The position numbers and the translations under genes were made by a program. From the NCBI GenBank assembly GCA_965208325.1, contig OZ242326.1, positions 608,001 to 672,000 of the forward strand: a DNA stretch of 64,000 nt, read 5' to 3'. Of the stretch, positions 1 through 64,000 are shown piece after piece. The notes below the pieces were generated by a model. It did no database searches, was not told the DNA's origin, and saw only the letters and a program-made list of their open reading frames with translations. Within the stretch, counting starts at the first letter, position 1. Each line of letters opens with the position of its first letter. This DNA is from Candidatus Poribacteria bacterium (GTDB taxonomy: Bacteria; Poribacteria; WGA-4E; PCPOR2b).

Positions 1-1
1 C

Positions 2-196
2 ATTTTGGAGGCTGATGTCGGGGTGTTGATTGGCACCAAGCAAACCGCTGTTCAGGCAATGAAGCGGTTTGGTATTCCCACGCGAGAAATTACCGGCAAA
101 GATAGATTTGGTTCCGTCCGTGATGTTTCACGCACCGTGCTACGTGTGGATTCATGGGAGACATTAGGGCATTTTCTCGGATATGAAAAGTCATAG
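2..196 (+). CDS. 3' end of a gene truncated by the window start; possibly a HAD-family phosphatase (TH2/thiamine-phosphate-phosphatase-like C-terminus)
   Basis: Frame is open from base 2. ILEADVGVLIG...FGI...VDSWETLGHFLG resembles the LLEADIGIVIG...SW segment of TH2-type HAD domains (recalled similarity only). Confidence 0.4.
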   Translation: MLEADVGVLIGTKQTAVQAMKRFGIPTREITGKDRFGSVRDVSRTVLRVDSWETLGHFLGYEKS

Positions 197-406
197 CCAA
201 AACGACGAACAGACAGTGCGGTAGAAGCTACACAGATTTTAGCAACGCAAACGCCCAAGAAACGCATTATCACCCATTGTTCAACCAGGTTTCCGGATAT
301 GAACACACGCAGTAATTGGATTAATCATCTCCGTTTCGAGGTTTGACTTATCATGTTGTTTTACGGGAGAGATTTGCGCGAGTGAGAATACAGGAGGGAA
401 GTCATT

Positions 407-1612
407 ATGCTCAGTGTCGAGGAAGCGCGTAAACGGATATTGGACGCAACCCGCGTCTTGCCGCCGGAAAAACTCAGGATTATGGACTGTCTCGGATATG
501 TCTTGGCGGAAGATGTGCACGCCGCCGAACATATACCGCCGTTTCGCAATTCGGCGATGGACGGATATGCAGTGGTTGCTGAAGATACACAGTCGGCTTC
601 CAAAGATTTTCCAATTCAACTTTCGATTGTCGAATCTATACCCGCAGGCTATGCTCCAACCGAGTGCGTTGCACGCGGCCAAGCTGCCCGGATTATGACG
701 GGGGCAATGATGCCCAATGGAGCAGATGCCGTTGTGATGATAGAGGAAACGCAATCTGAAAAGAATCTGGTTAAGGTCCTTGATAGTGTAGAAAAAGATG
801 AGAATGTACGCTTCGCGGGTGAAAGCGTAAAGCAAGGCGATCTCGTGATGTCAAGAGGAAAGGAAATCCATCCGCCCGAAGTTTCCATGCTTGCCTCACT
901 CAATCTACCGGCAGTCGAGGTGCACAAACGCCCCAAGGTTGCCGTGATTTCGACAGGCGACGAGCTAACACCTCTCGGCGGACCGCTGAAGCCTGGCAAG
1001 ATTCGAGATAGCAACCGTTACGGCATATGCGCCCAGATTCAGGAAGCTAAGTGCTTCCCGATTGATATGGGGATTGCCGTCGACGATGAAGTGGAGTTGG
1101 AACGTAAATTCCGTGATGCAGTAGGTCAAGCCGACGCTGTCGTCACCAGCGGCGGCGTATCAGTCGGAGACCACGACAGTGTGAGAGCGGTTCTCGCACG
1201 TATGGGTGAGATAAATTTCTGGCGTGTCGCGATGAAGCCGGGAAAACCACAGGCGTATGGATTCATTGACGGCGTGCCAATCTTTGGATTGCCGGGAAAC
1301 CCGGTATCGTCGCTTGTGGTGTTTGAATTATTTGTCCGTCCTGCCCTGCTCAAAATGGCGGGACACACCGATTTACTTCGTCCAACGTTCCAAGCCATTT
1401 TAGATGATGACGTGGTAAACAGGGATGGGCGCGTAAACTATCTGCGGACAATCATTACATCGCGCAACGGCAAATTTCATGCCCGGACGACGGGACCGCA
1501 AGGATCCGGCATACTTTACTCGCTCGTTTTAGCAAACGGCTTCATCATTATTCCGGCAGGTGCGACCATCAAAGCGGGCGAAACAGTCGAAGCACAGTTA
1601 CTGAAGTGTTGA
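407..1612 (+). CDS. moeA: Molybdopterin molybdotransferase
   Basis: PPFRNSAMDGYAV, RIMTGA, STGDEL, TSGGVSVGD, MKPGKP, GLPGNPVS motifs; 401 aa; GGAGG RBS upstream. Confidence 0.95.
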   Translation: MLSVEEARKRILDATRVLPPEKLRIMDCLGYVLAEDVHAAEHIPPFRNSAMDGYAVVAEDTQSASKDFPIQLSIVESIPAGYAPTECVARGQAARIMTGAMMPNGADAVVMIEETQSEKNLVKVLDSVEKDENVRFAGESVKQGDLVMSRGKEIHPPEVSMLASLNLPAVEVHKRPKVAVISTGDELTPLGGPLKPGKIRDSNRYGICAQIQEAKCFPIDMGIAVDDEVELERKFRDAVGQADAVVTSGGVSVGDHDSVRAVLARMGEINFWRVAMKPGKPQAYGFIDGVPIFGLPGNPVSSLVVFELFVRPALLKMAGHTDLLRPTFQAILDDDVVNRDGRVNYLRTIITSRNGKFHARTTGPQGSGILYSLVLANGFIIIPAGATIKAGETVEAQLLKC

Positions 1613-1775
1613 CAGTTGCGCTATAATAAACTGTAATTTCTGTAGAGATTCCTAATGACTGATTAAAACTGGGTACAAACAAAGGTACGAACCGCGCCTT
1701 TAAATTAAAGCCTTCAAACTGAAACCTGTGAGGGATTGGTGCACCCAACCCTACAAATTGAATGAGGGATCACAC

Positions 1776-2375
1776 ATGCCACGACAGGTTTTTGTCGATA
1801 TAGATACGCAACACGACTTCATTGATGCTGACGGCGCTCTTTCGGTGCCGGGAGCAGAGGATATCCGAGAAAATTTACATATGCTTACTAACCACGCGCT
1901 TGAAACTGGGGTGAAAATTATCGCCTCGGCGGATGCACATGCGCCTGACGATAAAGAGTTTGAGGTCTTCCCGCCCCATTGCGTACAAGATACGCCGGGG
2001 CAGAAAAAAATTGAGGAGACAAGCGTTGCCAACACGCAGGTCATCACAAACACCGCATCAGGAACCCATCCACACGAAGTGGTTAGCGGGGCGGATCTGG
2101 TCTTGTTAGAGAAACAGACATACGACGTCTTCACGAATCCGAACACGGCAGAGATTGTCCGGGCGGCAAACGCGGATGAACATATCGTTTACGGCGTTGC
2201 GACGGACTACTGCGTCAAAGCGGCAGTGTGCGGATTGCTTGATCGAGGGCATAACGTAATCGTCGTCGAGGATGCCATTGCGGCGGTGGACGAGAGTGCG
2301 GGCAATGACGCTATCGCATTGATGAAACGGCAAGGGGCAATTTTTAAGAAGACCCGTGAAATCATCGGTAGGTAA
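1776..2375 (+). CDS. pncA: Nicotinamidase / isochorismatase-family cysteine hydrolase
   Basis: VDIDTQHDF, DAH, FPPHC, K, GVATDYCV catalytic motifs; start moved to ATG 1776 after GAGG. Confidence 0.85.
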   Translation: MPRQVFVDIDTQHDFIDADGALSVPGAEDIRENLHMLTNHALETGVKIIASADAHAPDDKEFEVFPPHCVQDTPGQKKIEETSVANTQVITNTASGTHPHEVVSGADLVLLEKQTYDVFTNPNTAEIVRAANADEHIVYGVATDYCVKAAVCGLLDRGHNVIVVEDAIAAVDESAGNDAIALMKRQGAIFKKTREIIGR

Positions 2376-2404
2376 TTCAGTCTGTTCTAGGGTAGCGGAA
2401 TCCA

Positions 2405-3352
2405 ATGAATGCTGAGAGGAAAACAGGTTTTGTTTACCATCCCGATTTTTTGAAGCACGATACTGGACACGGACACCCCGAACGTCCGGATCGGCTAAAG
2501 GCTTGTATTCAGTCCCTTCAGGCGTCGCATTTTTGGTCAGATTTAGTTCAAGTAAAACCAATAATTGCCACGATTGATCAGATTTGCGATGCGCATACGA
2601 AATCGTATGTGGCCCGAGTCAAGCGCCATAGTGCTGAGAGCGTTCCACTCGCTTCCGATACCCCGGTCTCAACCGATTCTTATAATGCGGCGTTATGCTC
2701 CGCGGGGAGCGTGCTTGCGGCGGCTGACGCCGTAATGACCGGTAAAGTTAAAAATGCGTTCGCCCTTGTTCGTCCCCCTGGCCACCACGCCACGTCGGAT
2801 CGAGGCATGGGATTTTGCTTATTCAATAATGTCGCCGTTGCGGCTAAATTTCTTCAACGAGAGCACAATGTCGGGAAAGTTGCGATTGTGGATTGGGATG
2901 TGCATCACGGCAACGGCACGCAAGACATTTTCTACAGCGATGAATCGGTTTTTTTCTTTTCTATTCACCAATTTCCGCTCTACCCCGGTTCAGGACTGGC
3001 TAGCGAGATTGGCGCTGGCAAAGGAATCGGTGCGACCTTAAATGCGCCGATGCGCGCCGAGAGTGAGGCGAACGACTATATTGAGGTGTTCAAAAGTTTG
3101 CTCATACCTGCGTTGAATAATTTTGCGCCGGACTTCATTATAATTTCGGCGGGATTCGATGCGCATCGCTTGGACTTGTTGGCATCAATGAACTTGACGG
3201 CAGTGGGGTTTGCGGATTTGACTGACATTATGGCAAAAATTGCTGCGCAGTGTTGTGAAGGTCGGCTGGTGTCGGCATTAGAAGGGGGCTACAGTCTTGA
3301 AGGGTTGTCAGAATCGGTCGTCGCCCATATTCAACGGCTGTTTGAGAATTAG
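2405..3352 (+). CDS. Zn-dependent histone deacetylase-family (acetylpolyamine/acetyl-lysine) deacetylase
   Basis: HPERPDR, RPPGHHA, GFCLFNN, DWDVHHGNGTQ, SAGFDAH, LEGGY. Confidence 0.93.
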   Translation: MNAERKTGFVYHPDFLKHDTGHGHPERPDRLKACIQSLQASHFWSDLVQVKPIIATIDQICDAHTKSYVARVKRHSAESVPLASDTPVSTDSYNAALCSAGSVLAAADAVMTGKVKNAFALVRPPGHHATSDRGMGFCLFNNVAVAAKFLQREHNVGKVAIVDWDVHHGNGTQDIFYSDESVFFFSIHQFPLYPGSGLASEIGAGKGIGATLNAPMRAESEANDYIEVFKSLLIPALNNFAPDFIIISAGFDAHRLDLLASMNLTAVGFADLTDIMAKIAAQCCEGRLVSALEGGYSLEGLSESVVAHIQRLFEN

Positions 3353-3358
3353 AGAACG

Positions 3359-4552
3359 TTAAAATCTATCAGTTTCCCACAAGAACAACTCCCCGGGTGG
3401 GAAAAGTACACCAAGCAGCTCAATTTTACTGTCGTCAAGCGTCAATTCGTTGGAGAATGCAATCTGACGCGGCGTCATATTTCCGAACAACAGATTTAAC
3501 AGTTGTGTGTGGCTGACGGCGAGTTCGATGCTTGGCATTCCGATTAATGCTGAGCGCTTGAAAATTCCTCCGTCAACACTAAAGCATAAAATTTTGGTTT
3601 CGCAGCGGATAACAATCGATCCGCCCCATCCCGAAAAGTCAGAGTCATTGAGCCTTGTTTCGAATGTCGGCAGCATCTTCGTAAGCAGAGATTCGAGGTC
3701 AATTATCCGAATCATCGTATGATAATGTTCGACACGCTTCACTGCGCAGCCTGTAGCTGTAAGTAACTCGCGGCATTCGTGCGGAACAATGGCTTCAACT
3801 GAATTAACTTCCTCAACATTCGCTTGATTGAAGAAGCGGTGGAATAGTTCAATAGTTGCACTTTCAAAATTCGGCAGATAACCCATTTCGCGGATGAACC
3901 ACCGGTCGCACATGAGATAAGCGACGATTCGGCCGTTCTGCCGCGCTGTCCAGAAGAGTGTGGGATCGTAATCACGCCACTTCGGCCGGTTGTTCCAATA
4001 TTCGACAGATCTGACTATCGTCCCTGTACGGGACGCATTGAAGCGATTGTAAATTTCCCGCAACGCCCCTTCATCTTGATCCAGGTCACATTGCCGAACG
4101 ATCACGTCCGACGAATTTTCAAGCTTTTCAGGTAAAGCCAGGCGTGTCCTGAACATAGGGTACATCACCCAACCCGCCTTGGCGTAATGCGATTGGATGT
4201 CCGTAAAGAGAATCGAGAGGTCGTAACCCGCCGCACGCATGTATTGAACGCTATCCCGAATGACTTGCGATGAGTGTCCGGCACGGCGGTATTCAGGCCG
4301 CGTGCTGACGTTTCCGACTCCCCCCATCTGCACAACGCTGCCGCCAATTCGCATGGTACGCCGAAATATCTGAACGACGCTAACCACCTTCCCATCTACA
4401 AAGCAGGCGCGGGTATTGTTTAAGTCGAACCAAGGATCGAGTTTAACAATGTTCGTGAACATGTGCTCCGATTCATCGAACACACTTATGCTGCATTGAA
4501 TTGAATCGTCAAGTTCAGTTTGGTTTAGGGGAGCGCGGTATTGAATATTCAA
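3359..4552 (-). CDS. Eis-like GNAT acetyltransferase with C-terminal SCP2-like domain
   Basis: GGVGNVSTRPEYRRAG acetyl-CoA motif, YAKAGW; 397 aa with Eis-type architecture. Confidence 0.8.
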   Translation of the reverse strand: MNIQYRAPLNQTELDDSIQCSISVFDESEHMFTNIVKLDPWFDLNNTRACFVDGKVVSVVQIFRRTMRIGGSVVQMGGVGNVSTRPEYRRAGHSSQVIRDSVQYMRAAGYDLSILFTDIQSHYAKAGWVMYPMFRTRLALPEKLENSSDVIVRQCDLDQDEGALREIYNRFNASRTGTIVRSVEYWNNRPKWRDYDPTLFWTARQNGRIVAYLMCDRWFIREMGYLPNFESATIELFHRFFNQANVEEVNSVEAIVPHECRELLTATGCAVKRVEHYHTMIRIIDLESLLTKMLPTFETRLNDSDFSGWGGSIVIRCETKILCFSVDGGIFKRSALIGMPSIELAVSHTQLLNLLFGNMTPRQIAFSNELTLDDSKIELLGVLFPPGELFLWETDRF

Positions 4553-5253
4553 GTCTTCCTACCGACGTGGATGGCAACAATGCCAAGGGTCTTTTGATAG
4601 TATCGCACATTAGCCAGACCGCAGCCTTCCATTACGGCTTTAAGCTGTTCACAATTCGGAAATTGCATGACTGATTCTGGAAGATAACCGTATGCATCGT
4701 CTTTGTTTCTTGAAATTAAATTGCCGATTACGGGCAATAGCCTTTTGAAATAGAAGAAATGGAGATTGCTAAAAACCGGTGCGGACGGCTGAGTAAACTC
4801 AAGAATTACAACACGGCCGCCTTTGACGGCGACTCGTGCCATCTCGCGGATTCCGCGCTCTAGCTTTGCCACGTTCCGAATACCGAACCCAACTGACACG
4901 ATATCGAAGGTATCGTCCGCAAATGGAAGTTGGAGCGTATCCGCCTCTACGGCAACCAAATCATGGGTCCTTTTCTGTTTTTCTACTTTCTCTTTGCCAA
5001 TCGCTAGCATTTCGAAGCAGAAGTCAGTGCCGATTACGGGTTTACCGTTACCCATTGCATCCGCGTAAGCAAGCGCGAGTTCACCGGTGCCTGTGCAAAC
5101 ATCAAGCACGCTATTGCCCGGTGCAACCTCGCTGACTCGGGCGGTAAATTTACGCCATGACCGGTCACACCCCATACTCAACAGGGTGTTGAGAAAATCG
5201 TAACGCCTTGCAATCGCGGAGAAAATGTTATGGATGTAGGTTTCTTTTTCCAT
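4549..5253 (-). CDS. ubiE: Ubiquinone/menaquinone biosynthesis C-methyltransferase
   Basis: FSAIARRYDFLN, VLDVCTGTG, LPFADDTFD, GFGIRNV, YGYLPES; start at ATG 5253 (MEKETY). Confidence 0.92.
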   Translation of the reverse strand: MEKETYIHNIFSAIARRYDFLNTLLSMGCDRSWRKFTARVSEVAPGNSVLDVCTGTGELALAYADAMGNGKPVIGTDFCFEMLAIGKEKVEKQKRTHDLVAVEADTLQLPFADDTFDIVSVGFGIRNVAKLERGIREMARVAVKGGRVVILEFTQPSAPVFSNLHFFYFKRLLPVIGNLISRNKDDAYGYLPESVMQFPNCEQLKAVMEGCGLANVRYYQKTLGIVAIHVGRKT

Positions 5254-5281
5254 AATCCGAACGGAAATCAGACACGCGTTG

Positions 5282-6073
5282 TCACGCGGACGGCAACTGG
5301 ATACTTGCCACAAATCGCCTCGTGAAATCGAGGTTCATTTTGGCAGAAGCGAAAGCATCCTCACCGGTCGGCGTTTCCAGTACGAACCAACCATCATAAT
5401 CGATATCCACAATTGCTTTGCTGACCTCTTCGAAGTCCACTTGTCCCCCGCCCAGAGGCTGCGAATCCGTATCCTTCATGTGCAGATAGCCAATATGCTC
5501 TGCGGTAAGCATTCGGATTTCCCGGGCGGGGTCGTAGCCCGCGCTTACGGCGTTACCCACATCGTAACAGAGGGCGACGGCCTCAATATCAACTGCCTCG
5601 AGCAGACGAAGTTGGTCCTCACCGCTCAATGTACATTCGAGAGCGAGTGTGACGCCGTATTGCGCGGCAACCACGCCTGTACGCTTTAGTCCATCCACCA
5701 GGCGCGGTGCCGTGGCGTGTTCTGAAATTAGCGTCGCCTCCTCAAAAAAGGGCAATACAATGAAGTTAGCCGCCAACCGCGGTGCAACGCGCGCCAAATA
5801 GTTTACGAATTTTATTCCCTCACGACGCAGGTCATCATCAGGATTCAAGAAGGTGCGTGGAATCAACGCCTGAGCCGTAAGTGCGGCGACACTACATCGT
5901 GACGAATCAATTAATTCTTGGACTTTTTCGACCCCTTCCTCGCTGAACAGTAAATGGTCTTGATAGTTATCTCCAATGCGGAACTCCAGGCCGTCAAAAC
6001 CAAGTTTCGCGGCTTGGGCGAATGTTTCCTCAAAGGGAACGGGCAACATCACATCACGAATACCGATTTGCAT
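5282..6073 (-). CDS. Sugar phosphate isomerase/epimerase (xylose-isomerase-like TIM barrel)
   Basis: GFDGLE, LALE, YDVGN, HMKD, GWFVLET. Confidence 0.85.
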   Translation of the reverse strand: MQIGIRDVMLPVPFEETFAQAAKLGFDGLEFRIGDNYQDHLLFSEEGVEKVQELIDSSRCSVAALTAQALIPRTFLNPDDDLRREGIKFVNYLARVAPRLAANFIVLPFFEEATLISEHATAPRLVDGLKRTGVVAAQYGVTLALECTLSGEDQLRLLEAVDIEAVALCYDVGNAVSAGYDPAREIRMLTAEHIGYLHMKDTDSQPLGGGQVDFEEVSKAIVDIDYDGWFVLETPTGEDAFASAKMNLDFTRRFVASIQLPSA

Positions 6074-6242
6074 ACGTCTAATCCTTTTGTGACTGTCCAC
6101 GTTGGTTTGTACACACTAACAGACGAGCATCTATCCCAATCGGCAGATTACGACAACAGAGACCCGATACCAGTCCTTACGGAAATCCGGCAGCGTTGAG
6201 CTAAAATCGCAATGTGTGACGCTGAAGCCTGACACCGCTATT

Positions 6243-6653
6243 TCACACCCTTGATTCTAGGATTTGCATTAGTTCGAACACGAGGCCGTTGGGTGATCTG
6301 AAAAAGGCAATGCGCCGCATTCCCAATCCAACACTGATTTGCCGCGGCTCGAATAGTGTTTCTGCTCCCAGCCCCGCGGCTTGTTCGCAGGCTTTGTCCA
6401 AGTCTTCAACCTCGAACACCGCATGGGTCAATCCGGTCATGAGCGGGTAGTTAAGCGATTTTTCGAACAGCGGCGCCGGCATCAAAGACAGCCGCGTACC
6501 CCCGAATTCCAGTAACGCCACCTCGTAAGTTTTGCCATCAGCCGTTGAACGAGTTTCTCGCACCAGCACCTTGCCGCCTAAAGCTTCGAAAAAGTTGACT
6601 TCCTGATTTAGGTCTTCAATTTTTACGCCAAGGTTCCAGAGACTAGCCTCCAT
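6243..6653 (-). CDS. VOC/glyoxalase-family protein
   Basis: GVKIEDL, THAVFEVEDLD, FFRSPNGLVFEL; start at ATG 6653 after GAAGG. Confidence 0.8.
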   Translation of the reverse strand: MEASLWNLGVKIEDLNQEVNFFEALGGKVLVRETRSTADGKTYEVALLEFGGTRLSLMPAPLFEKSLNYPLMTGLTHAVFEVEDLDKACEQAAGLGAETLFEPRQISVGLGMRRIAFFRSPNGLVFELMQILESRV

Positions 6654-7604
6654 AATTCGCCGCCTTCGCGAGGATAAGGTTGCCGGTAACACACCTATTG
6701 TACCGGCGGCCCTTGTTTTGCAATCCGATGAGAGAATACCGCTGGCGGTAACCCAAGCCGTTGGTATTTCGGTTAGCAGAATGGTGAATTCCGATACTGT
6801 GGATAACAACACTTGTACCGGGGTGCAAGATGTTGAGTCGTCCTAATATTGCGCGGCGTGCGAGTCAGCGTATGAAAATTCTCAATACCCTTTCGATTCC
6901 ATCGGTGTCGTGTGTCAACAGCGGAAATAAATGTCAATCCGGTAAACATGGGAAGGACTGGCAAGGGTCGGTCGCCACCGAATTTGCGTTTGACCCAATG
7001 ACTTTGACAGATCGCAACGGTGTCCCTTTATGCGAGGCTGAGTCCTTGGGACACTCATGTCCACCGGCACAATCTTGATTGAATTTTGGTATTCGACGAC
7101 ACTTGAGAAACCCGTCCAACACTAGCTCCATGGCATGTTCGGCGTACCTATCCACGCGTCAGTTTCGACTCGCGCAAGAGTGCCCTTTTGTGCCCTTTTG
7201 TGCCCCATTTCGAAGTTTCCATTTTGGGACACTTCTCACGGTTCGGGTTGCACGTCCGGCTTGCGGTTACGATTTTACGGTTCAGCACGAGTAGTCAATC
7301 CTGTGGTAATGAAATTAAATGTACGATTTCCGCCCATTTTGAGAAAAAAAAGGCGAGGTTAGACATCCTTCAGCGCCCTCGCCTCGCCAACAAAAATTTA
7401 TTTTTTCAGATTTTGTGTAAAACATCTTTCTATTGCATTTTACACGATAATAAATACACATGTCAAGGAAATTTAAAGCCTACAAGCGAAAATTTATGGA
7501 GCGCGAGTGATGTCTACTACGCTAATACCCGAGGACTGTCGCGCTCCCTAAATTACCCAATAAATTATCGACCTCGCAAAACCGAGATATTAATTTGCGG
7601 CGGT

Positions 7605-8276
7605 TTAGAATTTCCCCGATGGGGATGTGCCAACACCTACCTTTACCCCCGTACCCTCCATCTGTTCCACGACGTGGCGAATGCAGTCGTCAACCGTTTT
7701 GAAAGGGGGATTGGTGTAGGATTCTAGGCTAAAACTCAAGTCATTTGCGCCAAAAACAAGCATATCAACCCCGGGTTTTGCCAGTTTCCGGGCATTGATA
7801 ACGGCATTAACAGATTCAATCTGTAGACAGAGAATACCATTATTGTTCCACCATTCGGCGTATTCGAGACGGTCAGGAATCGCTTTTATGCCGTAGCCGG
7901 AGCTGGGCCCCCAACTCCTTTTTCCCATCTGCGGATAGTAGAACGCATCAATCGCCTCGTCCACCGTCGATTCGTTCTCTACTTGCGGTATCACGATGGC
8001 TAGCGGCCCCAGATCGACGTAATTGCCAATGAGAAACGCGTGCCGTGTGTGTTTGATTCGGAACATAGCGGGCACACCCAGGTCCTCCGCCATGCCGCAA
8101 AACCGAACAAGTTCTTTTTCATCGAACGCCGAGTGTTGGCTGTCAATACCGACCAAATCGTATGAGTCCTTGCTGAAGATATCCTCAAGTTGCTCCTTGG
8201 TGGAATCCATGGGCGCACCGCCGACATTAACGGCTTCGCCGTTGTGTATGCGTTGTTTTAACGATAGTTCTGACAT
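7605..8276 (-). CDS. HpcH/HpaI aldolase-family protein
   Basis: IDSQHS, YYPQMGKRSWG, QIES, GANDLS; GGAG RBS. Confidence 0.85.
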   Translation of the reverse strand: MSELSLKQRIHNGEAVNVGGAPMDSTKEQLEDIFSKDSYDLVGIDSQHSAFDEKELVRFCGMAEDLGVPAMFRIKHTRHAFLIGNYVDLGPLAIVIPQVENESTVDEAIDAFYYPQMGKRSWGPSSGYGIKAIPDRLEYAEWWNNNGILCLQIESVNAVINARKLAKPGVDMLVFGANDLSFSLESYTNPPFKTVDDCIRHVVEQMEGTGVKVGVGTSPSGKF

Positions 8277-8650
8277 ATCTCACGATCTCCTTTATTTTGG
8301 CTTAAACGATGCCGCAGGCTGAAAATAAATGTGTCAATCAATGAGTCGACCGCTGTCAGGCATTTTACGCCTTTTTTGTCTACTGATCAACAAAAATCTG
8401 TTCGTGCGTCTTTTCTCTCTTTTTTTGTATCAATGTTGTCATATTTTTTTGCATAGTTTGGCGGCTCGTTCCAAGAATGGGAGTAATTGTTGCCGGACTA
8501 TCGGCTTGCCGAACGAGGAGTGGTGTGCTATCATTGATTGAAAGCCGCACTATTTTTTGGGAGTGGTTTAGCGCTTGAATTTGGGCAACGGATTGGCGTA
8601 ACGTCTCAAGTGCCATAGCCAAAAATCAACTGCAGAAAGGACATCAAAAT

Positions 8651-9061
8651 ATGGCTACATTTTTGCACACACGTATTCGAGTCAGTGATCTAGAGCAATC
8701 AATCAAATGGTATTGCGACAATCTCGGTTTCGTTGTGAAACGCCGTAGCGACAGATCGCCGGCGGGCAACCAAATCGTCCATTTGGAGTTACCCGGTAAT
8801 GTCCCCACCCTAGAATTGACCTATTCCCCCGATTATGAACTGAGCGTTCCGGAAGATTTGATGCACCTCGCCATCGGCGTACCGAATCTCGTAGCCTGCT
8901 GCGACGAACTGGAAAATTCTGGCCTTGAAATCTGGCCAGACGGTTGGCGTGAGCAATTCACCTCGGGCGGCATGAAAATGGCCTTTATTACCGATCCAGA
9001 CGGCTATGAGGTAGAATTGCTTGAGGATATGGAGAAAATTATGGATGAGTTGAGCGAGTGA
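8651..9061 (+). CDS. Lactoylglutathione lyase-like VOC protein
   Basis: FLHTRIRVSDLEQSIKWY, LELTY, HLAIGV, FITDPDGYEVEL. Confidence 0.87.
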   Translation: MATFLHTRIRVSDLEQSIKWYCDNLGFVVKRRSDRSPAGNQIVHLELPGNVPTLELTYSPDYELSVPEDLMHLAIGVPNLVACCDELENSGLEIWPDGWREQFTSGGMKMAFITDPDGYEVELLEDMEKIMDELSE

Positions 9062-9101
9062 GTTTAATCGCCGCCCAGTCTCATGTGGGGGAGACCTACA
9101 G

Positions 9102-9743
9102 ATGAAGTTGCTCTCGGTAAATGTTTCGAAACCGAAGCCTGTCTCATATAACGGTAAAACGATACACACAGGGATTTTCAAAGTTCCGGTGAAGGGGCGC
9201 GTTGTCCTTAAAAGATTGAACTTGGACGGTGACGGGCAGGGCGATTCAACGGTACACGGCGGCGTGGACAAGGCAGTCTACGCCTACCCAAATGAGCATT
9301 ACGAGCATTGGCGGCGAGAACTCTCGCGTGACAATCTGGCCTACGGGCAGTTCGGCGAGAACTTTACCGTGGGCGGCATGTTGGAGGATGGCGTTCATAT
9401 CGGAGACATATTCCGGGTAGGGTCGGCATTGGTGGAAGTGTCGCAGCCGCGCGTGCCGTGTTTTAAGCTTGGGCTAAAGATGGGTATTCCAACATTTCCG
9501 AAACAGTTCTTGGCGAGCGGACGGTCGGGGTTCTACCTGCGTGTACTGGAACCGGGGGAGGTCGGCGCTGGCGATGCGATCGAACGGGTTAAGGTTGGGC
9601 ACAAATGCCTAACGGTAAAGGCGGTACACCACCTGCTGTATTTCGACAGCGGTAATTTGGAAGAAATTCACGAGGTTGTAAGCATCCCCGCCTTGGCGGC
9701 GAGTTGGCGCGAATCATTCGAGAAGGTGTTAGCAAAAGCCTGA
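9102..9743 (+). CDS. MOSC-domain protein YiiM-like (with 3-alpha domain)
   Basis: TGIFK, GDGQGD..HGG.DKAVY, FGENFT, QPRVPCFKL, GFYLRVL. Confidence 0.9.
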   Translation: MKLLSVNVSKPKPVSYNGKTIHTGIFKVPVKGRVVLKRLNLDGDGQGDSTVHGGVDKAVYAYPNEHYEHWRRELSRDNLAYGQFGENFTVGGMLEDGVHIGDIFRVGSALVEVSQPRVPCFKLGLKMGIPTFPKQFLASGRSGFYLRVLEPGEVGAGDAIERVKVGHKCLTVKAVHHLLYFDSGNLEEIHEVVSIPALAASWRESFEKVLAKA

Positions 9744-9762
9744 AATCACACGAAAGTGAAAT

Positions 9763-9810
9763 GCGGCGAATGGTTAGTGGAAAGCACGAAATTCACTAAC
9801 CACTCGCCGC
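9763..9810. terminator. Long hairpin between convergent genes; possible bidirectional terminator
   Basis: GCGGCGAATGGTTAGTG ... CACTAACCACTCGCCGC near-perfect inverted repeat; no clear U-tract. Confidence 0.5.
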
Positions 9811-9872
9811 TAATGTACAAATCGCCGTTCATGGATGACTTCCTGATGCCGACGATGGAAATCACCCCAACG

Positions 9873-11354
9873 CTACTCAACCATGCGAATCTTGGCGGCT
9901 TCTGGCGCACGCGTCGGCAAGTTCTGCTTCGCCAGTTGGTTTTCCGGAATATATCCGGTGTAATCAGGTATTCGACCGTGCGTCAATGAGTAAACAGCAA
10001 CGTTGGTCATAAACCGATATACGCCTGGCGAATAGTGGACGGACCGCGTCGGCAGGCTGACTGCCTCCATGGCGCACATGTAATCTCGCCGCACGACTAG
10101 CACCGAAAGCTTTTCACCAATTGAGATTCCTTCCAAGAAATTCCGCCTGGGCGGCGGTTGGGTGCCGAACCAGAAGATGTCAAATCCAACAGGCGGGCCG
10201 CCCATTTCATAGAAGTTATTATATAGCTCGTGGTCGTTAGGAATACGCCCAACCTGATGTTCAGGCATGACATAGCGCATCTGAGCGAGGAAAACGCGAG
10301 TAAATCCACGGTCGGCGGCATTTACGCCGCAATCGTCAAAGACGAGCAGGCCGCCTCTCTCCACAAGGTAACGCCGCAGTCCAACCGCTTCCGGTTCCGT
10401 GAGTCTGCTGTTCAGCGTTGAACCGTAACCGCCCTTTTGAGCGAGTCCACGGGAACGAGCGAGGGCAGGGTCATGTCCTGTAAAAAATGCCAGCGGGGTT
10501 TTTTGTAGGGCAGCGTCCGTCAATTTTACCGCACCGCCTTCAACGTTCATGTCAGTCTTTATATGGGTGCGCTCGTTCAACCATTTCGTCAGCGCATTCA
10601 GCGATGACGCATCCGCCCACCAATCAGACAAGTTATGACGGATTCGGGTAAAACGGAATACGCCTCGAATGTCGCGTCCCTTACCGATGACTGTACCCCC
10701 AGGCTCACCCCTCGGCAGCGGCGGAACGTCATCATTGCCGAGTGTGATGCTTTCAACTACATCCTCCAGGGCATCGCGAGTAGCACCAACATGTTCCACC
10801 ATCGCCAACCCGGGCGGACGTTGAGGACCAAATGGCGCCTGAACCGTACCGGGAGCAATTCCACGTCCAATCGCTGACGTCCCAGCGCTCGGTGCAGATG
10901 CAACGGGGCCGGAAAACGCCAATACGCCCGGCGCATCAGAAACCGGCAAATCAGCATGGGTCATTGCTCGCGGAACCGGCACGTTCGGGTTGACGAATTT
11001 GGGGACGTTTGGATCTATTGGTTGGTTCAACCTGACGAATTTGTTCGAAAATTCGAGCGCCGTTTGGGGCTCGAAGGTAGCGGTACGTACCACTGCAGCG
11101 GTTGTGACTCTTGGTTGGACCTGAACTTGCGCAACGAAAACGGTGTTATCCGTCGGAGTTGCAGGTCTTACCACTCTCCTAGGGGGTATACGCGGTTTGA
11201 GTTTAGGCGGATCTGCTGGATTCAGTATTTCCGCACTGACCAAGTCTTTGAACTGCGGGGTTTGTGTGACGAGATAAACTCCTAGAATCAGAACAGCGAC
11301 TCCATGAAGAATCATCGACGTCATCAAAGCGCGTGAGGTTTTCTTGGCAGACAT
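9873..11354 (-). CDS. Membrane-anchored DUF4159-domain protein with Pro-rich linker
   Basis: N-terminal TM (SMILHGVAVLILGVYL), Pro/Ala-rich middle, C-terminal DUF4159-like motifs (FFTGH, LRRYLVERGGLLVFDDC, IPNDHELY, LEGI). Confidence 0.7.
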   Translation of the reverse strand: MSAKKTSRALMTSMILHGVAVLILGVYLVTQTPQFKDLVSAEILNPADPPKLKPRIPPRRVVRPATPTDNTVFVAQVQVQPRVTTAAVVRTATFEPQTALEFSNKFVRLNQPIDPNVPKFVNPNVPVPRAMTHADLPVSDAPGVLAFSGPVASAPSAGTSAIGRGIAPGTVQAPFGPQRPPGLAMVEHVGATRDALEDVVESITLGNDDVPPLPRGEPGGTVIGKGRDIRGVFRFTRIRHNLSDWWADASSLNALTKWLNERTHIKTDMNVEGGAVKLTDAALQKTPLAFFTGHDPALARSRGLAQKGGYGSTLNSRLTEPEAVGLRRYLVERGGLLVFDDCGVNAADRGFTRVFLAQMRYVMPEHQVGRIPNDHELYNNFYEMGGPPVGFDIFWFGTQPPPRRNFLEGISIGEKLSVLVVRRDYMCAMEAVSLPTRSVHYSPGVYRFMTNVAVYSLTHGRIPDYTGYIPENQLAKQNLPTRAPEAAKIRMVE

Positions 11355-12010
11355 TTTTTTTCCCTCCAAAGTCAACATGCGGTGTTATGGTAGCTAAGTC
11401 TTCTCCCGCCGCGCCATCTAAGGAATTGCGCGACGTAATTTGCAGTATGAGCAATTTATATGCCATAATTGCATTTCAGGGTGCAAATTTACCAATTGCC
11501 CATGCGCATGCGGGGTACGCGATGGAAGATCGGAATTAGTCCAGCCCGCTCCATGACTGCGTTTCGGCGGTCGATCTGACTTTTTTGCCGTGCACTGCAT
11601 ACGAATATAAAAACTTCCGACTTATGGCGCTAACTGTTTTTAAACACCGGCGAAGACTGTACATTTCTGCGCTAAACGGTTAATCCGCTTTTTCAGTTTG
11701 CACCAGACGGTGCAACCATTAGCTGTATTGAGAATTGAAAACTTGACGTTATTGATACCGGTGTGCCCGTTAGAAAATTAGGAATTTGGGCTACAATTAC
11801 ATCAATTAAAATATCCAGTACGTCAAGCCACAATCGCGTTCATTCCAATGCCTGTGTTCATTCGCTGCAGACACAAAAAGGCTTGACACGAACCTTGTGT
11901 CATGATAAATTTGGTCGGTTGTTTTACTCGATTGAATTGCCAAAAAAAAATTTCTATACTTGCCTATAAATATTAGAGGGTGTTGGCATTTATGTAAAGT
12001 TGCCTGTATT

Positions 12011-12261
12011 CGTAGGGGCGAGGTCACCTCGCCCATTGACCAAAAGGGCAGGCAATTCTCAACCATGCGGGTTAAGTGGATTGTACGCCAAAAATCACAT
12101 CTTGACAAAAACAAACAAGTGAGTTGCACCATAGTCTTGGCTCAATTAAGCCGGCGTGTTGCAGTATATTCTAGAGTTTTGCCGATTTTGGTCAAACAAC
12201 CTACACCAGTCAGAAATCGTGTCTTATTGTGAATAAAGGGTTGGGGGACCCAACCCCTACG
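12011..12261. repeat. GTAG-type REP doublet (REPIN/MITE-like element)
   Basis: Left CGTAGGGGCGAGGTCACCTCGCCC, right GGGTTGGGGGACCCAACCCCTACG; inner inverted repeat TTGACCAAAAGGGCA (12036-12050) / TGCCGATTTTGGTCAA (12180-12195). Confidence 0.7.
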
Positions 12262-12609
12262 AAGGATCATGTGCCTGTGCGCCGCTCCTGATTGTTCGGT
12301 TGCGATGAAATGTCAACAGAACCTAGTAAACTGTTGCGCGAAATTAACGGCGCAACCAAAATTGTGTCTTTCGCCCCCAGCCTTTAGCCTACGAGCGTCG
12401 AAAATATGGACTTCGGGAGTAAATCAATTGGCAATCCTAAATTTTGAATTGCACAGGATGCAATTTAAGTCAGATTTTTAACGTGGACGCTTAACACATA
12501 ATATTTACCGGCAATCGAAATGTATTCTCAAAAAAACCGTACTTAGAACCAAATGGGACGATGACGGATATTATTTTGTATTGATGGAATTTGACAGGAG
12601 GTTTATTCA

Positions 12610-13578
12610 GTGAATGTGCTAATTCTCCCTTCCCCGCCGCAGTTGCATTATTGGTGTGACGGCGTTGTTACAGCGTTAGACGACAGGTATCCGATCAGGC
12701 ATTTTGATCCGACGCAGGCGGCAGCTGACCAATTTAGAGACATTGACGTCGTCGTGGAGTGTGCCGGCTGTACGCGGGAAATGGTTGATGCAGCAGTAGA
12801 TGCTGGCGTAAAATTGTGGCAGGTCATGGCGGTTGGACTAAATGCCTGGGATGTGAACTACTTCTTGGAAAAGGGCATGCCGTTTGCGAACACGCCTGGG
12901 CCTTTTAGCGCGGTCGCTCTGGCGGAACATGCTTTATCATTGATGTTCTTGATCGCCAAAAACTACACGGCAGCGCAAGAAAATGTCCGATCGGAAAATT
13001 TCAGTCTGCCGGTGAACGACGAGTTAGCGGGAAAAACGCTAGGCTTGGTTGGGTTGGGTGCAAGCGGGCGTGAACTCGCAAAGCGCGCCCATGCGCTGGG
13101 CATGCGGTTGGCGGCTATTGATATCGTTGATGTTTCTCAGGAAATTCGAGACGAATTGCACTTGGAGTTCTTTGGCAATCCGAGCCGGTTGGACCACCTG
13201 TTGAGCGAGGCAGATTACTTATCAATCCACACGCCGCTTACCTCAAAGACGCGGCATCTAATCGACCGGCGCGCATTAGAAATAATGAAACCGACCGCGG
13301 CGTTGATAAACATTGCACGCGGAGGAATCGTGGATGAGCCGGCTTTAATTGAGGCGTTAGAAACAGGTCAGATTCGGGCTGCCGGCCTGGACGTGTTTGC
13401 TCATGAACCGCTGTTATCCAGCCACCCTTTCCAACAGATGAAAAACGTGTTTTGCACGCCCCACATCGCCGGCGTAACTAAGGAGACTGTTCAACGGCGG
13501 GCGGAATTAGTGGTTGAGAACATCGATCGGGTGGCTAAAGGTTTGACGCCGCTGCATCTCGTTACATCTGCCGAATAG
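12610..13578 (+). CDS. D-isomer-specific 2-hydroxyacid dehydrogenase
   Basis: GLVGLGASG, LINIARGGIVDE, AGLDVFAHEP, TPHIAG; AGGAGG RBS before GTG. Confidence 0.9.
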   Translation: MNVLILPSPPQLHYWCDGVVTALDDRYPIRHFDPTQAAADQFRDIDVVVECAGCTREMVDAAVDAGVKLWQVMAVGLNAWDVNYFLEKGMPFANTPGPFSAVALAEHALSLMFLIAKNYTAAQENVRSENFSLPVNDELAGKTLGLVGLGASGRELAKRAHALGMRLAAIDIVDVSQEIRDELHLEFFGNPSRLDHLLSEADYLSIHTPLTSKTRHLIDRRALEIMKPTAALINIARGGIVDEPALIEALETGQIRAAGLDVFAHEPLLSSHPFQQMKNVFCTPHIAGVTKETVQRRAELVVENIDRVAKGLTPLHLVTSAE

Positions 13579-13717
13579 TCAGCGACGCACTGCACAGAAT
13601 TTTCCTCGCTTTTGCCGCTGAACCGCCCATTTCGGCGGATAAACTTCAACCCTGTATCGGCATGAATGCACCCTTCTCGCAACATCATCCCGCATATTGC
13701 GTGGATGACGTACCGTT

Positions 13718-14782
13718 TTGGAGGAAAATCTATTGAAGTATTTGTCTGCTTCCCAGCTACAACAGATTAGCACAAAGATTTTGGATGCAGCCGGTTCGCC
13801 GCATGAAGAATCCGTTATCGTAAGCAAAGCGCTTGTCCGCTCAAACTTAATGGGGCACGATTCTCACGGCGTATTGCGTATCGCACAGTACGTCGGGGAT
13901 ATTCGGAACGGCGAGATTTTACCGGGGGCACCGATTGAAATTGAGCGAGAAATGGACGCTTCTGCCGTGATAAACGGCAACTCAGGATGGGGCATGGTGG
14001 TTGCCCAGAAGGCGATGCAGCTTGCGATCGACAAGGCGCGCAGGTGTTCGATTGGTACGGTGGTCGTGCGCGGAAGCCATCACGTAGGCCGCGTGGGAGA
14101 GTATCCCGCTATGGCGGCTGCGGCACAGATGATCGGTATGGCTGCCATCAACTCATACGGAACCCCCGGTATGATGGCGCCGTGGGGAGGAATCGATCGG
14201 CGGCTTTCCCCAAATCCGCTAGCATTCGCTATGCCGAGTGGGGAAGAGTGGCCTGTGCTTGTAGATCTCACTACATCGGTTGTGCCGGAAGGCAAAGTTC
14301 GCGCCGCCCAATACGCGGGCGAATCCTTGCCGGAAGGGTGTATCATTGATTCCGAAGGAAATCCAACCACAGACCCCAACGCTTTCTACGGTCCGCCAAC
14401 TGGCGCGATCTTGCCATTGGGCGGCGTCATGGGACACAAGGGCTACGGGTTGGGCATCGTCGCCACCTTGCTGGCAGGAGCGTTGTCAGGCGTAGGTTGT
14501 AACGGACCAGAGGCGCCAATGAAGGGCAATGGGATATTCTTTCAGGCAATTAACATCGACGCCTTCCTACCGCTAGAGGAGTTCATCCAAACGGTTCAAG
14601 GGCAAATCGAATGGATGAAGTCGTCTCGACGGAGGCATGGTGTGGATGAAATTCTTTTTCCCGGCGAGCCGGAGTTTCGGACGGCACAGCGACGCGAATC
14701 GGACGGCATTCCGGTTGAGGACGCCGTTTGGGAAGAAATGGTTGAAACAGCAGCAAGTCTAGGGCTGGAAATTGCGGAATGA
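13718..14782 (+). CDS. Ldh_2-family (type 2 malate/L-lactate/ureidoglycolate/sulfolactate) oxidoreductase
   Basis: GHDSHGV, SHHVGR, SPNPLAFA, GHKGYGL, PGEPE. Confidence 0.88.
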   Translation: MEENLLKYLSASQLQQISTKILDAAGSPHEESVIVSKALVRSNLMGHDSHGVLRIAQYVGDIRNGEILPGAPIEIEREMDASAVINGNSGWGMVVAQKAMQLAIDKARRCSIGTVVVRGSHHVGRVGEYPAMAAAAQMIGMAAINSYGTPGMMAPWGGIDRRLSPNPLAFAMPSGEEWPVLVDLTTSVVPEGKVRAAQYAGESLPEGCIIDSEGNPTTDPNAFYGPPTGAILPLGGVMGHKGYGLGIVATLLAGALSGVGCNGPEAPMKGNGIFFQAINIDAFLPLEEFIQTVQGQIEWMKSSRRRHGVDEILFPGEPEFRTAQRRESDGIPVEDAVWEEMVETAASLGLEIAE

Positions 14783-14798
14783 GGACAAGAAAGAGAGT

Positions 14799-15328
14799 CT
14801 TCTCTCTTGGCAAGGGGGAGTTAGGGGTGGTCAGAGTTTTCCGAATTAACCTCCCCTAGCCCCTCCTTATTAAGGAGGGGAATAAAAGCTCGCAAAACGG
14901 ACGTTTTTCTGCTGTCGAGAGGTTTGAAAAGCGTTGGGTTTCGCTACATACATACAGGTCTTGCACTCAATCGGCAAACTAGACTCATGCTGGATAGCTT
15001 ACATTTTTCATGGAACCCGCTCTACCCAACCTACAAAACTATAAAAACTATCGCCTTCCCTAATCGGTCAGTTGATCCTCCATGGCAGGGAGGGGAATAA
15101 GAACAAAAGAACTTCCCACAGCGTACAACGTTGTCGGGTAGTCGAGAGGTTTGAAAAGCGTTGGGTTTCGCTTCAAGCTTACAAATCTCGAACTAAATCG
15201 GCAAACTAGACTCATGCTGGATAGCTTACATCTTTCATGGAACCCGCTCTACCCAACCTACAAAACTATAAAAACTATCGCCTTCCCTATTCGGTCAGTT
15301 GATCCTCCTTGGTAAGGAGGGGGATAAA
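14799..15328. repeat. Mosaic REP array (left island border): two ~227-bp units plus an outward-facing CCCCTCC/GGAGGGG palindrome pair
   Basis: GCGTTGGGTTTCGCT...CGCTCTACCCAACCTAC at 14931 and 15158; CCTCCTTGGTAAGGAGGGG-type palindromes at ~14861, 15077 and 15304; same units as 31850-33392. Confidence 0.9.
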
Positions 15329-15389
15329 CACAACCGCCCGGATTTTATTGCTCAGCCTAAATTACGGCGTTTTAACGGATTGCGTACGC

Positions 15390-17147
15390 CTACGATTCAA
15401 CGACGGACGCCAATACCTCATTTAACAGCCCTTCGTTTTTCCGCTCCAATGCCAGCAATTCCGCGGCGATTTCATCAAGAGACCGAAGCGGCGTGTATTT
15501 GTAGAAATAACGATTGAAGTTGATTTCGTAGCCGACCTTGTCCTTCTTCCTGTCCAGCCAACTGTCCGGCAGATGCGGTTTGACCTCCCGCTGGTAGTAA
15601 TCTTCGATGTCCTCACTGAGCGGTACCCGCTCGTAGTCTCGCCGTTTAGAATCGGGTTTAGGATTGCCCTTCTTGTCTCTGACGACCACCTGCTTCTCCT
15701 CGCCCTGATTTTTCTTCGTTTCGACCAGCGGCCGCTCAACCGTGACTTTGGTGTAGCCGAAGAACCCGTTCTCGTAGATTTTGCAGTGTTCGTTCTCCTC
15801 GAAATTGGCGTAGAGCGCCGCCAAACGACGGATATGTTCGTCAGAGATGAAAACGCTCTTGTCGCCCAGGTTTCGTTTCATCTTGTCGAAAAAACTCGCA
15901 CCGTTAATGAGTTGTATCATGCCGTGCCGTTTCTCTGATTTTTGGTTCGTCAATATCCAGATGTAGGTTGCGATACTAGTGTTGAAGAACAGCTTGTCGG
16001 GCAGCGCAACAATGCATTCCAGCCAGTCGTTCTCAATAATCCAGCGTCGAATTTCGCTCTCGCCGCTGCCGGCATCGCCTGTGAATAGCGGAGAACCATT
16101 AAAGACAATGCCGATCCGGCTGCCGCGGAATTCCATCTTGGAGAGCATGTGCTGCAGAAATAGCAACGCTCCGTCAGAGGTGCGCGGCGTACCAACAGCG
16201 AACCTGCCGCTTGGGTTCTCGGCGTCCGCTTTAACCGCCCCTTCCTCGGACTTCCAACTGACGCCGAACGGCGGATTCGTAATCATATAGTCGAAGCGCT
16301 GCGCTTGAAATTTGTCAGCCGATAGCGAGGAGCCGAGTCGAATTGAATCCGGATCCTCGCCGGTAATCAGCATGTCCGATTTGCAGATAGCGTAGGTCTG
16401 CGCATTCAGTTCTTGACCGAGCAGGCGAAGTTCGGCTGAGCGGTTGATATGTTCTAGGAAATATTCTTTGCCGATGGTCAACATGCCGCCCGTTCCGCAG
16501 CACGGATCGAAGATGCTCCGGACAACGCCCTGTCCCTGCAAATTCTCGCGGTGTTCGGCGAATAGCAGCGAGACCAGCAGCCGTACGACGTCACGCGGCG
16601 TGTAGTGTTCCCCGCTGGTTTCGTTGGACATCTCTGAGAATCGGCGGAGCAACTCCTCAAACACCTGACCCATGATGTGGTTGTCCACTTTGTTGGGGTG
16701 CAAGTCCACTTCAGTGAATTTGCTGCAGAAGATGAACAGCCGATCGTTCCGGTCCAACCGTTCAATAAACCGGTCTAGGTTGAAGTTTTCGATGATGTCC
16801 CGTACATCCGCACTGAATCCGTTCAGGTAATTCTGGAAGTTATGGCGTATGTTGACAGGTTCATCTTTCAGCCGCGCCAGGTCGTATTGGGAGGTGTTGT
16901 AGAATTGGGTGCCGGTGGCTTTCAAGATAATTGGCGGCAGCCTGTCTTCGGACACCTTGTCCTTGAATTGGTTGTAGGCGTTGATGGCTCTCTTTTTTCG
17001 TTCGCCTTCCTCCAAGATGCAGTCCAACCGCCGCAGCACCAGAAACGGCAGCGTCACATCGCCGTATTCGTGCGGCTTGAACAATCCGCGCAGCACATCG
17101 TCGGCAACATTCCAAACCAAATTTGCGAGTTCTTGATAGTTTGCCAT
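15390..17147 (-). CDS. hsdM: Type I restriction-modification N6-adenine methyltransferase subunit
   Basis: GEHYTPRDVV, FDPCCGTGGML (motif I), TNPPFG (motif IV), GYEINFNRYFY tail; AGGAG RBS. Confidence 0.95.
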   Translation of the reverse strand: MANYQELANLVWNVADDVLRGLFKPHEYGDVTLPFLVLRRLDCILEEGERKKRAINAYNQFKDKVSEDRLPPIILKATGTQFYNTSQYDLARLKDEPVNIRHNFQNYLNGFSADVRDIIENFNLDRFIERLDRNDRLFIFCSKFTEVDLHPNKVDNHIMGQVFEELLRRFSEMSNETSGEHYTPRDVVRLLVSLLFAEHRENLQGQGVVRSIFDPCCGTGGMLTIGKEYFLEHINRSAELRLLGQELNAQTYAICKSDMLITGEDPDSIRLGSSLSADKFQAQRFDYMITNPPFGVSWKSEEGAVKADAENPSGRFAVGTPRTSDGALLFLQHMLSKMEFRGSRIGIVFNGSPLFTGDAGSGESEIRRWIIENDWLECIVALPDKLFFNTSIATYIWILTNQKSEKRHGMIQLINGASFFDKMKRNLGDKSVFISDEHIRRLAALYANFEENEHCKIYENGFFGYTKVTVERPLVETKKNQGEEKQVVVRDKKGNPKPDSKRRDYERVPLSEDIEDYYQREVKPHLPDSWLDRKKDKVGYEINFNRYFYKYTPLRSLDEIAAELLALERKNEGLLNEVLASVVES

Positions 17148-17374
17148 ACTACTCCTATTTTATTAGAGTGAATTCTATTTCTCCTCATTGATAAGTCGGG
17201 GCTAGAGGAGGTGACTCAACTTCCGGAACTTTACTTTCAAATTTGGACGCGACAGGGAGTTCTCTGAGTTATAGGGCTTGACATCGCCATAAGGGATTTG
17301 ATATCCTTTGATATCCAAGCCTTAAGATGATTACATAGACAATTTATGCCGCATGGAAATGGAGTGAGACTGAT

Positions 17375-18367
17375 TTGCCACGAATCACACAGAAATCGTC
17401 AAAGACCGGCCAAAGATGGCTCATCTACCTTGTAGAAGACGTCAGCATGTTGCGGTACATTGCGGGCTTCATCTTAGCTGTTATCTTCTTTGGTCTTTCC
17501 TATGCTCTACTTACACCATCAGGTCACGGCATTGGACGAAATCTCGAACCAATTCCCGGTAACACATTTTGGGACACATTCTTGACCGGCATATACTTTA
17601 GCGTCGTCACAATTTCCTCGTTGGGATACGGTCACATGCATCCGATGGGACTCTCGAAGGCACTAGCCTCCGTAGAAGTCCTCATAGGTCTCGCAGTGAT
17701 AGGTATAATGATTGCTAAAGTGACTTCGCAACGCTTGTCATACCACGTATCACGTCTGTTTAGTTCCGATGCTCAAAAACGGCTTGAAGATATCGCCGAA
17801 AAATTTAAGGCATCAGAAGCCAATCTTAAGGCAATTATGCCGAAACTAGTGGGTGCCTACCAAAGTACCCCAGGTCAGGCTACTCAACCCGCCGAAAACA
17901 AAAGCAAATTAATTTCTGACTTCCGAAGGATCATCGGCGACCTCAATTCAGAATGCGTTAAGTTGCGTGATTATTTTTCAAGCGAAATTGAACAGGGCAA
18001 ATACTTCCAGAGCGTGCCGGTCACTGCTGTAACACAGGTCGGTAATGCAGTTGATGAGCCATTTTGGATTCTGGGCCAACTCATCAAGAGTTTGCCACCG
18101 CAATCAACGTTGGAAATTTTTGATTTGTACAATAGAAAGGCGGTATCCGAAGCGATCTCCTCCCAAAAAAAGGTGTGCGACTTGGTAAATAACTATGCAA
18201 CTGAGCAGGGCACCCGCGATGCATTCCAGCGTATTAAGGAGCACTGTGATGGAATTCCCACAAGTTACTTCGCGGTTCCAGAATCACAACCCGACCAAGC
18301 GCCTCAAGATACTGACGAACCTCAGGGATCAACAGGGATGGGCAATCAAGAAACAAATATTTCATAA
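17375..18367 (+). CDS. Two-TM potassium-channel-family protein with long helical cytoplasmic tail
   Basis: TM1, pore helix YFSVVTISSLGYGHMHP (GYG filter), TM2, then ~210 aa soluble domain; alternative start ATG 17447. Confidence 0.8.
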   Translation: MPRITQKSSKTGQRWLIYLVEDVSMLRYIAGFILAVIFFGLSYALLTPSGHGIGRNLEPIPGNTFWDTFLTGIYFSVVTISSLGYGHMHPMGLSKALASVEVLIGLAVIGIMIAKVTSQRLSYHVSRLFSSDAQKRLEDIAEKFKASEANLKAIMPKLVGAYQSTPGQATQPAENKSKLISDFRRIIGDLNSECVKLRDYFSSEIEQGKYFQSVPVTAVTQVGNAVDEPFWILGQLIKSLPPQSTLEIFDLYNRKAVSEAISSQKKVCDLVNNYATEQGTRDAFQRIKEHCDGIPTSYFAVPESQPDQAPQDTDEPQGSTGMGNQETNIS

Positions 18368-18399
18368 GAATTAGCAATCACAGTAGGTGGAGGTCTAAA

Positions 18400-18756
18400 A
18401 TGCAATTAAAGTGGATTCAGTGTCAGGGCGATGTATGGTGCAAGCTCAATGCGGTAAATTTGGACCATGAGCATTTCAACAATATGCATGGAGTCTATGT
18501 AATATGGCACGGGGGTACGGACCCCAAAGTAGTTTACGTGGGCCAGGGAATCATCAAGGATCGTATAATTGAACACCGGACGGATCCACAGATTCAAGCT
18601 TATGCTGATCTAGATCTCTATGTGACTTGGGCAGCAGTGCCCAAGGAGTACCGTGCCGCCGTAGAGTCTTACTTAGCCAACACATGGAGCCCAATAGTAA
18701 GTTTACGCCATCCGCAAACGTCTCCTCCTATGCAAGTAAATTCGCCATGGAAGTAA
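18400..18756 (+). CDS. Small GIY-YIG nuclease-family protein
   Basis: GVYVIW...VVYVGQG..KDRIIEHR...AVESYL (GIY, YIG, R, H, E positions); GGAGG RBS. Confidence 0.75.
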   Translation: MQLKWIQCQGDVWCKLNAVNLDHEHFNNMHGVYVIWHGGTDPKVVYVGQGIIKDRIIEHRTDPQIQAYADLDLYVTWAAVPKEYRAAVESYLANTWSPIVSLRHPQTSPPMQVNSPWK

Positions 18757-18822
18757 TTAGGTATTTGCGACTGGACGGCTTTGGCCATGGTCAGCATAAG
18801 TTCTGATGCAACGCCTGCTCTT

Positions 18823-18950
18823 GTAGGTTGGGTTAAGCGGGTCCACGAAACCCAATCTACAATCCTACACCCACCCAGTGCTGAAAAGTCCGGAATTGGA
18901 ATTCCCGCCTACAAGCATAATGCTGTAGGAACGATCTCCGAATCGCGACA
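18823..18950. repeat. GTAG-type REP cluster between the GIY-YIG gene and the hsdR stop
   Basis: GTAGGTTGGGTTAAGCG..CGAAACCCAA and CGGAATTGGAATTCCCGCCTAC..GTAGGAACGATCTCCGAATCGCGA; same families as the arrays. Confidence 0.75.
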
Positions 18951-18956
18951 CACACG

Positions 18957-21923
18957 TCACAAAGCCGATGGCGCCGACGGTTGGCGATAATCCTGATACA
19001 GCAACCGCTTTAGGTCGGCATTAACGTCCGGTTTTGATAGTTTGTTGTAAAGGTCCACCTTGTCTTGCACAAAGCCTAACAAAATGGCATCAAACACTTG
19101 ATTAAACTTGTAGCGTCTGTTGCTATCTGTGTTGTCACCCTCAAACACCTGCCGGAGCGACTCGTCGGCGTGCACCTTTTGGCGGATGGTCTCAATGTCA
19201 ACCTTGTCTTCCTGGGTAAAGTCCGTCTGATACGCGTCATTCAGCGTCTGGATGATATTGGAGAGTAGGTCGTGTTCCGGGTCTTTGCGCGAGGACTCAT
19301 CGCCGCCGATACCGTTAACCTCGCTATCTCCTGGGTCGAGATACAGCGTTTGGCTATCATGAATCTTCTGCACACGGAACGAATCCAAGTCCACGGACGC
19401 CAAGACATCGCTTACATCTTCGTATTCCCGTTTCGGCAGTTTCTTATTGAGGCTGCGGCAGAAAACGTAGAGCTTCTCCAACGCGGGGTCGGTGAACGTA
19501 ATCAACTGAGAGATGTATCCGTAACCCCGGATGTAGCTCTGCAATGCGGAACGAAAATCCTCGCGCGCTTCGCTCTCCAACTCCGACCATCTCTTAACGA
19601 CGCCGTCTAGGATGGGTTGCAGCCGTTCATTGGGTTGTTTTTCGTCATAGAAGATAAGGCAAAAGCCGTTGACCGTATCGAGGTCGAATAGCTCAAAATC
19701 TTCCAAACGCCGCTGCAGGTCATACAGCCGATTCGGGTCGGTATCCTCCTCAAGGATGGTCGCCTCATAGTATTGCTGAAACGCATCCTGAATCTGGTCG
19801 GGTTCGTTCACGAAATCGAGCACCAGCGTCTCCGTCTTGCCGGGCGCGACGCGGTTTAAGCGGCTGAGGCTCTGGACGCATTGCAGCCCGCCCAGCCGTT
19901 TATCGACGTACATGGTTTGCAGCATCGGTTCGTCGAAACCGCTCAGGAACTTGTTCGATACGATGAGAATCCGATACTCCGGACGCTTGAAGGTGTCCGC
20001 AATCGAAACGCTCGGCGCCAGATTGTTCATACCGTTTTCCGTGTAGTCCCGCCCGACATCGGTATCGTGCACTGTGCCGCTGAACGCGACCAGACAGCCG
20101 TAATGCAGGTTCATCTCCCTCATCTGGCGGTCAAATTCCGTCTTGTACCGCACACAGTGCATGCGGGACGGCGTGATAAGCATCGCCCTTCCCTTTCCCG
20201 CAATCGTATTTGCGGTGCGCTCGACAAAATGCTCCAGGATAATCCGCGTCTTGGTCTCAATGCTGTGGGGCTGCAGGTCAACGTAGTTCGTGAGCATCCT
20301 GAGCGTCCGCCCCTTCTCATAGGCTTTATCCTCCGATACGCTCTTCACCAGTTGAAAGTAACGCTTAAAGGTGGTATAGTTCTGCAGCACGTCGAGCGTG
20401 AAACCTTCGCTAATGCTCTGACGCATCGAATATACGTGGAACGGGACGAATTTTCCGTCTTCATTCTTCTGTCCAAACAGTTCTAAGGTTTTGTTCTTGG
20501 GTGTGCCGCTGAACCCGAAATATGAGATATGATCTTGCGCTTGGCGCCGCTCCATCTCCTCAATAATTCGCGCATCCATGTCCGAAACGTCAGGTTCGTC
20601 TTCGTCCAATGCCTCGCTCTCAATGCCTTTCGAGAGCGAGACTTTGAGGTTCTTGGCGGCTTCGCCGCTCTGGGAGGAGTGGACTTCATCGACAATCACG
20701 GCGAATGTCTTGCCTTTGAGTTCGCCGATTGCCTCGGCGATTACGCTGAACTTCTGAATCGTCGAGATGATGATGTCCTTTCCGGATTCGAGGAAATTCC
20801 TGAGTTGCGCCGAGGTTTTATCCACGGAGTGCACGACGCCAGCGACCTGCTCCATCTGTTTGATTGTCGCCTGAAGTTGGCGGTCGAGCACGCGACGATC
20901 GGTCACGACGATGATGGAGTCGAAGATGCGGTCCGTGTCTTCGGGAGAACGGTACAGATGCGTGAGCAGGTGCGCCAGCCATGCAATCGAGTTCGACTTG
21001 CCGCTGCCGGTGGCGTGTTGGATGAGGTAGTTACGCCCGACGCCGTCCGCAATGACCGCCGCCTTCAATTTCCGAATTACGTCGAGTTGGTGGTATCGCG
21101 GGAAAACCAACACTGAGCGTGGCTTATCTTTGACTTCGTCGTGGTCAGGGTTGTAGACCTTGTCTGTGACCTTTTGCTCATGAATAAAGTCGCCGATGAG
21201 TTCCATCAGGTTGTCGGGCTGCAAGATGTCCTCCCACAGGTAGGCGGCTTTGTGCCCATCCGGGTTCACCGGGTTTTCGATGCCTCGGTTGTACGGAAAG
21301 AAGCGCGTGCTGCTGCCCTGTAGGTGCGTCGTCATGGAGACCTTCTCGTTACCCACCGCGAAGTGAACCAGACAGCGCCGGAATCGGAACAGCGGCTCTC
21401 TCGGATCCCGGTCGGTGCGGTACTGTTTCTCGGCGTCCGCCACCACCTGACCGGTCAGGCTGTTCTTCAGTTCCATGGTCACCAGCGGCAGACCGTTGAG
21501 GAACAGCACCATATCCAGCGATTTCTCATTTTTTTGCGAGTACTTTAACTGCCGGATCAGAGAAAACCGGTTTTGCGCGTAACGCTTCAGAAGGTCGGGG
21601 TTCATGCCGCTTGCCGGGCGGAAATAGGTCAGGTCGAAGTAACAGCCTCTATCTTTAACGCCGTGCCGCAGCACATCCAGCACGCCGCGGCGTTCGATTT
21701 GTCGGCTTATTTCGTCGAGCAGCTTCTCGGGTGTCTCCTTCTGGTATTGGCGTTCAAGTTTCTCATACGTTTCCGGCTGCGTATCCTGAATAAATTCCAG
21801 CATCTCATCGTGTATCAGGCAGAGGCGCTTATTGTAGAAGACCGGTTGCCGAGAGCGGTAGCCTGACCGATTCAGGTGCGCTTCGATATGGTCTTCAAAG
21901 TTTGTCTCGTCATATGTCGGCAC
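18957..21923 (-). CDS. hsdR: Type I restriction endonuclease subunit R
   Basis: MELKN nuclease motif, QHATGSGKS Walker A, IVDEVHSSQ, FSGTPK, QSLSRLNR; 988 aa. Confidence 0.95.
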   Translation of the reverse strand: MPTYDETNFEDHIEAHLNRSGYRSRQPVFYNKRLCLIHDEMLEFIQDTQPETYEKLERQYQKETPEKLLDEISRQIERRGVLDVLRHGVKDRGCYFDLTYFRPASGMNPDLLKRYAQNRFSLIRQLKYSQKNEKSLDMVLFLNGLPLVTMELKNSLTGQVVADAEKQYRTDRDPREPLFRFRRCLVHFAVGNEKVSMTTHLQGSSTRFFPYNRGIENPVNPDGHKAAYLWEDILQPDNLMELIGDFIHEQKVTDKVYNPDHDEVKDKPRSVLVFPRYHQLDVIRKLKAAVIADGVGRNYLIQHATGSGKSNSIAWLAHLLTHLYRSPEDTDRIFDSIIVVTDRRVLDRQLQATIKQMEQVAGVVHSVDKTSAQLRNFLESGKDIIISTIQKFSVIAEAIGELKGKTFAVIVDEVHSSQSGEAAKNLKVSLSKGIESEALDEDEPDVSDMDARIIEEMERRQAQDHISYFGFSGTPKNKTLELFGQKNEDGKFVPFHVYSMRQSISEGFTLDVLQNYTTFKRYFQLVKSVSEDKAYEKGRTLRMLTNYVDLQPHSIETKTRIILEHFVERTANTIAGKGRAMLITPSRMHCVRYKTEFDRQMREMNLHYGCLVAFSGTVHDTDVGRDYTENGMNNLAPSVSIADTFKRPEYRILIVSNKFLSGFDEPMLQTMYVDKRLGGLQCVQSLSRLNRVAPGKTETLVLDFVNEPDQIQDAFQQYYEATILEEDTDPNRLYDLQRRLEDFELFDLDTVNGFCLIFYDEKQPNERLQPILDGVVKRWSELESEAREDFRSALQSYIRGYGYISQLITFTDPALEKLYVFCRSLNKKLPKREYEDVSDVLASVDLDSFRVQKIHDSQTLYLDPGDSEVNGIGGDESSRKDPEHDLLSNIIQTLNDAYQTDFTQEDKVDIETIRQKVHADESLRQVFEGDNTDSNRRYKFNQVFDAILLGFVQDKVDLYNKLSKPDVNADLKRLLYQDYRQPSAPSAL

Positions 21924-21926
21924 GGG

Positions 21927-23282
21927 CTACACCTCGTTTCGGACATCTATCTTGCCCGTCACAGCATCGGAGATAAGGGATTGGCGGTATTCTTTAAGGA
22001 GTTCAATGCTTCGCTGTTCTTCGGATATTAGTTCGTCAATCTGTAAGATTTTGCGGTCGAGGTAATCGGCGATTTTGGCTTGTTCTTGAATGGATGGAAC
22101 AGGAATCGGAAAGTTCTCAACAAATTTCGTTGGCACCCGTTTCAGACCAACTGCGCTGGTCATAAAATATTTGCCCATGCTACGAAGCGGGTCATTGTGG
22201 AGGACATAATAAAGAAAAGTTGGAAACACTTTCCGCGAGACTGGACGAATGACAATGAACTCAGTTGACCCGAAGCCAACTTGGGATGCCAAATTCTTTA
22301 TGAGGACAATCTTGCCATTTTCAAAACAGGGAGTAACTTTGGCTATGAGAACGTCATTTTCCTCAAAATAAGTGTAGCCGTTTTTGAGTTGTGAATATGG
22401 AACCTTTAATTCTTGGTCAAACGTCCCATCAGTATGAACTCGCTCCATCGGAAGAAAGACCACAAGTTTATCTTTAAGGTAATGTGTTTTGGGATTGTTC
22501 TTCGACGGATTGCTAGAGCCCACATGTTTTACCTTCAAAACTTCCCAATGTGCCGGTATCTCCCCAATCCACTCCACGCCCGACGGTTTCAACTCCACAT
22601 TCGGGTTAAGCCCTTTCGTCACCGCCTGATTTATCAGTGCGGTCCGCTGTTCCTGCAGCAGTTTTTTCTTTCGCTCTTTGATGCGGATTAGCTCGTCAAT
22701 TTGACCGGTCTTGTGGTCGAGGAAGGTCACTATCTTAACTTGCTCATCTTTGGAGGATGGCATAGGGATTAGATTGGAGATATATTCTTCTACCTTGAGG
22801 TTTGGATATGTCGTTGCGGAAACCATGCGCTTTATTCGCTCTTTTGTTATGGATGAAGTCAGAAAATAATACAAAAGCTTTGGCACATACATGTCCCGAT
22901 TCGCTTTCACACGCATCAAAAAATTGCTGAATACGATACTCATGGAACGGTTGTCAATGTATCCTGCCTTTCCAGTGATTATGTTAGTCGCGGATCCGCT
23001 TGACTTTACAACAATAATGTCCCCGTCTTTCACTGAGTAATAATCATGATCGGCTTTGCTAAATGACCTAATAGGCATCTTTTCTATGAGCCAATCTCCA
23101 TCCGTCGTTAGATGTGCTGTAGTTGAAACAGGTACATCAAATTCCAGAATCCCCTGGTCCTCACCCCACACCCCGCTATTATCAATCTGCGCGACATGCT
23201 TCATCTTAACCAATTCCCAAGCCTGGGGTACGGCGCCGATCAACTCCTCACGAGTTTCTATATATTCAGGATATCTCCTCAT
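21927..23282 (-). CDS. hsdS: Type I restriction-modification specificity subunit S
   Basis: Two TRDs separated by EQ..I..FLD..T..IDEL...SGVEWIGEIPAHW; C-terminal EYRQSLISDAVTGKIDVR; start ATG 23282. Confidence 0.95.
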   Translation of the reverse strand: MRRYPEYIETREELIGAVPQAWELVKMKHVAQIDNSGVWGEDQGILEFDVPVSTTAHLTTDGDWLIEKMPIRSFSKADHDYYSVKDGDIIVVKSSGSATNIITGKAGYIDNRSMSIVFSNFLMRVKANRDMYVPKLLYYFLTSSITKERIKRMVSATTYPNLKVEEYISNLIPMPSSKDEQVKIVTFLDHKTGQIDELIRIKERKKKLLQEQRTALINQAVTKGLNPNVELKPSGVEWIGEIPAHWEVLKVKHVGSSNPSKNNPKTHYLKDKLVVFLPMERVHTDGTFDQELKVPYSQLKNGYTYFEENDVLIAKVTPCFENGKIVLIKNLASQVGFGSTEFIVIRPVSRKVFPTFLYYVLHNDPLRSMGKYFMTSAVGLKRVPTKFVENFPIPVPSIQEQAKIADYLDRKILQIDELISEEQRSIELLKEYRQSLISDAVTGKIDVRNEV

Positions 23283-23743
23283 AATCCCAACACTCCTAAT
23301 GACCTTCAAGCGAATTCCCCATGAGCATTATAGCATAATTGATATGTGCTGTCACTGCATATCAACCACAGTCCAAAATCGACGTGGCTGCAAGCACGGG
23401 TACGTTTCTTAATCTTGAGACTGGGAAAATTGATGATAGTCGGCATCCTAATATTGCTTTACAAAAAATCAAATTTGTTATACCATTGTCCCAAAATAAT
23501 CGTCTACATTATATACCGAAATTTAAAGCGGAAGGGTGAGGTATTTGGGGTTGGTGATTTACACTTACCTATTAGACCAGACAGACGAAATTCTTCACTT
23601 CACTTTTTTGAGTCGACACCCGATGCGACGGCAAGAGACAAGCGGCAGTTTTGTTCACTCGCATAAATTTCTTAGAGTCATAATGTTTGTACGCTGTCGT
23701 TTCTCAACTGAGCGACTCAAGACCAGCAGATTATTGAAATGAT

Positions 23744-24820
23744 ATGGAAAACTGTTCAGTCATAGATTTGTTTTGCGGAGCAGGTGCTCTTACACATGGG
23801 TTCGTCCAAGAGGGTTTTAATGTTGTCGCCGGACTTGATGCAGACGAAGCATGTAGATATCCATATGAAACCAACAATAACGGGGCGCAATTTATCGCAG
23901 AAGGAATTGAATTAGTTAAAGGCACTGATCTCTCAAAGCACTATCCGAAAGGCAATACAAAAATACTCGTAGGTTGTGCCCCATGCCAGCCTTACTCACC
24001 TTACAACAAGCGCAAACGGTTTCCGGAGAACAAGTGGAAATTGCTCACTAGCTTTTCTGACAGAATCTCGGAGATTAAACCGGATATTGTATCAATGGAA
24101 AATGTCCCAGATTTGGTGACTTTCAATAAAGGCAGTATTTTTCAGGACTTCGTGAAACGCTTGGAAACGGATTACATTGTTACTTCATATCCAGCAGTGT
24201 TCTGTCCCGACTTTGGCATTCCGCAACAGCGAAAACGGCTAGTTCTTTTCGCCTCCAAATTCGGCAAACTCGAACTTCTGAAAGCAACTTGCCAGCCCAG
24301 TGAATATAAGAAGATTAAAGATGTAATAGGTAACCTAGAATGGCTTGAAGCTGGCAAGACAAGTCAGAACGATCCTTATCATAAAGCAGCTGGGTTGTCG
24401 GACTTAAACCTTCAACGCATTAGAGCGTCCAAGCCCGGCGGCACATGGAGAGATTGGCCTAATGATTTGGTTGCGCGCTGTCATCAAGAAAAAAAGGGCA
24501 AAGGCTATGCGAGTGTCTACGGAAGGATGCAATGGGATGGTCTTTCCCCAACGATTACAACACAGTTCCATGGGTTTGGAAATGGAAGATATGGCCATCC
24601 TGAACAGGATCGCGCGATTTCGTTAAGGGAAGCGGCGCGACTCCAGACGTTTCCTGACAGCTATAAATTCGTTCCGCCAGATAGCCCGCATTCCGTTACG
24701 ATGATTGCGCGATTCATCGGAAACGCGGTGCCCGTTGAACTCGCTCGAATAATTGCAAAAAGCATCAAACGACACCTATTGTCTCAACGAATTACTCTAG
24801 GGGTTGAAGAGAATGCCTAA
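23744..24820 (+). CDS. C5-cytosine DNA methyltransferase (Dcm-like)
   Basis: IDLFCGAG (I), GCAPCQ (IV), MENV (VI), QQRKR (VIII), REAARLQTFP (IX), GNAVP (X). Confidence 0.95.
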   Translation: MENCSVIDLFCGAGALTHGFVQEGFNVVAGLDADEACRYPYETNNNGAQFIAEGIELVKGTDLSKHYPKGNTKILVGCAPCQPYSPYNKRKRFPENKWKLLTSFSDRISEIKPDIVSMENVPDLVTFNKGSIFQDFVKRLETDYIVTSYPAVFCPDFGIPQQRKRLVLFASKFGKLELLKATCQPSEYKKIKDVIGNLEWLEAGKTSQNDPYHKAAGLSDLNLQRIRASKPGGTWRDWPNDLVARCHQEKKGKGYASVYGRMQWDGLSPTITTQFHGFGNGRYGHPEQDRAISLREAARLQTFPDSYKFVPPDSPHSVTMIARFIGNAVPVELARIIAKSIKRHLLSQRITLGVEENA

Positions 24821-26966
24821 ACTAAAATTCACGATTGATGCCGCGCTATTGAGAGAGCTTGGAGAAAGGCTTGTCGGTAGACCTCACATTGCATTGGCAG
24901 AATTAATTAAGAACAGTTATGACGCTGATGCAACTCAAGTAATCATTGAGTTTTCACCAGATAGCGACCAAATTAAGGTCTCTGACAATGGACACGGCAT
25001 GACGTTCGAGGAATTCAAAAACTTTTGGATGCGAATTGGAACAACTCACAAGTGGAAAAAACAGTCCCGAGGTTTTAACCGAGCCATGACCGGTTCTAAA
25101 GGAATTGGACGTTTAGCAGTCCAATTTTTGGCTACGAGGCTGGAAATCAAAACTGTTTCCAGTGACGCACGTGGCAATTGGCTTGAAGCACAAGCTAATT
25201 GGTTAGAGACCGCAAACGCTAAGGAACTTTCGGAGGCGACGGTTGAATACAATCTTAGCGGCGCAACTACGCCATTTCCGCACGGCACTTCAATAATTCT
25301 TAACGGATTAAAAGGCGAGTGGACAACTGAATCCGTTCGGAAGTTAGCCTCTGAGCTATGGTGGCTTCAGCCCCCTTTCACTTCCTCATCCTCGGATTTA
25401 ACCCATTCGAATGTTGAATTTCGAGTTGATTTTCAGGCTTCTCATCACAATTACGCCCAAGAATTTCTTAACCAAATGAACGCGATAAAGCGCATTTGGA
25501 TTGCGCGGATAGTCGGAAAGAATGTTGACGGGAAAGTCAGGCTTTCGCTAGAGTTTCCCGGTGACCAGCCAACTATTAACAAATACAACATAGCTGACTT
25601 TTCCCACAATTTGGGACAATACGACAAAAACAATAACCTCAATAACGCACATTTTGAGATTCGGATTTATAATCTGTCGGGAAGACAAAGATTTGGCATT
25701 GAGGTGAAAAAAGCTAGAAAATATTTTGAAGAACATGGAGGCGTCCACGTTTATGATGGTGGGTTTCGACTCCCTTACTACGGTTTACCGACGAGCGACT
25801 GGCTGAAATTGGAATACGATCACTCTCATCGAAAAACGGTTTCCCAATATTTTCCGAGAGAAATCCAGGTTCACAGAGCCTTAAATGATTTACCGACCCT
25901 TGGGCGCGTTCTTGGTGAGGTGAATGTAGACACGTCCCGAGAACATAATCTCAAGATTATGATTACTCGAGATCGTTTAACTGAAACTAGGGCGTATGAC
26001 GATCTCGTGTCTATTGTCCGACATGCAATTGATTGGTACGCAATCGAAACTGCTCGGCGCAAATTTGAGGCGAAAAAAAGAGAAGCGCCGCCTGAACCTA
26101 CATCGCAGAGACTTGTAAAAATTGAACAAGTCTTGGAACAGTATGAACCTGAAATTCCTAAAAACGTGTATCACGAGGTACATGAAGAAGTTCAAAAGGT
26201 AATTACAACGGTAAAGACAAATCAGGAGTTCGTTATTGAACAGATGGCGCTGCTTGCGCCGCTCGCGACGGCAGGTATTTCGGCGTTATCGTACCAGCAC
26301 GAGTTGAAAAAACAATTTGCGTTTGTTGAAAGCATAATCGACAGCATGACTGGCATTCAAACAGAAGATCGTGGACTCCGGCAGGACTTGATTTCACTAA
26401 GCGGGGATTTGAAATTGTGGCTGGAAAGAGCCAAAGCAACCAACGGTCTCTTTGACTACATAGCTGACGCTGAGAACACCAAGTTAAGGTTCAGGTTGCG
26501 AGCTAATTCGGTGATTCACGATATCGTTACACAGACGCGTTTCTTAGCACGTGACATCAAAGTTGATTTTAGTCAGCTTGAGGACGAACTGTTTTTGCCA
26601 AAGGCATCATTTGCAGAATGGGGTGCAATTTTTCAAAATATTTTTACCAACTCATTTAATGCAATGCTTGATTCGTCCGAACGCCTGCTTCATATTAGTT
26701 CACAATCCAAGCAGAAATCACGCGAGATACTTATCCAAGACACTGGACACGGTATTAACGTAGAAGAGTCAGATAGGTATTTCAATCCATTTGAGCGGGC
26801 ATCCTCTGTTTCTCCCGAACGACAAGCGCTTGGTTATGGTGGTACCGGCCTCGGTCTTACAATAGTGCGGCTGCTAGCGGACAATATCGGATGCCGGGTG
26901 CAATTCGTACCGCCGCACAGCGGGTTTAGGACAGCGTTCTCAATTCAATGGAGGGAAAGTAAATGA
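24813..26966 (+). CDS. Fusion of N-terminal MORC/MutL-like GHKL ATPase and C-terminal histidine kinase
   Basis: N-term ELIKNSYDADA, DNGHGM, GSKGIGR, GT; C-term H-box QHELKKQ, NIFTNS, QDTGHGI, FNPF, GGTGLGL; ATG overlaps the methylase 3' end. Confidence 0.88.
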   Translation: MPKLKFTIDAALLRELGERLVGRPHIALAELIKNSYDADATQVIIEFSPDSDQIKVSDNGHGMTFEEFKNFWMRIGTTHKWKKQSRGFNRAMTGSKGIGRLAVQFLATRLEIKTVSSDARGNWLEAQANWLETANAKELSEATVEYNLSGATTPFPHGTSIILNGLKGEWTTESVRKLASELWWLQPPFTSSSSDLTHSNVEFRVDFQASHHNYAQEFLNQMNAIKRIWIARIVGKNVDGKVRLSLEFPGDQPTINKYNIADFSHNLGQYDKNNNLNNAHFEIRIYNLSGRQRFGIEVKKARKYFEEHGGVHVYDGGFRLPYYGLPTSDWLKLEYDHSHRKTVSQYFPREIQVHRALNDLPTLGRVLGEVNVDTSREHNLKIMITRDRLTETRAYDDLVSIVRHAIDWYAIETARRKFEAKKREAPPEPTSQRLVKIEQVLEQYEPEIPKNVYHEVHEEVQKVITTVKTNQEFVIEQMALLAPLATAGISALSYQHELKKQFAFVESIIDSMTGIQTEDRGLRQDLISLSGDLKLWLERAKATNGLFDYIADAENTKLRFRLRANSVIHDIVTQTRFLARDIKVDFSQLEDELFLPKASFAEWGAIFQNIFTNSFNAMLDSSERLLHISSQSKQKSREILIQDTGHGINVEESDRYFNPFERASSVSPERQALGYGGTGLGLTIVRLLADNIGCRVQFVPPHSGFRTAFSIQWRESK

Positions 26967-28174
26967 AAAAGAAAATCCTGATTTATGATGATGAGCAGCA
27001 ACAAAGAGAGGTCTTCAAGACAAAATTGATGCGTGGACTGGAAAGAGCAAAAGTAGACGACGCTTTCGATGTTAAAATCATTGGTGAGGACGATCTTCAG
27101 ATCTCAATGGAAACATTGCGGGCTAGGCAGGTTGCTACTCGGGACAACGGCGAATCTTCTGATGAGACGACGCAATTTGACGAAACCTCAGTATTCATGA
27201 TTGATTACGACCTACTCAAAAGTAATGCGAAAGGATTTTTCACGGGTGAAAACCTCGCGTACAGTGTTAGATGCTTTTCAACATGCAAGATGATTGTAGG
27301 ATTGAATCAATTTGGAAGCAACCCGTTCGATTTAACGTTGAAAGGACATCCAGAATCCTTCGCTGACTTGAATCTCGGGGTGGAACAGCTTGATAATCCC
27401 GGTCTCTGGCACAGCAACTGGGGAGATTCCAGACAAGGTTTTAGACCGTGGTACTGGCCGAATTTATCGGACTCCCTGAATAATTTTGACCAGAAGTTTG
27501 AGGATGTTCAACAGAATTTGGACAAGCCTATCTGTACAGTTCTTGGGTTTAATCAAGAATTGTTCGGTACGCTACCCCGCGCCGTTGTTCAATTCTTAGG
27601 AAAAGGCAATGGGAACGATTCCACTCAAGCGACGTGTCGGGAGTTTGTCACAGAGTCCGGCAACGGTTTAAGGCCTAAAGACGCGACCATTTCAGATGTG
27701 GACGTTTTGGCAAGGGTTGGGGCAGCAAGAATCTCAAAATGGCTGGAGAGATTCGTTTTGCCGGAGCAGGACTTCCTGGTTGATGCGCCGCATTTGGTCT
27801 CCAGGTATCCGAGTCTCATTGCAAATGGCGAGACGACAATCAAGGCTTGGAACAGAACAGCGCAATTGGTGGACTATCGGGAATTGGGGCTTGTCTCCGA
27901 GGTTATAGAACGCTTTAGATTCAAAAAAGACTATTGGATTTCACGCCCTGTTTGGGTTTGGGATGAACTTCGCGAGTGTAAACGTATCAAAGAAGTATCG
28001 GAACCCTGGGGGACACCAAAACCAGAGTGGGTTTTCTGTGAAGATGCCTCGCGATTCTACAACCGTAACACCTGCCGCACTTTTTTTGCCGACACTGCGT
28101 CCCCATTCATTCGGCGATTTGCTAGGAGTTTCAAGAATGTTGATTATAGGCCTATGGTTCGGCTTTCACTGTGA
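26963..28174 (+). CDS. Response-regulator receiver-domain protein with unrecognised C-terminal region
   Basis: KKKILIYDDE acidic pocket and FMIDYDL phospho-Asp strand; ATGA overlap with the kinase stop; no HTH recognisable. Confidence 0.7.
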   Translation: MKKKILIYDDEQQQREVFKTKLMRGLERAKVDDAFDVKIIGEDDLQISMETLRARQVATRDNGESSDETTQFDETSVFMIDYDLLKSNAKGFFTGENLAYSVRCFSTCKMIVGLNQFGSNPFDLTLKGHPESFADLNLGVEQLDNPGLWHSNWGDSRQGFRPWYWPNLSDSLNNFDQKFEDVQQNLDKPICTVLGFNQELFGTLPRAVVQFLGKGNGNDSTQATCREFVTESGNGLRPKDATISDVDVLARVGAARISKWLERFVLPEQDFLVDAPHLVSRYPSLIANGETTIKAWNRTAQLVDYRELGLVSEVIERFRFKKDYWISRPVWVWDELRECKRIKEVSEPWGTPKPEWVFCEDASRFYNRNTCRTFFADTASPFIRRFARSFKNVDYRPMVRLSL

Positions 28175-28192
28175 GTTTCGCCTAAAAACGAA

Positions 28193-28888
28193 ATGAAAAA
28201 AACTGTCACGACGTTAGAAGATATCCTGGTGCCCCTGTTTCAGATTCAAGAATCCGCTTGGGGTGAAAAGGATTTAACGCTAAAACCATCCAAACAAGCG
28301 TTGAATACTTACCATGCCATATCTGTAGTGGTACCGCCCATAACTCTTGAAGAAACTAAATTCATTTATGAACCACCTAACTACATACTGGATTATTCTC
28401 AACGTGGAAGAGTGTTATATCTTCCACCGCTCCAAAACAAAGTCTCGGACTTTGTGCCAATTCTGTCGGCATGTTGCAAAATGAGCAGAGCGAAGTGCAC
28501 TGCGAGACTCCAAGTCATGTTAGTACGTTTTAACCAGCACCCTAAACCTCTTGGCATGGGTTTTCGTCTAGAAACGCCAGAACGCGCGAATCAGAACGAC
28601 GATGCTACGACTCAAGAGGGGATCCACGACTTTCACCATGCGCAACTCATTCGGGAATTTCGTGATAATCGGCTTGACGGCGCTCTGCGAATTAGTTGCC
28701 CTTGGTGGCTACCTGTTACTCAACCCTCGTTTCCGTTGCCCGCCGAATGTCCTGTAACGTTGTTGCTCTGCCTTATTGTGACGCTGTATGGTAGAAGGTA
28801 TTATAATCAGTTCCTAGACGACCATCAAATATTCGACATCAAACGGCACCGAAAGAAACTAGATCCGTGGATAAACTGGCGAAAATAA
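28193..28888 (+). CDS. Hypothetical protein with FRLETP...HDFHHAQ motif
   Basis: 231-aa ORF starting 18 nt after the receiver gene; clustered His residues. Confidence 0.7.
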   Translation: MKKTVTTLEDILVPLFQIQESAWGEKDLTLKPSKQALNTYHAISVVVPPITLEETKFIYEPPNYILDYSQRGRVLYLPPLQNKVSDFVPILSACCKMSRAKCTARLQVMLVRFNQHPKPLGMGFRLETPERANQNDDATTQEGIHDFHHAQLIREFRDNRLDGALRISCPWWLPVTQPSFPLPAECPVTLLLCLIVTLYGRRYYNQFLDDHQIFDIKRHRKKLDPWINWRK

Positions 28889-28922
28889 TTGAATACTCCC
28901 GCAATATTGGTAAAAAAAACGC

Positions 28923-29426
28923 TCAAGTTTCGCCGCACGACCGATGGATGTCATCCTCACAAATGAACTTCACTGTCACACCATTTTCACGAAGTACGTG
29001 GCGGAATTCCCACCACTGCGTGTCGGTCGCTTGCAGGATTGGCGGTTTCTCTGCATGGGCAAGCGCAACTGCGACAAATTTCCGATCTTTTGAATGAAAA
29101 CCATTCAACGCTTTATCGTCTGGAAACTCTTTAAATTCATTTTCTAAACCGTTCACAGTCGTGATCGAAACTAAGTGGCATCGTTTATCTTTGTTAATCA
29201 AGACCCAGCGAAGAAACCTATCGCCTGTACCGGGCTTACCGCTAGAGCGAAGATTACCGATGTATTCGGCGAGAATTATCCATCTATCATCAAGAACCAA
29301 TGTCTCCTCGCCACGCATGATTTTTTCAAGCTTACCGATACAGGTGTTAACGCAATTCGGAGTAGCTTGCGGTGACTCCTCTCGACCGTTGGCGACCTTC
29401 GCAACGTTTGTATCCACCACAACCAT
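28923..29426 (-). CDS. PIN-like domain protein (putative RNase)
   Basis: VVVDTNV start, E-Y, DRKFVAVA and ATD acidic motifs; TAATG coupling to the upstream ATPase. Confidence 0.7.
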   Translation of the reverse strand: MVVVDTNVAKVANGREESPQATPNCVNTCIGKLEKIMRGEETLVLDDRWIILAEYIGNLRSSGKPGTGDRFLRWVLINKDKRCHLVSITTVNGLENEFKEFPDDKALNGFHSKDRKFVAVALAHAEKPPILQATDTQWWEFRHVLRENGVTVKFICEDDIHRSCGET

Positions 29427-30727
29427 TATTCCATCACTTTCCGCCGGTTCATTTCAGCTTTAGTCTTTTCCACTAGGTCCCCCATATCATCGCCAAAGAA
29501 GTTTTGGGGCCAATTTCGGATGTTGCCGTATTCATCAACATTGAGTCGTTCAATTTCGGAACGACCATCGTTGATTTGGCAGGAATAGAGTTCCGTGTCG
29601 TTCGTCGAAAGCTGCTCCTCGGCGATGCGGCGTGTTAAGCGGTGAAGCAGGTGCTCGCTGTGGCTTTCAAAAATTATCTGGACGTTTCGATTCTTCACGA
29701 CATCAATCAGAATGTCTGCGAGTTCTGATTGCGCTTTTGGATGTAGATGGGCTTCAGGTTGTTCAATGATAAGGATTGAGCCCTCAGGAGCGTAATAGCA
29801 TAGAACCAACACCGGCAGAACCTGGGAAACGCCAAGACCTACATCTAAAAGTTTGACTTCGAGACTGCCGTTGTATTCTGTGACATGAAATTCGTAACTC
29901 TGTTTTCTTCCTTGGACCGGGTCGAGTCGATAGGAGTCAATCAATTCCAATCGCTTTACCCATTTCTGAATCTGTTCGTCAACTGAGAGACGCCTTACTC
30001 GCGCTGAAAGCAGTGCGGAAATCATCTTTTCCCCACGCTGACCAACGTCTTTTGCATGATCGCCCTCCCAGACGTAATGGTGCCGAGGATGTTCGCGAAG
30101 AGGCCCCAAGAAATGGATCTGAGCAAATAATTTTTCGAAGTCGTTTTTACAAACTAGGAGTTCTTCCAAGCGTTCATCAAAATGGTTATCGGGGGTCATA
30201 ACGCCATAGCATCGAAATGGATTCGCATCAATCGGCTCTTCAAACGATGACGGCTTGTAAAACGCTGCATAGACGGAAACTTTGAATTTATTGTTTTCGC
30301 GCTCTCCTACTATCTTCCAGATGTCTTTCCAGCCATAATAAAACCTCTCCACTTCAGATTGCCTGGATTTTTTTTCAATTTTCGTGGTGAATGAAATCCA
30401 TTCGGTCGACAGCCATGAACTCTTCTGAGGTTTAGCCCGTTTCCAGGTAACGGAAACATCAAGCGTTAATTCCTCACTGTGCCCATGAATCATGTCATCG
30501 AAACTACCGAGGTGAACCAGCGTTTTCTTGTCACACTCATCACCTAAGTAAAGGGGTTCATTCCAATCCGATGGACGTTCCGAAGTCTGCTTGAGCATTA
30601 GCAGGACTTGCAAGATGCTGGTTTTTCCGGAGCTATTCGCGCCGAAGAATCCGGTCAATGGTGCGAACTGCAGCGCACCGGTATCTTTCCAAGACTTGAA
30701 ATTTTGGGCTCTGAGCTCGGTAATCAT
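29426..30727 (-). CDS. ABC/AAA_21-type ATPase with C-terminal DUF3696
   Basis: GANSSGKT Walker A, VGLGVSQVLP signature, IEQPEAHLHP Walker B/D-loop, ESHSEH, DEYGNIRNWPQNFFG tail. Confidence 0.88.
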   Translation of the reverse strand: MITELRAQNFKSWKDTGALQFAPLTGFFGANSSGKTSILQVLLMLKQTSERPSDWNEPLYLGDECDKKTLVHLGSFDDMIHGHSEELTLDVSVTWKRAKPQKSSWLSTEWISFTTKIEKKSRQSEVERFYYGWKDIWKIVGERENNKFKVSVYAAFYKPSSFEEPIDANPFRCYGVMTPDNHFDERLEELLVCKNDFEKLFAQIHFLGPLREHPRHHYVWEGDHAKDVGQRGEKMISALLSARVRRLSVDEQIQKWVKRLELIDSYRLDPVQGRKQSYEFHVTEYNGSLEVKLLDVGLGVSQVLPVLVLCYYAPEGSILIIEQPEAHLHPKAQSELADILIDVVKNRNVQIIFESHSEHLLHRLTRRIAEEQLSTNDTELYSCQINDGRSEIERLNVDEYGNIRNWPQNFFGDDMGDLVEKTKAEMNRRKVME

Positions 30728-30809
30728 AACTTTTCCTCTATTTCACAAAGAGATTGAAACACACAATCCAACACGTGCCGATGATGAAGCGTTGTGTTTT
30801 ACAATTACG

Positions 30810-30890
30810 ACCTCCCCTAACCCCTCCTTGGTAAGGAGGGGAATTTTAAAGCAAAGTCCTCCCCTTTGCCAAGGGGGAGTTAGAGGGGGT
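30810..30890. repeat. Palindromic doublet downstream of the DUF559 gene
   Basis: ACCTCCCCTAACCCCTCCTTGGTAAGGAGGGG-16nt-CCTCCCCTTTGCCAAGGGGGAGTTAGAGGGGGT; the halves are imperfect inverted repeats. Confidence 0.9.
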
Positions 30891-31267
30891 CAGACTCCTG
30901 ATTTCTCCATCTCCTCGACTGTGTGCCTAACGAATTCCATAACCCCGTCAAGATTTCCGCAAACTTCCGCGTTCGTAAAACGCAGAAAACGGATGCCAAA
31001 CCTCTCAATGAATTCTTGCCTTGTCAGATCATATTCACCAGCCCCGGCTTGAAAATGTGTATCACCATCAATTTCGATTGCCAGTTTTAGCGAAGGACAA
31101 TAGAAATCGACGATGTACACACCAACACTGTACTGTCTGCGGAACTTATAGCCCTGCATCTGTTTTGCACGCAACTTTGACCAAACCAAAGTTTCCGCTT
31201 CAGTCATGTTTTTCCGCAGTTTGTGTCTTTTTTCCTTCTCGCTCGTTCTATTGAAAACTCGTGTCAT
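30890..31267 (-). CDS. DUF559 (Vsr-like) endonuclease domain protein
   Basis: LRKNMTEAE..W..LR, FRRQY, YIVDFYC, IEIDGDTH, D..R, RFTN. Confidence 0.92.
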   Translation of the reverse strand: MTRVFNRTSEKEKRHKLRKNMTEAETLVWSKLRAKQMQGYKFRRQYSVGVYIVDFYCPSLKLAIEIDGDTHFQAGAGEYDLTRQEFIERFGIRFLRFTNAEVCGNLDGVMEFVRHTVEEMEKSGV

Positions 31268-31291
31268 ATTCCCGTTTAACTCGCCGTTTCA

Positions 31292-31462
31292 ACCTCCCCT
31301 AGCCCCTCCTTGGCAAGGAGGGGAACAAGGACAAAAAAATCCTCCCCCTTGCGAAGGGGGATCGAGACTAAATGACCAACTGCCCACGAGGTCAAAAATT
31401 GTCGGGAATTGGAATTCCCTCCTACAGGCGTAAGGCGGTAGGAGCGATTTCCAAATCACGGC
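31292..31462. repeat. Palindromic doublet plus GTAG REP pair upstream of the DUF559 gene
   Basis: ACCTCCCCTAGCCCCTCCTTGGCAAGGAGGGG...CCTCCCCCTTGCGAAGGGGGA (31292-31361); TCGGGAATTGGAATTCCCTCCTAC..GTAGGAGCGATTTCC (31401-31462). Confidence 0.85.
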
Positions 31463-31473
31463 AAAGCATCTCA

Positions 31474-31502
31474 ATTATAACACAGTTTGATTCCATTGAC
31501 AA
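31474..31502 (-). promoter_or_regulatory. Sigma70-type promoter facing the DUF559, ATPase and PIN genes
   Basis: Minus strand TTGTCA-17 nt-TATAAT with TG before the -10. Confidence 0.6.
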
Positions 31503-31620
31503 AGCCTTGAGGTGCAGGTCAAACTTCTCCTAAAGATGTTGCAGAAGCATAACTTGTATGTCTCTCATGGCAAAAATGAAATTTCAGATGCAGTTATCCT
31601 GAAGGTGGTTGCTTATTGGC

Positions 31621-31649
31621 TTGTCTTTTATTTGCGATTGTGCTATAAT
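31621..31649 (+). promoter_or_regulatory. Sigma70-type promoter facing a hairpin and the repeat array
   Basis: TTGTCT-17 nt-TATAAT with extended -10 (TGCTATAAT). Confidence 0.6.
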
Positions 31650-31654
31650 CCCGG

Positions 31655-31760
31655 AATTCCAATTAGAAAGTGAGTTCAGAAATTGTTCAATCAACTAAAA
31701 CCAAGGGCGGCGTGAATGCCAGCTAGGTTTGGTTAGATCTACTGAACTTCCCGCCATTTC
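31655..31760 (+). ncRNA. Candidate structured small RNA (long irregular hairpin)
   Basis: GAGTTCAG(31672-79)/CTGAACTT(31742-49), ATCAACTAAAACC/GGTTTGGTTAGAT, apical GGCG-TGAA-TGCC; downstream of a promoter; no convincing ORF. Confidence 0.3.
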
Positions 31761-31849
31761 TTCCTGCCAATCGCCCGTCCGTGAGCAGTGTACCTCACTG
31801 CTATTTTTCGTGCCTTCGACTTTTTTCAAATAACAATCAAAACAACCTC

Positions 31850-33392
31850 CTTCTCCTTAGTAAGGAGGGGAATAAGAACAAAAGAACTTCCCACAGCATA
31901 CCACGTTGTCGTGAAGTCGAGAGGTTTGAAAAGCGTTGGGTTTCGCTGTAAGCATAAATATCTCGAACTCAATCGACAAACTATATTCATGCTGGATAGC
32001 TTACGTTTTTCATGGAACCCGCTCTACCCAACCTACAAAACCATAAAGACTATCGCCTTCCCTATTCGGTCAGTTGATCCTCCTTGGTAAGGAGGGGAAT
32101 AAAAACAAAAGAACTTCCCACAGCATACCACGTTGTCGTGAAGTCGAGAGGTTTGAAAAGCGTTGGGTTTCGCTGTAAGCATAAAAATCTCGAACTCAAT
32201 CGGCAAACTATACTCATGCTGGATAGCTTACATTTTTCATGGAAACCGCTCTACCCAACCTACAAGAGCTATTGCGTACAAAATTATCGGGAATTGGCAT
32301 TTCCTCCTACAGGCATAATTCGGTAGGAATTATCTCCGATTCTCGACACGCTAGGTCAATGGTTCCTCAATAATCGGGAAAGGGATTTCCCTCCCACAAG
32401 GCTCATATTCTTCGGTATTTGTATGTTGGGAAGAGCCAACGACGAAACCCAACCTACATAATTACAATGACTATCGCCTTCCCTATTCGGTCAGTTGATC
32501 CTCCTTGGTAAGGAGGGGGATAAAAACAAAAGAACTTCCCACAGCGTACAACGATGTCTGGAAGTCGAGAGTTTTGAAAAGCGTTGGGTTTCGCTGCGGG
32601 TATACAAGTCGTGAACTCAATCGACAAACTATATTCATGCTGGATAGCTTACGTTTTTCATGGAACCCGCTCTACCCAACCTACAAGAGCTACTGCGTAC
32701 AAAATTATCGGGAATTGGCATTTCCTCCTACAGTCGTAATGCGGTAGGAATGATTTCCGAATCTCGACACGCTAGGTCAATGGTTTCTCAATAATCGGGA
32801 AAGGGATTTCCCTCCCACAGGGTTCGTGTTTTGCGGCTTTTGTAGGGTGGGTAGAGCCAACGGCGGAACCCAACCTACAAAATTACAAAGACTATCGCCT
32901 TCCCTATTCGGTCAGTTGATCCTCCATAGTAAGGAGGGGAATAAAATCTCGCAATACCGAACGTGTTTTTGCCGTCGAGAGGTTTGAAAAGCGTTGGGTT
33001 TCGCTGTAAGCATAAAAATCTCGAACTCAATCGACAAACTATATTCATGCTGGATAGCTTACATGTTTCATAGAACCCGCTCGACGCAACCTACAAGAGC
33101 TACTGCGTACAAAATTATCGGGAATTGGCATTTCCTCCTACAGTCGTAATGCGGTAGGAATGATTTCCGAATCTTGACACGCTAGGTCAATGGTTCCTCA
33201 ATAATCGGGAAAGGGATTTCCCTCCCACAGGGTTCGTGTTTTGCGGCTTTTGTAGGGTGGGTAGAGCCAACGGCGAAACGCAACCTACAAAATTACAAAA
33301 TTTATTGCCATCTCTAATCGGTCTGTTGATTCTCCTTGGTAAGGAGGGGAAAAAATATGAAAATCCTCTCCTTTGACAAGGGGGAGGTTGAG
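31850..33392. repeat. Mosaic (BIME-like) tandem array of three REP families, four units (right island border)
   Basis: GCGTTGGGTTTCGCT at 31933, 32160, 32581, 32991 (periods 227, 421, 410 bp); CCTCCTTGGTAAGGAGGGG palindromes; ATCGGGAATTGGCATTTCCTCCTAC/GTAGGAATGATTTCCGA and GTAGGGTGGGTAGAGCC..CCCAACCTAC modules. Confidence 0.95.
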
Positions 33393-33447
33393 ATTGATAA
33401 ACGAAAGAGAGCGAACGCTACGAAAACGAATAAAGGAGGCTGTAACC

Positions 33448-34266
33448 ATGTTAAGAGCACCTGTATCATTAACTCTAATTCTTGTCATGTCGGCGGGATG
33501 GGTTGGTATCACAGCCGTTGTTGGAGAAGCGGCGATTGACGAAGACGTGGTGCTTGCCATGCCGTTTGATACAGAAGAAGCCAAAGACATTTCTTCTCTT
33601 GAACATACGGGCGTGCTAGAAGGGGACGTCAAGCTCGTAGAAGGAAAGATTAAAAAAGCCCTGAGTTTCGATGGTGATGGCGACAAGGTTGTGGTTGAGA
33701 GCAAGGGTGATGCGCTGGACATCGTCGATACTGACGCCACGATTGTGATGTGGGCGAAGTTCGCCAACTCCGGTGTAAAATTCGATGCCTTCTGTGCCAA
33801 AAACGAGGGCGGCGGCGAAAAACCGAAATGGGTATTCTACAATAGACCCGATGACAACGCTAGACCCGGACTCACCTTCCACATCAATTCCGGCGATCAC
33901 GATCCCCTCTGGTTTGGTAAAGTCCCTTTTGTCGCTGATAAGGGCAAATGGTATCAAATCGCCGTGGTCGTGGAAGGGCATGACTACATTTTTTATGTGG
34001 ATGGAAAAAATGTTGGCGAAGAGTCAGATGCTACGAAGGAGAAGATATCTTTGGTCGAACGTGCGCCCCTGACAATCGGGTGGTCTGAAGGCAACTTTTT
34101 CTTCAACGGCGTCCTGGATGAGTTCCTTATGGTCAAAAGGGCTTTGACCGCGGAGGAACTTAGCAGCCACTTTGACGGCGGTGTAGAGGGATTCTTGGCT
34201 GTTCAGCCCCGTGGGAAACTTAGCGCAGTCTGGGGCAAAATCAAGGCTGATGCATTCCGCCATTGA
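33448..34266 (+). CDS. Secreted LamG/concanavalin-like domain protein
   Basis: Signal-peptide-like N-terminus, KALSFDG, WYQIAVV, FYVDG, FNGVLDE; C-term LAVQPRGKLSAVWGKIK; AGGAGG RBS. Confidence 0.85.
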   Translation: MLRAPVSLTLILVMSAGWVGITAVVGEAAIDEDVVLAMPFDTEEAKDISSLEHTGVLEGDVKLVEGKIKKALSFDGDGDKVVVESKGDALDIVDTDATIVMWAKFANSGVKFDAFCAKNEGGGEKPKWVFYNRPDDNARPGLTFHINSGDHDPLWFGKVPFVADKGKWYQIAVVVEGHDYIFYVDGKNVGEESDATKEKISLVERAPLTIGWSEGNFFFNGVLDEFLMVKRALTAEELSSHFDGGVEGFLAVQPRGKLSAVWGKIKADAFRH

Positions 34267-34694
34267 TTTAAGGTTTAGAGCCTGTTTGAACGTTAGATGG
34301 CAAAGCCATTTTTGGGCGTTTGAGTTGCTAAAACTGGTGGAACTTCTATCGCGCGGCATTTAATATCGCCATCGCTATTCGCTCAGTTAAACCAATTCGG
34401 TTGCTTGATGCCACCAAATACCTTACTCCAGCATTGTGCGGGGCAAGATGCCCCGCCTACAGGGCGTGTTGACGTACGCCCGGCAAGGAAGATCTCTATC
34501 GCACTTCCTATGCAGTCGCTCGATCCCCGCCTACGGAGGGTAGTGGGGTACTATACACCTGTTGTCCGCCTGGGGCCGTATAAAATTAATTTTCAAACAA
34601 GTTCTTAAGGCAGGTACCGTCTGGAGAGAGTTTTCCGCTTGCCAAAATTGGAATTTAGTCCAGATAAAATTGTGGCTTTTAGGAGGATTGGGTC

Positions 34695-35534
34695 GTGGAA
34701 TTGACAGATGAGGAACGGTACAACATAGAGCAGCGTACGTATGACTGCAAGCCCACCCTGACAGACAGTCAGGTGCTGGAATTTTGCAAACAAGGGTTTC
34801 TCTTGCTAGAGGGTGTTGTTCCGGACGAGATTAATCGCAGGACATTCGAGTATCTTGAAAATAACACCTATTACGAACCGACCGAAATCCTCAGAGAAGA
34901 GTGGTTCGTCGAGGCTGTAATTCTCAACACGCAGGCGGCGGGTTCAATCCGGTCGTTGCTCGGGGCGAGTTTTGGCTTACCGATTCTTATGAGCCAGCAT
35001 CGGGTTGAGTGTCCGACTTCGGCGCAGGGCTGGCATCGCGATGCCAGCTCGAAATTCGGTCCTGAACTGACCTCCCTGCAGGTGTTTTATTACCCTCAAA
35101 ATACACCTGAGGAGTTGGGGCCGACCGAAATATTGCCGGGGTCACATCTTTCCTATGCGCGTCAAATAGGGCACTACGGCAGCATTCGCGGCGCGCACAA
35201 AACGACGGCGCCCGCGGGCAGCATCTTCATCACGGTCTATTCGATTTGGCACCGGCGCGCAGCTTCCACCGCGGACGGGATGCGCCATATGTTGAAATAC
35301 AACTACTGGCGGACGGTATCACCGGAACGTGATTGGATCCGCGAGCCGGACTTTGATTTTGACTCGGCTAATTATGGCCCGGATCGGCTGCAAAGCGCTC
35401 AGATGTTCTACTGGTTGTGCGGTAAGGCAAACCAATACCGCTGGGTAGGCGGCCAAGCGTGGCCCATGCGTTATAGCCGGGGAGCCAACTACAAGCCGTA
35501 CGGATCGCCATCTGCGCCGCCGAGACGCGGTTAG
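34695..35534 (+). CDS. Phytanoyl-CoA dioxygenase (PhyH)-family Fe/2OG enzyme
   Basis: GFLLLEGV, GWHRD, GPTEILPGSH, WHR; AGGAGG RBS before GTG. Confidence 0.85.
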   Translation: MELTDEERYNIEQRTYDCKPTLTDSQVLEFCKQGFLLLEGVVPDEINRRTFEYLENNTYYEPTEILREEWFVEAVILNTQAAGSIRSLLGASFGLPILMSQHRVECPTSAQGWHRDASSKFGPELTSLQVFYYPQNTPEELGPTEILPGSHLSYARQIGHYGSIRGAHKTTAPAGSIFITVYSIWHRRAASTADGMRHMLKYNYWRTVSPERDWIREPDFDFDSANYGPDRLQSAQMFYWLCGKANQYRWVGGQAWPMRYSRGANYKPYGSPSAPPRRG

Positions 35535-35636
35535 GCGGCGGGCGGATCGTAAACGTCTGTTATTGTACCTTTTTATAGCAATTACAACTAAAAATTACAC
35601 ATCAGGTTCAATTCGGTCAAAAAGCGTGTAACCCCC

Positions 35637-35726
35637 AAAACTATCGCCTTCGCTATCCGCTCAGTTGATCGCTCCTTATTCGGTCGCTTGATTCTCGAAA
35701 ATCGGGAAAAGGATTTCCCTCCCACT
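35637..35726. repeat. Degenerate copy of the array linker and REP module
   Basis: AAAACTATCGCCTTCGCTATCCGCTCAGTTGATC and ATCGGGAAAAGGATTTCCCTCCCAC match array segments. Confidence 0.6.
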
Positions 35727-35864
35727 GCGTGGCTGCGTGCGAATTTCTGGACTTGTGGGTAATAGTAAAGTTATCAGGGGGGTGTATGGATGTGCGAAAT
35801 ATTAAGAAAAAATGGCTATGGGTCTCCATCTCGACCGAATGTTCATAACAGAAAGGAGAAGAAA

Positions 35865-36683
35865 ATGAGAATTGTATTATTTGTCCCGTGGATCGTTGGT
35901 TTGGTGTTCGCTTCCTCTTTTGGGGAAGCAGCGGTCATTGACCGAGACATTGCGCTCGCCATGTCGTTTGACGAAGCCGGTGTTAGAGACCTGTCCCCCC
36001 ACGGCAATGACGGCGTCCTAAAAGCGGGCGCCAGAAAGGTAGAAGGCAAGTTCGGAAAAGCCCTTAGCCTGAATGGTTCGAACCAGCATGTGGAGATAAA
36101 AAATCATGACAGTCTCATCCTATTTAGGTCCGACTTCACAATGGCGGTATGGTTGAATTTTGCTACAGCCCCGCCGAAGGGCACAAGAGGGGTGGAAGGG
36201 TTTTCAATAATGAGTCACGATGAAGGGCCCGGAAGTACGGACAAGTGGATTTGGTGGTATACCGGCGGCGCAATACACCTCCATATCCATATCAAAAATT
36301 GCTTTTGCGGTAAAGCTGCAACCGCTTGGATTAACTCTGACAGATGGGCCGCCGATTTAGATGAGTGGCATCAGGTAGCCCTGGTTAGGGTGGGTAACAA
36401 GTACGCTTATTACCTGAACGGCGAGCCATTTGGAGAATTCGATGATAACACCGATCCGACGCCGATGCCCAAAACAATTGACAGCGACTTCCTCATCGGA
36501 TGGTCAGAAGGCCCGTTTTTCTTCAGCGGCCTTCTTGATGAAATCCTGATTGTTAAAAGGCCTCTGAGCCAGGAGGAAATCCTCAGCCACTTCCAAGGCG
36601 GATTGAGCGGCTTTCTGTCTGTTCAACCTTATGATAAGCTCTCCACAACCTGGGCTAACCTTAAGGTGGATGCACTTCATTGA
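35865..36683 (+). CDS. Secreted LamG/concanavalin-like domain protein (paralog of 33448)
   Basis: Signal peptide, KALSLNG, WHQVALV, YYLNG, FSGLLDE; C-term LSVQPYDKLSTTWANLK; AAGGAG RBS. Confidence 0.85.
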   Translation: MRIVLFVPWIVGLVFASSFGEAAVIDRDIALAMSFDEAGVRDLSPHGNDGVLKAGARKVEGKFGKALSLNGSNQHVEIKNHDSLILFRSDFTMAVWLNFATAPPKGTRGVEGFSIMSHDEGPGSTDKWIWWYTGGAIHLHIHIKNCFCGKAATAWINSDRWAADLDEWHQVALVRVGNKYAYYLNGEPFGEFDDNTDPTPMPKTIDSDFLIGWSEGPFFFSGLLDEILIVKRPLSQEEILSHFQGGLSGFLSVQPYDKLSTTWANLKVDALH

Positions 36684-36764
36684 AAAGTCTTCCTTGCGGG
36701 CGCTTGACAGCAATTGCCCCAAACAAGCGGCTGTAGGCAATGCCGTACGAAAATGGTACTGCGG

Positions 36765-37622
36765 ATGAAGGGTCTAAGTTGCGATTCAGGAATGCTTCAC
36801 ATGTTCAGTGTGGAACAAGCCATTGATGTGCTCGCAGCGCAAGGCTATCAAGCTATCGACATTAGCCTTGAGAAAGGGCGCCCCATCCTGCCGGTTCCAC
36901 AGGCGCACATGAGTCCGGATGCAGATGCGAACACACGCCGGCAGGTGCGAACGCATGCCGAGCAAGCCGGCGTAACCATCTTGGCATTGAATGCCACCAC
37001 AAATCTCATCTACAATGTGCCAGAGACGAGGCAAGCCAACCTGAAATTCGTGATGGGAGCGTTGGAACTCGCGTCGGATCTTGACGCAAGGTACGTGGTC
37101 ACCGGCGGCGGTTCGAAGAAATTCTATGGGCGGGAAAGCCAGTATTGGGAATGGTTGCTAGCCGCGCTGCGCGCACTGCTGTCCCGGGCTAACCAACTGG
37201 GAGTGACGCTAGCGTTCGAAGCAGCGGGACCATACGGCCGCTTTGTGCACAATCTAAGCCGGGTGAAGCATCTGCTGAGTTGTGAGGGACTGGAGGCTCT
37301 GCGGGTCGTGTTTGACCCGAGCCATTACCACCTCAGAGGAGATTCGGTAGTGATGGCGTACGAAGCGTTGAGCCGCCATATAGTACACGTGCACACCAAG
37401 GACGCTAAGGGCGACGCGGAGGATTTCGAGTTTCCGCCGCTGGGTGAGGGTGAGGTGGATTTCGACGGACTTCTAGGCGCAATCGTTGCGGACGCCTATG
37501 ACGGTTACATCTCGGTCGAGTACGAGGGTTTTGCCTGGGGTTATGAAAGCGACTGCCGGAAAGTGCTTGCTGACAGCAAATCCTTCATTAACCGCATCCT
37601 CGCCTCGAAGCAAAACCTTTGA
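36765..37622 (+). CDS. Sugar phosphate isomerase/epimerase (TIM barrel)
   Basis: LAFEA, FDPSH, HVHTKD, PLGEGEVDF, YDGYISVEYE. Confidence 0.85.
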   Translation: MKGLSCDSGMLHMFSVEQAIDVLAAQGYQAIDISLEKGRPILPVPQAHMSPDADANTRRQVRTHAEQAGVTILALNATTNLIYNVPETRQANLKFVMGALELASDLDARYVVTGGGSKKFYGRESQYWEWLLAALRALLSRANQLGVTLAFEAAGPYGRFVHNLSRVKHLLSCEGLEALRVVFDPSHYHLRGDSVVMAYEALSRHIVHVHTKDAKGDAEDFEFPPLGEGEVDFDGLLGAIVADAYDGYISVEYEGFAWGYESDCRKVLADSKSFINRILASKQNL

Positions 37623-37684
37623 ACGGTTGGAGTCAACGCACTCTTTCAGAATCCAATTTAATGGTCAAATTGAGGAGGCCACCG

Positions 37685-38437
37685 ATGTCCGTTGAAGAAG
37701 CTATCCGCCATCTTGCAACCTATGGTTACTGCGTGCTTGAAGACCGCATTCCGGCGGAGCGTGCGCAACGCATGGCAAAGAAATATTTGGAACTGCACAA
37801 TGACCCAGCGGACAGCTCGTCAAGCGTCAGTAGCAGCCACTATCAGACGGTGTTTGGAATACTGAATCTTGATGATATGGCATGGGCGTGCGCGACATGC
37901 CCGGAGGTGCTAGCCGTCGCCCGACATTTCCTGGGTGAACGCATCCGCATTGTTTCAGGCGGTTGTTCAAAAGTGACCTATCCCGGTGCGCAGGATCAGT
38001 CTCTGCACGTGGATTCCGCCGGTTTTTTCCTTGAAGTGCCGAATATCCCGTGGCTGATTAACTCGATTTGGATGCTCACGGACTTCACGGTCGAGAACGG
38101 CGCCACGGGTGTTGTGCCGATGAGCCATTTGTCGCGCCGGAATCACCCGCCAAACGGGATGGGGCCAGAGCACCCTTTGGTAAAACCTGTGACGGGCCGG
38201 GCGGGTTCGGTCCTGATGTGGCATTCCGGGCTTTTTCATGCCGCACGTGCCAATCAAACCGATCAAATTCGTGTTGGACTCAACATGGGCTACTACCCGC
38301 GCTGGTTCAATAACTGGATGATGGGAGGCCACCAACCCATCTGGCCTGAGACATACAAGCGCATGCCCCCCGAAATGAAAGCCTTGTGTCCCGGCCGTTT
38401 GGCGAAGAACCGTGCTGACCTTTATGAAAATCCGTAA
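37685..38437 (+). CDS. PhyH-family Fe/2OG dioxygenase
   Basis: GYCVLED, LHVD, LTDFTVENGAT, SH, FHAA..N...R; GAGGAGG RBS. Confidence 0.87.
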   Translation: MSVEEAIRHLATYGYCVLEDRIPAERAQRMAKKYLELHNDPADSSSSVSSSHYQTVFGILNLDDMAWACATCPEVLAVARHFLGERIRIVSGGCSKVTYPGAQDQSLHVDSAGFFLEVPNIPWLINSIWMLTDFTVENGATGVVPMSHLSRRNHPPNGMGPEHPLVKPVTGRAGSVLMWHSGLFHAARANQTDQIRVGLNMGYYPRWFNNWMMGGHQPIWPETYKRMPPEMKALCPGRLAKNRADLYENP

Positions 38438-38625
38438 TCTGAGCGCTTGAGAAGTACGTACCTAGACAGAATTATATTGATAAGACAAAAGCGTATTGGG
38501 GCAGCGGAGCGTTGATGCTCCGTTACTTTAGTTTTCCATCTCCCTGCATCACACGAATTGCATGATTTTTTTATAAAGGAGCGAAACGGCGAATCACCAC
38601 CGCGACTCAGCAGTGAGGACAAATT

Positions 38626-40560
38626 GTGAATCAATTCGCCCTCATAGAAAACGACAGGGCAAGTGGAATTCCTCTCCGAGTGATGGTCATTGGGCTTATT
38701 TTGGTTGTCGTTAACGCCTATTGGATTTCAGTCAATGACCTCGTGAGGGGGCTATCCCATAACTACATGTCGCTCTTTAGCAATGCCGTTTTCACGTTTT
38801 TTGTGGTGATTCTCTTCAACCTGCTACTTAAGAAACTTGCTCCGAATCTTGCGCTCAGGGACTCCGACCTGCTGGTCATCTACGTGATGGTCGTCATCGT
38901 GACGACCATGTCCGGAAAGCGAACCAACAGGTTGATTTCGATTTTATCTCACCCTTTTTGGTTCGCCACGCCGGAAAACGACTGGCGGGATTTATTCTGG
39001 CGGCATATCCCCGCGTGGTTTACAGTCAAGGACGAAGATGTTCTCAGTGGGTTTTTTCTTGGCGAAACCTCCTTCTTTGCCCAGCCCTACATCAAAGCTT
39101 GGCTTGGACCGCTGTTCTATTGGTCCGCCTTTACGTTAGTGCTTTGCTTTGTCCTATTTTGCATCAACACCATTATCCGAAAGCAATTCACAGAGCATGA
39201 GAGGCTTACGTATCCGATTACCTGGCTGCCGCTGGAGATAGGCCGTGACACATCCGCATTCTTGAAGAACAAGTTGATGTGGGTAGGATTTGGCATCGCG
39301 GCTGGCGTGAGTCTGCTAAATGGTTTAAATGTCTTCTATCCTGTATTCCCTTCAATCCCTGTTGGGTGGACACGGATTGACTTCCCGGATAAGCCTTGGA
39401 GTTACATGGGCGGGACATTAGTTTCCTTCCAGTTGTTTTTCATCGGTCTCTCCTATTTCATGCCGCTAGACCTCGCCTTTTCAGCATGGTTCTTCTATCT
39501 CTTGCAAAAATTGATACGAATGTTGACAGGCATGATGGGCTGGCGGGAGCTCTACTTTCATGAACAGGCTCAAGGCGCGTGGATTGGATTGGGTTTTTTG
39601 GCGTTGTGGGTCGGACGCAGACACCTGAAACGGGTTTTCATCCAAGCAGCGACGGGAAAGGGGAAGATAGATGATGCTCAAGAACCGATGCGATATCGGA
39701 CTGCGCTTTGGGGTATTACGGCAGGCCTGTTGTTTCTCCTCTGGTTTGCTTATAAGGCCGGATTATCTTTTTGGGTACTGCTGCTGTTCTTTGGGATATA
39801 CTGTTGCAGCGCTATTGGTGTGACTAAAGTGAGGGCTGGTCTTGGACTCGGTTTTCATGAGATTCTACAACTCGATCCTGGCCGGACAATGGTGACGGCA
39901 GCCGGAACACGAGTGTACGGCTCACGAAATTTGACGGTTCTGACGTTTTTTTACTGGCTAAACCGGGATCAGCCCAATCATCCGATGCCCAATCAGCTCG
40001 AAGCTTTTCGTATTGGCGAACAAGCCAATATCAATAATCGGAAGCTATTGTGGGCGATGCTTATCACCTTGGCTGTCGGCATACCGGTGAGCTTTTTAAT
40101 ATACCTAAGCCTCTTGTATAGCCTGGGAGCCGATAATACGGGACCGTGGATCATCGGGATAGGAAGAGAAGGATTTGCACGGCGGCTTCAAATGTGGCTA
40201 AGTAATCCATTGGGGCGAGATTACGTGACCATGGGTTTTATGGGGTACGGTTTTTGTGTCACCGGTTTTCTGTTAGCCATGAAAGTGAGGTTTCTGTGGT
40301 GGCCGTTTCATCCGGTTGGCTACGTGCTTGCGATAAGCCCGGGTGAGATGGTCTATATTTGGTGTCCGCTTCTCATCAGTTGGGCAATTAAACTTGCTAT
40401 CCTCCGGTATGGGGGGTTGAAGGCGTACCGCAGGGCAATCCCGTTCTTTGCTGGCCTGATAATGGGCGACTACACCATGGGCGGCGTTTGGAGCGTCATT
40501 AGCGCGGTGTTCAAAATTACAACGTATCACATGGGATGGCACCCGCAGTTGCCTCAATGA
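38626..40560 (+). CDS. Polytopic membrane protein, DUF6785/DUF6784-type putative (OPT-like) transporter
   Basis: About 15 hydrophobic segments; ATPENDW, ERLTYPI, FSAWFFY, WWPFHPVGY, RYGGLKAYRRAIPFFAGLI motifs. Confidence 0.7.
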   Translation: MNQFALIENDRASGIPLRVMVIGLILVVVNAYWISVNDLVRGLSHNYMSLFSNAVFTFFVVILFNLLLKKLAPNLALRDSDLLVIYVMVVIVTTMSGKRTNRLISILSHPFWFATPENDWRDLFWRHIPAWFTVKDEDVLSGFFLGETSFFAQPYIKAWLGPLFYWSAFTLVLCFVLFCINTIIRKQFTEHERLTYPITWLPLEIGRDTSAFLKNKLMWVGFGIAAGVSLLNGLNVFYPVFPSIPVGWTRIDFPDKPWSYMGGTLVSFQLFFIGLSYFMPLDLAFSAWFFYLLQKLIRMLTGMMGWRELYFHEQAQGAWIGLGFLALWVGRRHLKRVFIQAATGKGKIDDAQEPMRYRTALWGITAGLLFLLWFAYKAGLSFWVLLLFFGIYCCSAIGVTKVRAGLGLGFHEILQLDPGRTMVTAAGTRVYGSRNLTVLTFFYWLNRDQPNHPMPNQLEAFRIGEQANINNRKLLWAMLITLAVGIPVSFLIYLSLLYSLGADNTGPWIIGIGREGFARRLQMWLSNPLGRDYVTMGFMGYGFCVTGFLLAMKVRFLWWPFHPVGYVLAISPGEMVYIWCPLLISWAIKLAILRYGGLKAYRRAIPFFAGLIMGDYTMGGVWSVISAVFKITTYHMGWHPQLPQ

Positions 40561-40854
40561 TAAAATGGGAGTTAATCTTTGATTCTTGGGAAATGTGCGC
40601 GCGCACCGAGCTTTGCATAGCTCGTGGGGCGAAAAACAAAAAATTTGTGACGCACGCAGGCATGCGAGTCTGTGTAAAATGGCTTGACAGAACTTTTGTC
40701 CCGTGATAAATTCGCTGTCATAATGAGGCCTCGATGAGGTTATCAAGATGAACGTTAGCCAGTAATCGCCAATTTCTCAAATTCTGGCCGTGCTCGTAAT
40801 GACGCAATTCATCGCCAATAGGAATTGGCAGGACAGCGTAAGTGAAAACATGAG

Positions 40855-41706
40855 ATGAAAGGGCTGAGTTGCAATTCCGGTCTCTTGAGCCAGTTCCCTG
40901 TCGAACAGGCTATTGATGTTCTCGCAGAACATGATTATCAAGCCATTGACATCAGTCTTGAGAAGGCGCCGCCGTTCTTGCCGCCGCCTCCGCCGCACAT
41001 GAGTTCACAGGCGGGAGCAGAGGAAAGAAGCCGCGTGCGCAAGCATGCAGAACGCGCCGGCGTGGCCATCGCCGCATTGAACGCGCACACGAATCTGATC
41101 CACGCCGTACCCGAGGTTAGGCAAGCTAACCTAAAATTTGTGGAGGGTGCACTGGAACTCGCATCAGATCTTGGCGCCCGATATGTGGTATTCGGCGGGG
41201 GGCGGAAAGAGTTTTATGGGCGGGAAAGCCAATTTTGGGAATGGCTGGTCGCTGCACTATGGCATCTGATAGCCCATGCGTCCCGTTTGGGGGTGATTCT
41301 CGCCGTGGAAGCGGGTAGTTCTCCCGGTTCCCTCCTGCATAGTCTCAGCCGCATGCAGTATCTACTGAGTCACGATGGCCTGGAAAATTTGGGAGTTCTG
41401 TTCGACTCGGGCCACTATTTCGTACGGGGGGATTCTGTAACTGGAGCTTACAGGGCGTTGAGTCAGCGAGTAGTTCACGTACACGCCAAGGACGCGAAGG
41501 GAAATTTGGAAGATTATGAGTTTCCGCCGCTGGGGCAAGGCGATGTTGATTTCGACGGGTTGTTGGGTGCAATGGCCGCGGCCAGCTACGACGGTTACAT
41601 CTCGATTGAATACGAGGCGTTCGCATGGGGTTATGAAAGCGACCCTCACAAAGTGCTGTCCGAGAGCAAAAGCTTTCTAGACCGCACTTTCGCTTTGAAA
41701 ACATGA
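40855..41706 (+). CDS. Sugar phosphate isomerase/epimerase (paralog of 36765)
   Basis: MKGLSCNSG..., LAVEA, FDSGH, HVHAKD, YDGYISIEYE; colinear with the 36765 protein. Confidence 0.85.
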   Translation: MKGLSCNSGLLSQFPVEQAIDVLAEHDYQAIDISLEKAPPFLPPPPPHMSSQAGAEERSRVRKHAERAGVAIAALNAHTNLIHAVPEVRQANLKFVEGALELASDLGARYVVFGGGRKEFYGRESQFWEWLVAALWHLIAHASRLGVILAVEAGSSPGSLLHSLSRMQYLLSHDGLENLGVLFDSGHYFVRGDSVTGAYRALSQRVVHVHAKDAKGNLEDYEFPPLGQGDVDFDGLLGAMAAASYDGYISIEYEAFAWGYESDPHKVLSESKSFLDRTFALKT

Positions 41707-41807
41707 AAACGACGCATACGCTGAACATACACTTCATCTAAATGTGACCGGGTCGTTTTCAGTATAGACCGCTTTTGGGCTGAGAATTTGATAATTACCC
41801 TAATGCT

Positions 41808-42842
41808 ATGGAGAACAAATCCATGCGAGCTGCACGGCTGCACACAATTGGCGGGTTGATACAGATAGATGAGGTGCCTACTCCTGAAATCGGCGACGAC
41901 GAGGTGCTGGTACAGACCAAAACGTGTGGGGTTTGCCGCACCGATCTCCACAAAATCGATGGCTTGGGGCACCTGCAGTCGCTGCCGCACACGCTTGGAC
42001 ATGAGGCCGCTGGTGTGGTAGCTAAAACAGGCCGAAACGTAACGAATTTGAATGTCGGGCAACCTGTTGTTCCACACGATTTTTTTACCTGCGGGCAATG
42101 CTACTATTGTCGGGTTGGACGCGATTCGCTCTGTGTCCAACCCAAGGTATTTGGATCAACCGTCAACGGCGGATTTGCCGACTATTTTGCGGCGCCTGCT
42201 AAGAATCTGTTTGAATTGCCTGAACACACGCCATTCGAGCAGGCGGGCCTGATTAGTTGCGCCGTAATCACTGCGCTACACGCCTTCCGCCGATCTGAAC
42301 TGTGCTTGAATGACACCGCGGTAGTGATGGGCGCCGGCAATGTTGGACAAAACCTAATTCAGATTCTTAAACTTGCCCGCGTACAGGTGATTGCAATTGA
42401 CCGTTCACAAGCTAAATTGCAAATCGCCAGCCAACTCGGCGCAGATTTTGTCCTGGACGCGGATGCTATTGATGCAACTCAACAAATTAAGGCATTCGCA
42501 GGCGGCGACGGCGTCCAAGGTGTTTTCGATATTGTCGGATTGTCTTCGACATCGAAAGCAGCCGCTGATTATGTCATGCGCGGCGGGCGAATTGTCTTAA
42601 TTGGAGAGGAACCAGAATTTCTTATGATTGACTCCACCCAAATCGCGCAGCGGGAGCTAGAGATTATTGGCTCACGCAATGGTTCGCGCCAGGATATCAT
42701 TGATGCCATTTCAATGGTGGGCGCCGGATTAATCTCGCCGCTGATTGCCCACCGGTTTCCGCTGGTGGACATCAACGAGGCACTGGCGCTCATGCGCAGT
42801 GGGGAGGCGGAAGGTAAAATTGTCATTGAAATTTCTGAATGA
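41808..42842 (+). CDS. Zn-dependent medium-chain alcohol dehydrogenase
   Basis: GVCRTD, GHEAAG, CGQCYYC..GRDSLC structural Zn, GAGNVG. Confidence 0.9.
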   Translation: MENKSMRAARLHTIGGLIQIDEVPTPEIGDDEVLVQTKTCGVCRTDLHKIDGLGHLQSLPHTLGHEAAGVVAKTGRNVTNLNVGQPVVPHDFFTCGQCYYCRVGRDSLCVQPKVFGSTVNGGFADYFAAPAKNLFELPEHTPFEQAGLISCAVITALHAFRRSELCLNDTAVVMGAGNVGQNLIQILKLARVQVIAIDRSQAKLQIASQLGADFVLDADAIDATQQIKAFAGGDGVQGVFDIVGLSSTSKAAADYVMRGGRIVLIGEEPEFLMIDSTQIAQRELEIIGSRNGSRQDIIDAISMVGAGLISPLIAHRFPLVDINEALALMRSGEAEGKIVIEISE

Positions 42843-42912
42843 ATTCAAGCTGAACCGAAGTTACCCAAAAATTTCTCGGTTTTTCGTTGTGAGAATTTGA
42901 AAGGAGAGTCGA

Positions 42913-43791
42913 ATGGACAAGCTCATTATCACAGTCACTGTCGACTCGACTGTGTCATATCCTGGCAACTACTTGTGTCCACCACAGCGGGAGCTAGACA
43001 AGGTCGCGTCAGAATATATCCGCGCCGTTAACGCCGGGGCAAGTATCACCCACATTCACGGTGTGCGTTCCCTTGAGCGAGAGATTCAAGCTGACGGACG
43101 CCAAGTATCAAAGCTTGATTTTGAGGGTTGGCGGGGATTGCAGGAACGAATCAAAGCTAGCTGTAATCCAGTCATGCAATTTGGCGTGGCGAGCGCCAGG
43201 ATTGAAGAGAAGGTCAACCTAATGAACCTCAAGCCTGATATGATGTCGATTGCCTTCAACGCGCACGATGAATTCTTCCAGCCTGACCCCAGCTACCCGC
43301 CCAACGAGATGTACGCGTCCCATCCCAGAGATGAGCTAGCTGCCTACGGCCGAGCGGCGATTGAACACGGGGTAAAGATTGAAGTCGAGTCGTTTCAAAC
43401 GGGAGCGTTTTGGAACATAAACTTCATTGCGGACCAAGGGCTGCTTCCAGAGCCAATCTGGACAACGCTGTTGGTTGGTTGGAAAGGGGGTTGCTGGACG
43501 CCTCCCACACCGAAGGCGTTGATAAACATGGTGGACCATCTGCCTACGAATTTCAAGGTTAACTGGAATCTCAGTGTGATGGATGCACCAACACACTGGC
43601 AACTGTTAACCTTGGCAATCATGCTTGGGGGGCACGTCCGCGTAGGCTGGGAAGACAATCCATACTTGCCGGATGGATCGCTGGCTAAGACCAATGCCGT
43701 GTTGGTCGAGAAGATTGTACGCATCGCCCGTGAACTTGGGCGGGAGATTGCTACGCCAGACGAGGCGCGCCACATTATCGGTATTGCCTAA
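42913..43791 (+). CDS. Beta-keto acid cleavage enzyme (BKACE / 3-keto-5-aminohexanoate cleavage family)
   Basis: KLIITV, AGASITHIH, GGHVRVGWEDN, LAKTNAVLVE, REIATPDEAR. Confidence 0.9.
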   Translation: MDKLIITVTVDSTVSYPGNYLCPPQRELDKVASEYIRAVNAGASITHIHGVRSLEREIQADGRQVSKLDFEGWRGLQERIKASCNPVMQFGVASARIEEKVNLMNLKPDMMSIAFNAHDEFFQPDPSYPPNEMYASHPRDELAAYGRAAIEHGVKIEVESFQTGAFWNINFIADQGLLPEPIWTTLLVGWKGGCWTPPTPKALINMVDHLPTNFKVNWNLSVMDAPTHWQLLTLAIMLGGHVRVGWEDNPYLPDGSLAKTNAVLVEKIVRIARELGREIATPDEARHIIGIA

Positions 43792-43830
43792 CTATGACCT
43801 AGCCATAATATTCTAATGAGTGTTCATGGT

Positions 43831-44037
43831 CTAGCCGCTTCTTGGCGGGGCGGAGGACAGGTCAGAAAATCCTCCCCTTTGGCAAGGGGGAGTTAGAGGC
43901 GGTCGGTTAATCCGCAGTTTCAACCTGTACAAAAACTATCGCCTTCCCTATTCGGTCAGTTGATCCTCCTTGGTAAGGAGGGGGATAAAAGAAAAGAACT
44001 TCCCACAGCGCGCAGGATTGTCGGAATTTCGCCTACA
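43831..44037. repeat. Palindromic doublet of the DUF559-flanking family plus array linker, between convergent genes
   Basis: CTAGCCGCTTCTTGGCGGGGCGGAG..CCTCCCCTTTGGCAAGGGGGAGTTAGAGGCGGT..GTTTCAACCT..ACTATCGCCTTCCCTATTCGGTCAGTTGATCCTCCTTGGTAAGGAGGGG. Confidence 0.85.
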
Positions 44038-47000
44038 GGTTTGCCGCGGGTAAGGTCTCAAAGTTTATCTCACCAACCGGATGTTTGTATTTTATGAAGA
44101 TGATATCTTTCTCTTCACGATATAGCCAACCGGACTCGACTGATTCAAGGTTTTCAACAACGGTTATTTCATGATCTTGCGCGCGAATTGCGGCAGGATT
44201 TCCGCCGTAACCCGAAATTATGGCATAACTTGTTTCATATTGAACATACCTCAGCTTAAAATTCAACTTCGCAGATTCATCGCATTCAACTTGCTCGATT
44301 TTAGCTCCAGTGCTGAGGTGGATTCGCCCATTTTCACCGCGAATGATAGCCGTTGAAATGTCGGGATCCAATCCGCGGAGCGCGTACAAGTTTGCCATGA
44401 TATTCTCAGGGTTAAGGTGCGGACCGCGCCTTTCGGTGCAGAAGCCGTAAAAGCCGTCAGGATATGTGCCTTTGAATTCACCCTCAGTCCACTGCTGATG
44501 CATGGCGCTCACTGTAATCCCCTCTGCAATTTTCGACCAAGGTTCCCGACTGCTATGCCGCGCAAGCCGTTGGAGATAATAGGCGTAGACCAATCCATTC
44601 CACTGGACAGGAACGCCGAACCAAGGGTGAGTGTGGAATGTGGTTCCGAAAACGGGTATAGAGGCGAACCGCATTCCGGGGCGACTTGGCAAATTCCAAT
44701 GGTAGAGAAATGGCAATCCTGTTGCAGCCCAGTATTCGGCGGGCGTCAATTCGTTCTTTTCGCCGGTTATCTCATAGCCCTCAACATACGCCCCCACAGC
44801 ATAGGCAGCGGCAAGAAGATCGGGTTGGTAGATAGGACACTCCCACACCTGCGCGCCGCGCGGGATTCGAAACCGTTCCATGAACCTCAGCGCTTTGAGG
44901 CCAGAGGCCAATGACCGTTCGTCCCCCGTGACCCTTGCATGTTTTAACAACATCAATGCAGAATGTGCACAAACGCCCAAAACCGTATCGCCTGCTTCTC
45001 CCAGTGTTCTTGTCCGATCAGTGGTGGGGTTGAACTGCCAGCTTCCATTGCTTTCCTGAGAATCTATCAATGCTTTCGTTACCGAATTGAGTTGTTCCAA
45101 GTTTGCTTCGAGGTGCCCGTAGTAGAAGGGGAATTCCCACTTCAATATGTGGCATAACGCGGGGGAGGTTAAACTTCCCACTCCCGATTCACGGATTGTA
45201 TTTTCCGCAATCTCAATTACGCGCCGCCTAACCGATTCATCTCTTGATGCGAGGTAATCATACCACAATAAGGTTGCAAATCCTGGCGCATTCGCCGGCT
45301 GCCAATCGACGCAATGCCGCGATTTTGCCGTTTCGTTGTCCCAGACAGTCTTCATGAACCCGTGCCGAGAAAGCATAAGTTCATCTTCGTCGCTGCGCGG
45401 CGCATCTAAGGGCCCAGGCATACCGTAGGCCGCGCTCCAGAGGGAAATTGCGTCCAAGATAGAGGCATTGCCATCAAGGATTATCTGCGCCTTGAGCGTA
45501 ATCGCATGTTTTGGCTCCATGACGTATGGTGTAGATGCTTCCATGCAATTCTCGTCTACCCAATCCGGCGGCGTTGGCAAGAACAGTCCCATTAAGTGGT
45601 TCTTCTGGTGCATATACCAATTTGGGGAAGCAAATGCCGCTGATAATGTGTTGTGTTCACCATCCCATGTTTCTAGCGGGTTCCAAATTAAGCCCACAAG
45701 AGATTTATCATGTTCAACCGCCATTAGCGGGATGGTTACTTTGTACGGGTGCGGTACAAGGCGGTTGTTCAGCGGCGGCAAGGCGTCACGCGTGTTTGAC
45801 GATGTTTCACCGTTCTCCAAGAATTCTAAGCCCGGAAAGAGGGCGGCGTTTTTTCCATTGCCAAACGTCCCGTCCCCGGCAAAAAGCATAGGGCCGCTGA
45901 ACACAATCAATTCCCGTTTTTCATTAACCGTGAGCCGATTTTCGATTTTCAGGAACTTGGAATCGGCTCGCAATGAATACCGCCCTTCATAGGACCACAA
46001 CACACCGTCAACGTCCTTTTCTTCCCAAGTCAGCAAGACTGTTGAATCGCCGCGGTTATTTCCGGACAAGCGATAGGCAGCCGGAGATACTCGGATGTGC
46101 TCAGTATTCCCGTTTGAAACCCGATAGCGAATTTCCGCGACGGCATTACAGACCGCAACTTGCCGGTAATTCCCGTTTTTGGCTACGAAAAACATGCAAT
46201 ATTCAAAACCCTCGTATCCTCTTACGAAGAGTGCGCGTAGGTTTCGGTTCTCGGTGATTACGTGTCCATCTAATTCAAAAGTGTGTAATTCTGAAGAAAT
46301 TTCCGTGGGTAATTTGGGGATTCCTGGCCGTACTTCAAACGCTTTCTCTACGGTGTGTTGCATTTCGCTTTGCAGAGTTTGGTATTTAAGCGAAGCGGAC
46401 ATTGATGCTGTCGTACGCCGGGAGAAACTCCGAATTTGCCACACCAGCGTGGATTCTTCACCGGGATTGAGCAGTTTGATGGATCGGCTGTGATGCCCAC
46501 GTCTCAGTTTAATTCGATTAAGTGAAATACTCGCCCGATTGGCCGTTACGAGGGGAACTAAACCGTTATTTCGAACCGTACATTGGACTTCAAAATCGTC
46601 ACCGGCCGTAATTAACGCCGTAGTTGGACCGATATCTACAATGTCCAATTTTGCTTGCTCAGCATAAAGCTGAAGTGCTGCAATCTGTGCGTCGGCATTA
46701 TAACCCTGCACCCTTTGGCCAACGATTTTCACAATCTCGGAAATTGGCGTGAATGCATCCAAGACAAATTCCGATGCCGATAACGCAGGGGTTTCCCGAG
46801 CTGATGAGCTTAAAGCAATCCCACGAATCATTTCGGGTTCTGATCCACCTGCTTCAGGCAATAAAGTCGTACGAGTCAGTTTAAGTAGCCGTGGATTTCC
46901 CCATACAGCCCAATCGTAGTTCGTGTTGCCCGCCCCGTTGCAATTGGTTAAAAATACAACTTGGATTGTGCTGCCGGATTCTTTGGTCACATTGAGACCA

Positions 47001-47758
47001 TGTTCTTCCCAACGGCAAGCATTTGAAAAACCTTCAAAGCGTTGTTCCCCTGAAATCTCGATTGTAAACCGAACTCCGTCGGGCTTTGCCGCTGGATTGT
47101 CAAAATCGACACCGTCCCTTAAGCCGATGCTGAAATGCAGCATGAGTTGTTCATTGGGGGCTGAATCCGGCAGTCTCAGTTCATATTCAATTCTTGCATT
47201 ACCGTCAGCGCGGGGGTGCTCAAATATCGCAGCCTTCTTTACTCCGCCAGCACAGTCTTCGGTGTTTACGGCGGCTTGCTCGACATTACTTACTCGGCTG
47301 TTCGGAAATTCGTTGACAAAGTTGTAGATTTCGTCGAGAACGCCGATTTCTACCGGCATCTCAACCACCGGCTCAGCTTCAACGCTATGCGTGTCTTCAC
47401 CGGTTTCTAAATTGGCGGCGTGCCGTTCAGCATCCATTTCTGCTTCATCTAATCTCCCACGGTTTGCATCGTGGGAAGGTAGTTCCTGATTGACTTGGGC
47501 TCTAGATTCTACCGCCGCTTGCTCGCCAGTTGTTTCTTCAGCTTCCGCAAGCTGATCGAGCGAATCAACCTTCTCGGTACTCTGGGTATGTCCGTCTTCT
47601 GATTTCCTATCAAAAAATTCATCTCTATCGTCCGTCCTTGTTTCCGTCAATTCATCCAAGTGGTCACCTTCGTCAGCAGGAGTTTTCGCACCCGCTTCGG
47701 TATTATCAGTATGCGTCAATAGCGCCATAAGCATTTGAAAGGTTATACTCATCCACAA
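44033..47758 (-). CDS. Large hypothetical protein: acidic N-terminus, beta-sandwich/CBM-like and Ig-like domains, C-terminal helical (alpha/alpha-toroid-like) domain
   Basis: 1241-aa ORF; E/D-rich first ~130 aa; DGVRF...DWAVWGNPRL beta domain; aromatic helical C-terminus; GGAGG near the start. Confidence 0.7.
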   Translation of the reverse strand: MWMSITFQMLMALLTHTDNTEAGAKTPADEGDHLDELTETRTDDRDEFFDRKSEDGHTQSTEKVDSLDQLAEAEETTGEQAAVESRAQVNQELPSHDANRGRLDEAEMDAERHAANLETGEDTHSVEAEPVVEMPVEIGVLDEIYNFVNEFPNSRVSNVEQAAVNTEDCAGGVKKAAIFEHPRADGNARIEYELRLPDSAPNEQLMLHFSIGLRDGVDFDNPAAKPDGVRFTIEISGEQRFEGFSNACRWEEHGLNVTKESGSTIQVVFLTNCNGAGNTNYDWAVWGNPRLLKLTRTTLLPEAGGSEPEMIRGIALSSSARETPALSASEFVLDAFTPISEIVKIVGQRVQGYNADAQIAALQLYAEQAKLDIVDIGPTTALITAGDDFEVQCTVRNNGLVPLVTANRASISLNRIKLRRGHHSRSIKLLNPGEESTLVWQIRSFSRRTTASMSASLKYQTLQSEMQHTVEKAFEVRPGIPKLPTEISSELHTFELDGHVITENRNLRALFVRGYEGFEYCMFFVAKNGNYRQVAVCNAVAEIRYRVSNGNTEHIRVSPAAYRLSGNNRGDSTVLLTWEEKDVDGVLWSYEGRYSLRADSKFLKIENRLTVNEKRELIVFSGPMLFAGDGTFGNGKNAALFPGLEFLENGETSSNTRDALPPLNNRLVPHPYKVTIPLMAVEHDKSLVGLIWNPLETWDGEHNTLSAAFASPNWYMHQKNHLMGLFLPTPPDWVDENCMEASTPYVMEPKHAITLKAQIILDGNASILDAISLWSAAYGMPGPLDAPRSDEDELMLSRHGFMKTVWDNETAKSRHCVDWQPANAPGFATLLWYDYLASRDESVRRRVIEIAENTIRESGVGSLTSPALCHILKWEFPFYYGHLEANLEQLNSVTKALIDSQESNGSWQFNPTTDRTRTLGEAGDTVLGVCAHSALMLLKHARVTGDERSLASGLKALRFMERFRIPRGAQVWECPIYQPDLLAAAYAVGAYVEGYEITGEKNELTPAEYWAATGLPFLYHWNLPSRPGMRFASIPVFGTTFHTHPWFGVPVQWNGLVYAYYLQRLARHSSREPWSKIAEGITVSAMHQQWTEGEFKGTYPDGFYGFCTERRGPHLNPENIMANLYALRGLDPDISTAIIRGENGRIHLSTGAKIEQVECDESAKLNFKLRYVQYETSYAIISGYGGNPAAIRAQDHEITVVENLESVESGWLYREEKDIIFIKYKHPVGEINFETLPAANL

Positions 47759-48254
47759 TCCTCCAAAACAATTATTACATTTCTACATTACATTTCAAAT
47801 TTTGACATCGTATAAATTTTCTATTTGTATCTATACTTTGAAAATTGTATTAGGAGACTTTATTCAATCCTACACCCATAAGTATAACATAGATGAAGCG
47901 GAGATTAAAACAAAGAGTATGAGAGATTGAAAATGCGGAATTGGTGAATCAATCTGGCGGTGTAATCTAGGAATTTTGGTGAATCCTTTAATTTGCTGTC
48001 CCAAATTCTTTTATGCTTTTAAGTTTCTATTTTGTATGCTATAATGGATTTATTGAGAATCCAGAGCGGTCTGCGTATGCATGTCATGCAGTCAGCGAAA
48101 TCTTGCGAGAGGTTCTATGATAACTGGAGAACCCCCGCAAAATTGTGTGTTATTGACAGGAAACTAATTTCCTTTAAAACGTCCTGTTGCTACTGGCCGA
48201 TTTTTGCGCAGCGGCGGTTTCATGGTTATATAGCGAAATCAAGGAGAAATGATA

Positions 48255-48695
48255 ATGGCAGGAATTATTCCTACAATCAGTTCAGGCGTTGCGGGGCCCT
48301 TAGGTGTGATTCACCTTCCACGACTGTGGTCTAAGGTCATCTTGAGCGCCACGGGTCAACTTGCAGATGACTATGACGAATGCGGTATGGGATTCGATCA
48401 GATGGTTCTTGATGGGTTGGGGATTGATCGCGAAGCGGCACTCCAATACCTTAAGGACAACGTTCCGACATACCCCCAATTTGAGAATTGGGTAATCGAA
48501 CAAAACGGCGGGAGCATCGATCAGGCGACTATTGATAGTCTGAATGCGGATATCAGAGGATACAACCACGCTGATGAGACACGCGAATCAATCCTCGGTG
48601 CAGCGGGTATTGAAGACGATGGTTCTATCCCAGACGCAGTGAATCTCAACAATCTCGACGATTGGACTGAGTTTCACGCTTCATTAACGAGTTAG
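48255..48695 (+). CDS. DUF5069-like small protein
   Basis: GPLGVIHLPRLWSK...DY..CG.GFDQMVL..LGID pattern; AAGGAG RBS (ATG 48249 or 48255). Confidence 0.6.
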   Translation: MAGIIPTISSGVAGPLGVIHLPRLWSKVILSATGQLADDYDECGMGFDQMVLDGLGIDREAALQYLKDNVPTYPQFENWVIEQNGGSIDQATIDSLNADIRGYNHADETRESILGAAGIEDDGSIPDAVNLNNLDDWTEFHASLTS

Positions 48696-49071
48696 CCACC
48701 GTTCAACGAATCGGGGTTCAGTACGCTGTACCCCGACACCCGGCTCATCTATTGTTAGTCGGGTGTCTACCGCACGAAGTTACGAGACTAATCTGGCAGC
48801 TTTAATTCCCTCGGATTGTTGTGTATTATTGATGGTTCTTAACCACTCACATTTTCAGAACGGCGGCACCATTTGGGGACAACAGTCGATACCGGGAAAG
48901 GAGGTACCCGCATTTTTCAGGTCCTGCCATAAGATGACAACAATGCATTTCAACTTCGGATTTAACCAATAAGGATAATGTTGCCATTTTTGGTTCAAAA
49001 CATTGATTTTCCTGCGGGCAAATTTGACTTAACTGAATGGCTCGATTAGGTGGGACCAATGCGGAGTTTTT

Positions 49072-49518
49072 ATGAAATGGAATTTCATCTCGAAAATCTT
49101 TGATGGTGCAATAGGTATTGAAAGAACATATAACGATTGCGACAAAGCGCTCAAAGAGTTGGGCAAATACAACGAGCGAATTGAGGAAATGCAGGAAAAC
49201 AGTGAGGATATAAATAGTATTCCTGAATCTGAAAAAGCTGCACTAGACGAAGTTGTTGACTACGCCATTGAGCGAGCAAAAAAGTTACTTAGCAAAGAAT
49301 CCGATCGCAATTGGCCCGGGGTTTTCAGGGAAATGCACAAAAACCTGGCAAATATGTATTTTGAGCGGGGTGATTACGACAAAGTGCCGGAAGAATGTGA
49401 ACAGCTCAAAAATTACGGTGAAGTCGGTCGTCAAGATGCGCAGGAAATAATGCAAAAACTGCAAGATAAACAAGCCGAAAAATCCGGCAACGCTGAAGAA
49501 CAGGTTTCATCAGTGTAG
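49072..49518 (+). CDS. Hypothetical helical (TPR-like) protein
   Basis: 148 aa, all-helical; HKNLANMYFERGDYDK TPR-like segment. Confidence 0.6.
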   Translation: MKWNFISKIFDGAIGIERTYNDCDKALKELGKYNERIEEMQENSEDINSIPESEKAALDEVVDYAIERAKKLLSKESDRNWPGVFREMHKNLANMYFERGDYDKVPEECEQLKNYGEVGRQDAQEIMQKLQDKQAEKSGNAEEQVSSV

Positions 49519-49521
49519 AAA

Positions 49522-51450
49522 ATGCATTTCCTGAATCCTTCCGCCTTTTATCTCTTGGCGTTCATTCCCATCGTGGCATTTCTGCATTACCTCAAGCTTC
49601 GCCGCCAACGACTCATCGTGCCGAGCGTGATGCTTTGGCTTGAGGCCGTTGAGGATATGAAGGCTAATGTCCCTTTCCAAAAGTTGCAAAACTCGTTTTT
49701 ACTACCGTTACAGATTTTATTTCTATTAATTGTCATTGCTGGTGTTGCGCGTCCCGCACTGCGCCAACCCGGTGCCCTGACCGATCAATCGATTGTAATC
49801 ATTGATACGTCCACCAGTATGCTGGCAACTGATTCCGGAAAAAGCCGGCTTGATGCAGCAAAGGCGGAGGCTCTGAAACGCATAAATCAGCTTGATGCGA
49901 ACGGTAATATGATGATTATGGACACTTCCCCGCCATCAAGCAATGTGCTTCAGGCTTTTACGTCAGATAAGGAAAAACTTCGCCTCGCCGTCAAAAATCT
50001 GTCCGTGCGGCATGGCCCGCCAAGCTTAAAAGCTGCATTTGACTCCGCCCAGATTTACGGGAATCTGCCGAACACTCGTGTATTCTTTATCAGTGACAAC
50101 TGCCGAGACTTGCCCTTTACTGCACAACAAATATCGCTGCATTGCCAAGAAATTGCGTTGGGCAACTCGATTGATAACGTCGGAATCGTACGATTTAGCG
50201 CGGCACGGGACACACACCAATCGAGTTTATACCGGATTCTTGTAGTGTTGCAAAATTTTGCAGAATCTCCAAGGCAGGTACAAGTGAGACTTGAAATCGA
50301 AGGACGATGGGTCGATGATGAAACGGTTACTATTGAGCCGAGGGCAACGAAATCGATTGTTTTTGTTGAAGAAGACGAGGGGTTTGACGGCCAGACAATC
50401 AGCGCTCGCCTCGTTAATGTTGACGATGACCTTGCGGTTGATGACGCAGCATACGCGATTTTGCAGCCGCCGCCAGAATGGAAAATCCTACTCGTAAGCG
50501 ACAGGGAACAACCGTTGCTGACGACTATGCTGGAAACAAACCCATACGTGGTGTTTTCGCAGATTCGAACTGAGGAATACCATGGAACAGCAGATCGAGA
50601 TTTTGTGATTTTCGATGGGTTCGTACCTAAACTTCCTCTCAACGGGAACGCTATTTTCCTGAACCCTGTTGTGGGGTTGCCCTTTATGCCGGCGCAATCT
50701 AGTGCGCAATCGCAAAGCGTAATATATCAAAACCAAACCCACCCAGTGATGCGTAATGTCTCGCTGCTTGGCTTGAATGTTAGGAAATCGTTAATTTGCG
50801 AAATGCCAATTTGGGGCATCCCGCTTGCAGAGACGGCAAAGTCCCCGCTGATTTGGCTTGGCACACAAATCATTCGAAGTGAGCTTCCGCACGGGAACAA
50901 CACAAAAAAGGTAATCGTTTTTACTTTTGATCCGTTCGATCTTGATGTCTCACGTTTTGCTTTGTTTGACCGGTCAATCGCTTCCGCTCCGATTCTACTG
51001 GCTCAGTGTTTTGAGTGGCTTGATGCGGCAACGGCGCCGATTCAACCCGATGTTGTCAAGGCAGGCGAGCCCGTAAAATTCCACCTCGACCATCCGGAAA
51101 ACGTGGTGAGCGCGACGCTTTTAATGCCTGATAACACATCGAAAGATTTAGCGATAGACGATTCAACATTTTTGTTTACCGAAACCTTCCAGATTGGTGT
51201 TTATTCACTATATATCAATGGTCGGCCATTGGGAAAATTTGCTGTAAATCTTCTTGATGCAGCGGAATCAGATTTATCCTTGGGAGGACAACATCAGGCG
51301 GCTGAAGGCGTTGAGGATGGTGGAACGGCTACTGTGAGCCAATATGAAATGCAGGGCGTCAATCAGGAACTTTGGGGCTTTGCGGCAATTGCCGCGCTGC
51401 TGCTGCTCGTCGTGGAATGGTGGTTTTATCACCGAAACTTGCGGCGGTAG
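49522..51450 (+). CDS. BatA-type N-terminal / vWA domain membrane protein
   Basis: MHFLNP...PSVMLW, LARP-like VARP, MIDAS IIDTSTSM, AVNL...ESDL, C-terminal LLLLVVEWW. Confidence 0.85.
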   Translation: MHFLNPSAFYLLAFIPIVAFLHYLKLRRQRLIVPSVMLWLEAVEDMKANVPFQKLQNSFLLPLQILFLLIVIAGVARPALRQPGALTDQSIVIIDTSTSMLATDSGKSRLDAAKAEALKRINQLDANGNMMIMDTSPPSSNVLQAFTSDKEKLRLAVKNLSVRHGPPSLKAAFDSAQIYGNLPNTRVFFISDNCRDLPFTAQQISLHCQEIALGNSIDNVGIVRFSAARDTHQSSLYRILVVLQNFAESPRQVQVRLEIEGRWVDDETVTIEPRATKSIVFVEEDEGFDGQTISARLVNVDDDLAVDDAAYAILQPPPEWKILLVSDREQPLLTTMLETNPYVVFSQIRTEEYHGTADRDFVIFDGFVPKLPLNGNAIFLNPVVGLPFMPAQSSAQSQSVIYQNQTHPVMRNVSLLGLNVRKSLICEMPIWGIPLAETAKSPLIWLGTQIIRSELPHGNNTKKVIVFTFDPFDLDVSRFALFDRSIASAPILLAQCFEWLDAATAPIQPDVVKAGEPVKFHLDHPENVVSATLLMPDNTSKDLAIDDSTFLFTETFQIGVYSLYINGRPLGKFAVNLLDAAESDLSLGGQHQAAEGVEDGGTATVSQYEMQGVNQELWGFAAIAALLLLVVEWWFYHRNLRR

Positions 51451-51545
51451 CCCCACTTGTCCTTCCGTTGGATGTTGGTATTCATCTTAGTTTATTCGAC
51501 ATTGGAATTCTAGTAATAGAGGCAGCACTAGGTAAATCACGACTA

Positions 51546-52181
51546 ATGAAATCCAAGGAATCAAACCGCGGGCTCATTGTTGGTGTCACGGGGGGTATCG
51601 CTTGCGGCAAATCGACGGTCTCTCAACTGCTTGGTGAAAAAGGCGCCATCCCCATCAACGTGGATGAGATTGGACACCGATTGCTCAGGCGCGGCAGCCC
51701 AATCATAAACGAACTCATTGAGAATTTTGGGGCTGGCATTCTGGACGAATCTGGTAATGTCAGCCGAAAAAAACTAGGCGCTATCGTTTTCAACGATACG
51801 CGCGCACGTGAGCGGTTGAACGGCATCTTACACCCGCTAATCATTCAGCAATCTCGCGCTGAAGCGAGACGGCTTGCAGCAGAATCTCCGAGTTGTGTTG
51901 TCGTAATTGACGCACCCCTACTCATTGAGGCGGGTGCGCAAGACACAGTAGACTTTATTGTTGTGGTCACAGTTTCCCCGGAAATCCAGCTCCAACGACT
52001 GTTGAATCGAAGCGCGGCCGAAAACAGATTGCTTAGCCGAGCTGACGCACAGGCGAGAATTGATGCACAGATGCCCTTATCCGAGAAAATAAAATTTGCC
52101 GATTTTGTTATTGAGAATAACTGCACCATCGACGCGTTGCGGCGCACGGTAAATGCACTGTGGACGATGCTCAATAAATAA
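51546..52181 (+). CDS. coaE: Dephospho-CoA kinase
   Basis: GVTGGIACGKST, LGAIVF, LNGILHP, DAPLLIE, RIDAQMP, ADFVIEN. Confidence 0.93.
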   Translation: MKSKESNRGLIVGVTGGIACGKSTVSQLLGEKGAIPINVDEIGHRLLRRGSPIINELIENFGAGILDESGNVSRKKLGAIVFNDTRARERLNGILHPLIIQQSRAEARRLAAESPSCVVVIDAPLLIEAGAQDTVDFIVVVTVSPEIQLQRLLNRSAAENRLLSRADAQARIDAQMPLSEKIKFADFVIENNCTIDALRRTVNALWTMLNK

Positions 52182-52418
52182 CCTCCTCATTTTTCAGCAC
52201 GGCTAAGTACGCTCTCCAGTTTTACTCTGCCAAAACTACGCCAACACCTTCATCGAATGGGATTCATCGGTTAGAAACACCGCATTTTCTGGTCGGGCAC
52301 CGTGTTCAGTTTATGCTAGAATATTTCGGACATAGCGTCCCTTTTCGTGCGGGAAAATTTACGTTGGCGAAGGTCCATTTGGGCGCACTTCGCATTAAGT
52401 GACAAGCGGAGGTTAAAC

Positions 52419-53987
52419 ATGCCGCATCAGTCTGCGAATATGACTTATGACGCAATTGTCATCGGGAGCGGTTTTGGCGGATCGATGGTTGCGCACAGTT
52501 TAGTTCATGCCGGATTAAATGTGCTGATGCTTGAGCGCGGCGATTGGGTACCGCGCGGCCCGCAAAATTGGGAGCCCAACGGCACTGTGGATTTAACGCC
52601 ATTCTACACCGACGAGACGCCATATCGTATTTTAGCCGGCGGCACCAGCGATGTGATGGGTGCGTATAGTTGCGTTGGCGGACCATCCGTGTTCTATGGC
52701 GGTGTATCGATGCGCTTTCGCGAGGCGGACTTCGACGCATCCCCTGAAATCGTCGGCAACTCGGATGCGCGGTGGCCATACTCTTATGCAGACTTGGAAC
52801 CCTATTACACACGCGCCGAACAGATATTAGACGTTGCCGGTGAAGTTGGGCGTGATCCAACCGAACCGGCGCGAAGCGCTCCATTTCCGCAGGCGCTTGA
52901 TAAGCTATCGTACACCTCGCGTCTCATTGAACACGCAGCGACCGATCTTAGATTGAACCCGTTTCGCCTCGCATTAGCCATTAACTACTCCTCCAACGGC
53001 AATCGAGCGCGGTGTATCTCTTGCACCACTTGCGACACGTTTGCCTGCGCAATTCAAGCGAAAAATGACTTGGCAACCTGTGTCCTCCCAAATTTGATAG
53101 AAAACGGGCTCCACCTTAAGCCGAACATGGTTGTGACTCGGTTGGTTCGTGATGGAAATCGGCTAGTCTCACTTGAATGCCACGACAAGCAGACGGATGA
53201 AAAACACGATTACCGCGCTCGGTTTTTCGTTCTTTCGGCGGGCGCGTTAGGGTCGCCGCATTTACTACTCTCGTCCGAACTAAACAGTGTTAATCCTGGC
53301 GGCCACACCATTGGCCGTTATCTGATGCGCCATTGCAGCGCCATTGTGTTTGGGTTCTTTCCGATCCGCCCCAACAAGGCGGGGCAGTTCCACAAACAGA
53401 TTGGCATTCACGATTTCTATTTTGGGCACCCGAACATAAAAAGCCCCAACGGCAAATTGGGGAGTATCCAGCAGTTGCAAACACCGCCCGTGGGATTGGT
53501 TAAAGAGGCTTTGCCAACACCACTCGGCCACATTCTAAGCATAGGTGTTAAGCATCTGACCGGGCTTTTAGTCATGGCTGAGGATAAACCCCAGTACAAG
53601 AACCGCGTCACTATCAACCGGCGTCGAATGGATCGCTTTGGCCTCCCGCAGTTACTTGTTACCCACGGCTATGCTAGCAGGGATAGCGCTGCGCGTGATA
53701 CACTTATCCAGAGCGCGAAGCGAATTTTCCGAAAAGCCGGCGCGTGGTTCTGTTACGTTCACAAAATCAAAACCTTCTCTCACGCCGTGGGCACTGTCCG
53801 CATGGGAAATGCGCCTCATGTATCTGCCCTTGGCCCGTACTGCCAATTTCGTGGGGTTAATAATCTATTCGTAGTGGACGGCAGTTTCATGCCTACGTCG
53901 GCGGGCTTGAACCCGAGCTTGACAATAGCCGCTAATGCCTTACGCGTTGGCGATCGCATCGCAGGCATTTCTTCCGAGACAAATTGA
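52419..53987 (+). CDS. GMC-family FAD oxidoreductase
   Basis: IGSGFGG, LERG, VGGPSVFYG, CISCTTCDTFAC, HAVGTVRMG, VVDGSFMPTS..NPSLT; GGAGG RBS. Confidence 0.9.
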   Translation: MPHQSANMTYDAIVIGSGFGGSMVAHSLVHAGLNVLMLERGDWVPRGPQNWEPNGTVDLTPFYTDETPYRILAGGTSDVMGAYSCVGGPSVFYGGVSMRFREADFDASPEIVGNSDARWPYSYADLEPYYTRAEQILDVAGEVGRDPTEPARSAPFPQALDKLSYTSRLIEHAATDLRLNPFRLALAINYSSNGNRARCISCTTCDTFACAIQAKNDLATCVLPNLIENGLHLKPNMVVTRLVRDGNRLVSLECHDKQTDEKHDYRARFFVLSAGALGSPHLLLSSELNSVNPGGHTIGRYLMRHCSAIVFGFFPIRPNKAGQFHKQIGIHDFYFGHPNIKSPNGKLGSIQQLQTPPVGLVKEALPTPLGHILSIGVKHLTGLLVMAEDKPQYKNRVTINRRRMDRFGLPQLLVTHGYASRDSAARDTLIQSAKRIFRKAGAWFCYVHKIKTFSHAVGTVRMGNAPHVSALGPYCQFRGVNNLFVVDGSFMPTSAGLNPSLTIAANALRVGDRIAGISSETN

Positions 53988-53991
53988 CACC

Positions 53992-54963
53992 ATGGCATCA
54001 GATAATAATTCTTCGTCGCGACTCAACCTCGTTTTTTTGGGCTGCGGTTTTGCAACGCGGCTTCATAGCAAGACTCTATTGGGCTTCAAACACGATTTTC
54101 GACGGTTTTACGCCAGCCGGGATGGCAAAAAGGCAGATTTGTACAACCGGCGATTCAAAGGACACGGGTTCTTTGATTCGTATGAAGCAGCCATCGCAAA
54201 TGACAGGATTGAGGTAGTGCTTGTTGCAACCCCACCGGCGTTACACCTGGACCTTGCGTTAGCAGCCTTGCGTGCAGGAAAACATGTCATTGTGGAAAAA
54301 CCGGCCTTTCTGCGCGCCGGTGATTTTACGGACATCCGCCAGGCACAAGCCGCAACCGGACGATGCGTCTTTGTTGCGGAGAATTACTTTTACAAGCCGC
54401 TCGCCGTCAAGCTTCGAGAACTAATCTTATCCGGGATTATCGGTGATGCGCTTTTCGTCCACGTTAATGCGCTCAAACACCAAGCGGCCAACGGGTGGCG
54501 CAGCGATGCTCAATTAGCCGGAGGCGGAGCTATGTTCGAAGGGGGAATCCACTGGATTAACTTTGCCGCCAATTTAGGGTTAACCGTGGAGGCCGTTCGC
54601 GGATTTCGTGCAGGGGAGCGAGAAGGGTTGGACAAGAGTATGCTTGTTGCCATTAAATACGCCGAAGGAGCGGTTGGAGCGTTGCATTATTCTTGGGAAA
54701 TTCCGTCGTTATTTAAAGGGTTGCGAATATCTAGGATATTTGGCCGTAAAGGTTCTATCACGTTCGAATCCAACGGGTTATTCATTATTGTCAACGGCGC
54801 GCGAAAACGTTTTATCATTCCCAACCTCACCGATGTCGCGGGCTACAAGGCCATGTTCCGGGATTTTTCCTACGCCATAATAAACGGGAAGGAAGCTCAA
54901 ATGAATCTTGACTTGGCGGAGAGAGATGTCGCCCTAATTGATACAATCTGCAAATCAATATGA
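53992..54963 (+). CDS. Gfo/Idh/MocA-family oxidoreductase
   Basis: LGCGF, ATPPALH, GKHVIVEKP, GGGAMFEGGIH. Confidence 0.88.
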   Translation: MASDNNSSSRLNLVFLGCGFATRLHSKTLLGFKHDFRRFYASRDGKKADLYNRRFKGHGFFDSYEAAIANDRIEVVLVATPPALHLDLALAALRAGKHVIVEKPAFLRAGDFTDIRQAQAATGRCVFVAENYFYKPLAVKLRELILSGIIGDALFVHVNALKHQAANGWRSDAQLAGGGAMFEGGIHWINFAANLGLTVEAVRGFRAGEREGLDKSMLVAIKYAEGAVGALHYSWEIPSLFKGLRISRIFGRKGSITFESNGLFIIVNGARKRFIIPNLTDVAGYKAMFRDFSYAIINGKEAQMNLDLAERDVALIDTICKSI

Positions 54964-55071
54964 TGCGTACATTTTACATTGTTTGTGTTTTACTACAAAT
55001 GGCACGTTAGAAACAACGACTACACTTGCCAATTGAGTTTGGTTTAAAAATCGGAGGCAAATTAACTGACT

Positions 55072-55893
55072 ATGAATTTACTAATCGCGCTGGTAATCGG
55101 CTTGATGGCAGGTGCGCATTCCGCAACTTGGGGAATGTATAAGGATGCCATCTACGAGGGTTTCACATGCAGGAAATATTTCCGAAGTATCATATTGAGC
55201 GGCCTCATCGCCATCGTTTTTGAGCGCGTTACAAATCTCGACGTAATGCAGCCGGCGAATATGGTTATTTTCTACGGCATGACCTATGTCATCGAACGCG
55301 GAATGCTCGAGTTCTACAAGACGTTTCTGCGAGAAGAGGACCAATCCAAGTATTTCATTCCGATGCAGTTTCATGTGGGGGGGAAAGTTGTACATAGCCA
55401 GTGGCGGCGATGGTTGACTGGTGGGGCTTACGCAATTGGTGTTGCTTTAGCTATTATGGGTATCATGGCTTTGCGGAATGTGAGTTTAAACCTTCCTGAC
55501 GTGATTATCGTCCTATTAATTGGCAGTGTCGGCGGGTGGATTTCAGCCTTTGGCGGCGCCTGGAAAGATGCGCCGTTGGAGGGTTTTGAATGGCTTAAAT
55601 TTTTCCGCAGCCCAGTAATTGCATCTATTTACGCGCTGCTCATCGCTTGTTTTACCAACGACTACCTGTATATCTCTATGGGCGCGCTCGGTTATACGGT
55701 CGGTACTATCGAAACTTACAAGACGTTCTTTTTCCCAAACAAGCCCCGCGGAAAATTTGCGGGAAAAGCAATACAATTCCCTGAGATGCTTAAAAAGAGA
55801 TATAATTTTGTGCCCCTATTCGTGACTATCTGGTTAGCCGTAATCACAACCTGTATTATTGCGTTAATCCAGCCCAGAACAGGACTCATTTGA
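55072..55893 (+). CDS. Hypothetical polytopic membrane protein with internal duplication
   Basis: About 7-8 TM; repeated SA.(W/G)G..KDA..EGF...K.FRS and E.YKTF motifs; GGAGG RBS. Confidence 0.75.
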   Translation: MNLLIALVIGLMAGAHSATWGMYKDAIYEGFTCRKYFRSIILSGLIAIVFERVTNLDVMQPANMVIFYGMTYVIERGMLEFYKTFLREEDQSKYFIPMQFHVGGKVVHSQWRRWLTGGAYAIGVALAIMGIMALRNVSLNLPDVIIVLLIGSVGGWISAFGGAWKDAPLEGFEWLKFFRSPVIASIYALLIACFTNDYLYISMGALGYTVGTIETYKTFFFPNKPRGKFAGKAIQFPEMLKKRYNFVPLFVTIWLAVITTCIIALIQPRTGLI

Positions 55894-56031
55894 GTCAAGC
55901 GATACCTATCAGAATTCGCACGTTGCGCGGGTGATTCAGAATTGTTTACGTCCTCCTGAAAAAAACGCCTAATTCTACCAAGTCTACTGCAAATGACAAT
56001 TTGGAATCAAGGTGTGCGGCGGTGTATGCAG

Positions 56032-57450
56032 TTACTTGGCTATAGACGGAATGCGTTTCCAAATCCCTGTAGCTTGTTCAAAGGCGTGAGCCATTTGCAG
56101 CACGCCGAAGTCATCTTGATGCCGCCCTACAATCTGCACGCCCACTGGCAAGCCTTCCGGTGTGAATCCGCATGGAACTGAGATGGCGGGCAGACCCGTA
56201 ACGGTTACATAGTAGCAAGATTTCATCCAGTCAATGTAGGTCTCCATTTTTACACTGCCAATTTCCGTTACATATCGTTGTGTCACGTCAAAAGGCGGTA
56301 CCTGGTTCACAGGAAGAATTAGAAACTCGTAGGTATCCATGAATTTCCGAACACGGTGAAAAATTTCAGTCTGTTTGAGTTCAGCCCATCCGATTTGCGG
56401 CCCGCTTAACTTCTTCCCCTCTTCGATATTCCAGACGATTGTGTCCTTCAATTGGCCGCGGTGGGTCTTCAGCAAGCCGTTAAATGCAAGTTCAAAGCGC
56501 CACGCCCGCCATATCTTGAAGACTTCATCCGCATCAGTAAAATCGGGTTCACCATCCTCGACTACGCAGCCCAAGTCTTCGAACACGCGCCGCTGGCTAT
56601 TGATGGTGTTTGTTACGCGCGCATCCATCGGCAGCCCCCCCAAATCATGTCCCCAAGCGATGCGCGCACCTGTAAAATCACGTTCGAGAGGACGAGCGAA
56701 TCGACCGCCCGGCTCAGCGATGGCGATAGGCGAACGCGAATCCGGCCCGGCGATAGCGCTCAATACGAGTGCGGCATCTTGGACTGTTCTTGCCATTGGC
56801 CCCTGTACTGTAATTGGAAACCAACCTGTTAAGTTCGGCCATATCGGCACTCTGCCATGGGACGTGCGAAAACCAACGACATTACAGAAGTTGCCGGGAA
56901 TACGCAACGAGCCGCCCATGTCGCTTCCGTCCGCGATTGGCAGCATCCTACACGCTAAGGCCGCTGCTGCACCGCCGCTGCTGCCGCCGCAGGTTTTTGA
57001 GGTGTCGTAGGGGTTCAGCGTTTCTCCGAATACCGCGTTAAAAGTCTGTGCCCCCGCGCCGAATTCGGGTGTATTGGTTTTACCGATGGTGATTGCTCCG
57101 GCTGTCTTCAGCCGCTCTACAATGAGTGCGTCTTCGTCCGGTACAAAATCCTTGTAAATCGGAGATCCGAATGTGGTGCGGATTCCTTGAGTTTCAAACA
57201 AATCTTTGTGCGCTATCGGCAGTCCATGCAAAGCGGCCGTCGATTCACCGCGTGCCAGTGCCTCGTCGGCGGCGGCAGCTTGTTCAATCGCTAGCTCGGG
57301 TAACAAAGTAACTATGGCGTTTACTTTAGGGTTAACACGCTCGATTTGCGCTAAATGGGCTTCCATCACCTCTTTGACCGATACATCTCTTGCCCGAATG
57401 CGTCGGCTCAACTCGGAAGCTGTCATATAGCAAATTTCTTGGTGGGACAT
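56032..57450 (-). CDS. Amidase (amidase signature family)
   Basis: LHGLPIAHKD, GKTNTPEF, GGSSGG, GSDMGGSLR. Confidence 0.93.
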   Translation of the reverse strand: MSHQEICYMTASELSRRIRARDVSVKEVMEAHLAQIERVNPKVNAIVTLLPELAIEQAAAADEALARGESTAALHGLPIAHKDLFETQGIRTTFGSPIYKDFVPDEDALIVERLKTAGAITIGKTNTPEFGAGAQTFNAVFGETLNPYDTSKTCGGSSGGAAAALACRMLPIADGSDMGGSLRIPGNFCNVVGFRTSHGRVPIWPNLTGWFPITVQGPMARTVQDAALVLSAIAGPDSRSPIAIAEPGGRFARPLERDFTGARIAWGHDLGGLPMDARVTNTINSQRRVFEDLGCVVEDGEPDFTDADEVFKIWRAWRFELAFNGLLKTHRGQLKDTIVWNIEEGKKLSGPQIGWAELKQTEIFHRVRKFMDTYEFLILPVNQVPPFDVTQRYVTEIGSVKMETYIDWMKSCYYVTVTGLPAISVPCGFTPEGLPVGVQIVGRHQDDFGVLQMAHAFEQATGIWKRIPSIAK

Positions 57451-57682
57451 GGCGAATTCATCTCACTCTCACGATTGTTCAATTCACAGAATTCAAGACT
57501 TAAACCTCGCAGCATTGGGTGCGGCAGGTTCGAAACATCCTCAGTAAGCTGCTAGCTGTCCGGCTCAAAATTAGTTCTGCGGTAGCTTAACAGAAGGCCA
57601 AATAAGCGTCAACACAAATCCCTCCGATCACCGTGACACTGAGCAGATTGTCAATAATACCACTTCGGCCGTTAAAATTGTC

Positions 57683-57711
57683 TTGATATACATTGGGCAT
57701 TGTGATAAAAT
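57683..57711 (+). promoter_or_regulatory. Sigma70-type promoter of the metG leader
   Basis: TTGATA-17 nt-TAAAAT with TG before the -10. Confidence 0.6.
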
Positions 57712-57788
57712 AGCAAGGTTAAGGTAAATCATTAATTTACAGGTTGGTAAATAAGTTAATCACGCAATCTCAATCCGGATTATTCTCA

Positions 57789-57842
57789 ATGAAGCGCTTT
57801 GCCATTCTTTCCAATATGGGCATGTCCATGTGTTCAAGTTAA
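57789..57842 (+). CDS. Met-rich leader peptide MKRFAILSNMGMSMCSS (putative metG attenuator peptide)
   Basis: 17-codon ORF with ATG at codons 10, 12 and 14, lying between the promoter and the terminator upstream of metG; weak GGA RBS. Confidence 0.7.
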   Translation: MKRFAILSNMGMSMCSS

Positions 57843-57938
57843 AGTGATAACGGGCGTGCCACAATCAGACTTGGGATTAGCTGTAACATTTTCTTTGTAG
57901 AATCGCCTATTATCACCGCGGTGATAATAGGTTTTTTT
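57819..57938 (+). promoter_or_regulatory. Transcription attenuator (protector 1:2, antiterminator 2:3, terminator 3:4)
   Basis: GGCATGTCC(57819-27)/GGGCGTGCC(57852-60); GTGATAACGGGCG(57844-56)/CGCCTATTATCAC(57904-16); terminator hairpin below. Confidence 0.7.
57906..57938 (+). terminator. Intrinsic terminator inside the metG leader
   Basis: CCTATTATCAC-CGCG-GTGATAATAGG followed by T7, ending 26 nt before the metG ATG. Confidence 0.85.
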
Positions 57939-57964
57939 GTTTCAGTCTAAAGGGACTCAGGTTC

Positions 57965-59857
57965 ATGGGTAAATTCTACATCACAACGCCAATTTACTAC
58001 GTTAATGCGGAGCCGCATGTCGGTCATGCGTACACAAGTATTGCCGCCGATGCGCTAGCACGGTATCATAGCCTCAAAGGGGACGATGTGTTCTTTTTAA
58101 CGGGTGTGGATGAACACGGTGCAAACATTGAAAAAATCGCGGCTGAAAATGGAGTGTCGCCGCAGCAATATTGCGATCAGATAGCGCCGGCCTTCACAAA
58201 TCTCTGGAAGAAGCTAAATATTTCCTACAATATTTTTCTCAGGACGACCAGTGATTTACACAAACGCGGCGTGGCGAAACTCCTCACTAGTCTTCATGAA
58301 TCCGGCGATATATATAAAGACAAGTATGAGGGATATTATTGCCGCCCCTGCGAAAGTTTTTACATGGATAAAGAACTCGGCGAAGCAAAGGCATGTCCGG
58401 TACACCGGTTGCCCGTGGAATGGGTGGAAGAAGAGAACTACTTTTTCGCATTGTCGAAATACGAAAATCGGTTGCTCGATCATATTAACGCCAACCCAGA
58501 ATTTATTCAACCGGACAGCCGGCGTAATGAAATCCTTAGCGCAATCGAGTCAGGATTGAAAGATGTTAGCATTTCAAGAGCATCCGTGTCGTGGGGAATT
58601 CCATTGCCGTTCGATCCTACCCACAATATTTATGTTTGGATTGAGGCATTGTGCAACTATATCACAGCGCTCGATTATCATGAGACCGGCGAAAAATACC
58701 GCAAGTATTGGCCGGCCGATTTACATCTGATGGGGAAAGAGATTACCCGCTTTCACGCTATAATTTGGCCCGCAATGTTAATGTCTGTCGACCTGCCGCT
58801 GCCCAAGCAGGTTTTCGGACACGGGTGGTTGACCAAGGACGGAAAACGGATTAGCAAAACAACAGGTAACATTATTGATATGGATGCGCTGATTGACGAG
58901 TTTGGTTTAGAAGCATTTCGCTACTATATGATGCGTGAATTCAGTTTTGGCAATGACGGCGACTTTCGGCGCGATCGCTTTGTGTTGAGGTATAACGCTG
59001 ATCTGGCAAACGATCTTGGCAACCTGCTCAATCGCACGCTAGGACTTGTCGCAAAGCACTTCGGCGTCGTTCCTGATCCTTCGACGCCCGGCGAATTCGA
59101 CAGCGAAGTCAAACAGGCGGCATGCGAGACAGTAAACGAGGTCTATTCGCTTATGAGCCGGCGCGCGTTTGATGCAGCGTTGGAAGCTATCTGGGAGTTT
59201 GTGCGTCGTGTCAATCGCTATGTTCAGCAGACACAGGTTTGGACGCTGGCGAAATCGGAGGAAGACAAGAGGCGCATGGGAACTATCCTATATAACAGCA
59301 TGGAAGCCCTGAGAACGGTTGCCGTTCTGATTTCACCGTTTATGCCTGACACCGCAAACCGCATCCGCCAGCAGATGGGGCTCGATGAGAGTTTCAACGC
59401 GCAGGGATTAGACACGGTCGCGCAGTGGGGCGGATTACCATCGGACATTCCAATTCGGAAACCTGAGCCAATATTCCCGCGAAAGGATACGAAATCGGTG
59501 CAAAGCATGAATGCAGAAGGAACTGAAGACGCTAACCTTGTTTCGTTCAAAGATTTCCAGTCGTTAGACTTGCGTGTTGCGGAAGTTATTGCTGCCGAAC
59601 GCGTGCCTAATGCGGACCGGCTGCTGAAACTACGCGTCAGTATCGGTGATACAGAGCGGCAAATCGTTGCTGGCATCGCCGAGAATTACACGCCGGAGGA
59701 TTTAATCGGGAAACGGGTGATACTCGTTGCAAACTTAGAACCTGCCACAATCCGAGGGATTAAATCTCAAGGGATGTTGCTCGCGGCCGCCGACGGAAAT
59801 GACCTCGCAGTCGCGACGATTGAAAAGGCGTTGCCGGCGGGAACACGGGTAAGCTAA
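57965..59857 (+). CDS. metG: Methionine--tRNA ligase with C-terminal tRNA-binding domain
   Basis: YITTPIYYVN.EPHVGH (HIGH), TGVDEHG, YVWIEAL, KRISKT (KMSKS-like), LANDLGNL, OB-fold tail SQGMLLAA. Confidence 0.97.
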   Translation: MGKFYITTPIYYVNAEPHVGHAYTSIAADALARYHSLKGDDVFFLTGVDEHGANIEKIAAENGVSPQQYCDQIAPAFTNLWKKLNISYNIFLRTTSDLHKRGVAKLLTSLHESGDIYKDKYEGYYCRPCESFYMDKELGEAKACPVHRLPVEWVEEENYFFALSKYENRLLDHINANPEFIQPDSRRNEILSAIESGLKDVSISRASVSWGIPLPFDPTHNIYVWIEALCNYITALDYHETGEKYRKYWPADLHLMGKEITRFHAIIWPAMLMSVDLPLPKQVFGHGWLTKDGKRISKTTGNIIDMDALIDEFGLEAFRYYMMREFSFGNDGDFRRDRFVLRYNADLANDLGNLLNRTLGLVAKHFGVVPDPSTPGEFDSEVKQAACETVNEVYSLMSRRAFDAALEAIWEFVRRVNRYVQQTQVWTLAKSEEDKRRMGTILYNSMEALRTVAVLISPFMPDTANRIRQQMGLDESFNAQGLDTVAQWGGLPSDIPIRKPEPIFPRKDTKSVQSMNAEGTEDANLVSFKDFQSLDLRVAEVIAAERVPNADRLLKLRVSIGDTERQIVAGIAENYTPEDLIGKRVILVANLEPATIRGIKSQGMLLAAADGNDLAVATIEKALPAGTRVS

Positions 59858-59944
59858 AACGCCGCGGCTAATGTGTATTGCGAAGAGGTTGAGAATGGCA
59901 AACGGCCTCACGCGGGCAGTCTAGAGATTGGAAAACTGTTAGGA

Positions 59945-60307
59945 TTATCTCTTTTCTCTCAGGGCGGCATCGTAAATCAGAAATTCGATAATCTGTTCGG
60001 CAGTTTTGGGAGTTAATCCTGAACCTGGTTTTCTCATCATTTTGTAGACATATTTCCGCCACTCCTCCCCGATGAATCTTGAGTTAATTGGACGAGCGAG
60101 TGTATGACACCGGCTGCATTTCTGCGCAAAGAGATGGTAGTATTCCTGCATCTTTAAAGAATAGTTAGAAACATCAATGAAATTTGGCCCGTTATCCGAT
60201 GCGAAAGTCCTCGGAGTTGTGTTGGACATATTCACAACAACCACTGCGATCGCGCCGAGTAAACCCAAAATAATCAGTACGGAGATCCAAACGATCGGTT
60301 CGCGCAT
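59945..60307 (-). CDS. Membrane-anchored monoheme c-type cytochrome
   Basis: N-terminal TM, CSRCH heme motif, W...V.KM distal Met region. Confidence 0.8.
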   Translation of the reverse strand: MREPIVWISVLIILGLLGAIAVVVVNMSNTTPRTFASDNGPNFIDVSNYSLKMQEYYHLFAQKCSRCHTLARPINSRFIGEEWRKYVYKMMRKPGSGLTPKTAEQIIEFLIYDAALREKR

Positions 60308-60516
60308 CAGCCTTGATCGCCCAAATAGTCAGACAAGGGTTGGGTTAATTGGCTTAATACCAACAACTGTTGTTTTGGCTTGAAATGTGGGGGATTATGG
60401 CAGGTAAATTCTAAACTGTATTCTTGAAGTCTACTACGTAAATCGTCACCTCGCAATTTACTCGAGCAACATTGGGACCATTTCGTTCACGCCGCCCGTG
60501 CTGCGCTAAACGGGTC

Positions 60517-61308
60517 TTATATGGAAGTCGCATCATGCCGTTCTGAGGATTCGTGTAACTGACGATTTTCCAATTCTAACTGCCTGATTTGGTCGTTCAT
60601 AGCACTAATACGTGATTCTTGGTCTTGCAACGTATTCTTTATTGTCAGGAATTCTTGCTGCAGTTGCTCAACATAGGATACCAAGTTAGCGACTATGTTG
60701 CTGAGTTCTTGAGGGGTCTGATTGTTTGGGGGTTGCGTGGCTGGCTCAACGCTGCGAGCGGCCGATTTGGGCACTTCAGCCTTAGCGTCGATAAGTAGTT
60801 GCTTCGTCCTACCAACCGGTTTGGGCACCGGCGTAATCGTTGAGCCATCGTGTTGACGCGCTGGCGGACGGGTTGATGGGGAAAAATATTCGGACGAGGA
60901 TTGAGAGTTTAGGCTTTTGTTTGGGAAAACCCGTGGAAAAACACCTTGAGACAGAATTTCATAAGCGCCCGACTGCAATTCCTTATCTTCAAAGTAGGTT
61001 ACACTCACTTTTATCTGTTGTTCAATCTGTAATTGAAGAAGCCGAGTCGTGATATTCCATATCACAGTATCGTTGTTTCCCGTGGTTTGACCGCTTCTCC
61101 AACGGTTCAATTGACGCAGGTAACTTGTTATGACATGCGGATCGGCGACCTCCTTTACGATTGGTTCTGCTGCCAACACACCATCGCCTTTTGACATCGG
61201 TTCAACAATCGACATCGGGATATCCCCTGTGTCGGATTGAATCTTGAATATCCATTTTGTTTCTGCCGCTCGCTTACAAGAAACGATAAATTGGTAACGA
61301 ATTGCCAT
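60517..61308 (-). CDS. Hypothetical protein with Pro/Ser linker and C-terminal coiled coil
   Basis: Long ORF with a heptad-rich C-terminus; start uncertain (61308 or 61389). Confidence 0.55.
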   Translation of the reverse strand: MAIRYQFIVSCKRAAETKWIFKIQSDTGDIPMSIVEPMSKGDGVLAAEPIVKEVADPHVITSYLRQLNRWRSGQTTGNNDTVIWNITTRLLQLQIEQQIKVSVTYFEDKELQSGAYEILSQGVFPRVFPNKSLNSQSSSEYFSPSTRPPARQHDGSTITPVPKPVGRTKQLLIDAKAEVPKSAARSVEPATQPPNNQTPQELSNIVANLVSYVEQLQQEFLTIKNTLQDQESRISAMNDQIRQLELENRQLHESSERHDATSI

Positions 61309-61458
61309 CGCGAATATTCCAATTAAGTAAGAGAGGAGGCTACCTGTCAGATTCGACGCAATCAACCCCCGAGTGCCGTACCCTATCAAGTTGCAACAGA
61401 GTCTTTACCAAAGCAATTTAAATCTAGGCTTGCACGAAATTTTCGGGTGATCATTACG

Positions 61459-62862
61459 TTATCGTCTAACTGATGATTTCGCGCAAAGCTCATACACGAG
61501 TTGTTCGATAATTGATTCCGAATCCAATTGGCTGCTTTTGAGGTGGATATCCGCTTCAAGTACCTTTTCCATCGCTGTAGTTAACTCTTTAATTCCGAAG
61601 TAAGGACTTGACTGAATCACTTTATAAGCCGCATAAGGGTTTTGCTTGAAGAGGTTGAGTTGTGCAGATTGAGGCAGCAGATCTGCCAATTTCGCTGTCG
61701 GTGCCTTGAAAACCGTATCCACAAAACCTTGAAAATTCATCCGTACCACAGTTGACTTCAGGTTTCCGTTCTCAATAAGCAATTTTGCTTGAAGCATGAG
61801 CCGTATTTGTCGGGCAATTAATGCGTTAACCTTGATTGGAGGTTCACCGCTATTCAATACACTGTGCAAGCTGGACAATGCTTGGCTAGTCGATTTCTTC
61901 CCAATCGCATCCATCAGGGCAAAGATACTATCAAAGCTGCTGTTAACTACAAGGGTCTGGATATCCCTTTCGTCAATTTGTGTTTTCTCTCCAACAAAAG
62001 CGATGAGTTTATCAAGTTCTTCAAAAATTAACCCCATATCGTTGCTGGTGCGCTTTCGCAGGAGATGAAAGGCGCCCGGAGTCATCTTCTTACCAAACCC
62101 ATCAAGTTTTCGTTGGACCCCTTGAAACAGTTTATCCTCTCTCAGAGATTGCCCCGATTCCAACCGTGTGAATGAAACATGCCGCCCCACACGTTTTATC
62201 GCTTTTACAAGCCGGCTCCGCCCATCAACGCTGCCGCTATAGATAAATATGAGCACACAAGACTTGGGCAATTCACCTTCAAGCCATTCAATCAATAACT
62301 CAGCATCATTCGTGGCTTCCGGTATGACATGCAACTCATCAATCTGGGAGGCGGCTTGGGGTAAATCCTGAAATAATTCGAGGTCATCCGCGCTCAAGCT
62401 ATTCTTGTTTTGTTCAATGAAATGCTTCATCGCGCTCTCGAATTCGCTGCTTCGAACCGCGATTTCCGGTGCTGAAACCTCCAGCGCTTTGGCAATCAAC
62501 CCGATACCCTTACGAGAATCCACGTCGAACGCATCAATGGCTTTCCGTACCAAATCCAGTTGGGGCGGCGACTTCTGAGCGTTGAAAACGGCGGCTTCCC
62601 GCACGACCACGACCCGCCAATCCGACATCACAGGATAGACATCCGCTGCGCTCAAAATGTCTCGGGCTGAGGCCTCTAGTCCATCAAGAAGATTCAGGTT
62701 GAAATCGCGTGTCGTTGGTTCAAGGAGGCTTTCGAGCATTTGCTTGAGCGTGTTCTCAATTAGAAAACTCTCTTCTCCGCATAGCAGATAAACCGGATGG
62801 ATCTTCCCGCCCTCAATTTCCTTTAGGATGTTTGGTGTTGACTGTTGTGATTGCTGTTTCAT
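61459..62862 (-). CDS. holA: DNA polymerase III delta subunit (extended)
   Basis: PVYLLCGEE.FL, DFNL, P.MSDWRVVVV, ELDKL, IFALMDAI, D..LKS. Confidence 0.85.
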   Translation of the reverse strand: MKQQSQQSTPNILKEIEGGKIHPVYLLCGEESFLIENTLKQMLESLLEPTTRDFNLNLLDGLEASARDILSAADVYPVMSDWRVVVVREAAVFNAQKSPPQLDLVRKAIDAFDVDSRKGIGLIAKALEVSAPEIAVRSSEFESAMKHFIEQNKNSLSADDLELFQDLPQAASQIDELHVIPEATNDAELLIEWLEGELPKSCVLIFIYSGSVDGRSRLVKAIKRVGRHVSFTRLESGQSLREDKLFQGVQRKLDGFGKKMTPGAFHLLRKRTSNDMGLIFEELDKLIAFVGEKTQIDERDIQTLVVNSSFDSIFALMDAIGKKSTSQALSSLHSVLNSGEPPIKVNALIARQIRLMLQAKLLIENGNLKSTVVRMNFQGFVDTVFKAPTAKLADLLPQSAQLNLFKQNPYAAYKVIQSSPYFGIKELTTAMEKVLEADIHLKSSQLDSESIIEQLVYELCAKSSVRR

Positions 62863-63128
62863 AATAACACTGGCTCATGCAAGAAAATTTTGAGCATACT
62901 TACAAAAACATGTGCTTTTACGGCGCACCATAAAGACTAGAGTGCGTTGAGAATGTCGCGTTGCAAATGCAACAAACGACCGACTAATGTGCCAAATACC
63001 CAAGTTGGGCGAGACATCCAATCCATAAGGGCAGCCACGAGGGTAGCCTTTATGTAGGGACAGGTCTTGCGCCCGGCAATAAACTCTCGGATCATAGATG
63101 GTTCAATTTGTCAAAAAGTCAACGGTAC

Positions 63129-63998
63129 TTAGTGGGTCGGCACCTCAACAATTCCCAGTAACCGATCGATGATATCAAGGCTCGTGATGCCATCAGCTTC
63201 GGCGTTAAAATTTGTTAAAATGCGGTGCCGCAAAACAGGTTTAGCAACGGATTTTATATCGTCTTGAGAGACATGATAACGGCCGTGCATGATTGCCCGT
63301 GCTTTTGCGCCTAACACGAGAAATTGGGACGCTCTCGGTCCTGAACCCCAGTTCACCCAATCTTTAATAAAATCGGGTGCATCGGGATTATTTGGACGCG
63401 AAACACGGCTCAATGCAACTGCGTATTCAACCATAGATTCCGCAATTGGCACTTTTCTCACGATTTTTTGCAGCCGCAAAATTTCCTCGCCCGAGATAAC
63501 CGGTTGCAACGACGGGTCATAAGCAGAAGTTGTTGTCATGACAATCTGCTTTTCAGCGGCGGAATCCGGATAGTCAATGTAAATATTGAACATAAACCTA
63601 TCCAACTGGGCTTCCGGTAATGGATAGGTGCCTTCCTGTTCAATCGGGTTTTGGGTTGCAAGTACGAAAAAGGGCAAGTCTAGCGGATAGGTCACGCCGC
63701 CTGCCGAAACTTTGTACTCCTGCATGGACTGCAATAGCGCCGCTTGCGTCTTGGGCGGTGTACGGTTAATTTCGTCAGCAAGAAGAATGTTTGAAAAAAC
63801 AGGACCCTTGATGAATCTGAAAAACCGGCTGCCTTTATCCGTGTCCTCCTGAATAATGTCTGTTCCAATGATATCCGACGGCATGAGATCCGGCGTGAAC
63901 TGAATGCGGTTAAACTGAAGGTCCAAAATCTCGGCGAGGCTGTTAATGAGAAGCGTTTTGGCGAGTCCGGGTACGCCAACTAACAGACAATGCCCCTG
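63129..63998 (-). CDS. MoxR-family AAA+ ATPase (N-terminus beyond the window end)
   Basis: [64 protein letters not shown]. Confidence 0.93.
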
Positions 63999-64000
63999 GG

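Follow-up and report, generated by a model that had tools for sequence, protein, structure and literature searches.

The window, a 64,000-nucleotide stretch of DNA from a Candidatus Poribacteria bacterium, contains an operon of four coupled genes on the plus strand (23744..28888), as determined by analysis of open reading frames. The genes encode a C5 cytosine DNA methyltransferase (23744..24820, 358 residues), a dual-GHKL protein that is a GHKL/kinase fusion (24813..26966, 717 residues from the ATG at 24813), a receiver protein (26963..28174, 403 residues), and an α/β protein without detectable relatives of known fold (28193..28888, 231 residues). The first start codon of the fusion reading frame is the TTG at 24804. 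The alternative ATG at 24813 is immediately preceded by GGGG..GAAGAG, and its use results in an 8-nucleotide overlap with the methylase gene, the stop of which is at 24820. According to their coordinates, the fusion and receiver genes share an ATGA overlap (26963-26966), and the third and fourth genes are separated by 18 nucleotides (28175-28192). The reading frames and coordinates agree with an earlier note on this DNA, which described four tightly spaced genes with these overlaps and this gap.

Domains and conserved residues of the encoded proteins

The translated methylase contains the FxGxG, PCQ, ENV, QxRxR, and GNAVP motifs and matches Pfam PF00145 (E 8.8e-59), TIGR00675 dcm (132.9 bits, cut-off 100.65), and PADLOC MTase_II (E 2.1e-88). 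It is 48-52% identical to methylases adjoining BbrUII/HgiDII restriction enzymes in three related loci (L036, L037, and L055).

The fusion protein consists of an ATPase head of the MutL/HgiDII type, a middle region of approximately 340 residues, and the DHp and CA modules of a histidine kinase. The N-terminal head is a Bergerat ATPase domain, HATPase_c_3 (24885..25241, residues 28-146; PF13589, E 3.7e-28), most like the head of the BbrUII/HgiDII restriction enzymes. It matches only positions 2-180 of the 659 in the corresponding NCBIfam profile NF050001 (E 2.9e-28, 98.8 bits), and in the PDB it matches the N-termini of MutL and PMS2, including when a profile of 49 relatives is used. The predicted autophosphorylation site is the invariant H-box histidine of the SYQHELK motif (codon 26298..26300), which is H496 counted from the ATG start and H499 from the TTG start. 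The C-terminal catalytic (CA) domain (26628..26948, residues 609-715; PF02518, HATPase_c, E 6e-18) carries the N, G1, F, and G2 boxes and matches the CA domains of AdeS and CpxA in the PDB, and the profile of the 49 relatives aligns at positions 486-680 with the DHp and CA domains of HK853 (2c2a/3dge, E 2.6e-5). In the numbering of the 717-residue protein, the residues invariant among the 49 relatives are E30, N34, D37, D58/G60/G62, and G94/K96/G97/G99 in the head, and H496-E497, N609, N613, D643/T644/G645/G647, and G674/G676/G677/G679/G681 in the kinase; the H-box histidine and the following glutamate are invariant in 49-50 relatives. The most hydrophobic 19-residue Kyte-Doolittle window of the fusion protein reaches 1.52, which does not indicate a transmembrane segment. 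Pfam matches, PDB matches, and hydropathy agree with the previous description of a protein with two GHKL modules, an H-box kinase, and no transmembrane segment.

The third protein begins with a CheY-like receiver domain with insertions (26963..27487, residues 1 to approximately 175), followed by a C-terminal domain without a family or fold match (27488..28174, residues approximately 176-403). The receiver joined to an unrecognised output had been noted before, and that part of the description stands; the output comprises approximately 230 residues rather than the proposed 280. The receiver contains the acidic pair D9/D10 and the predicted phospho-acceptor D81 (codon 27203-27205), and this aspartate pocket is conserved across the family. 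The H-box histidine and the N, G1, F, and G2 boxes of the kinase likewise follow the canonical two-component pattern. The residues of the previously proposed His-to-Asp relay are conserved in the family, and phosphotransfer may take place between them. The positions of the switch residues Thr/Ser (end of β4) and Lys (end of β5) were placed via the strands of a structure model. The former is occupied by Asn in 58 of 61 receiver proteins, and the latter by K or R in only 37 of 61, so that the third protein lacks the canonical receiver switch residues. The highly conserved polar residues of the C-terminal domain are D274 and H277 (each in 60/61), S327, R328, E360, D361, S363, and R385, with E360, D361, and R385 present in 61/61. 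A profile search of PDB sequences with this domain gave no match, and fold searches that used the whole protein as the query were taken up by matches to receiver domains.

The residues Y76, R125, E127, H145, H149, Q151, W172, and C186 of the fourth protein are invariant, and its motifs are GFRxETPE...HDFHHAQL. It had been called His-rich, a label that fits only the local HDFHH motif, since histidine makes up 3.0% of the protein. It has no Pfam match at E≤10, a fold search found no catalytic fold, and PADLOC v2.0.0 is without a model for either the third or the fourth protein. The fourth protein evolves fast, with a mean pairwise distance of 0.72 compared with 0.32-0.55 for the remaining parts. 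A nuclease or other catalytic fold was recognised neither in the third-protein C-terminal domain nor in the fourth protein, in agreement with the previous statement that the operon holds no recognisable restriction endonuclease.

Recurrence and genomic setting of the cassette

The arrangement recurs in 84 related loci of bacteria and archaea and is therefore far beyond chance. In 72 of the 73 loci with at least 300 nucleotides of upstream sequence, the gene directly upstream of the receiver gene is that of the kinase, and the fourth gene lies directly downstream in all 73 loci with at least 400 nucleotides of downstream sequence. Among the 24 loci whose flanks extend at least 4 kb upstream and 3.5 kb downstream, 22 encode a C5 methylase inside the locus. 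The distance from the kinase stop to the most upstream receiver start is 0 nucleotides or less in 69/73 cases, and that from the receiver stop to the fourth-gene start is at most 50 nucleotides in 75/77; this spacing suggests coupling. The kinase, receiver, and fourth genes form a nearly invariant triad, and the methylase is nearly always adjacent but exchanged. Wherever a methylase was found in a locus of the family, it is a C5 enzyme, and its class switched at least three times on the tree of receiver proteins. The variable region of the kinase tracks the phylogeny of the triad and not the methylase class.

The family comprises 637 clusters at 50% identity, with members in Poribacteria, WOR-3, and an archaeal SAG, and also on plasmids of Actinomycetota. 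Within the phylum, only 21 of 176 genomes carry the cassette, and it is present in none of the three other genomes of the genus. The co-occurrence of the four genes elsewhere supports the view of the earlier note that they are one unit, and the unit is a conserved and horizontally mobile cassette. The operon is flanked in the window by a type I R-M system and by the PADLOC candidate system HEC-03A/B, and the neighbours of the relatives include Shedu SduA_C, NACHT, type IIG-like methylases, integrases, and a transposase. The defence-island context, previously deduced from the adjacent type I R-M system and an ATPase/PIN pair, is supported. The 167-residue neighbour that had been taken for a PIN protein has no Pfam match at E≤1 and matches PADLOC HEC-03A instead.

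Genes for Vsr (26 loci) or HhH-GPD glycosylases (6 loci) are present in 32 of the 84 loci, and the repair gene often directly follows the fourth gene on the same strand. In L035-L037 and L055, it follows the fourth gene even though the methylase is on the other strand with a restriction enzyme of its own. The linkage to Vsr and HhH-GPD genes argues for constitutive action of the methylase on the host. In L036, L037, and L075, the methylase next to the triad has a recognisable restriction enzyme as its partner; L055 is similar, as judged from a phmmer match only. Therefore, the triad is not simply a missing R subunit.

Proposed mechanism and alternatives

We favour, with modest confidence, the interpretation that the operon is a mobile cassette directed against invading phages or plasmids, in which a phosphorelay gates a methylation-coupled defence and the effector is the fourth protein, the domain at the C-terminus of the receiver protein, or both. 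The C5 methylase would mark the host chromosome constitutively. The second protein would dimerise, and its MutL/HgiDII-like head and middle region may take the sensor role that a membrane or PAS domain has elsewhere, probably as an ATP-driven clamp that closes on DNA or a methylase-DNA complex. Once switched on by the sensor, the C-terminal kinase domain would trans-autophosphorylate His496, and the phosphate would move to Asp81 of the third protein. The phosphorylated receiver may then release or activate the output, formed by its own C-terminal domain and the fourth protein, with DNA as the most likely target. It is plausible that the fourth gene encodes an effector, because other branches hold MBL hydrolases or HNH proteins in that slot; among four further plasmid loci with dual-GHKL kinases that were inspected (L099-L102), three have a gene for an MBL-fold hydrolase after a receiver-like gene of approximately 228 residues. 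The lack of a recognised nuclease or catalytic fold in the putative effectors and the non-canonical switch positions speak against this reading, and the Vsr and HhH-GPD genes in the operons also fit a role in repair.

The earlier note proposed that the ATPase senses unmethylated or foreign DNA, or loss of methylase activity. A reading of unmethylated target sites found no support, since the methylase was swapped at least three times and the variable region of the kinase did not follow. Such exchanges are hard to square with classical site-specific restriction. Because the sequence of the triad does not track the methylase class, a built-in sequence reader is a less likely means of telling self from non-self than a generic one, such as the 5mC status or a contact made with the methylase. 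We tentatively consider that the triad could be a sequence-agnostic "restriction head" for any C5 methylase. Either the state of methylation or the engagement of the methylase with DNA would be read by the MutL-like clamp, and His-to-Asp phosphotransfer, rather than allostery or transcription, would trigger a two-protein effector made of two folds without known relatives, one of them a new nuclease family.

The phosphorylated third protein might instead bind DNA through its C-terminal domain and induce the methylase and the fourth protein, which would be the sole effector. A precedent is the Ambrosia system (AbrR-AbrA-AbrB-AbrC-AbrD), which is reported to block phages in P. aeruginosa; according to the available text of the preprint, reporters in the methylase and nuclease positions are induced on infection, and AbrC carries a wHTH (bioRxiv 10.1101/2025.09.30.679545). 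Several short helices at residues 185-245 of the third protein would suit DNA binding. However, no HTH or wHTH family matches the third protein or its 60 relatives, and the most conserved part of the C-terminal domain is a mixed α/β region whose invariant D/H/E/D/R residues are more suggestive of an active or interaction site. The scan for HTH families gave no match at E≤1 in seven reading frames of at least 30 residues upstream of the operon (23310-23743), and there is no gene for an XRE-type regulator in this segment or in the operon. The linkage to Vsr and HhH-GPD genes also suggests constitutive rather than induced methylation. Transcriptional control is unlikely.

A role in the maintenance of a 5-methylcytosine-containing genome is still less probable. 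The MutL-like ATPase and the relay would coordinate or license repair of T:G mismatches arising from 5mC deamination, together with Vsr or a Mig-type glycosylase and without an attack on invaders. The repair genes in 32 of the 84 loci, often right after the fourth gene, the similarity of the kinase head to MutL, and the presence of a C5 enzyme in every locus of the family where a methylase was found are in favour. MutL participates in very-short-patch repair in E. coli, a role touched on in the accessible text of PMC2292703, which adds to this. However, Vsr accompanies C5 methylases in general, and its presence near the cassette therefore needs no special explanation. The operon in the window is without Vsr, and the sole Vsr match in the genome is 1.6 Mb away. 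The patchy distribution on islands and plasmids and the speed at which the fourth protein evolves are what conflict systems typically show, and the N6 methylases of sister branches do not give rise to a deamination problem.

Equally doubtful is a methylation-licensed suicide or addiction module, in which the effector would cut the cell's own 5mC-marked DNA, in a type IV-like manner, after the kinase has sensed either infection or the loss of the element, leading to abortive infection or post-segregational killing rather than direct restriction. Phage gained no protection from methylation by AbrA, and the Ambrosia nuclease belongs to a type IV, modification-dependent family, according to the available text of the preprint (bioRxiv 10.1101/2025.09.30.679545). 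The indifference of the triad to its partner C5 methylase also fits an effector that reads 5mC itself and not a sequence. On the other hand, the searches gave no domain of the SRA, Mrr, or HNH_2 kind that reads modifications, the Ambrosia authors state in the same available text that there is no host toxicity during defence, and for the family of the window such a module is purely inferential. It is very improbable that the fourth protein is a membrane-acting effector rather than a nuclease, with the relay triggering membrane damage: its residues 180-198, which overlap a hydrophobic helix (186-200), have a 19-residue Kyte-Doolittle mean of 1.87, above the usual threshold of 1.6, but the AF2 model packs the helix into a compact globular fold (pTM 0.86, pLDDT 92-95 at the helix), the segment is nearly invariant, which is unusual for a plain anchor, and a motif-sharing family from Paraburkholderia carries D and H along the corresponding stretch.

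Comparison with known systems

Detocs, a defensive two-component system, uses a cytoplasmic kinase-to-receiver relay to switch on an effector domain attached to the receiver during phage infection. Unlike the cassette, it is not known to include a methylase; one of its proteins is a receiver that acts as a buffer, and its sensor and effector domains are different ones.

The head of the fusion protein matches that of BbrUII/HgiDII (NF050001), and the partner is a closely related class of C5 methylase. The remaining approximately 480 positions of the profile are missing and replaced by the middle region and histidine kinase. True members of NF050001 lie beside the triad in L036 and L037 (794 and 790 bits). 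The genome of the window has no full-length member; its best match is the same head, with 98.8 bits against a 550-bit cut-off. The cassette also resembles the MORC/paraMORC systems, in which a MutL-like GHKL ATPase is encoded among methylase, Vsr, and nuclease genes of R-M operons and ATP-driven remodelling of DNA or complexes was proposed (Iyer, Abhiman & Aravind 2008, PMC2292703). The available text of that paper does not contain the word "receiver", and "histidine kinase" appears there only in spelling out GHKL. The defining trait of paraMORC is the S5 transducer domain; in the fusion protein the GHKL head is established.

An unnamed MBL-hydrolase branch on plasmids of Hymenobacter, Burkholderia, and Pseudanabaena and an XRE/N6 branch of Paraburkholderia have a dual-GHKL kinase (21-26% identical over 86-96% of the length); behind it come a receiver-like gene and then a fourth gene, and a methylase lies upstream in three of four loci. 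Their receiver-like proteins are shorter (approximately 228 or 355 residues) and are not matched by the profile of the window family. The fourth slot holds an MBL-fold hydrolase or a 225-residue protein that shares only the H-x-[FI]-x-H-A-Q motif, and hhalign of the latter family with that of the window fourth protein was not significant (E 0.3).

Among the systems of this architecture that we found, Ambrosia alone has been tested experimentally, and according to the available preprint text its defence needs the phospho-acceptor aspartate (bioRxiv 10.1101/2025.09.30.679545). Compared by architecture, both systems combine in one cluster the genes for a DNA methylase, for a sensor histidine kinase of the HATPase type, for a receiver protein with a phospho-acceptor aspartate, and for a further protein. 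The XRE regulator AbrR has no counterpart among the seven upstream reading frames, and the N6-adenine methylase AbrA is replaced by a C5 methylase. AbrC has a wHTH, and the domain of approximately 230 residues at the end of the third protein gave no HTH family match; in place of the HNH (type IV) nuclease AbrD there is a fourth protein without an HNH or other family match. The tie to Ambrosia is architectural. The receiver and fourth proteins of the other branches have no detectable homology to those of the window family.

Two-component-like modules of HEF_HK (PF19191) and Response_reg_2 (PF19192) linked to R-M systems were described computationally in 2021 and read as paraMORC-related (Bellieny-Rabelo et al. 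2021, PMC8011034). The cassette shares with them a soluble HATPase_c_3, DHp, and HATPase_c kinase, an adjoining receiver-like protein, an upstream C5 methylase, frequent nearby Vsr, and the placement of the kinase-receiver pair in an R-M/C5-methylase neighbourhood. In the available text of PMC8011034, the receiver-like protein has no other known domain, and no fourth component of the kind in the window is named. HEF_HK is matched below threshold by 8 of the 49 relative kinases (best E 0.0013), and Response_reg_2 by one of 61 receiver proteins (E 0.18); the genome of the window has no match to Response_reg_2, nor do the control genomes. The window proteins match neither Pfam model at E≤10, but the class to which their architecture belongs was already described in 2021 (PMC8011034), and Ambrosia, one of its branches, is reported to have been validated in 2025. 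The family of the window represents a branch, so far unstudied, within a class of anti-phage systems that was recognised only recently, and it is not a new kind of system.

Composition of the cassette and its proteins

The cassette begins with a 358-aa ORF (23744-24820, forward strand, as are the other three genes), which matches the C5 cytosine methylase family (PF00145, E = 8.8e-59) and scores above the own cut-off of TIGR00675, in agreement with its earlier annotation. The second gene (24804/24813-26966) encodes 720 residues from a TTG or 717 from an ATG start, and the motif GGGG..GAAGAG precedes the ATG at 24813. The tight coupling described in the earlier note was reproduced: the stop of the first gene and the ATG of the second overlap by 8 nt, the second and third genes share an ATGA, and an 18-nt gap separates the third and fourth. 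Promoter and terminator scans gave numbers at chance level (10 found versus 9.5 expected, and 4 versus 5.8).

The second protein contains the two GHKL modules ascribed to it, HATPase_c_3 in residues 28-146 (E = 3.7e-28) and HATPase_c in residues 609-715 (E = 6e-18). The best model for its head is that of the NCBIfam BbrUII/HgiDII restriction enzymes, of which only profile positions 2-180 of 659 are covered, and the head also matches the N-termini of MutL and PMS2 in the PDB. Over its C-terminal third, the protein can be aligned with the DHp and CA domains of kinases including HK853. No transmembrane segment is indicated, as previously proposed, since the hydropathy maximum over all averaging windows is 1.52, which is under the usual threshold.

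Searches of Pfam (even at E <= 10), NCBIfam, and PADLOC with the third and fourth proteins returned zero matches, and PDB sequence-profile searches with the alignments of both proteins found nothing under E = 0.1. The third protein (26963-28174, 403 aa) was predicted with a mean pLDDT of 94.6 from an alignment of 61 sequences, and residues 1 to about 175 of the model form a receiver domain with insertions. A Foldseek search of the PDB, run with the whole protein, returned mostly receiver domains and response regulators in the top rows (best E = 5.9e-3, probabilities of up to 1.00), and receiver-domain matches filled both lists. The acidic pair D9/D10 is retained in 59 of the 61 sequences at each position, and D81, located where strand 3 ends, in 58. 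Asn occupies the canonical Thr/Ser position in 58/61, and a K or R is found at the Lys position in no more than 37/61. Residues D274, H277, E360, D361, S363, and R385 of the C-terminal half are invariant or nearly so. All the nearest clusters in the ESM Atlas were without a name, and the leads DUF2290 (0.86) and iREC (0.87) both fell short of the 0.9 line.

The invariant residues of the fourth protein (28193-28888, 231 aa) are grouped in the motifs GFRxETPE and HDFHHAQL. Its description as histidine-rich therefore holds locally, but not overall, where histidine accounts for 3.0% of residues. A confident model was predicted for the protein, for which no fold relatives were found, and the hydrophobic helix 180-198 (Kyte-Doolittle 1.87) is packed into this globular model. 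The Paraburkholderia branch of the kinase family, which contains XRE and N6-methylase genes, has a 225-aa fourth protein (L085:8217-8894) with an invariant A-H-P-x-F-H-A-Q motif that recalls HDFHHAQL. Despite the common motif, profile comparison gives no support for homology of the two proteins (hhalign probability 0.2%, E = 0.3); kinship was not used as evidence, and the likeness of the motifs may reflect convergence or very distant kinship.

Conservation, spread, and methylase exchange

Relatives of the third protein number 942 at E <= 1e-3 among near-length candidates, there are 637 clusters at 50% identity, almost all of about 400 aa, and 191 relatives of the fourth protein were found; all of them are unnamed or annotated as hypothetical. 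We collected 84 related loci by third-protein homology, 4 from species genomes and 80 from metagenomes, the latter being the best 80 of 172 confirmed among 194 candidate stretches. The third gene is thus present in every locus by construction, and the counts are not independent because near-duplicates occur (for example L009/L010, L019/L021, L075/L076, and L083/L084). Of the 73 loci that have 300 nt or more of upstream sequence, 72 carry a dual-GHKL gene immediately upstream; all 73 of those that have 400 nt or more of downstream sequence carry the fourth gene immediately downstream; and a C5 methylase is present within 22 of the 24 loci that extend at least 4 kb upstream and at least 3.5 kb downstream. 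The two loci lacking a C5 methylase within their limits are L005 and L063. Gene spacing within the cassette is tight across loci. The sole exception to the upstream kinase gene is locus L030 (3171-5056), the only one in which the receiver and fourth genes lack the kinase gene. The roughly 930 nt upstream of the pair contain no ORF of at least 120 aa, and transporter genes lie farther out. This locus has the appearance of a decayed copy.

The family is represented in Poribacteria, WOR-3, and the single-cell genome of an archaeon, as well as on plasmids of Mycolicibacterium and Ornithinimicrobium, and a profile search confirmed the membership of the Mycolicibacterium locus L087. The cassette is carried by 21 of 176 genomes of the window's phylum and by none of three other genomes of the same genus. 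It is real and conserved, and it is a patchy, mobile element. Mirror-tree correlations between the cassette parts all fall within 0.59-0.86 and were not used as evidence of contact, because they are confounded by shared descent.

Single linkage at 45% divides the methylases into two classes, of 31 loci and of 19 rows (18 loci and the window), with 26-32% identity between the classes. In 34 of 46 loci the methylase gene is positioned upstream on the same strand; in 7 it is upstream but divergent, and in the remainder downstream and convergent. Methylase class requires four changes on the maximum-likelihood tree of the third protein, and at least three of the changes are forced by well-supported branches. 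The exchangeable part of the cassette is the methylase, and the triad of kinase, receiver, and fourth genes pairs specifically with 5mC methylases. The least conserved region of the kinase (residues 121-300) tracks the phylogeny of the triad and not the methylase class: in this region, locus L009 (class 1) is 57% identical to L019 (class 2), a similarity equal to that of class 2 against class 2 (60%), whereas L009 and L026, both of class 1, share only 41%. We looked for a swap of a target-recognition domain in the kinase that would track methylase class and saw none; no built-in target-recognition domain travelling with the methylase is therefore apparent.

Neighbouring genes and the defence island

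Vsr genes neighbour the cassette at 26 loci and genes for HhH-GPD (Mig-like) glycosylases at 6, often directly 3' of the fourth gene; 24 of the Vsr and all 6 HhH-GPD genes were identified among 134 neighbour proteins and the two further Vsr genes in a separate scan. DUF559 is a further match of the Vsr proteins of L026, L064, and L072, in their C-terminal part. Recognisable restriction enzymes are rare at the related loci. True BbrUII/HgiDII enzymes adjoin the methylase in L036 and L037 (794 and 790 bits, cut-off 550), L055 has a similar gene detected by a phmmer match only, and L075 contains an XhoI fragment.

The window's closest relative, the Poribacteria locus L002, has the same flanks, namely a type I S subunit upstream and a pair encoding a 168-aa protein and a 443-aa AAA_15/AAA_21 ATPase downstream. 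The pair is arranged like the HEC-03 pair of the window, in an equal relative position and with the same ATPase Pfam families. Between its fourth gene and this pair, L002 contains an extra 700-aa BbrUII/HgiDII-like gene (10228-12330, reverse strand; 359.5 bits, under the cut-off of 550), whereas the corresponding spacer of the window is 34 nt long (28889-28922). Therefore, a probable restriction gene was either lost or never gained in the window's lineage. The window's genome has no full-length BbrUII/HgiDII member, and its single Vsr match is 1.6 Mb distant from the cassette.

A type I R-M system and a DUF559 protein are also located in the window's island, along with the PADLOC candidate HEC-03A/B. 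In the R-M system (15390-23309), hsdS (21927-23309, reverse strand) and hsdR (18957-21923, reverse strand) are set apart from hsdM (15390-17147, reverse strand) by an inserted opposite-strand pair, one gene potassium-channel-like (17375-18367, forward strand; Ion_trans_2, E = 4.8e-12) and one a 118-aa ORF without a family (18400-18756, forward strand). The convergent HEC-03 pair (28923-30727) consists of a 167-aa protein A (E = 2.2e-28) and an AAA_15/AAA_21 ATPase B with DUF3696 (E = 1.9e-109). The PIN label that the 167-aa protein had received finds no backing in Pfam, where it has zero matches at E <= 1. The 125-aa DUF559 protein (30890-31267, reverse strand; E = 3.6e-31), which also matches REase_MTES_1575, is encoded 2 kb from the cassette and might be the mismatch or restriction-type endonuclease of the island. 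The G+C content of positions 22000-34000 is 43-46%, versus about 50% on either side, which together with the defence genes suggests that the island was horizontally acquired. The 31.3-33.3 kb segment has no ORF of at least 150 aa, and no tRNA genes were found anywhere in the window. A 1241-aa ORF at 44033-47758 (reverse strand) matches no Pfam family at E <= 1e-5.

Proposed function and relation to known systems

Further plasmid branches of the same kinase family were found. In three of them, a receiver-like gene of about 228 aa is followed by an MBL-fold hydrolase, and in another, genes of 355 aa and 225 aa accompany an XRE gene and an N6-type methylase. In the Campylobacter pTet branch, a receiver protein and a convergent dcm are present, and in the Enterobacter mori branch the kinase is followed by just one gene, of 357 aa. 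Profiles of the window's family did not detect the partner proteins in branches L085-L087. Across branches, the kinase is constant and the receiver tail and fourth gene are variable; therefore, the fourth protein is likely the effector with the receiver's C-terminal domain as its matching adaptor or co-effector.

Based on its parts list, conservation, and context, we consider it somewhat more probable than otherwise that the cassette is a phosphorelay-gated, methylation-coupled defence system. The classical sensor would be replaced by the MutL/HgiDII-like head and the middle region of the kinase. Autophosphorylation of His496 may be licensed when the kinase dimerises, driven by ATP, on DNA or on a complex of methylase and DNA, and the phosphate would pass from there to Asp81. 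The receiver would then turn on the output, presumably formed by its own C-terminal domain and the fourth protein. Alternatively, the cassette may exert transcriptional control, as was proposed for the anti-phage system Ambrosia of P. aeruginosa, or it may be an accessory to the repair of 5mC damage, with which the linkage to Vsr and HhH-GPD genes and the MutL-like head are consistent. It could also be a suicide module licensed by 5mC. The methylase swaps, the complete R-M pairs in some loci, and the lack of a recognisable nuclease all argue against a plain missing restriction subunit.

Methylase-linked cassettes with phosphorelay wiring are taking shape as a class of prokaryotic immunity that is both large and modular and of which a single member has been tested. 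The window's branch is abundant in bacteria and archaea, includes two proteins without a family, one of them with a confident model but no fold relatives, and has one signalling triad that is compatible with interchangeable C5 methylases. The signal of the kinase and the roles of the last two proteins bear on how an ATPase of the MutL/MORC type can provide the input to a histidine kinase and whether a DNA-targeting effector can be gated directly by post-translational His-Asp signalling. The compatibility with swappable methylases bears on the origin of DNA-methylation reading by eukaryotic MORCs.

No experiments with the window's family were found in the literature, and among the listed matches the relevant ones were the 2021 modules work and Ambrosia. 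The V. cholerae system WASA, as described in the available part of its report (PMC12137116), is a GHKL-Shedu fusion and a different system, and in that of DefensePredictor (PMC13092281) HATPase and REC appear only where a figure legend gives the key to predicted systems. The available text of Bellieny-Rabelo et al. 2021 (PMC8011034) describes a class of soluble kinases composed of HATPase_c_3, DHp (HEF_HK, PF19191), and HATPase_c, partnered by an adjacent receiver-like protein (Response_reg_2, PF19192) with a linkage of 91.6% in 644 regions. Type II R-M systems and C5 methylases are enriched there, Vsr or HNH_2 genes are often near, and the evidence is purely computational. The architecture of the window's cassette was thus already described in that class. 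Neither Pfam model matched the window's proteins at E <= 10; HEF_HK was matched sub-threshold by 8 of 49 kinase relatives and Response_reg_2 by 1 of 61 receiver-protein relatives (E = 0.18), and a PF19192 search of the window's genome gave no match, with control genomes likewise silent. Therefore, the cassette family is a sister branch of the class and not a member of it.

In Ambrosia, according to the accessible part of its preprint (bioRxiv 10.1101/2025.09.30.679545), an XRE regulator and an N6 methylase are combined with a HATPase kinase, a REC-wHTH protein, and an HNH nuclease of type IV. Every component is needed for defence, the D60A substitution abolishes it, infection induces the genes, and the methylation does not protect the phage. 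Compared by description, the window's cassette differs in having a C5 instead of an N6 methylase and in having no regulator gene, no detectable wHTH, and no HNH. The cassette is a variant within an already described architecture and not a new kind of system.

Follow-up and report, generated by a model that had tools for sequence, protein, structure and literature searches.

A candidate Met-codon transcription attenuator upstream of metG in Candidatus Poribacteria and its probable origin from a thrC-type leader

Introduction

How is transcription of the methionyl-tRNA synthetase gene adjusted in a bacterium of the uncultivated, sponge-associated phylum Poribacteria, and could a ribosome stalled on a short leader ORF be the sensor? 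Methionine genes are known for control by SAM riboswitches, T-boxes, and protein repressors; in Firmicutes, Met-specific T-boxes precede metS and met genes. Leader-peptide attenuators are familiar from the enterobacterial trp, his, leu, thr, ilv, and pheA operons, and the leader of Escherichia coli pheST is an attenuator that precedes an aminoacyl-tRNA synthetase operon. To our knowledge, proven leader-peptide attenuation covers only Trp, His, Phe, Leu, Thr, and Ile/Val, and we know of no experiment that has shown Met-tRNA specificity for a leader peptide. A Met-sensing leader, if true, would mean that ribosome stalling can report the charging of Met-tRNA, though Met starts every protein.

The window analyzed here is a stretch of 64,000 nt from a Candidatus Poribacteria bacterium (GCA_965208325.1, contig OZ242326.1, positions 608,001 to 672,000 of the forward strand; genome G000), for which a sequence-only reading had proposed a Met-codon leader-peptide attenuator before metG. 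Retention of the upstream ORF (uORF), the alternative pairings, a homologous leader family, and the lack of a riboswitch match support that interpretation, most of the checks proposed with it having turned out favorably, and we put the probability that the metG leader is a ribosome-mediated transcription attenuator with Met sensing codons at roughly 0.6, which makes it our best reading.

Anatomy of the metG leader

The features of the locus, in window coordinates, are as follows.

57683-57711, + strand: sigma-70-type promoter-like site (-35 TTGATA 57683-57688, 17-nt spacer, -10 TAAAAT 57706-57711)
57766-57773, + strand: 5' strand of the long-range helix P1, AATCTCAA, partner 57871-57878
57789-57842, + strand: leader uORF (ATG 57789, TAA 57840-57842; 17 codons plus stop), peptide MKRFAILSNMGMSMCSS
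57816-57830, + strand: candidate sensing codons Met10 (57816-57818), Met12 (57822-57824), and Met14 (57828-57830)
57819-57827, + strand: segment 1, the 5' arm of the anti-antiterminator 1:2, GGCATGTCC
57844-57860, + strand: segment 2 (57852-57860 partners segment 1; 57844-57856 partners segment 3 as antiterminator)
57871-57878, + strand: 3' strand of P1, TTGGGATT, within the antiterminator loop
57904-57938, + strand: segment 3 (57904-57916), terminator hairpin (57905-57932), and T7 (57932-57938)
57965-59857, + strand: metG, methionine--tRNA ligase with a C-terminal tRNA-binding domain (NF008900, 843 bits, cut-off 598)

The promoter-like site, which lies where the sequence-only reading had placed it, matches the consensus at 10/12 positions, has an extended -10 (TG-n-TAAAAT), and is conserved in 4/4 congeners in the metG leader alignment; transcription of the leader probably starts near 57718. 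No further promoter-like site was found on the + strand between 57712 and 57965. The hairpin and T7 just before metG were likewise found as proposed: 12 pairs, including one G-U, close a loop of 4 and are followed by T7 (-16.8 kcal/mol), ending 26 nt upstream of the metG ATG (57965). Beyond the product of this gene, the genome yielded no MetRS, two other matches being weak and to other synthetases.

The uORF keeps the 17 codons and three internal Met codons first described for it, the only correction being its start, at 57789; in the ORF listing it forms the end of a longer frame, 57744-57842, that begins with TTG. Met accounts for 3/16 of its codons versus 1.9% of codons in the long ORFs of the genome. 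No good Shine-Dalgarno motif occurs 5-12 nt 5' of the leader ATG (AATCCGGATTATTCTCA-ATG); the metG gene has AAGGGA, and relatives have GGAG-type sites.

Alternative pairings and folding

Segment 2 has two potential partners, the Met-codon region and the 5' arm of the terminator. The 1:2 pairing joins GGCATGTCC (57819-57827) to GGGCGTGCC (57852-57860) by 9 pairs, two of them G-U, and the 2:3 pairing joins GTGATAACGGGCG (57844-57856) to CGCCTATTATCAC (57904-57916) by 12/13 pairs with one C/A mismatch. As had been predicted, the two are mutually exclusive, because 57852-57856 is common to both. When compared with mononucleotide shuffles (n = 1000), the antiterminator duplex, at -16.8 kcal/mol, stands well apart (shuffled, -8.8 +/- 1.9; 0/1000 as good), followed by the 1:2 duplex (-19.8 versus -13.0 +/- 2.6; 13/1000) and P1 (-11.7 versus -6.6 +/- 2.4; 37/1000). 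The fold of the complete leader gives z = -2.37, with 4/200 shuffles as good.

The terminator lies within the minimum free energy (MFE) fold in 4/4 congeners, and P1 is found in the MFE folds of three (G000, G001, and G003). The 1:2 helix reaches -13.2 to -18.9 kcal/mol in 3/4 congeners but only -3.4 in G003. With segment 1 masked, and as long as segment 4 is absent, 2:3 forms in 4/4 congeners at -18.6 to -22.3 kcal/mol. Once segment 4 is present, the terminator is the MFE structure in 4/4 genomes despite the masking; therefore, read-through must be kinetic.

The stem covariation that the sequence-only reading had asked to be looked for is present in part. The 1:2 helix shows the compensatory series described below, and the homologue of P1 in the thrC-type leaders has both-side changes in 4/12 pairs. 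The homologous 2:3 pairing is 88% paired across 30 leaders versus 31-59% when slid, yet these leaders show no antiterminator covariation beyond shuffles, because the arm hardly varies.

The leader in congeners and strains

We aligned the metG leaders of four congeners (G000, G001, G002, and G003, constituting genus g1), whose MetRS proteins are 87-95% identical, and added strain variants from the metagenome contigs X6-X9. The uORF status of X6, X7, and X8, from three metagenome runs, was read from their listed differences. Every copy retains a uORF with Met codons. The short form is intact in G000, G001, and G002 (15 codons in the last) and, as far as differences are listed, in X6, X7, and X8. 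The inner ATG is used in G000 and G002, and G001 has both this and an upstream in-frame ATG. In G003 the inner ATG is lost, and an in-frame upstream ATG reads through the same ATG-TCC-ATG; as there is no stop before segment 2 and the 1:2 helix is also lost, this ORF extends across segment 2, an arrangement shared with the ancestral leaders described below. ATG-TCC-ATG is invariant in all metG copies, and Met10 is absent from G001 and G003; the invariant Met codons are thus only two, and they are non-adjacent. The strain contigs carry the substitutions K2T, I6C, I6V, and C15R, with start, stop, and Met codons unchanged.

The pair 57821/57858 is C-G in G000 and G002, U-G in X7 and X8 (C>T is listed at 57821 and nothing at 57858), and U-A in G001. 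This C-G to U-G to U-A progression is a compensatory series in the 1:2 helix. The change 57874 G>A in X6-X9, G001, and G003 turns a U-G pair of P1 into U-A.

Two wider scans were made. A MetRS-based scan of metagenome contigs found 80 loci, the best of them 76% identical; as none came from the genus of the window, the scan added no metG leader to the set. Among 106 pattern-scan matches in genome contigs, only L076, from the congener G002, was real; the remainder were dropped because ~74 chance matches are expected by our own arithmetic.

Relationship to known RNA classes and other leaders in the genome

The metG leader was searched against 4227 Rfam families at E up to 10 and gave only chance miRNA-like hits. 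The T-box model (RF00230) has no match in it at that threshold; as a positive control, the same genome yields two canonical T-boxes, before ilvB and pheS, at 103 bits. SAM-I (RF00162) matches nowhere in the genome, and the other Rfam SAM classes do not match the leader. The view that neither a T-box nor a SAM-I riboswitch is present therefore holds. Rfam contains Trp, His, Leu, Thr, and Phe leader families, and none of these is matched by the metG leader or by six of the thrC-type leaders described below. The mechanism of these amino-acid leaders may nevertheless be common to the metG leader, though by an independent lineage. The metG leader combines a terminator before the gene, exclusive pairings, a conserved ORF over segment 1, and enrichment in the cognate codon.

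5'-leader terminators accompanied by amino-acid-rich uORFs were sought across the genome in a screen that proved noisy; it picked up metG, ileS, a thrC-like gene, and the two genes with T-boxes. The ileS leader, conserved in G002, is an Ile-codon analogue of the metG leader: its terminator is strong, and its uORF, which has 4 Ile codons in 8, extends across the antiterminator arm. A further candidate, serS, was discarded, the terminator in question being that of two tRNA genes upstream, and no cimA homologue with a leader was found in G000.

A homologous family of thrC-type leaders

In a sample of 151 Poribacteria genomes, a related leader lies upstream of a thrC-like gene, once per genome, in 25/25 members of family f1 (which includes g1 and the genera g2-g7), 10/10 of family f3, and 0/115 of other families. 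A covariance model of the 3' core of the family (R1) recovered a single copy upstream of the thrC-like gene in 24/24 f1 and 5/5 f3 relatives, and a second copy, at metG, in genus g1 only (4/4 genomes, including G000). Homology of the two copies in G000 is clear on reading the sequences, although nhmmer over the genome gives only E = 1.6. They share the P1 strands, the antiterminator arm, a near-identical terminator, and a CCAAT..ATGTCCATGCGTT stretch. In contrast, ~40 nt that hold the inner hairpins are missing from the metG copy, which has its stop codon before rather than after segment 2 and a new 1:2 helix. The metG leader is, on these shared elements, evidently a paralogue of the thrC-type leader, copied within g1. 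The terminator sequence is nearly invariant among 30 leaders of the two families. Six thrC-type leaders searched at permissive thresholds likewise gave no Rfam match beyond chance miRNA-like hits.

The uORF of the thrC-type leaders, 36-48 codons long, is intact in 21/21 leaders of g2-g7. Its indels are of 3, 9, 3, 12, 6, 3, and 3 nt, with one 1-nt insertion near the end, so that 7/8 are whole codons, and 93/96 internal ATG triplets of the homologous uORFs are in frame, with 2 and 1 in the other frames. These patterns show selection on the reading frame and on in-frame ATG triplets. Variable sites are spread 21/20/26 over the three codon positions, and thus the peptide itself is unconserved, as is usual for leader peptides.

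RNA structure also leaves its mark on the family. The ancestral leaders place their Met codons in CAUG/CAUG stems, and in one genus a compensatory change at pair 91/115 preserves the stem and removes a Met codon; structure therefore partly explains the conservation of the Met codons. Met enrichment is absent from the f3 leaders and from the thrC-like leaders of g1. The ancestral leader controls a thrC-like gene, and why Met shortage should induce such a gene is not obvious, which speaks against Met sensing.

Proposed mechanism

We envisage the following course of events. RNA polymerase would start near 57718; as metG lacks a separate promoter, all of its transcripts must cross the terminator at 57905-57938. 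A ribosome would meanwhile translate the 17-codon leader ORF. With charged elongator tRNA-Met plentiful, it would reach the stop at 57840 and cover the start of segment 2 or leave; 1:2 would then re-form, the 3:4 terminator would fold, and transcription would end. With Met-tRNA short, the ribosome would wait at Met12 or Met14, occupying segment 1 with the edge of its footprint at about the stop codon; the free segment 2 would capture the emerging segment 3 before the terminator can form, and metG would be transcribed. The start site, ORF translation, stalling at Met codons, kinetic competition, and direction of the response are inferred. Met shortage would presumably also lower initiator charging and hence initiation on the leader; this, the lack of a good Shine-Dalgarno motif before the leader ATG, and the small number of invariant Met codons count against the model.

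Alternative explanations

The leader might depend on translation without its Met codons being sensed, their ATGs being alternative starts or by-products of CAUG stems. The signal would then be the frequency with which ribosomes load or run over segment 2, reflecting either general translation capacity or the stabilization of P1 or the inner hairpin by a ligand or protein. This would suit the thrC-like leader of g1, in which all that remains is a mini-ORF of 11 codons, beginning at the last ATG (TTG in G001 and G003) and lying over the antiterminator arm, and the f3 leaders, whose uORF is conserved without Met enrichment. It would also suit the adjacency of P1 to the start codon of the long uORF and the conservation, with compensatory changes, of P1 and the 13-bp inner hairpin of the thrC-type leaders, one such change having removed a Met codon. 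However, 3/7 of the whole-codon indels precede the Met cluster and, with the ~20 stop-free codons there in 21/21 leaders, point to translation from the first ATG; the extra lineage-specific ATGs of the thrC-type uORFs are all in frame; the metG copy retained exactly the Met codons despite losing the CAUG/CAUG hairpin; and the ileS leader has cognate Ile codons at the same position. We therefore regard unsensed Met codons as unlikely.

The frame-preserving indels and the turnover of start codons would be unexpected for an untranslated RNA, and they weigh against a switch that works without translation, whether riboswitch-like or by binding a protein or a tRNA, its ORF being incidental. Such a switch could draw on the unusually strong conservation, in both families, of the arms that form terminator and antiterminator, the conserved long-range P1, and the weak Shine-Dalgarno. 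Yet 0/4227 Rfam families match at E up to 10, whereas real T-boxes score 103 bits, and the metG copies, being without the thrC-type inner hairpins, leave no common aptamer-like core beyond P1 and the switch; we judge it improbable. Poorer still are the chances that there is no regulation, with metG expressed by constitutive read-through of a leaky terminator left by duplication or of a small-RNA end. The element was clearly copied from elsewhere, and its 3' half serves once, in G009 (L298), as an ordinary gene-end terminator. Nevertheless, promoter, ORF, 1:2, 2:3, and 3:4 are retained in four species with 87-95% MetRS identity (1:2 at only -3.4 kcal/mol in G003), the 1:2 helix with its compensatory series is new to the metG copies, and an essential single-copy gene lies 26 nt behind a 12-bp terminator and T7.

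Comparison with known systems

Read as a Met-sensing attenuator, the metG leader resembles the classical systems in its short ORF with sensed codons, its four segments forming 1:2, 2:3, and 3:4, its stop, which follows the last sensing codon by three codons and immediately precedes segment 2, and its terminator, which is stronger than the antiterminator and so makes control kinetic. It differs from them in its interspersed Met codons (M-G-M-S-M) in place of a run, in controlling a tRNA synthetase, in the extra helix P1 that encloses the ORF and segment 2, and in having no sequence match to the Rfam leader families. T-boxes, here before pheS and also ilvB, are comparable as antiterminator/terminator switches before synthetase genes that respond to tRNA charging; unlike the proposed leader, they sense the uncharged tRNA directly, without translation.

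Further parallels come from Streptomyces lividans TK24, for which leaders before leuS, trpS, alaS, and thrS have been predicted (PMC8079986). Like pheST, these would place an ORF with cognate codons before a synthetase, so that poor charging gives more synthetase; the amino acids differ from that of the metG leader, and none of these leaders is for metG. The Streptomyces transcripts are described as leaderless, several of them without a clear terminator (PMC8079986), unlike the metG leader. The same source predicts a leader peptide, metL, before metNIQ (MSTTSDRTPATEATTTPGARCMCRRMCAF), which shares with the metG leader a proposed Met dependence and interspersed Met codons near its end. It differs in controlling an importer, in a mode of termination that its authors call unclear, and in its unrelated sequence; the passages of PMC8079986 concerning it report no comparative or experimental test. 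Our literature searches gave no metG leader of this kind, in agreement with the sequence-only reading.

Evolutionary implications

The leader family of f1 and f3 was found here and is not in Rfam; leader-peptide attenuation itself is textbook. A broader scenario, which we offer as tentative and rather doubtful, is that f1 and f3 hold lineage-specific uORF attenuators whose Met form senses Met-tRNA, and that in g1, which has lost a PLP enzyme, this control was copied from the thrC-like gene to metG. The only Cys/Met-metabolism PLP enzyme of the relatives is found in 0/4 g1 genomes versus 37/37 relatives, and the original, thrC-like leader of g1 would have lost its Met codons. If true, this would link regulatory rewiring to a changed way of obtaining methionine. 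G000 has three ThrC paralogues, one of them leader-controlled, and our guess is that the latter may serve the synthesis of methionine and not of threonine, as a homocysteine synthase of the MetM type (Hasebe 2024, as cited and tabulated in PMC13759103). It stays a guess because the NCBIfam models cannot distinguish the three paralogues and no sulfur-carrier gene was found beside the thrC-like gene. More generally, the g1 copies would illustrate how attenuators spread, a ready-made leader having been duplicated from gene to gene within one genus, and the family supplies ~35 natural variants as test material, with model R1 as a means to find more.

The metG leader

The sequence-only reading had proposed that metG is controlled by ribosome stalling at Met codons in a short leader ORF. 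The window (G000:C1:608001-672000) comes from a complete 4.7-Mb genome, G000, and the metG stretch recurs at ~93-95% identity in long DNA contigs of four sponge-metagenome runs from four studies. Sequence, ORF, and terminator scans placed every proposed element where it had been described:

57683-57711, + strand: promoter-like site (sequence scan)
57789-57842, + strand: 17-codon leader ORF, MKRFAILSNMGMSMCSS (ORF reading)
57844-57860, + strand: segment 2, the switch arm, pairing with 57819-27 (segment 1, the Met-codon region) or 57904-16 (segment 3, the 5' terminator arm)
57905-57932, + strand: terminator, followed by T7 (terminator scan)
57965-59857, + strand: metG (ORF/annotation)

The two pairings of segment 2 have positions 57852-56 in common, and this geometry is the same as that of classical leader-peptide attenuators. 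Against 1000 mononucleotide shuffles, the antiterminator duplex (2:3) reached -16.8 kcal/mol versus -8.8 +/- 1.9, with 0/1000 as good, and the anti-antiterminator duplex (1:2) reached -19.8 kcal/mol versus -13.0 +/- 2.6, with 13/1000 as good. No Rfam family matched the metG leader at E up to 10 and RF00162 had no match in the whole G000 genome, in agreement with the claimed absence of a T-box or SAM-I element. In full-text literature searches no Met-codon leader turned up for metG, as had been surmised. Leaders predicted in Streptomyces lividans include one, metL, before metNIQ and others before leuS, trpS, alaS, and thrS (PMC8079986).

A separate hairpin (AAGCTGCTAG..CTGCGGTAGCTT, 57551-57593), without an Rfam match, is kept in the four congeneric genomes; it occupies the divergent intergenic region on the 5' side of a minus-strand amidase gene (56032-57450).

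Conservation within the genus

MetRS is present in 41/41 related genomes; among the 30 metG upstream regions read, the leader is confined to the four g1 genomes, g1 being the genus of the window (G000 to G003; MetRS 87-95% identical), and a MetRS-based metagenome scan yielded no further members of that genus. Their alignment retains the promoter, AATCTCAA, CCAAT..ATGTCCATG, the GTGA..AGG arm, and the terminator as conserved blocks. A Met-containing ORF was recovered in all four, but the short stop-terminated form fails in G003. The ORF reads MKRFAFLSNMCMSMC in G002 and MTRFAFLTNTGMSMRSS in G001, which has an additional in-frame ATG ten codons upstream. In G003 the inner ATG has become ATC and a 2-nt insertion abolishes the stop, while the retained upstream ATG opens an ORF, MTQSQFLLLQITCFAFLTNIAMSMRSTNKVKIGLSHLN, that extends over segment 2. 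Among the differences listed for three metagenome contigs (X6, X7, and X8), beyond which there are 37 more, are K2T, I6C or I6V, C15R, and three synonymous sites, with start codon, stop codon, and every Met codon retained.

The 1:2 stem varies as well: at 57821/57858, G000 and G002 have C-G, X7 and X8 have U-G, and G001 has U-A. G003 is the sole genome to have lost the helix (-3.4 kcal/mol versus -13.2 to -18.9 in the other three). With a stop codon before segment 2, the 1:2 helix would be required, whereas a ribosome crossing segment 2 would make it dispensable; the joint occurrence in G003 of an ORF over segment 2 and a missing 1:2 helix fits such a ribosome-based logic.

A homologous leader before a thrC-like gene

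The most interesting part of these results is the origin of the metG leader, which is a copy of a lineage-specific leader found before a thrC-like gene (G000:C1:960633-961865). The latter was recognized through a genome-wide leader-terminator screen and a weak nhmmer match:

G000:C1:960250-960632: thrC-type leader in G000 (loci L221 and L222; relatives L223-L250 and L261)

In alignment, the homology between the metG leader and the thrC-like upstream regions of relatives is clear, with the AATCTCA and TGAATTGGGATTG strands, the GTGAnAATAGGC arm, and a near-identical terminator in common; the middle ~40 nt of the thrC-type leader is absent from the metG copies. By sequence, neither leader belongs to an Rfam leader family. 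Over the 41 relatives, a covariance model built on the 3' core (R1) found the thrC-like gene preceded by a single copy in every genome of the Poribacteria families f1 (24/24) and f3 (5/5), and no copy in f2 (0/6) or f4 (0/5); the additional copy at metG is confined to the window's genus. Across a 151-genome phylum sample the element is present in f1 (25/25) and f3 (10/10) and was not found in f2 (0/100) or f4 to f9 (0/15).

Structure counts over 17 leaders support P1, a long-range helix that in the metG leader surrounds the ORF and segment 2, and a 13-bp inner hairpin. P1 has 12 pairs, 4 of them changed on both sides, and 95.5% of its cells are paired; for the structure as a whole the figure is 98.1% versus 32-45% when slid, and the observed value was reached by 0/500 shuffles on four measures and 2/500 on a fifth. 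The antiterminator (2:3) is retained as a pairing in 30 leaders (88% versus 31-59% when slid), but its arms vary too little for covariation to appear.

An extra partial copy in G009 (L298, G009:C144:7167-7266, minus strand), consisting of the P1 3' strand and the terminator, follows an unrelated gene and acts there as a gene-end terminator, an apparent reuse of the terminator module.

An intact, Met-rich uORF of 36-48 codons, such as MQQSHFNFSPVTNFVLFANTTMYMPGMGIAAVAVSMRAGQSENRQL, is present in 21/21 thrC-type leaders of the f1 genera other than g1, namely g2 to g7 (start ATG in 20, GTG in 1). It starts adjoining the P1 strand and ends just past the antiterminator arm, which lies inside it. 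Indels within these uORFs measure 3, 9, 3, 12, 6, 3, and 3 nt, plus one 1-nt insertion (L235) that brings an early stop seven codons before the uORF end. Within genus g5 the variable sites at codon positions 1/2/3 number 21/20/26, and variant codons are synonymous in 25 cases versus non-synonymous in 59. Judging from these patterns, the conserved property of the uORF is its frame, not its peptide. Internal ATG triplets, the start excluded, number 93 in frame versus 2 and 1 out of frame, and extra ATGs restricted to single lineages are in frame without exception; Met codons make up 1.9% of the long ORFs of G000. Together, these uORF counts favour translation of the leader ORF and a role for its Met codons.

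Weighing the attenuation model

On this comparative evidence, ribosome-mediated Met-codon attenuation of metG is the best-supported reading, with a probability of roughly 0.6. Several observations count against it. The leader ATG at 57789 lacks a good Shine-Dalgarno site, and just two Met codons are invariant across the metG copies. The Met codons of the ancestral leaders sit in CAUG/CAUG stems, and a compensatory change in one genus keeps the stem and eliminates a Met codon. In g1 the thrC-like leaders have lost the long uORF, and all that is left over the antiterminator arm is an 11-codon mini-ORF starting with ATG or TTG. The f3 leaders carry a different uORF without Met enrichment, and control of a thrC-like gene by Met codons would have no evident logic. 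Finally, the terminator remains the MFE structure of the full-length RNA even with segment 1 masked in 4/4 genomes of g1, so that read-through must be won kinetically; the same holds for classical attenuators.

Methionine metabolism and related leaders

The thrC-like gene is one of three ThrC-family paralogues in G000. A Cys_Met_Meta_PP enzyme is encoded in 0/4 genomes of g1 versus 37/37 other relatives, and MetX, MetA, and MetQ are absent from G000, which encodes a MetE-like protein; the genus would either need external methionine or possess an unusual homocysteine route. MetM is described in a citing paper as a ThrC-like homocysteine synthase (PMC13759103). A MetM-type role is possible for the thrC-like gene product, although no sulfur-carrier gene is adjacent to its gene. 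At G000:C1:588981-589922, a match to a homocysteine S-methyltransferase domain (133 bits) is interrupted by two in-frame TAA stops and may represent a broken metH-like gene.

Other amino acid-related genes have comparable leaders or T-boxes:

G000:C1:2211150-2211505 (L303, outside the window): region of the 290-nt ileS leader, with a promoter-like site and a -24 kcal/mol terminator
G000:C1:4312758-4313013, + strand: T-box (RF00230) before ilvB
G000:C1:4489061-4489327, - strand: T-box (RF00230) before pheS

The ileS gene (TIGR00392, 673 bits) is preceded by a uORF, ..VSALIPIIDVICASYCGGLIKTT (..ALIPIIDVI..), with 4 Ile codons in 8 that crosses the antiterminator arm; this candidate Ile-codon attenuator is conserved in G002 (92% identity) and, in its 3' part only, in G001. 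Before a cimA/leuA-like gene of G009 (L299, G009:C375, ~180-290, reverse strand), a uORF, ..LIISLIILLLLYESGRCRFAF, with an antiterminator and terminator reads as a branched-chain-type leader of architecture like that of ileS. Given these two cases, the lineage appears to employ cognate-codon leaders of one common design. The two T-boxes are canonical, at 103 bits each, and RF00230 has no match on the metG leader, so the organism uses T-boxes, though not at metG. In E. coli, ilvB and pheS are under leader-peptide control.
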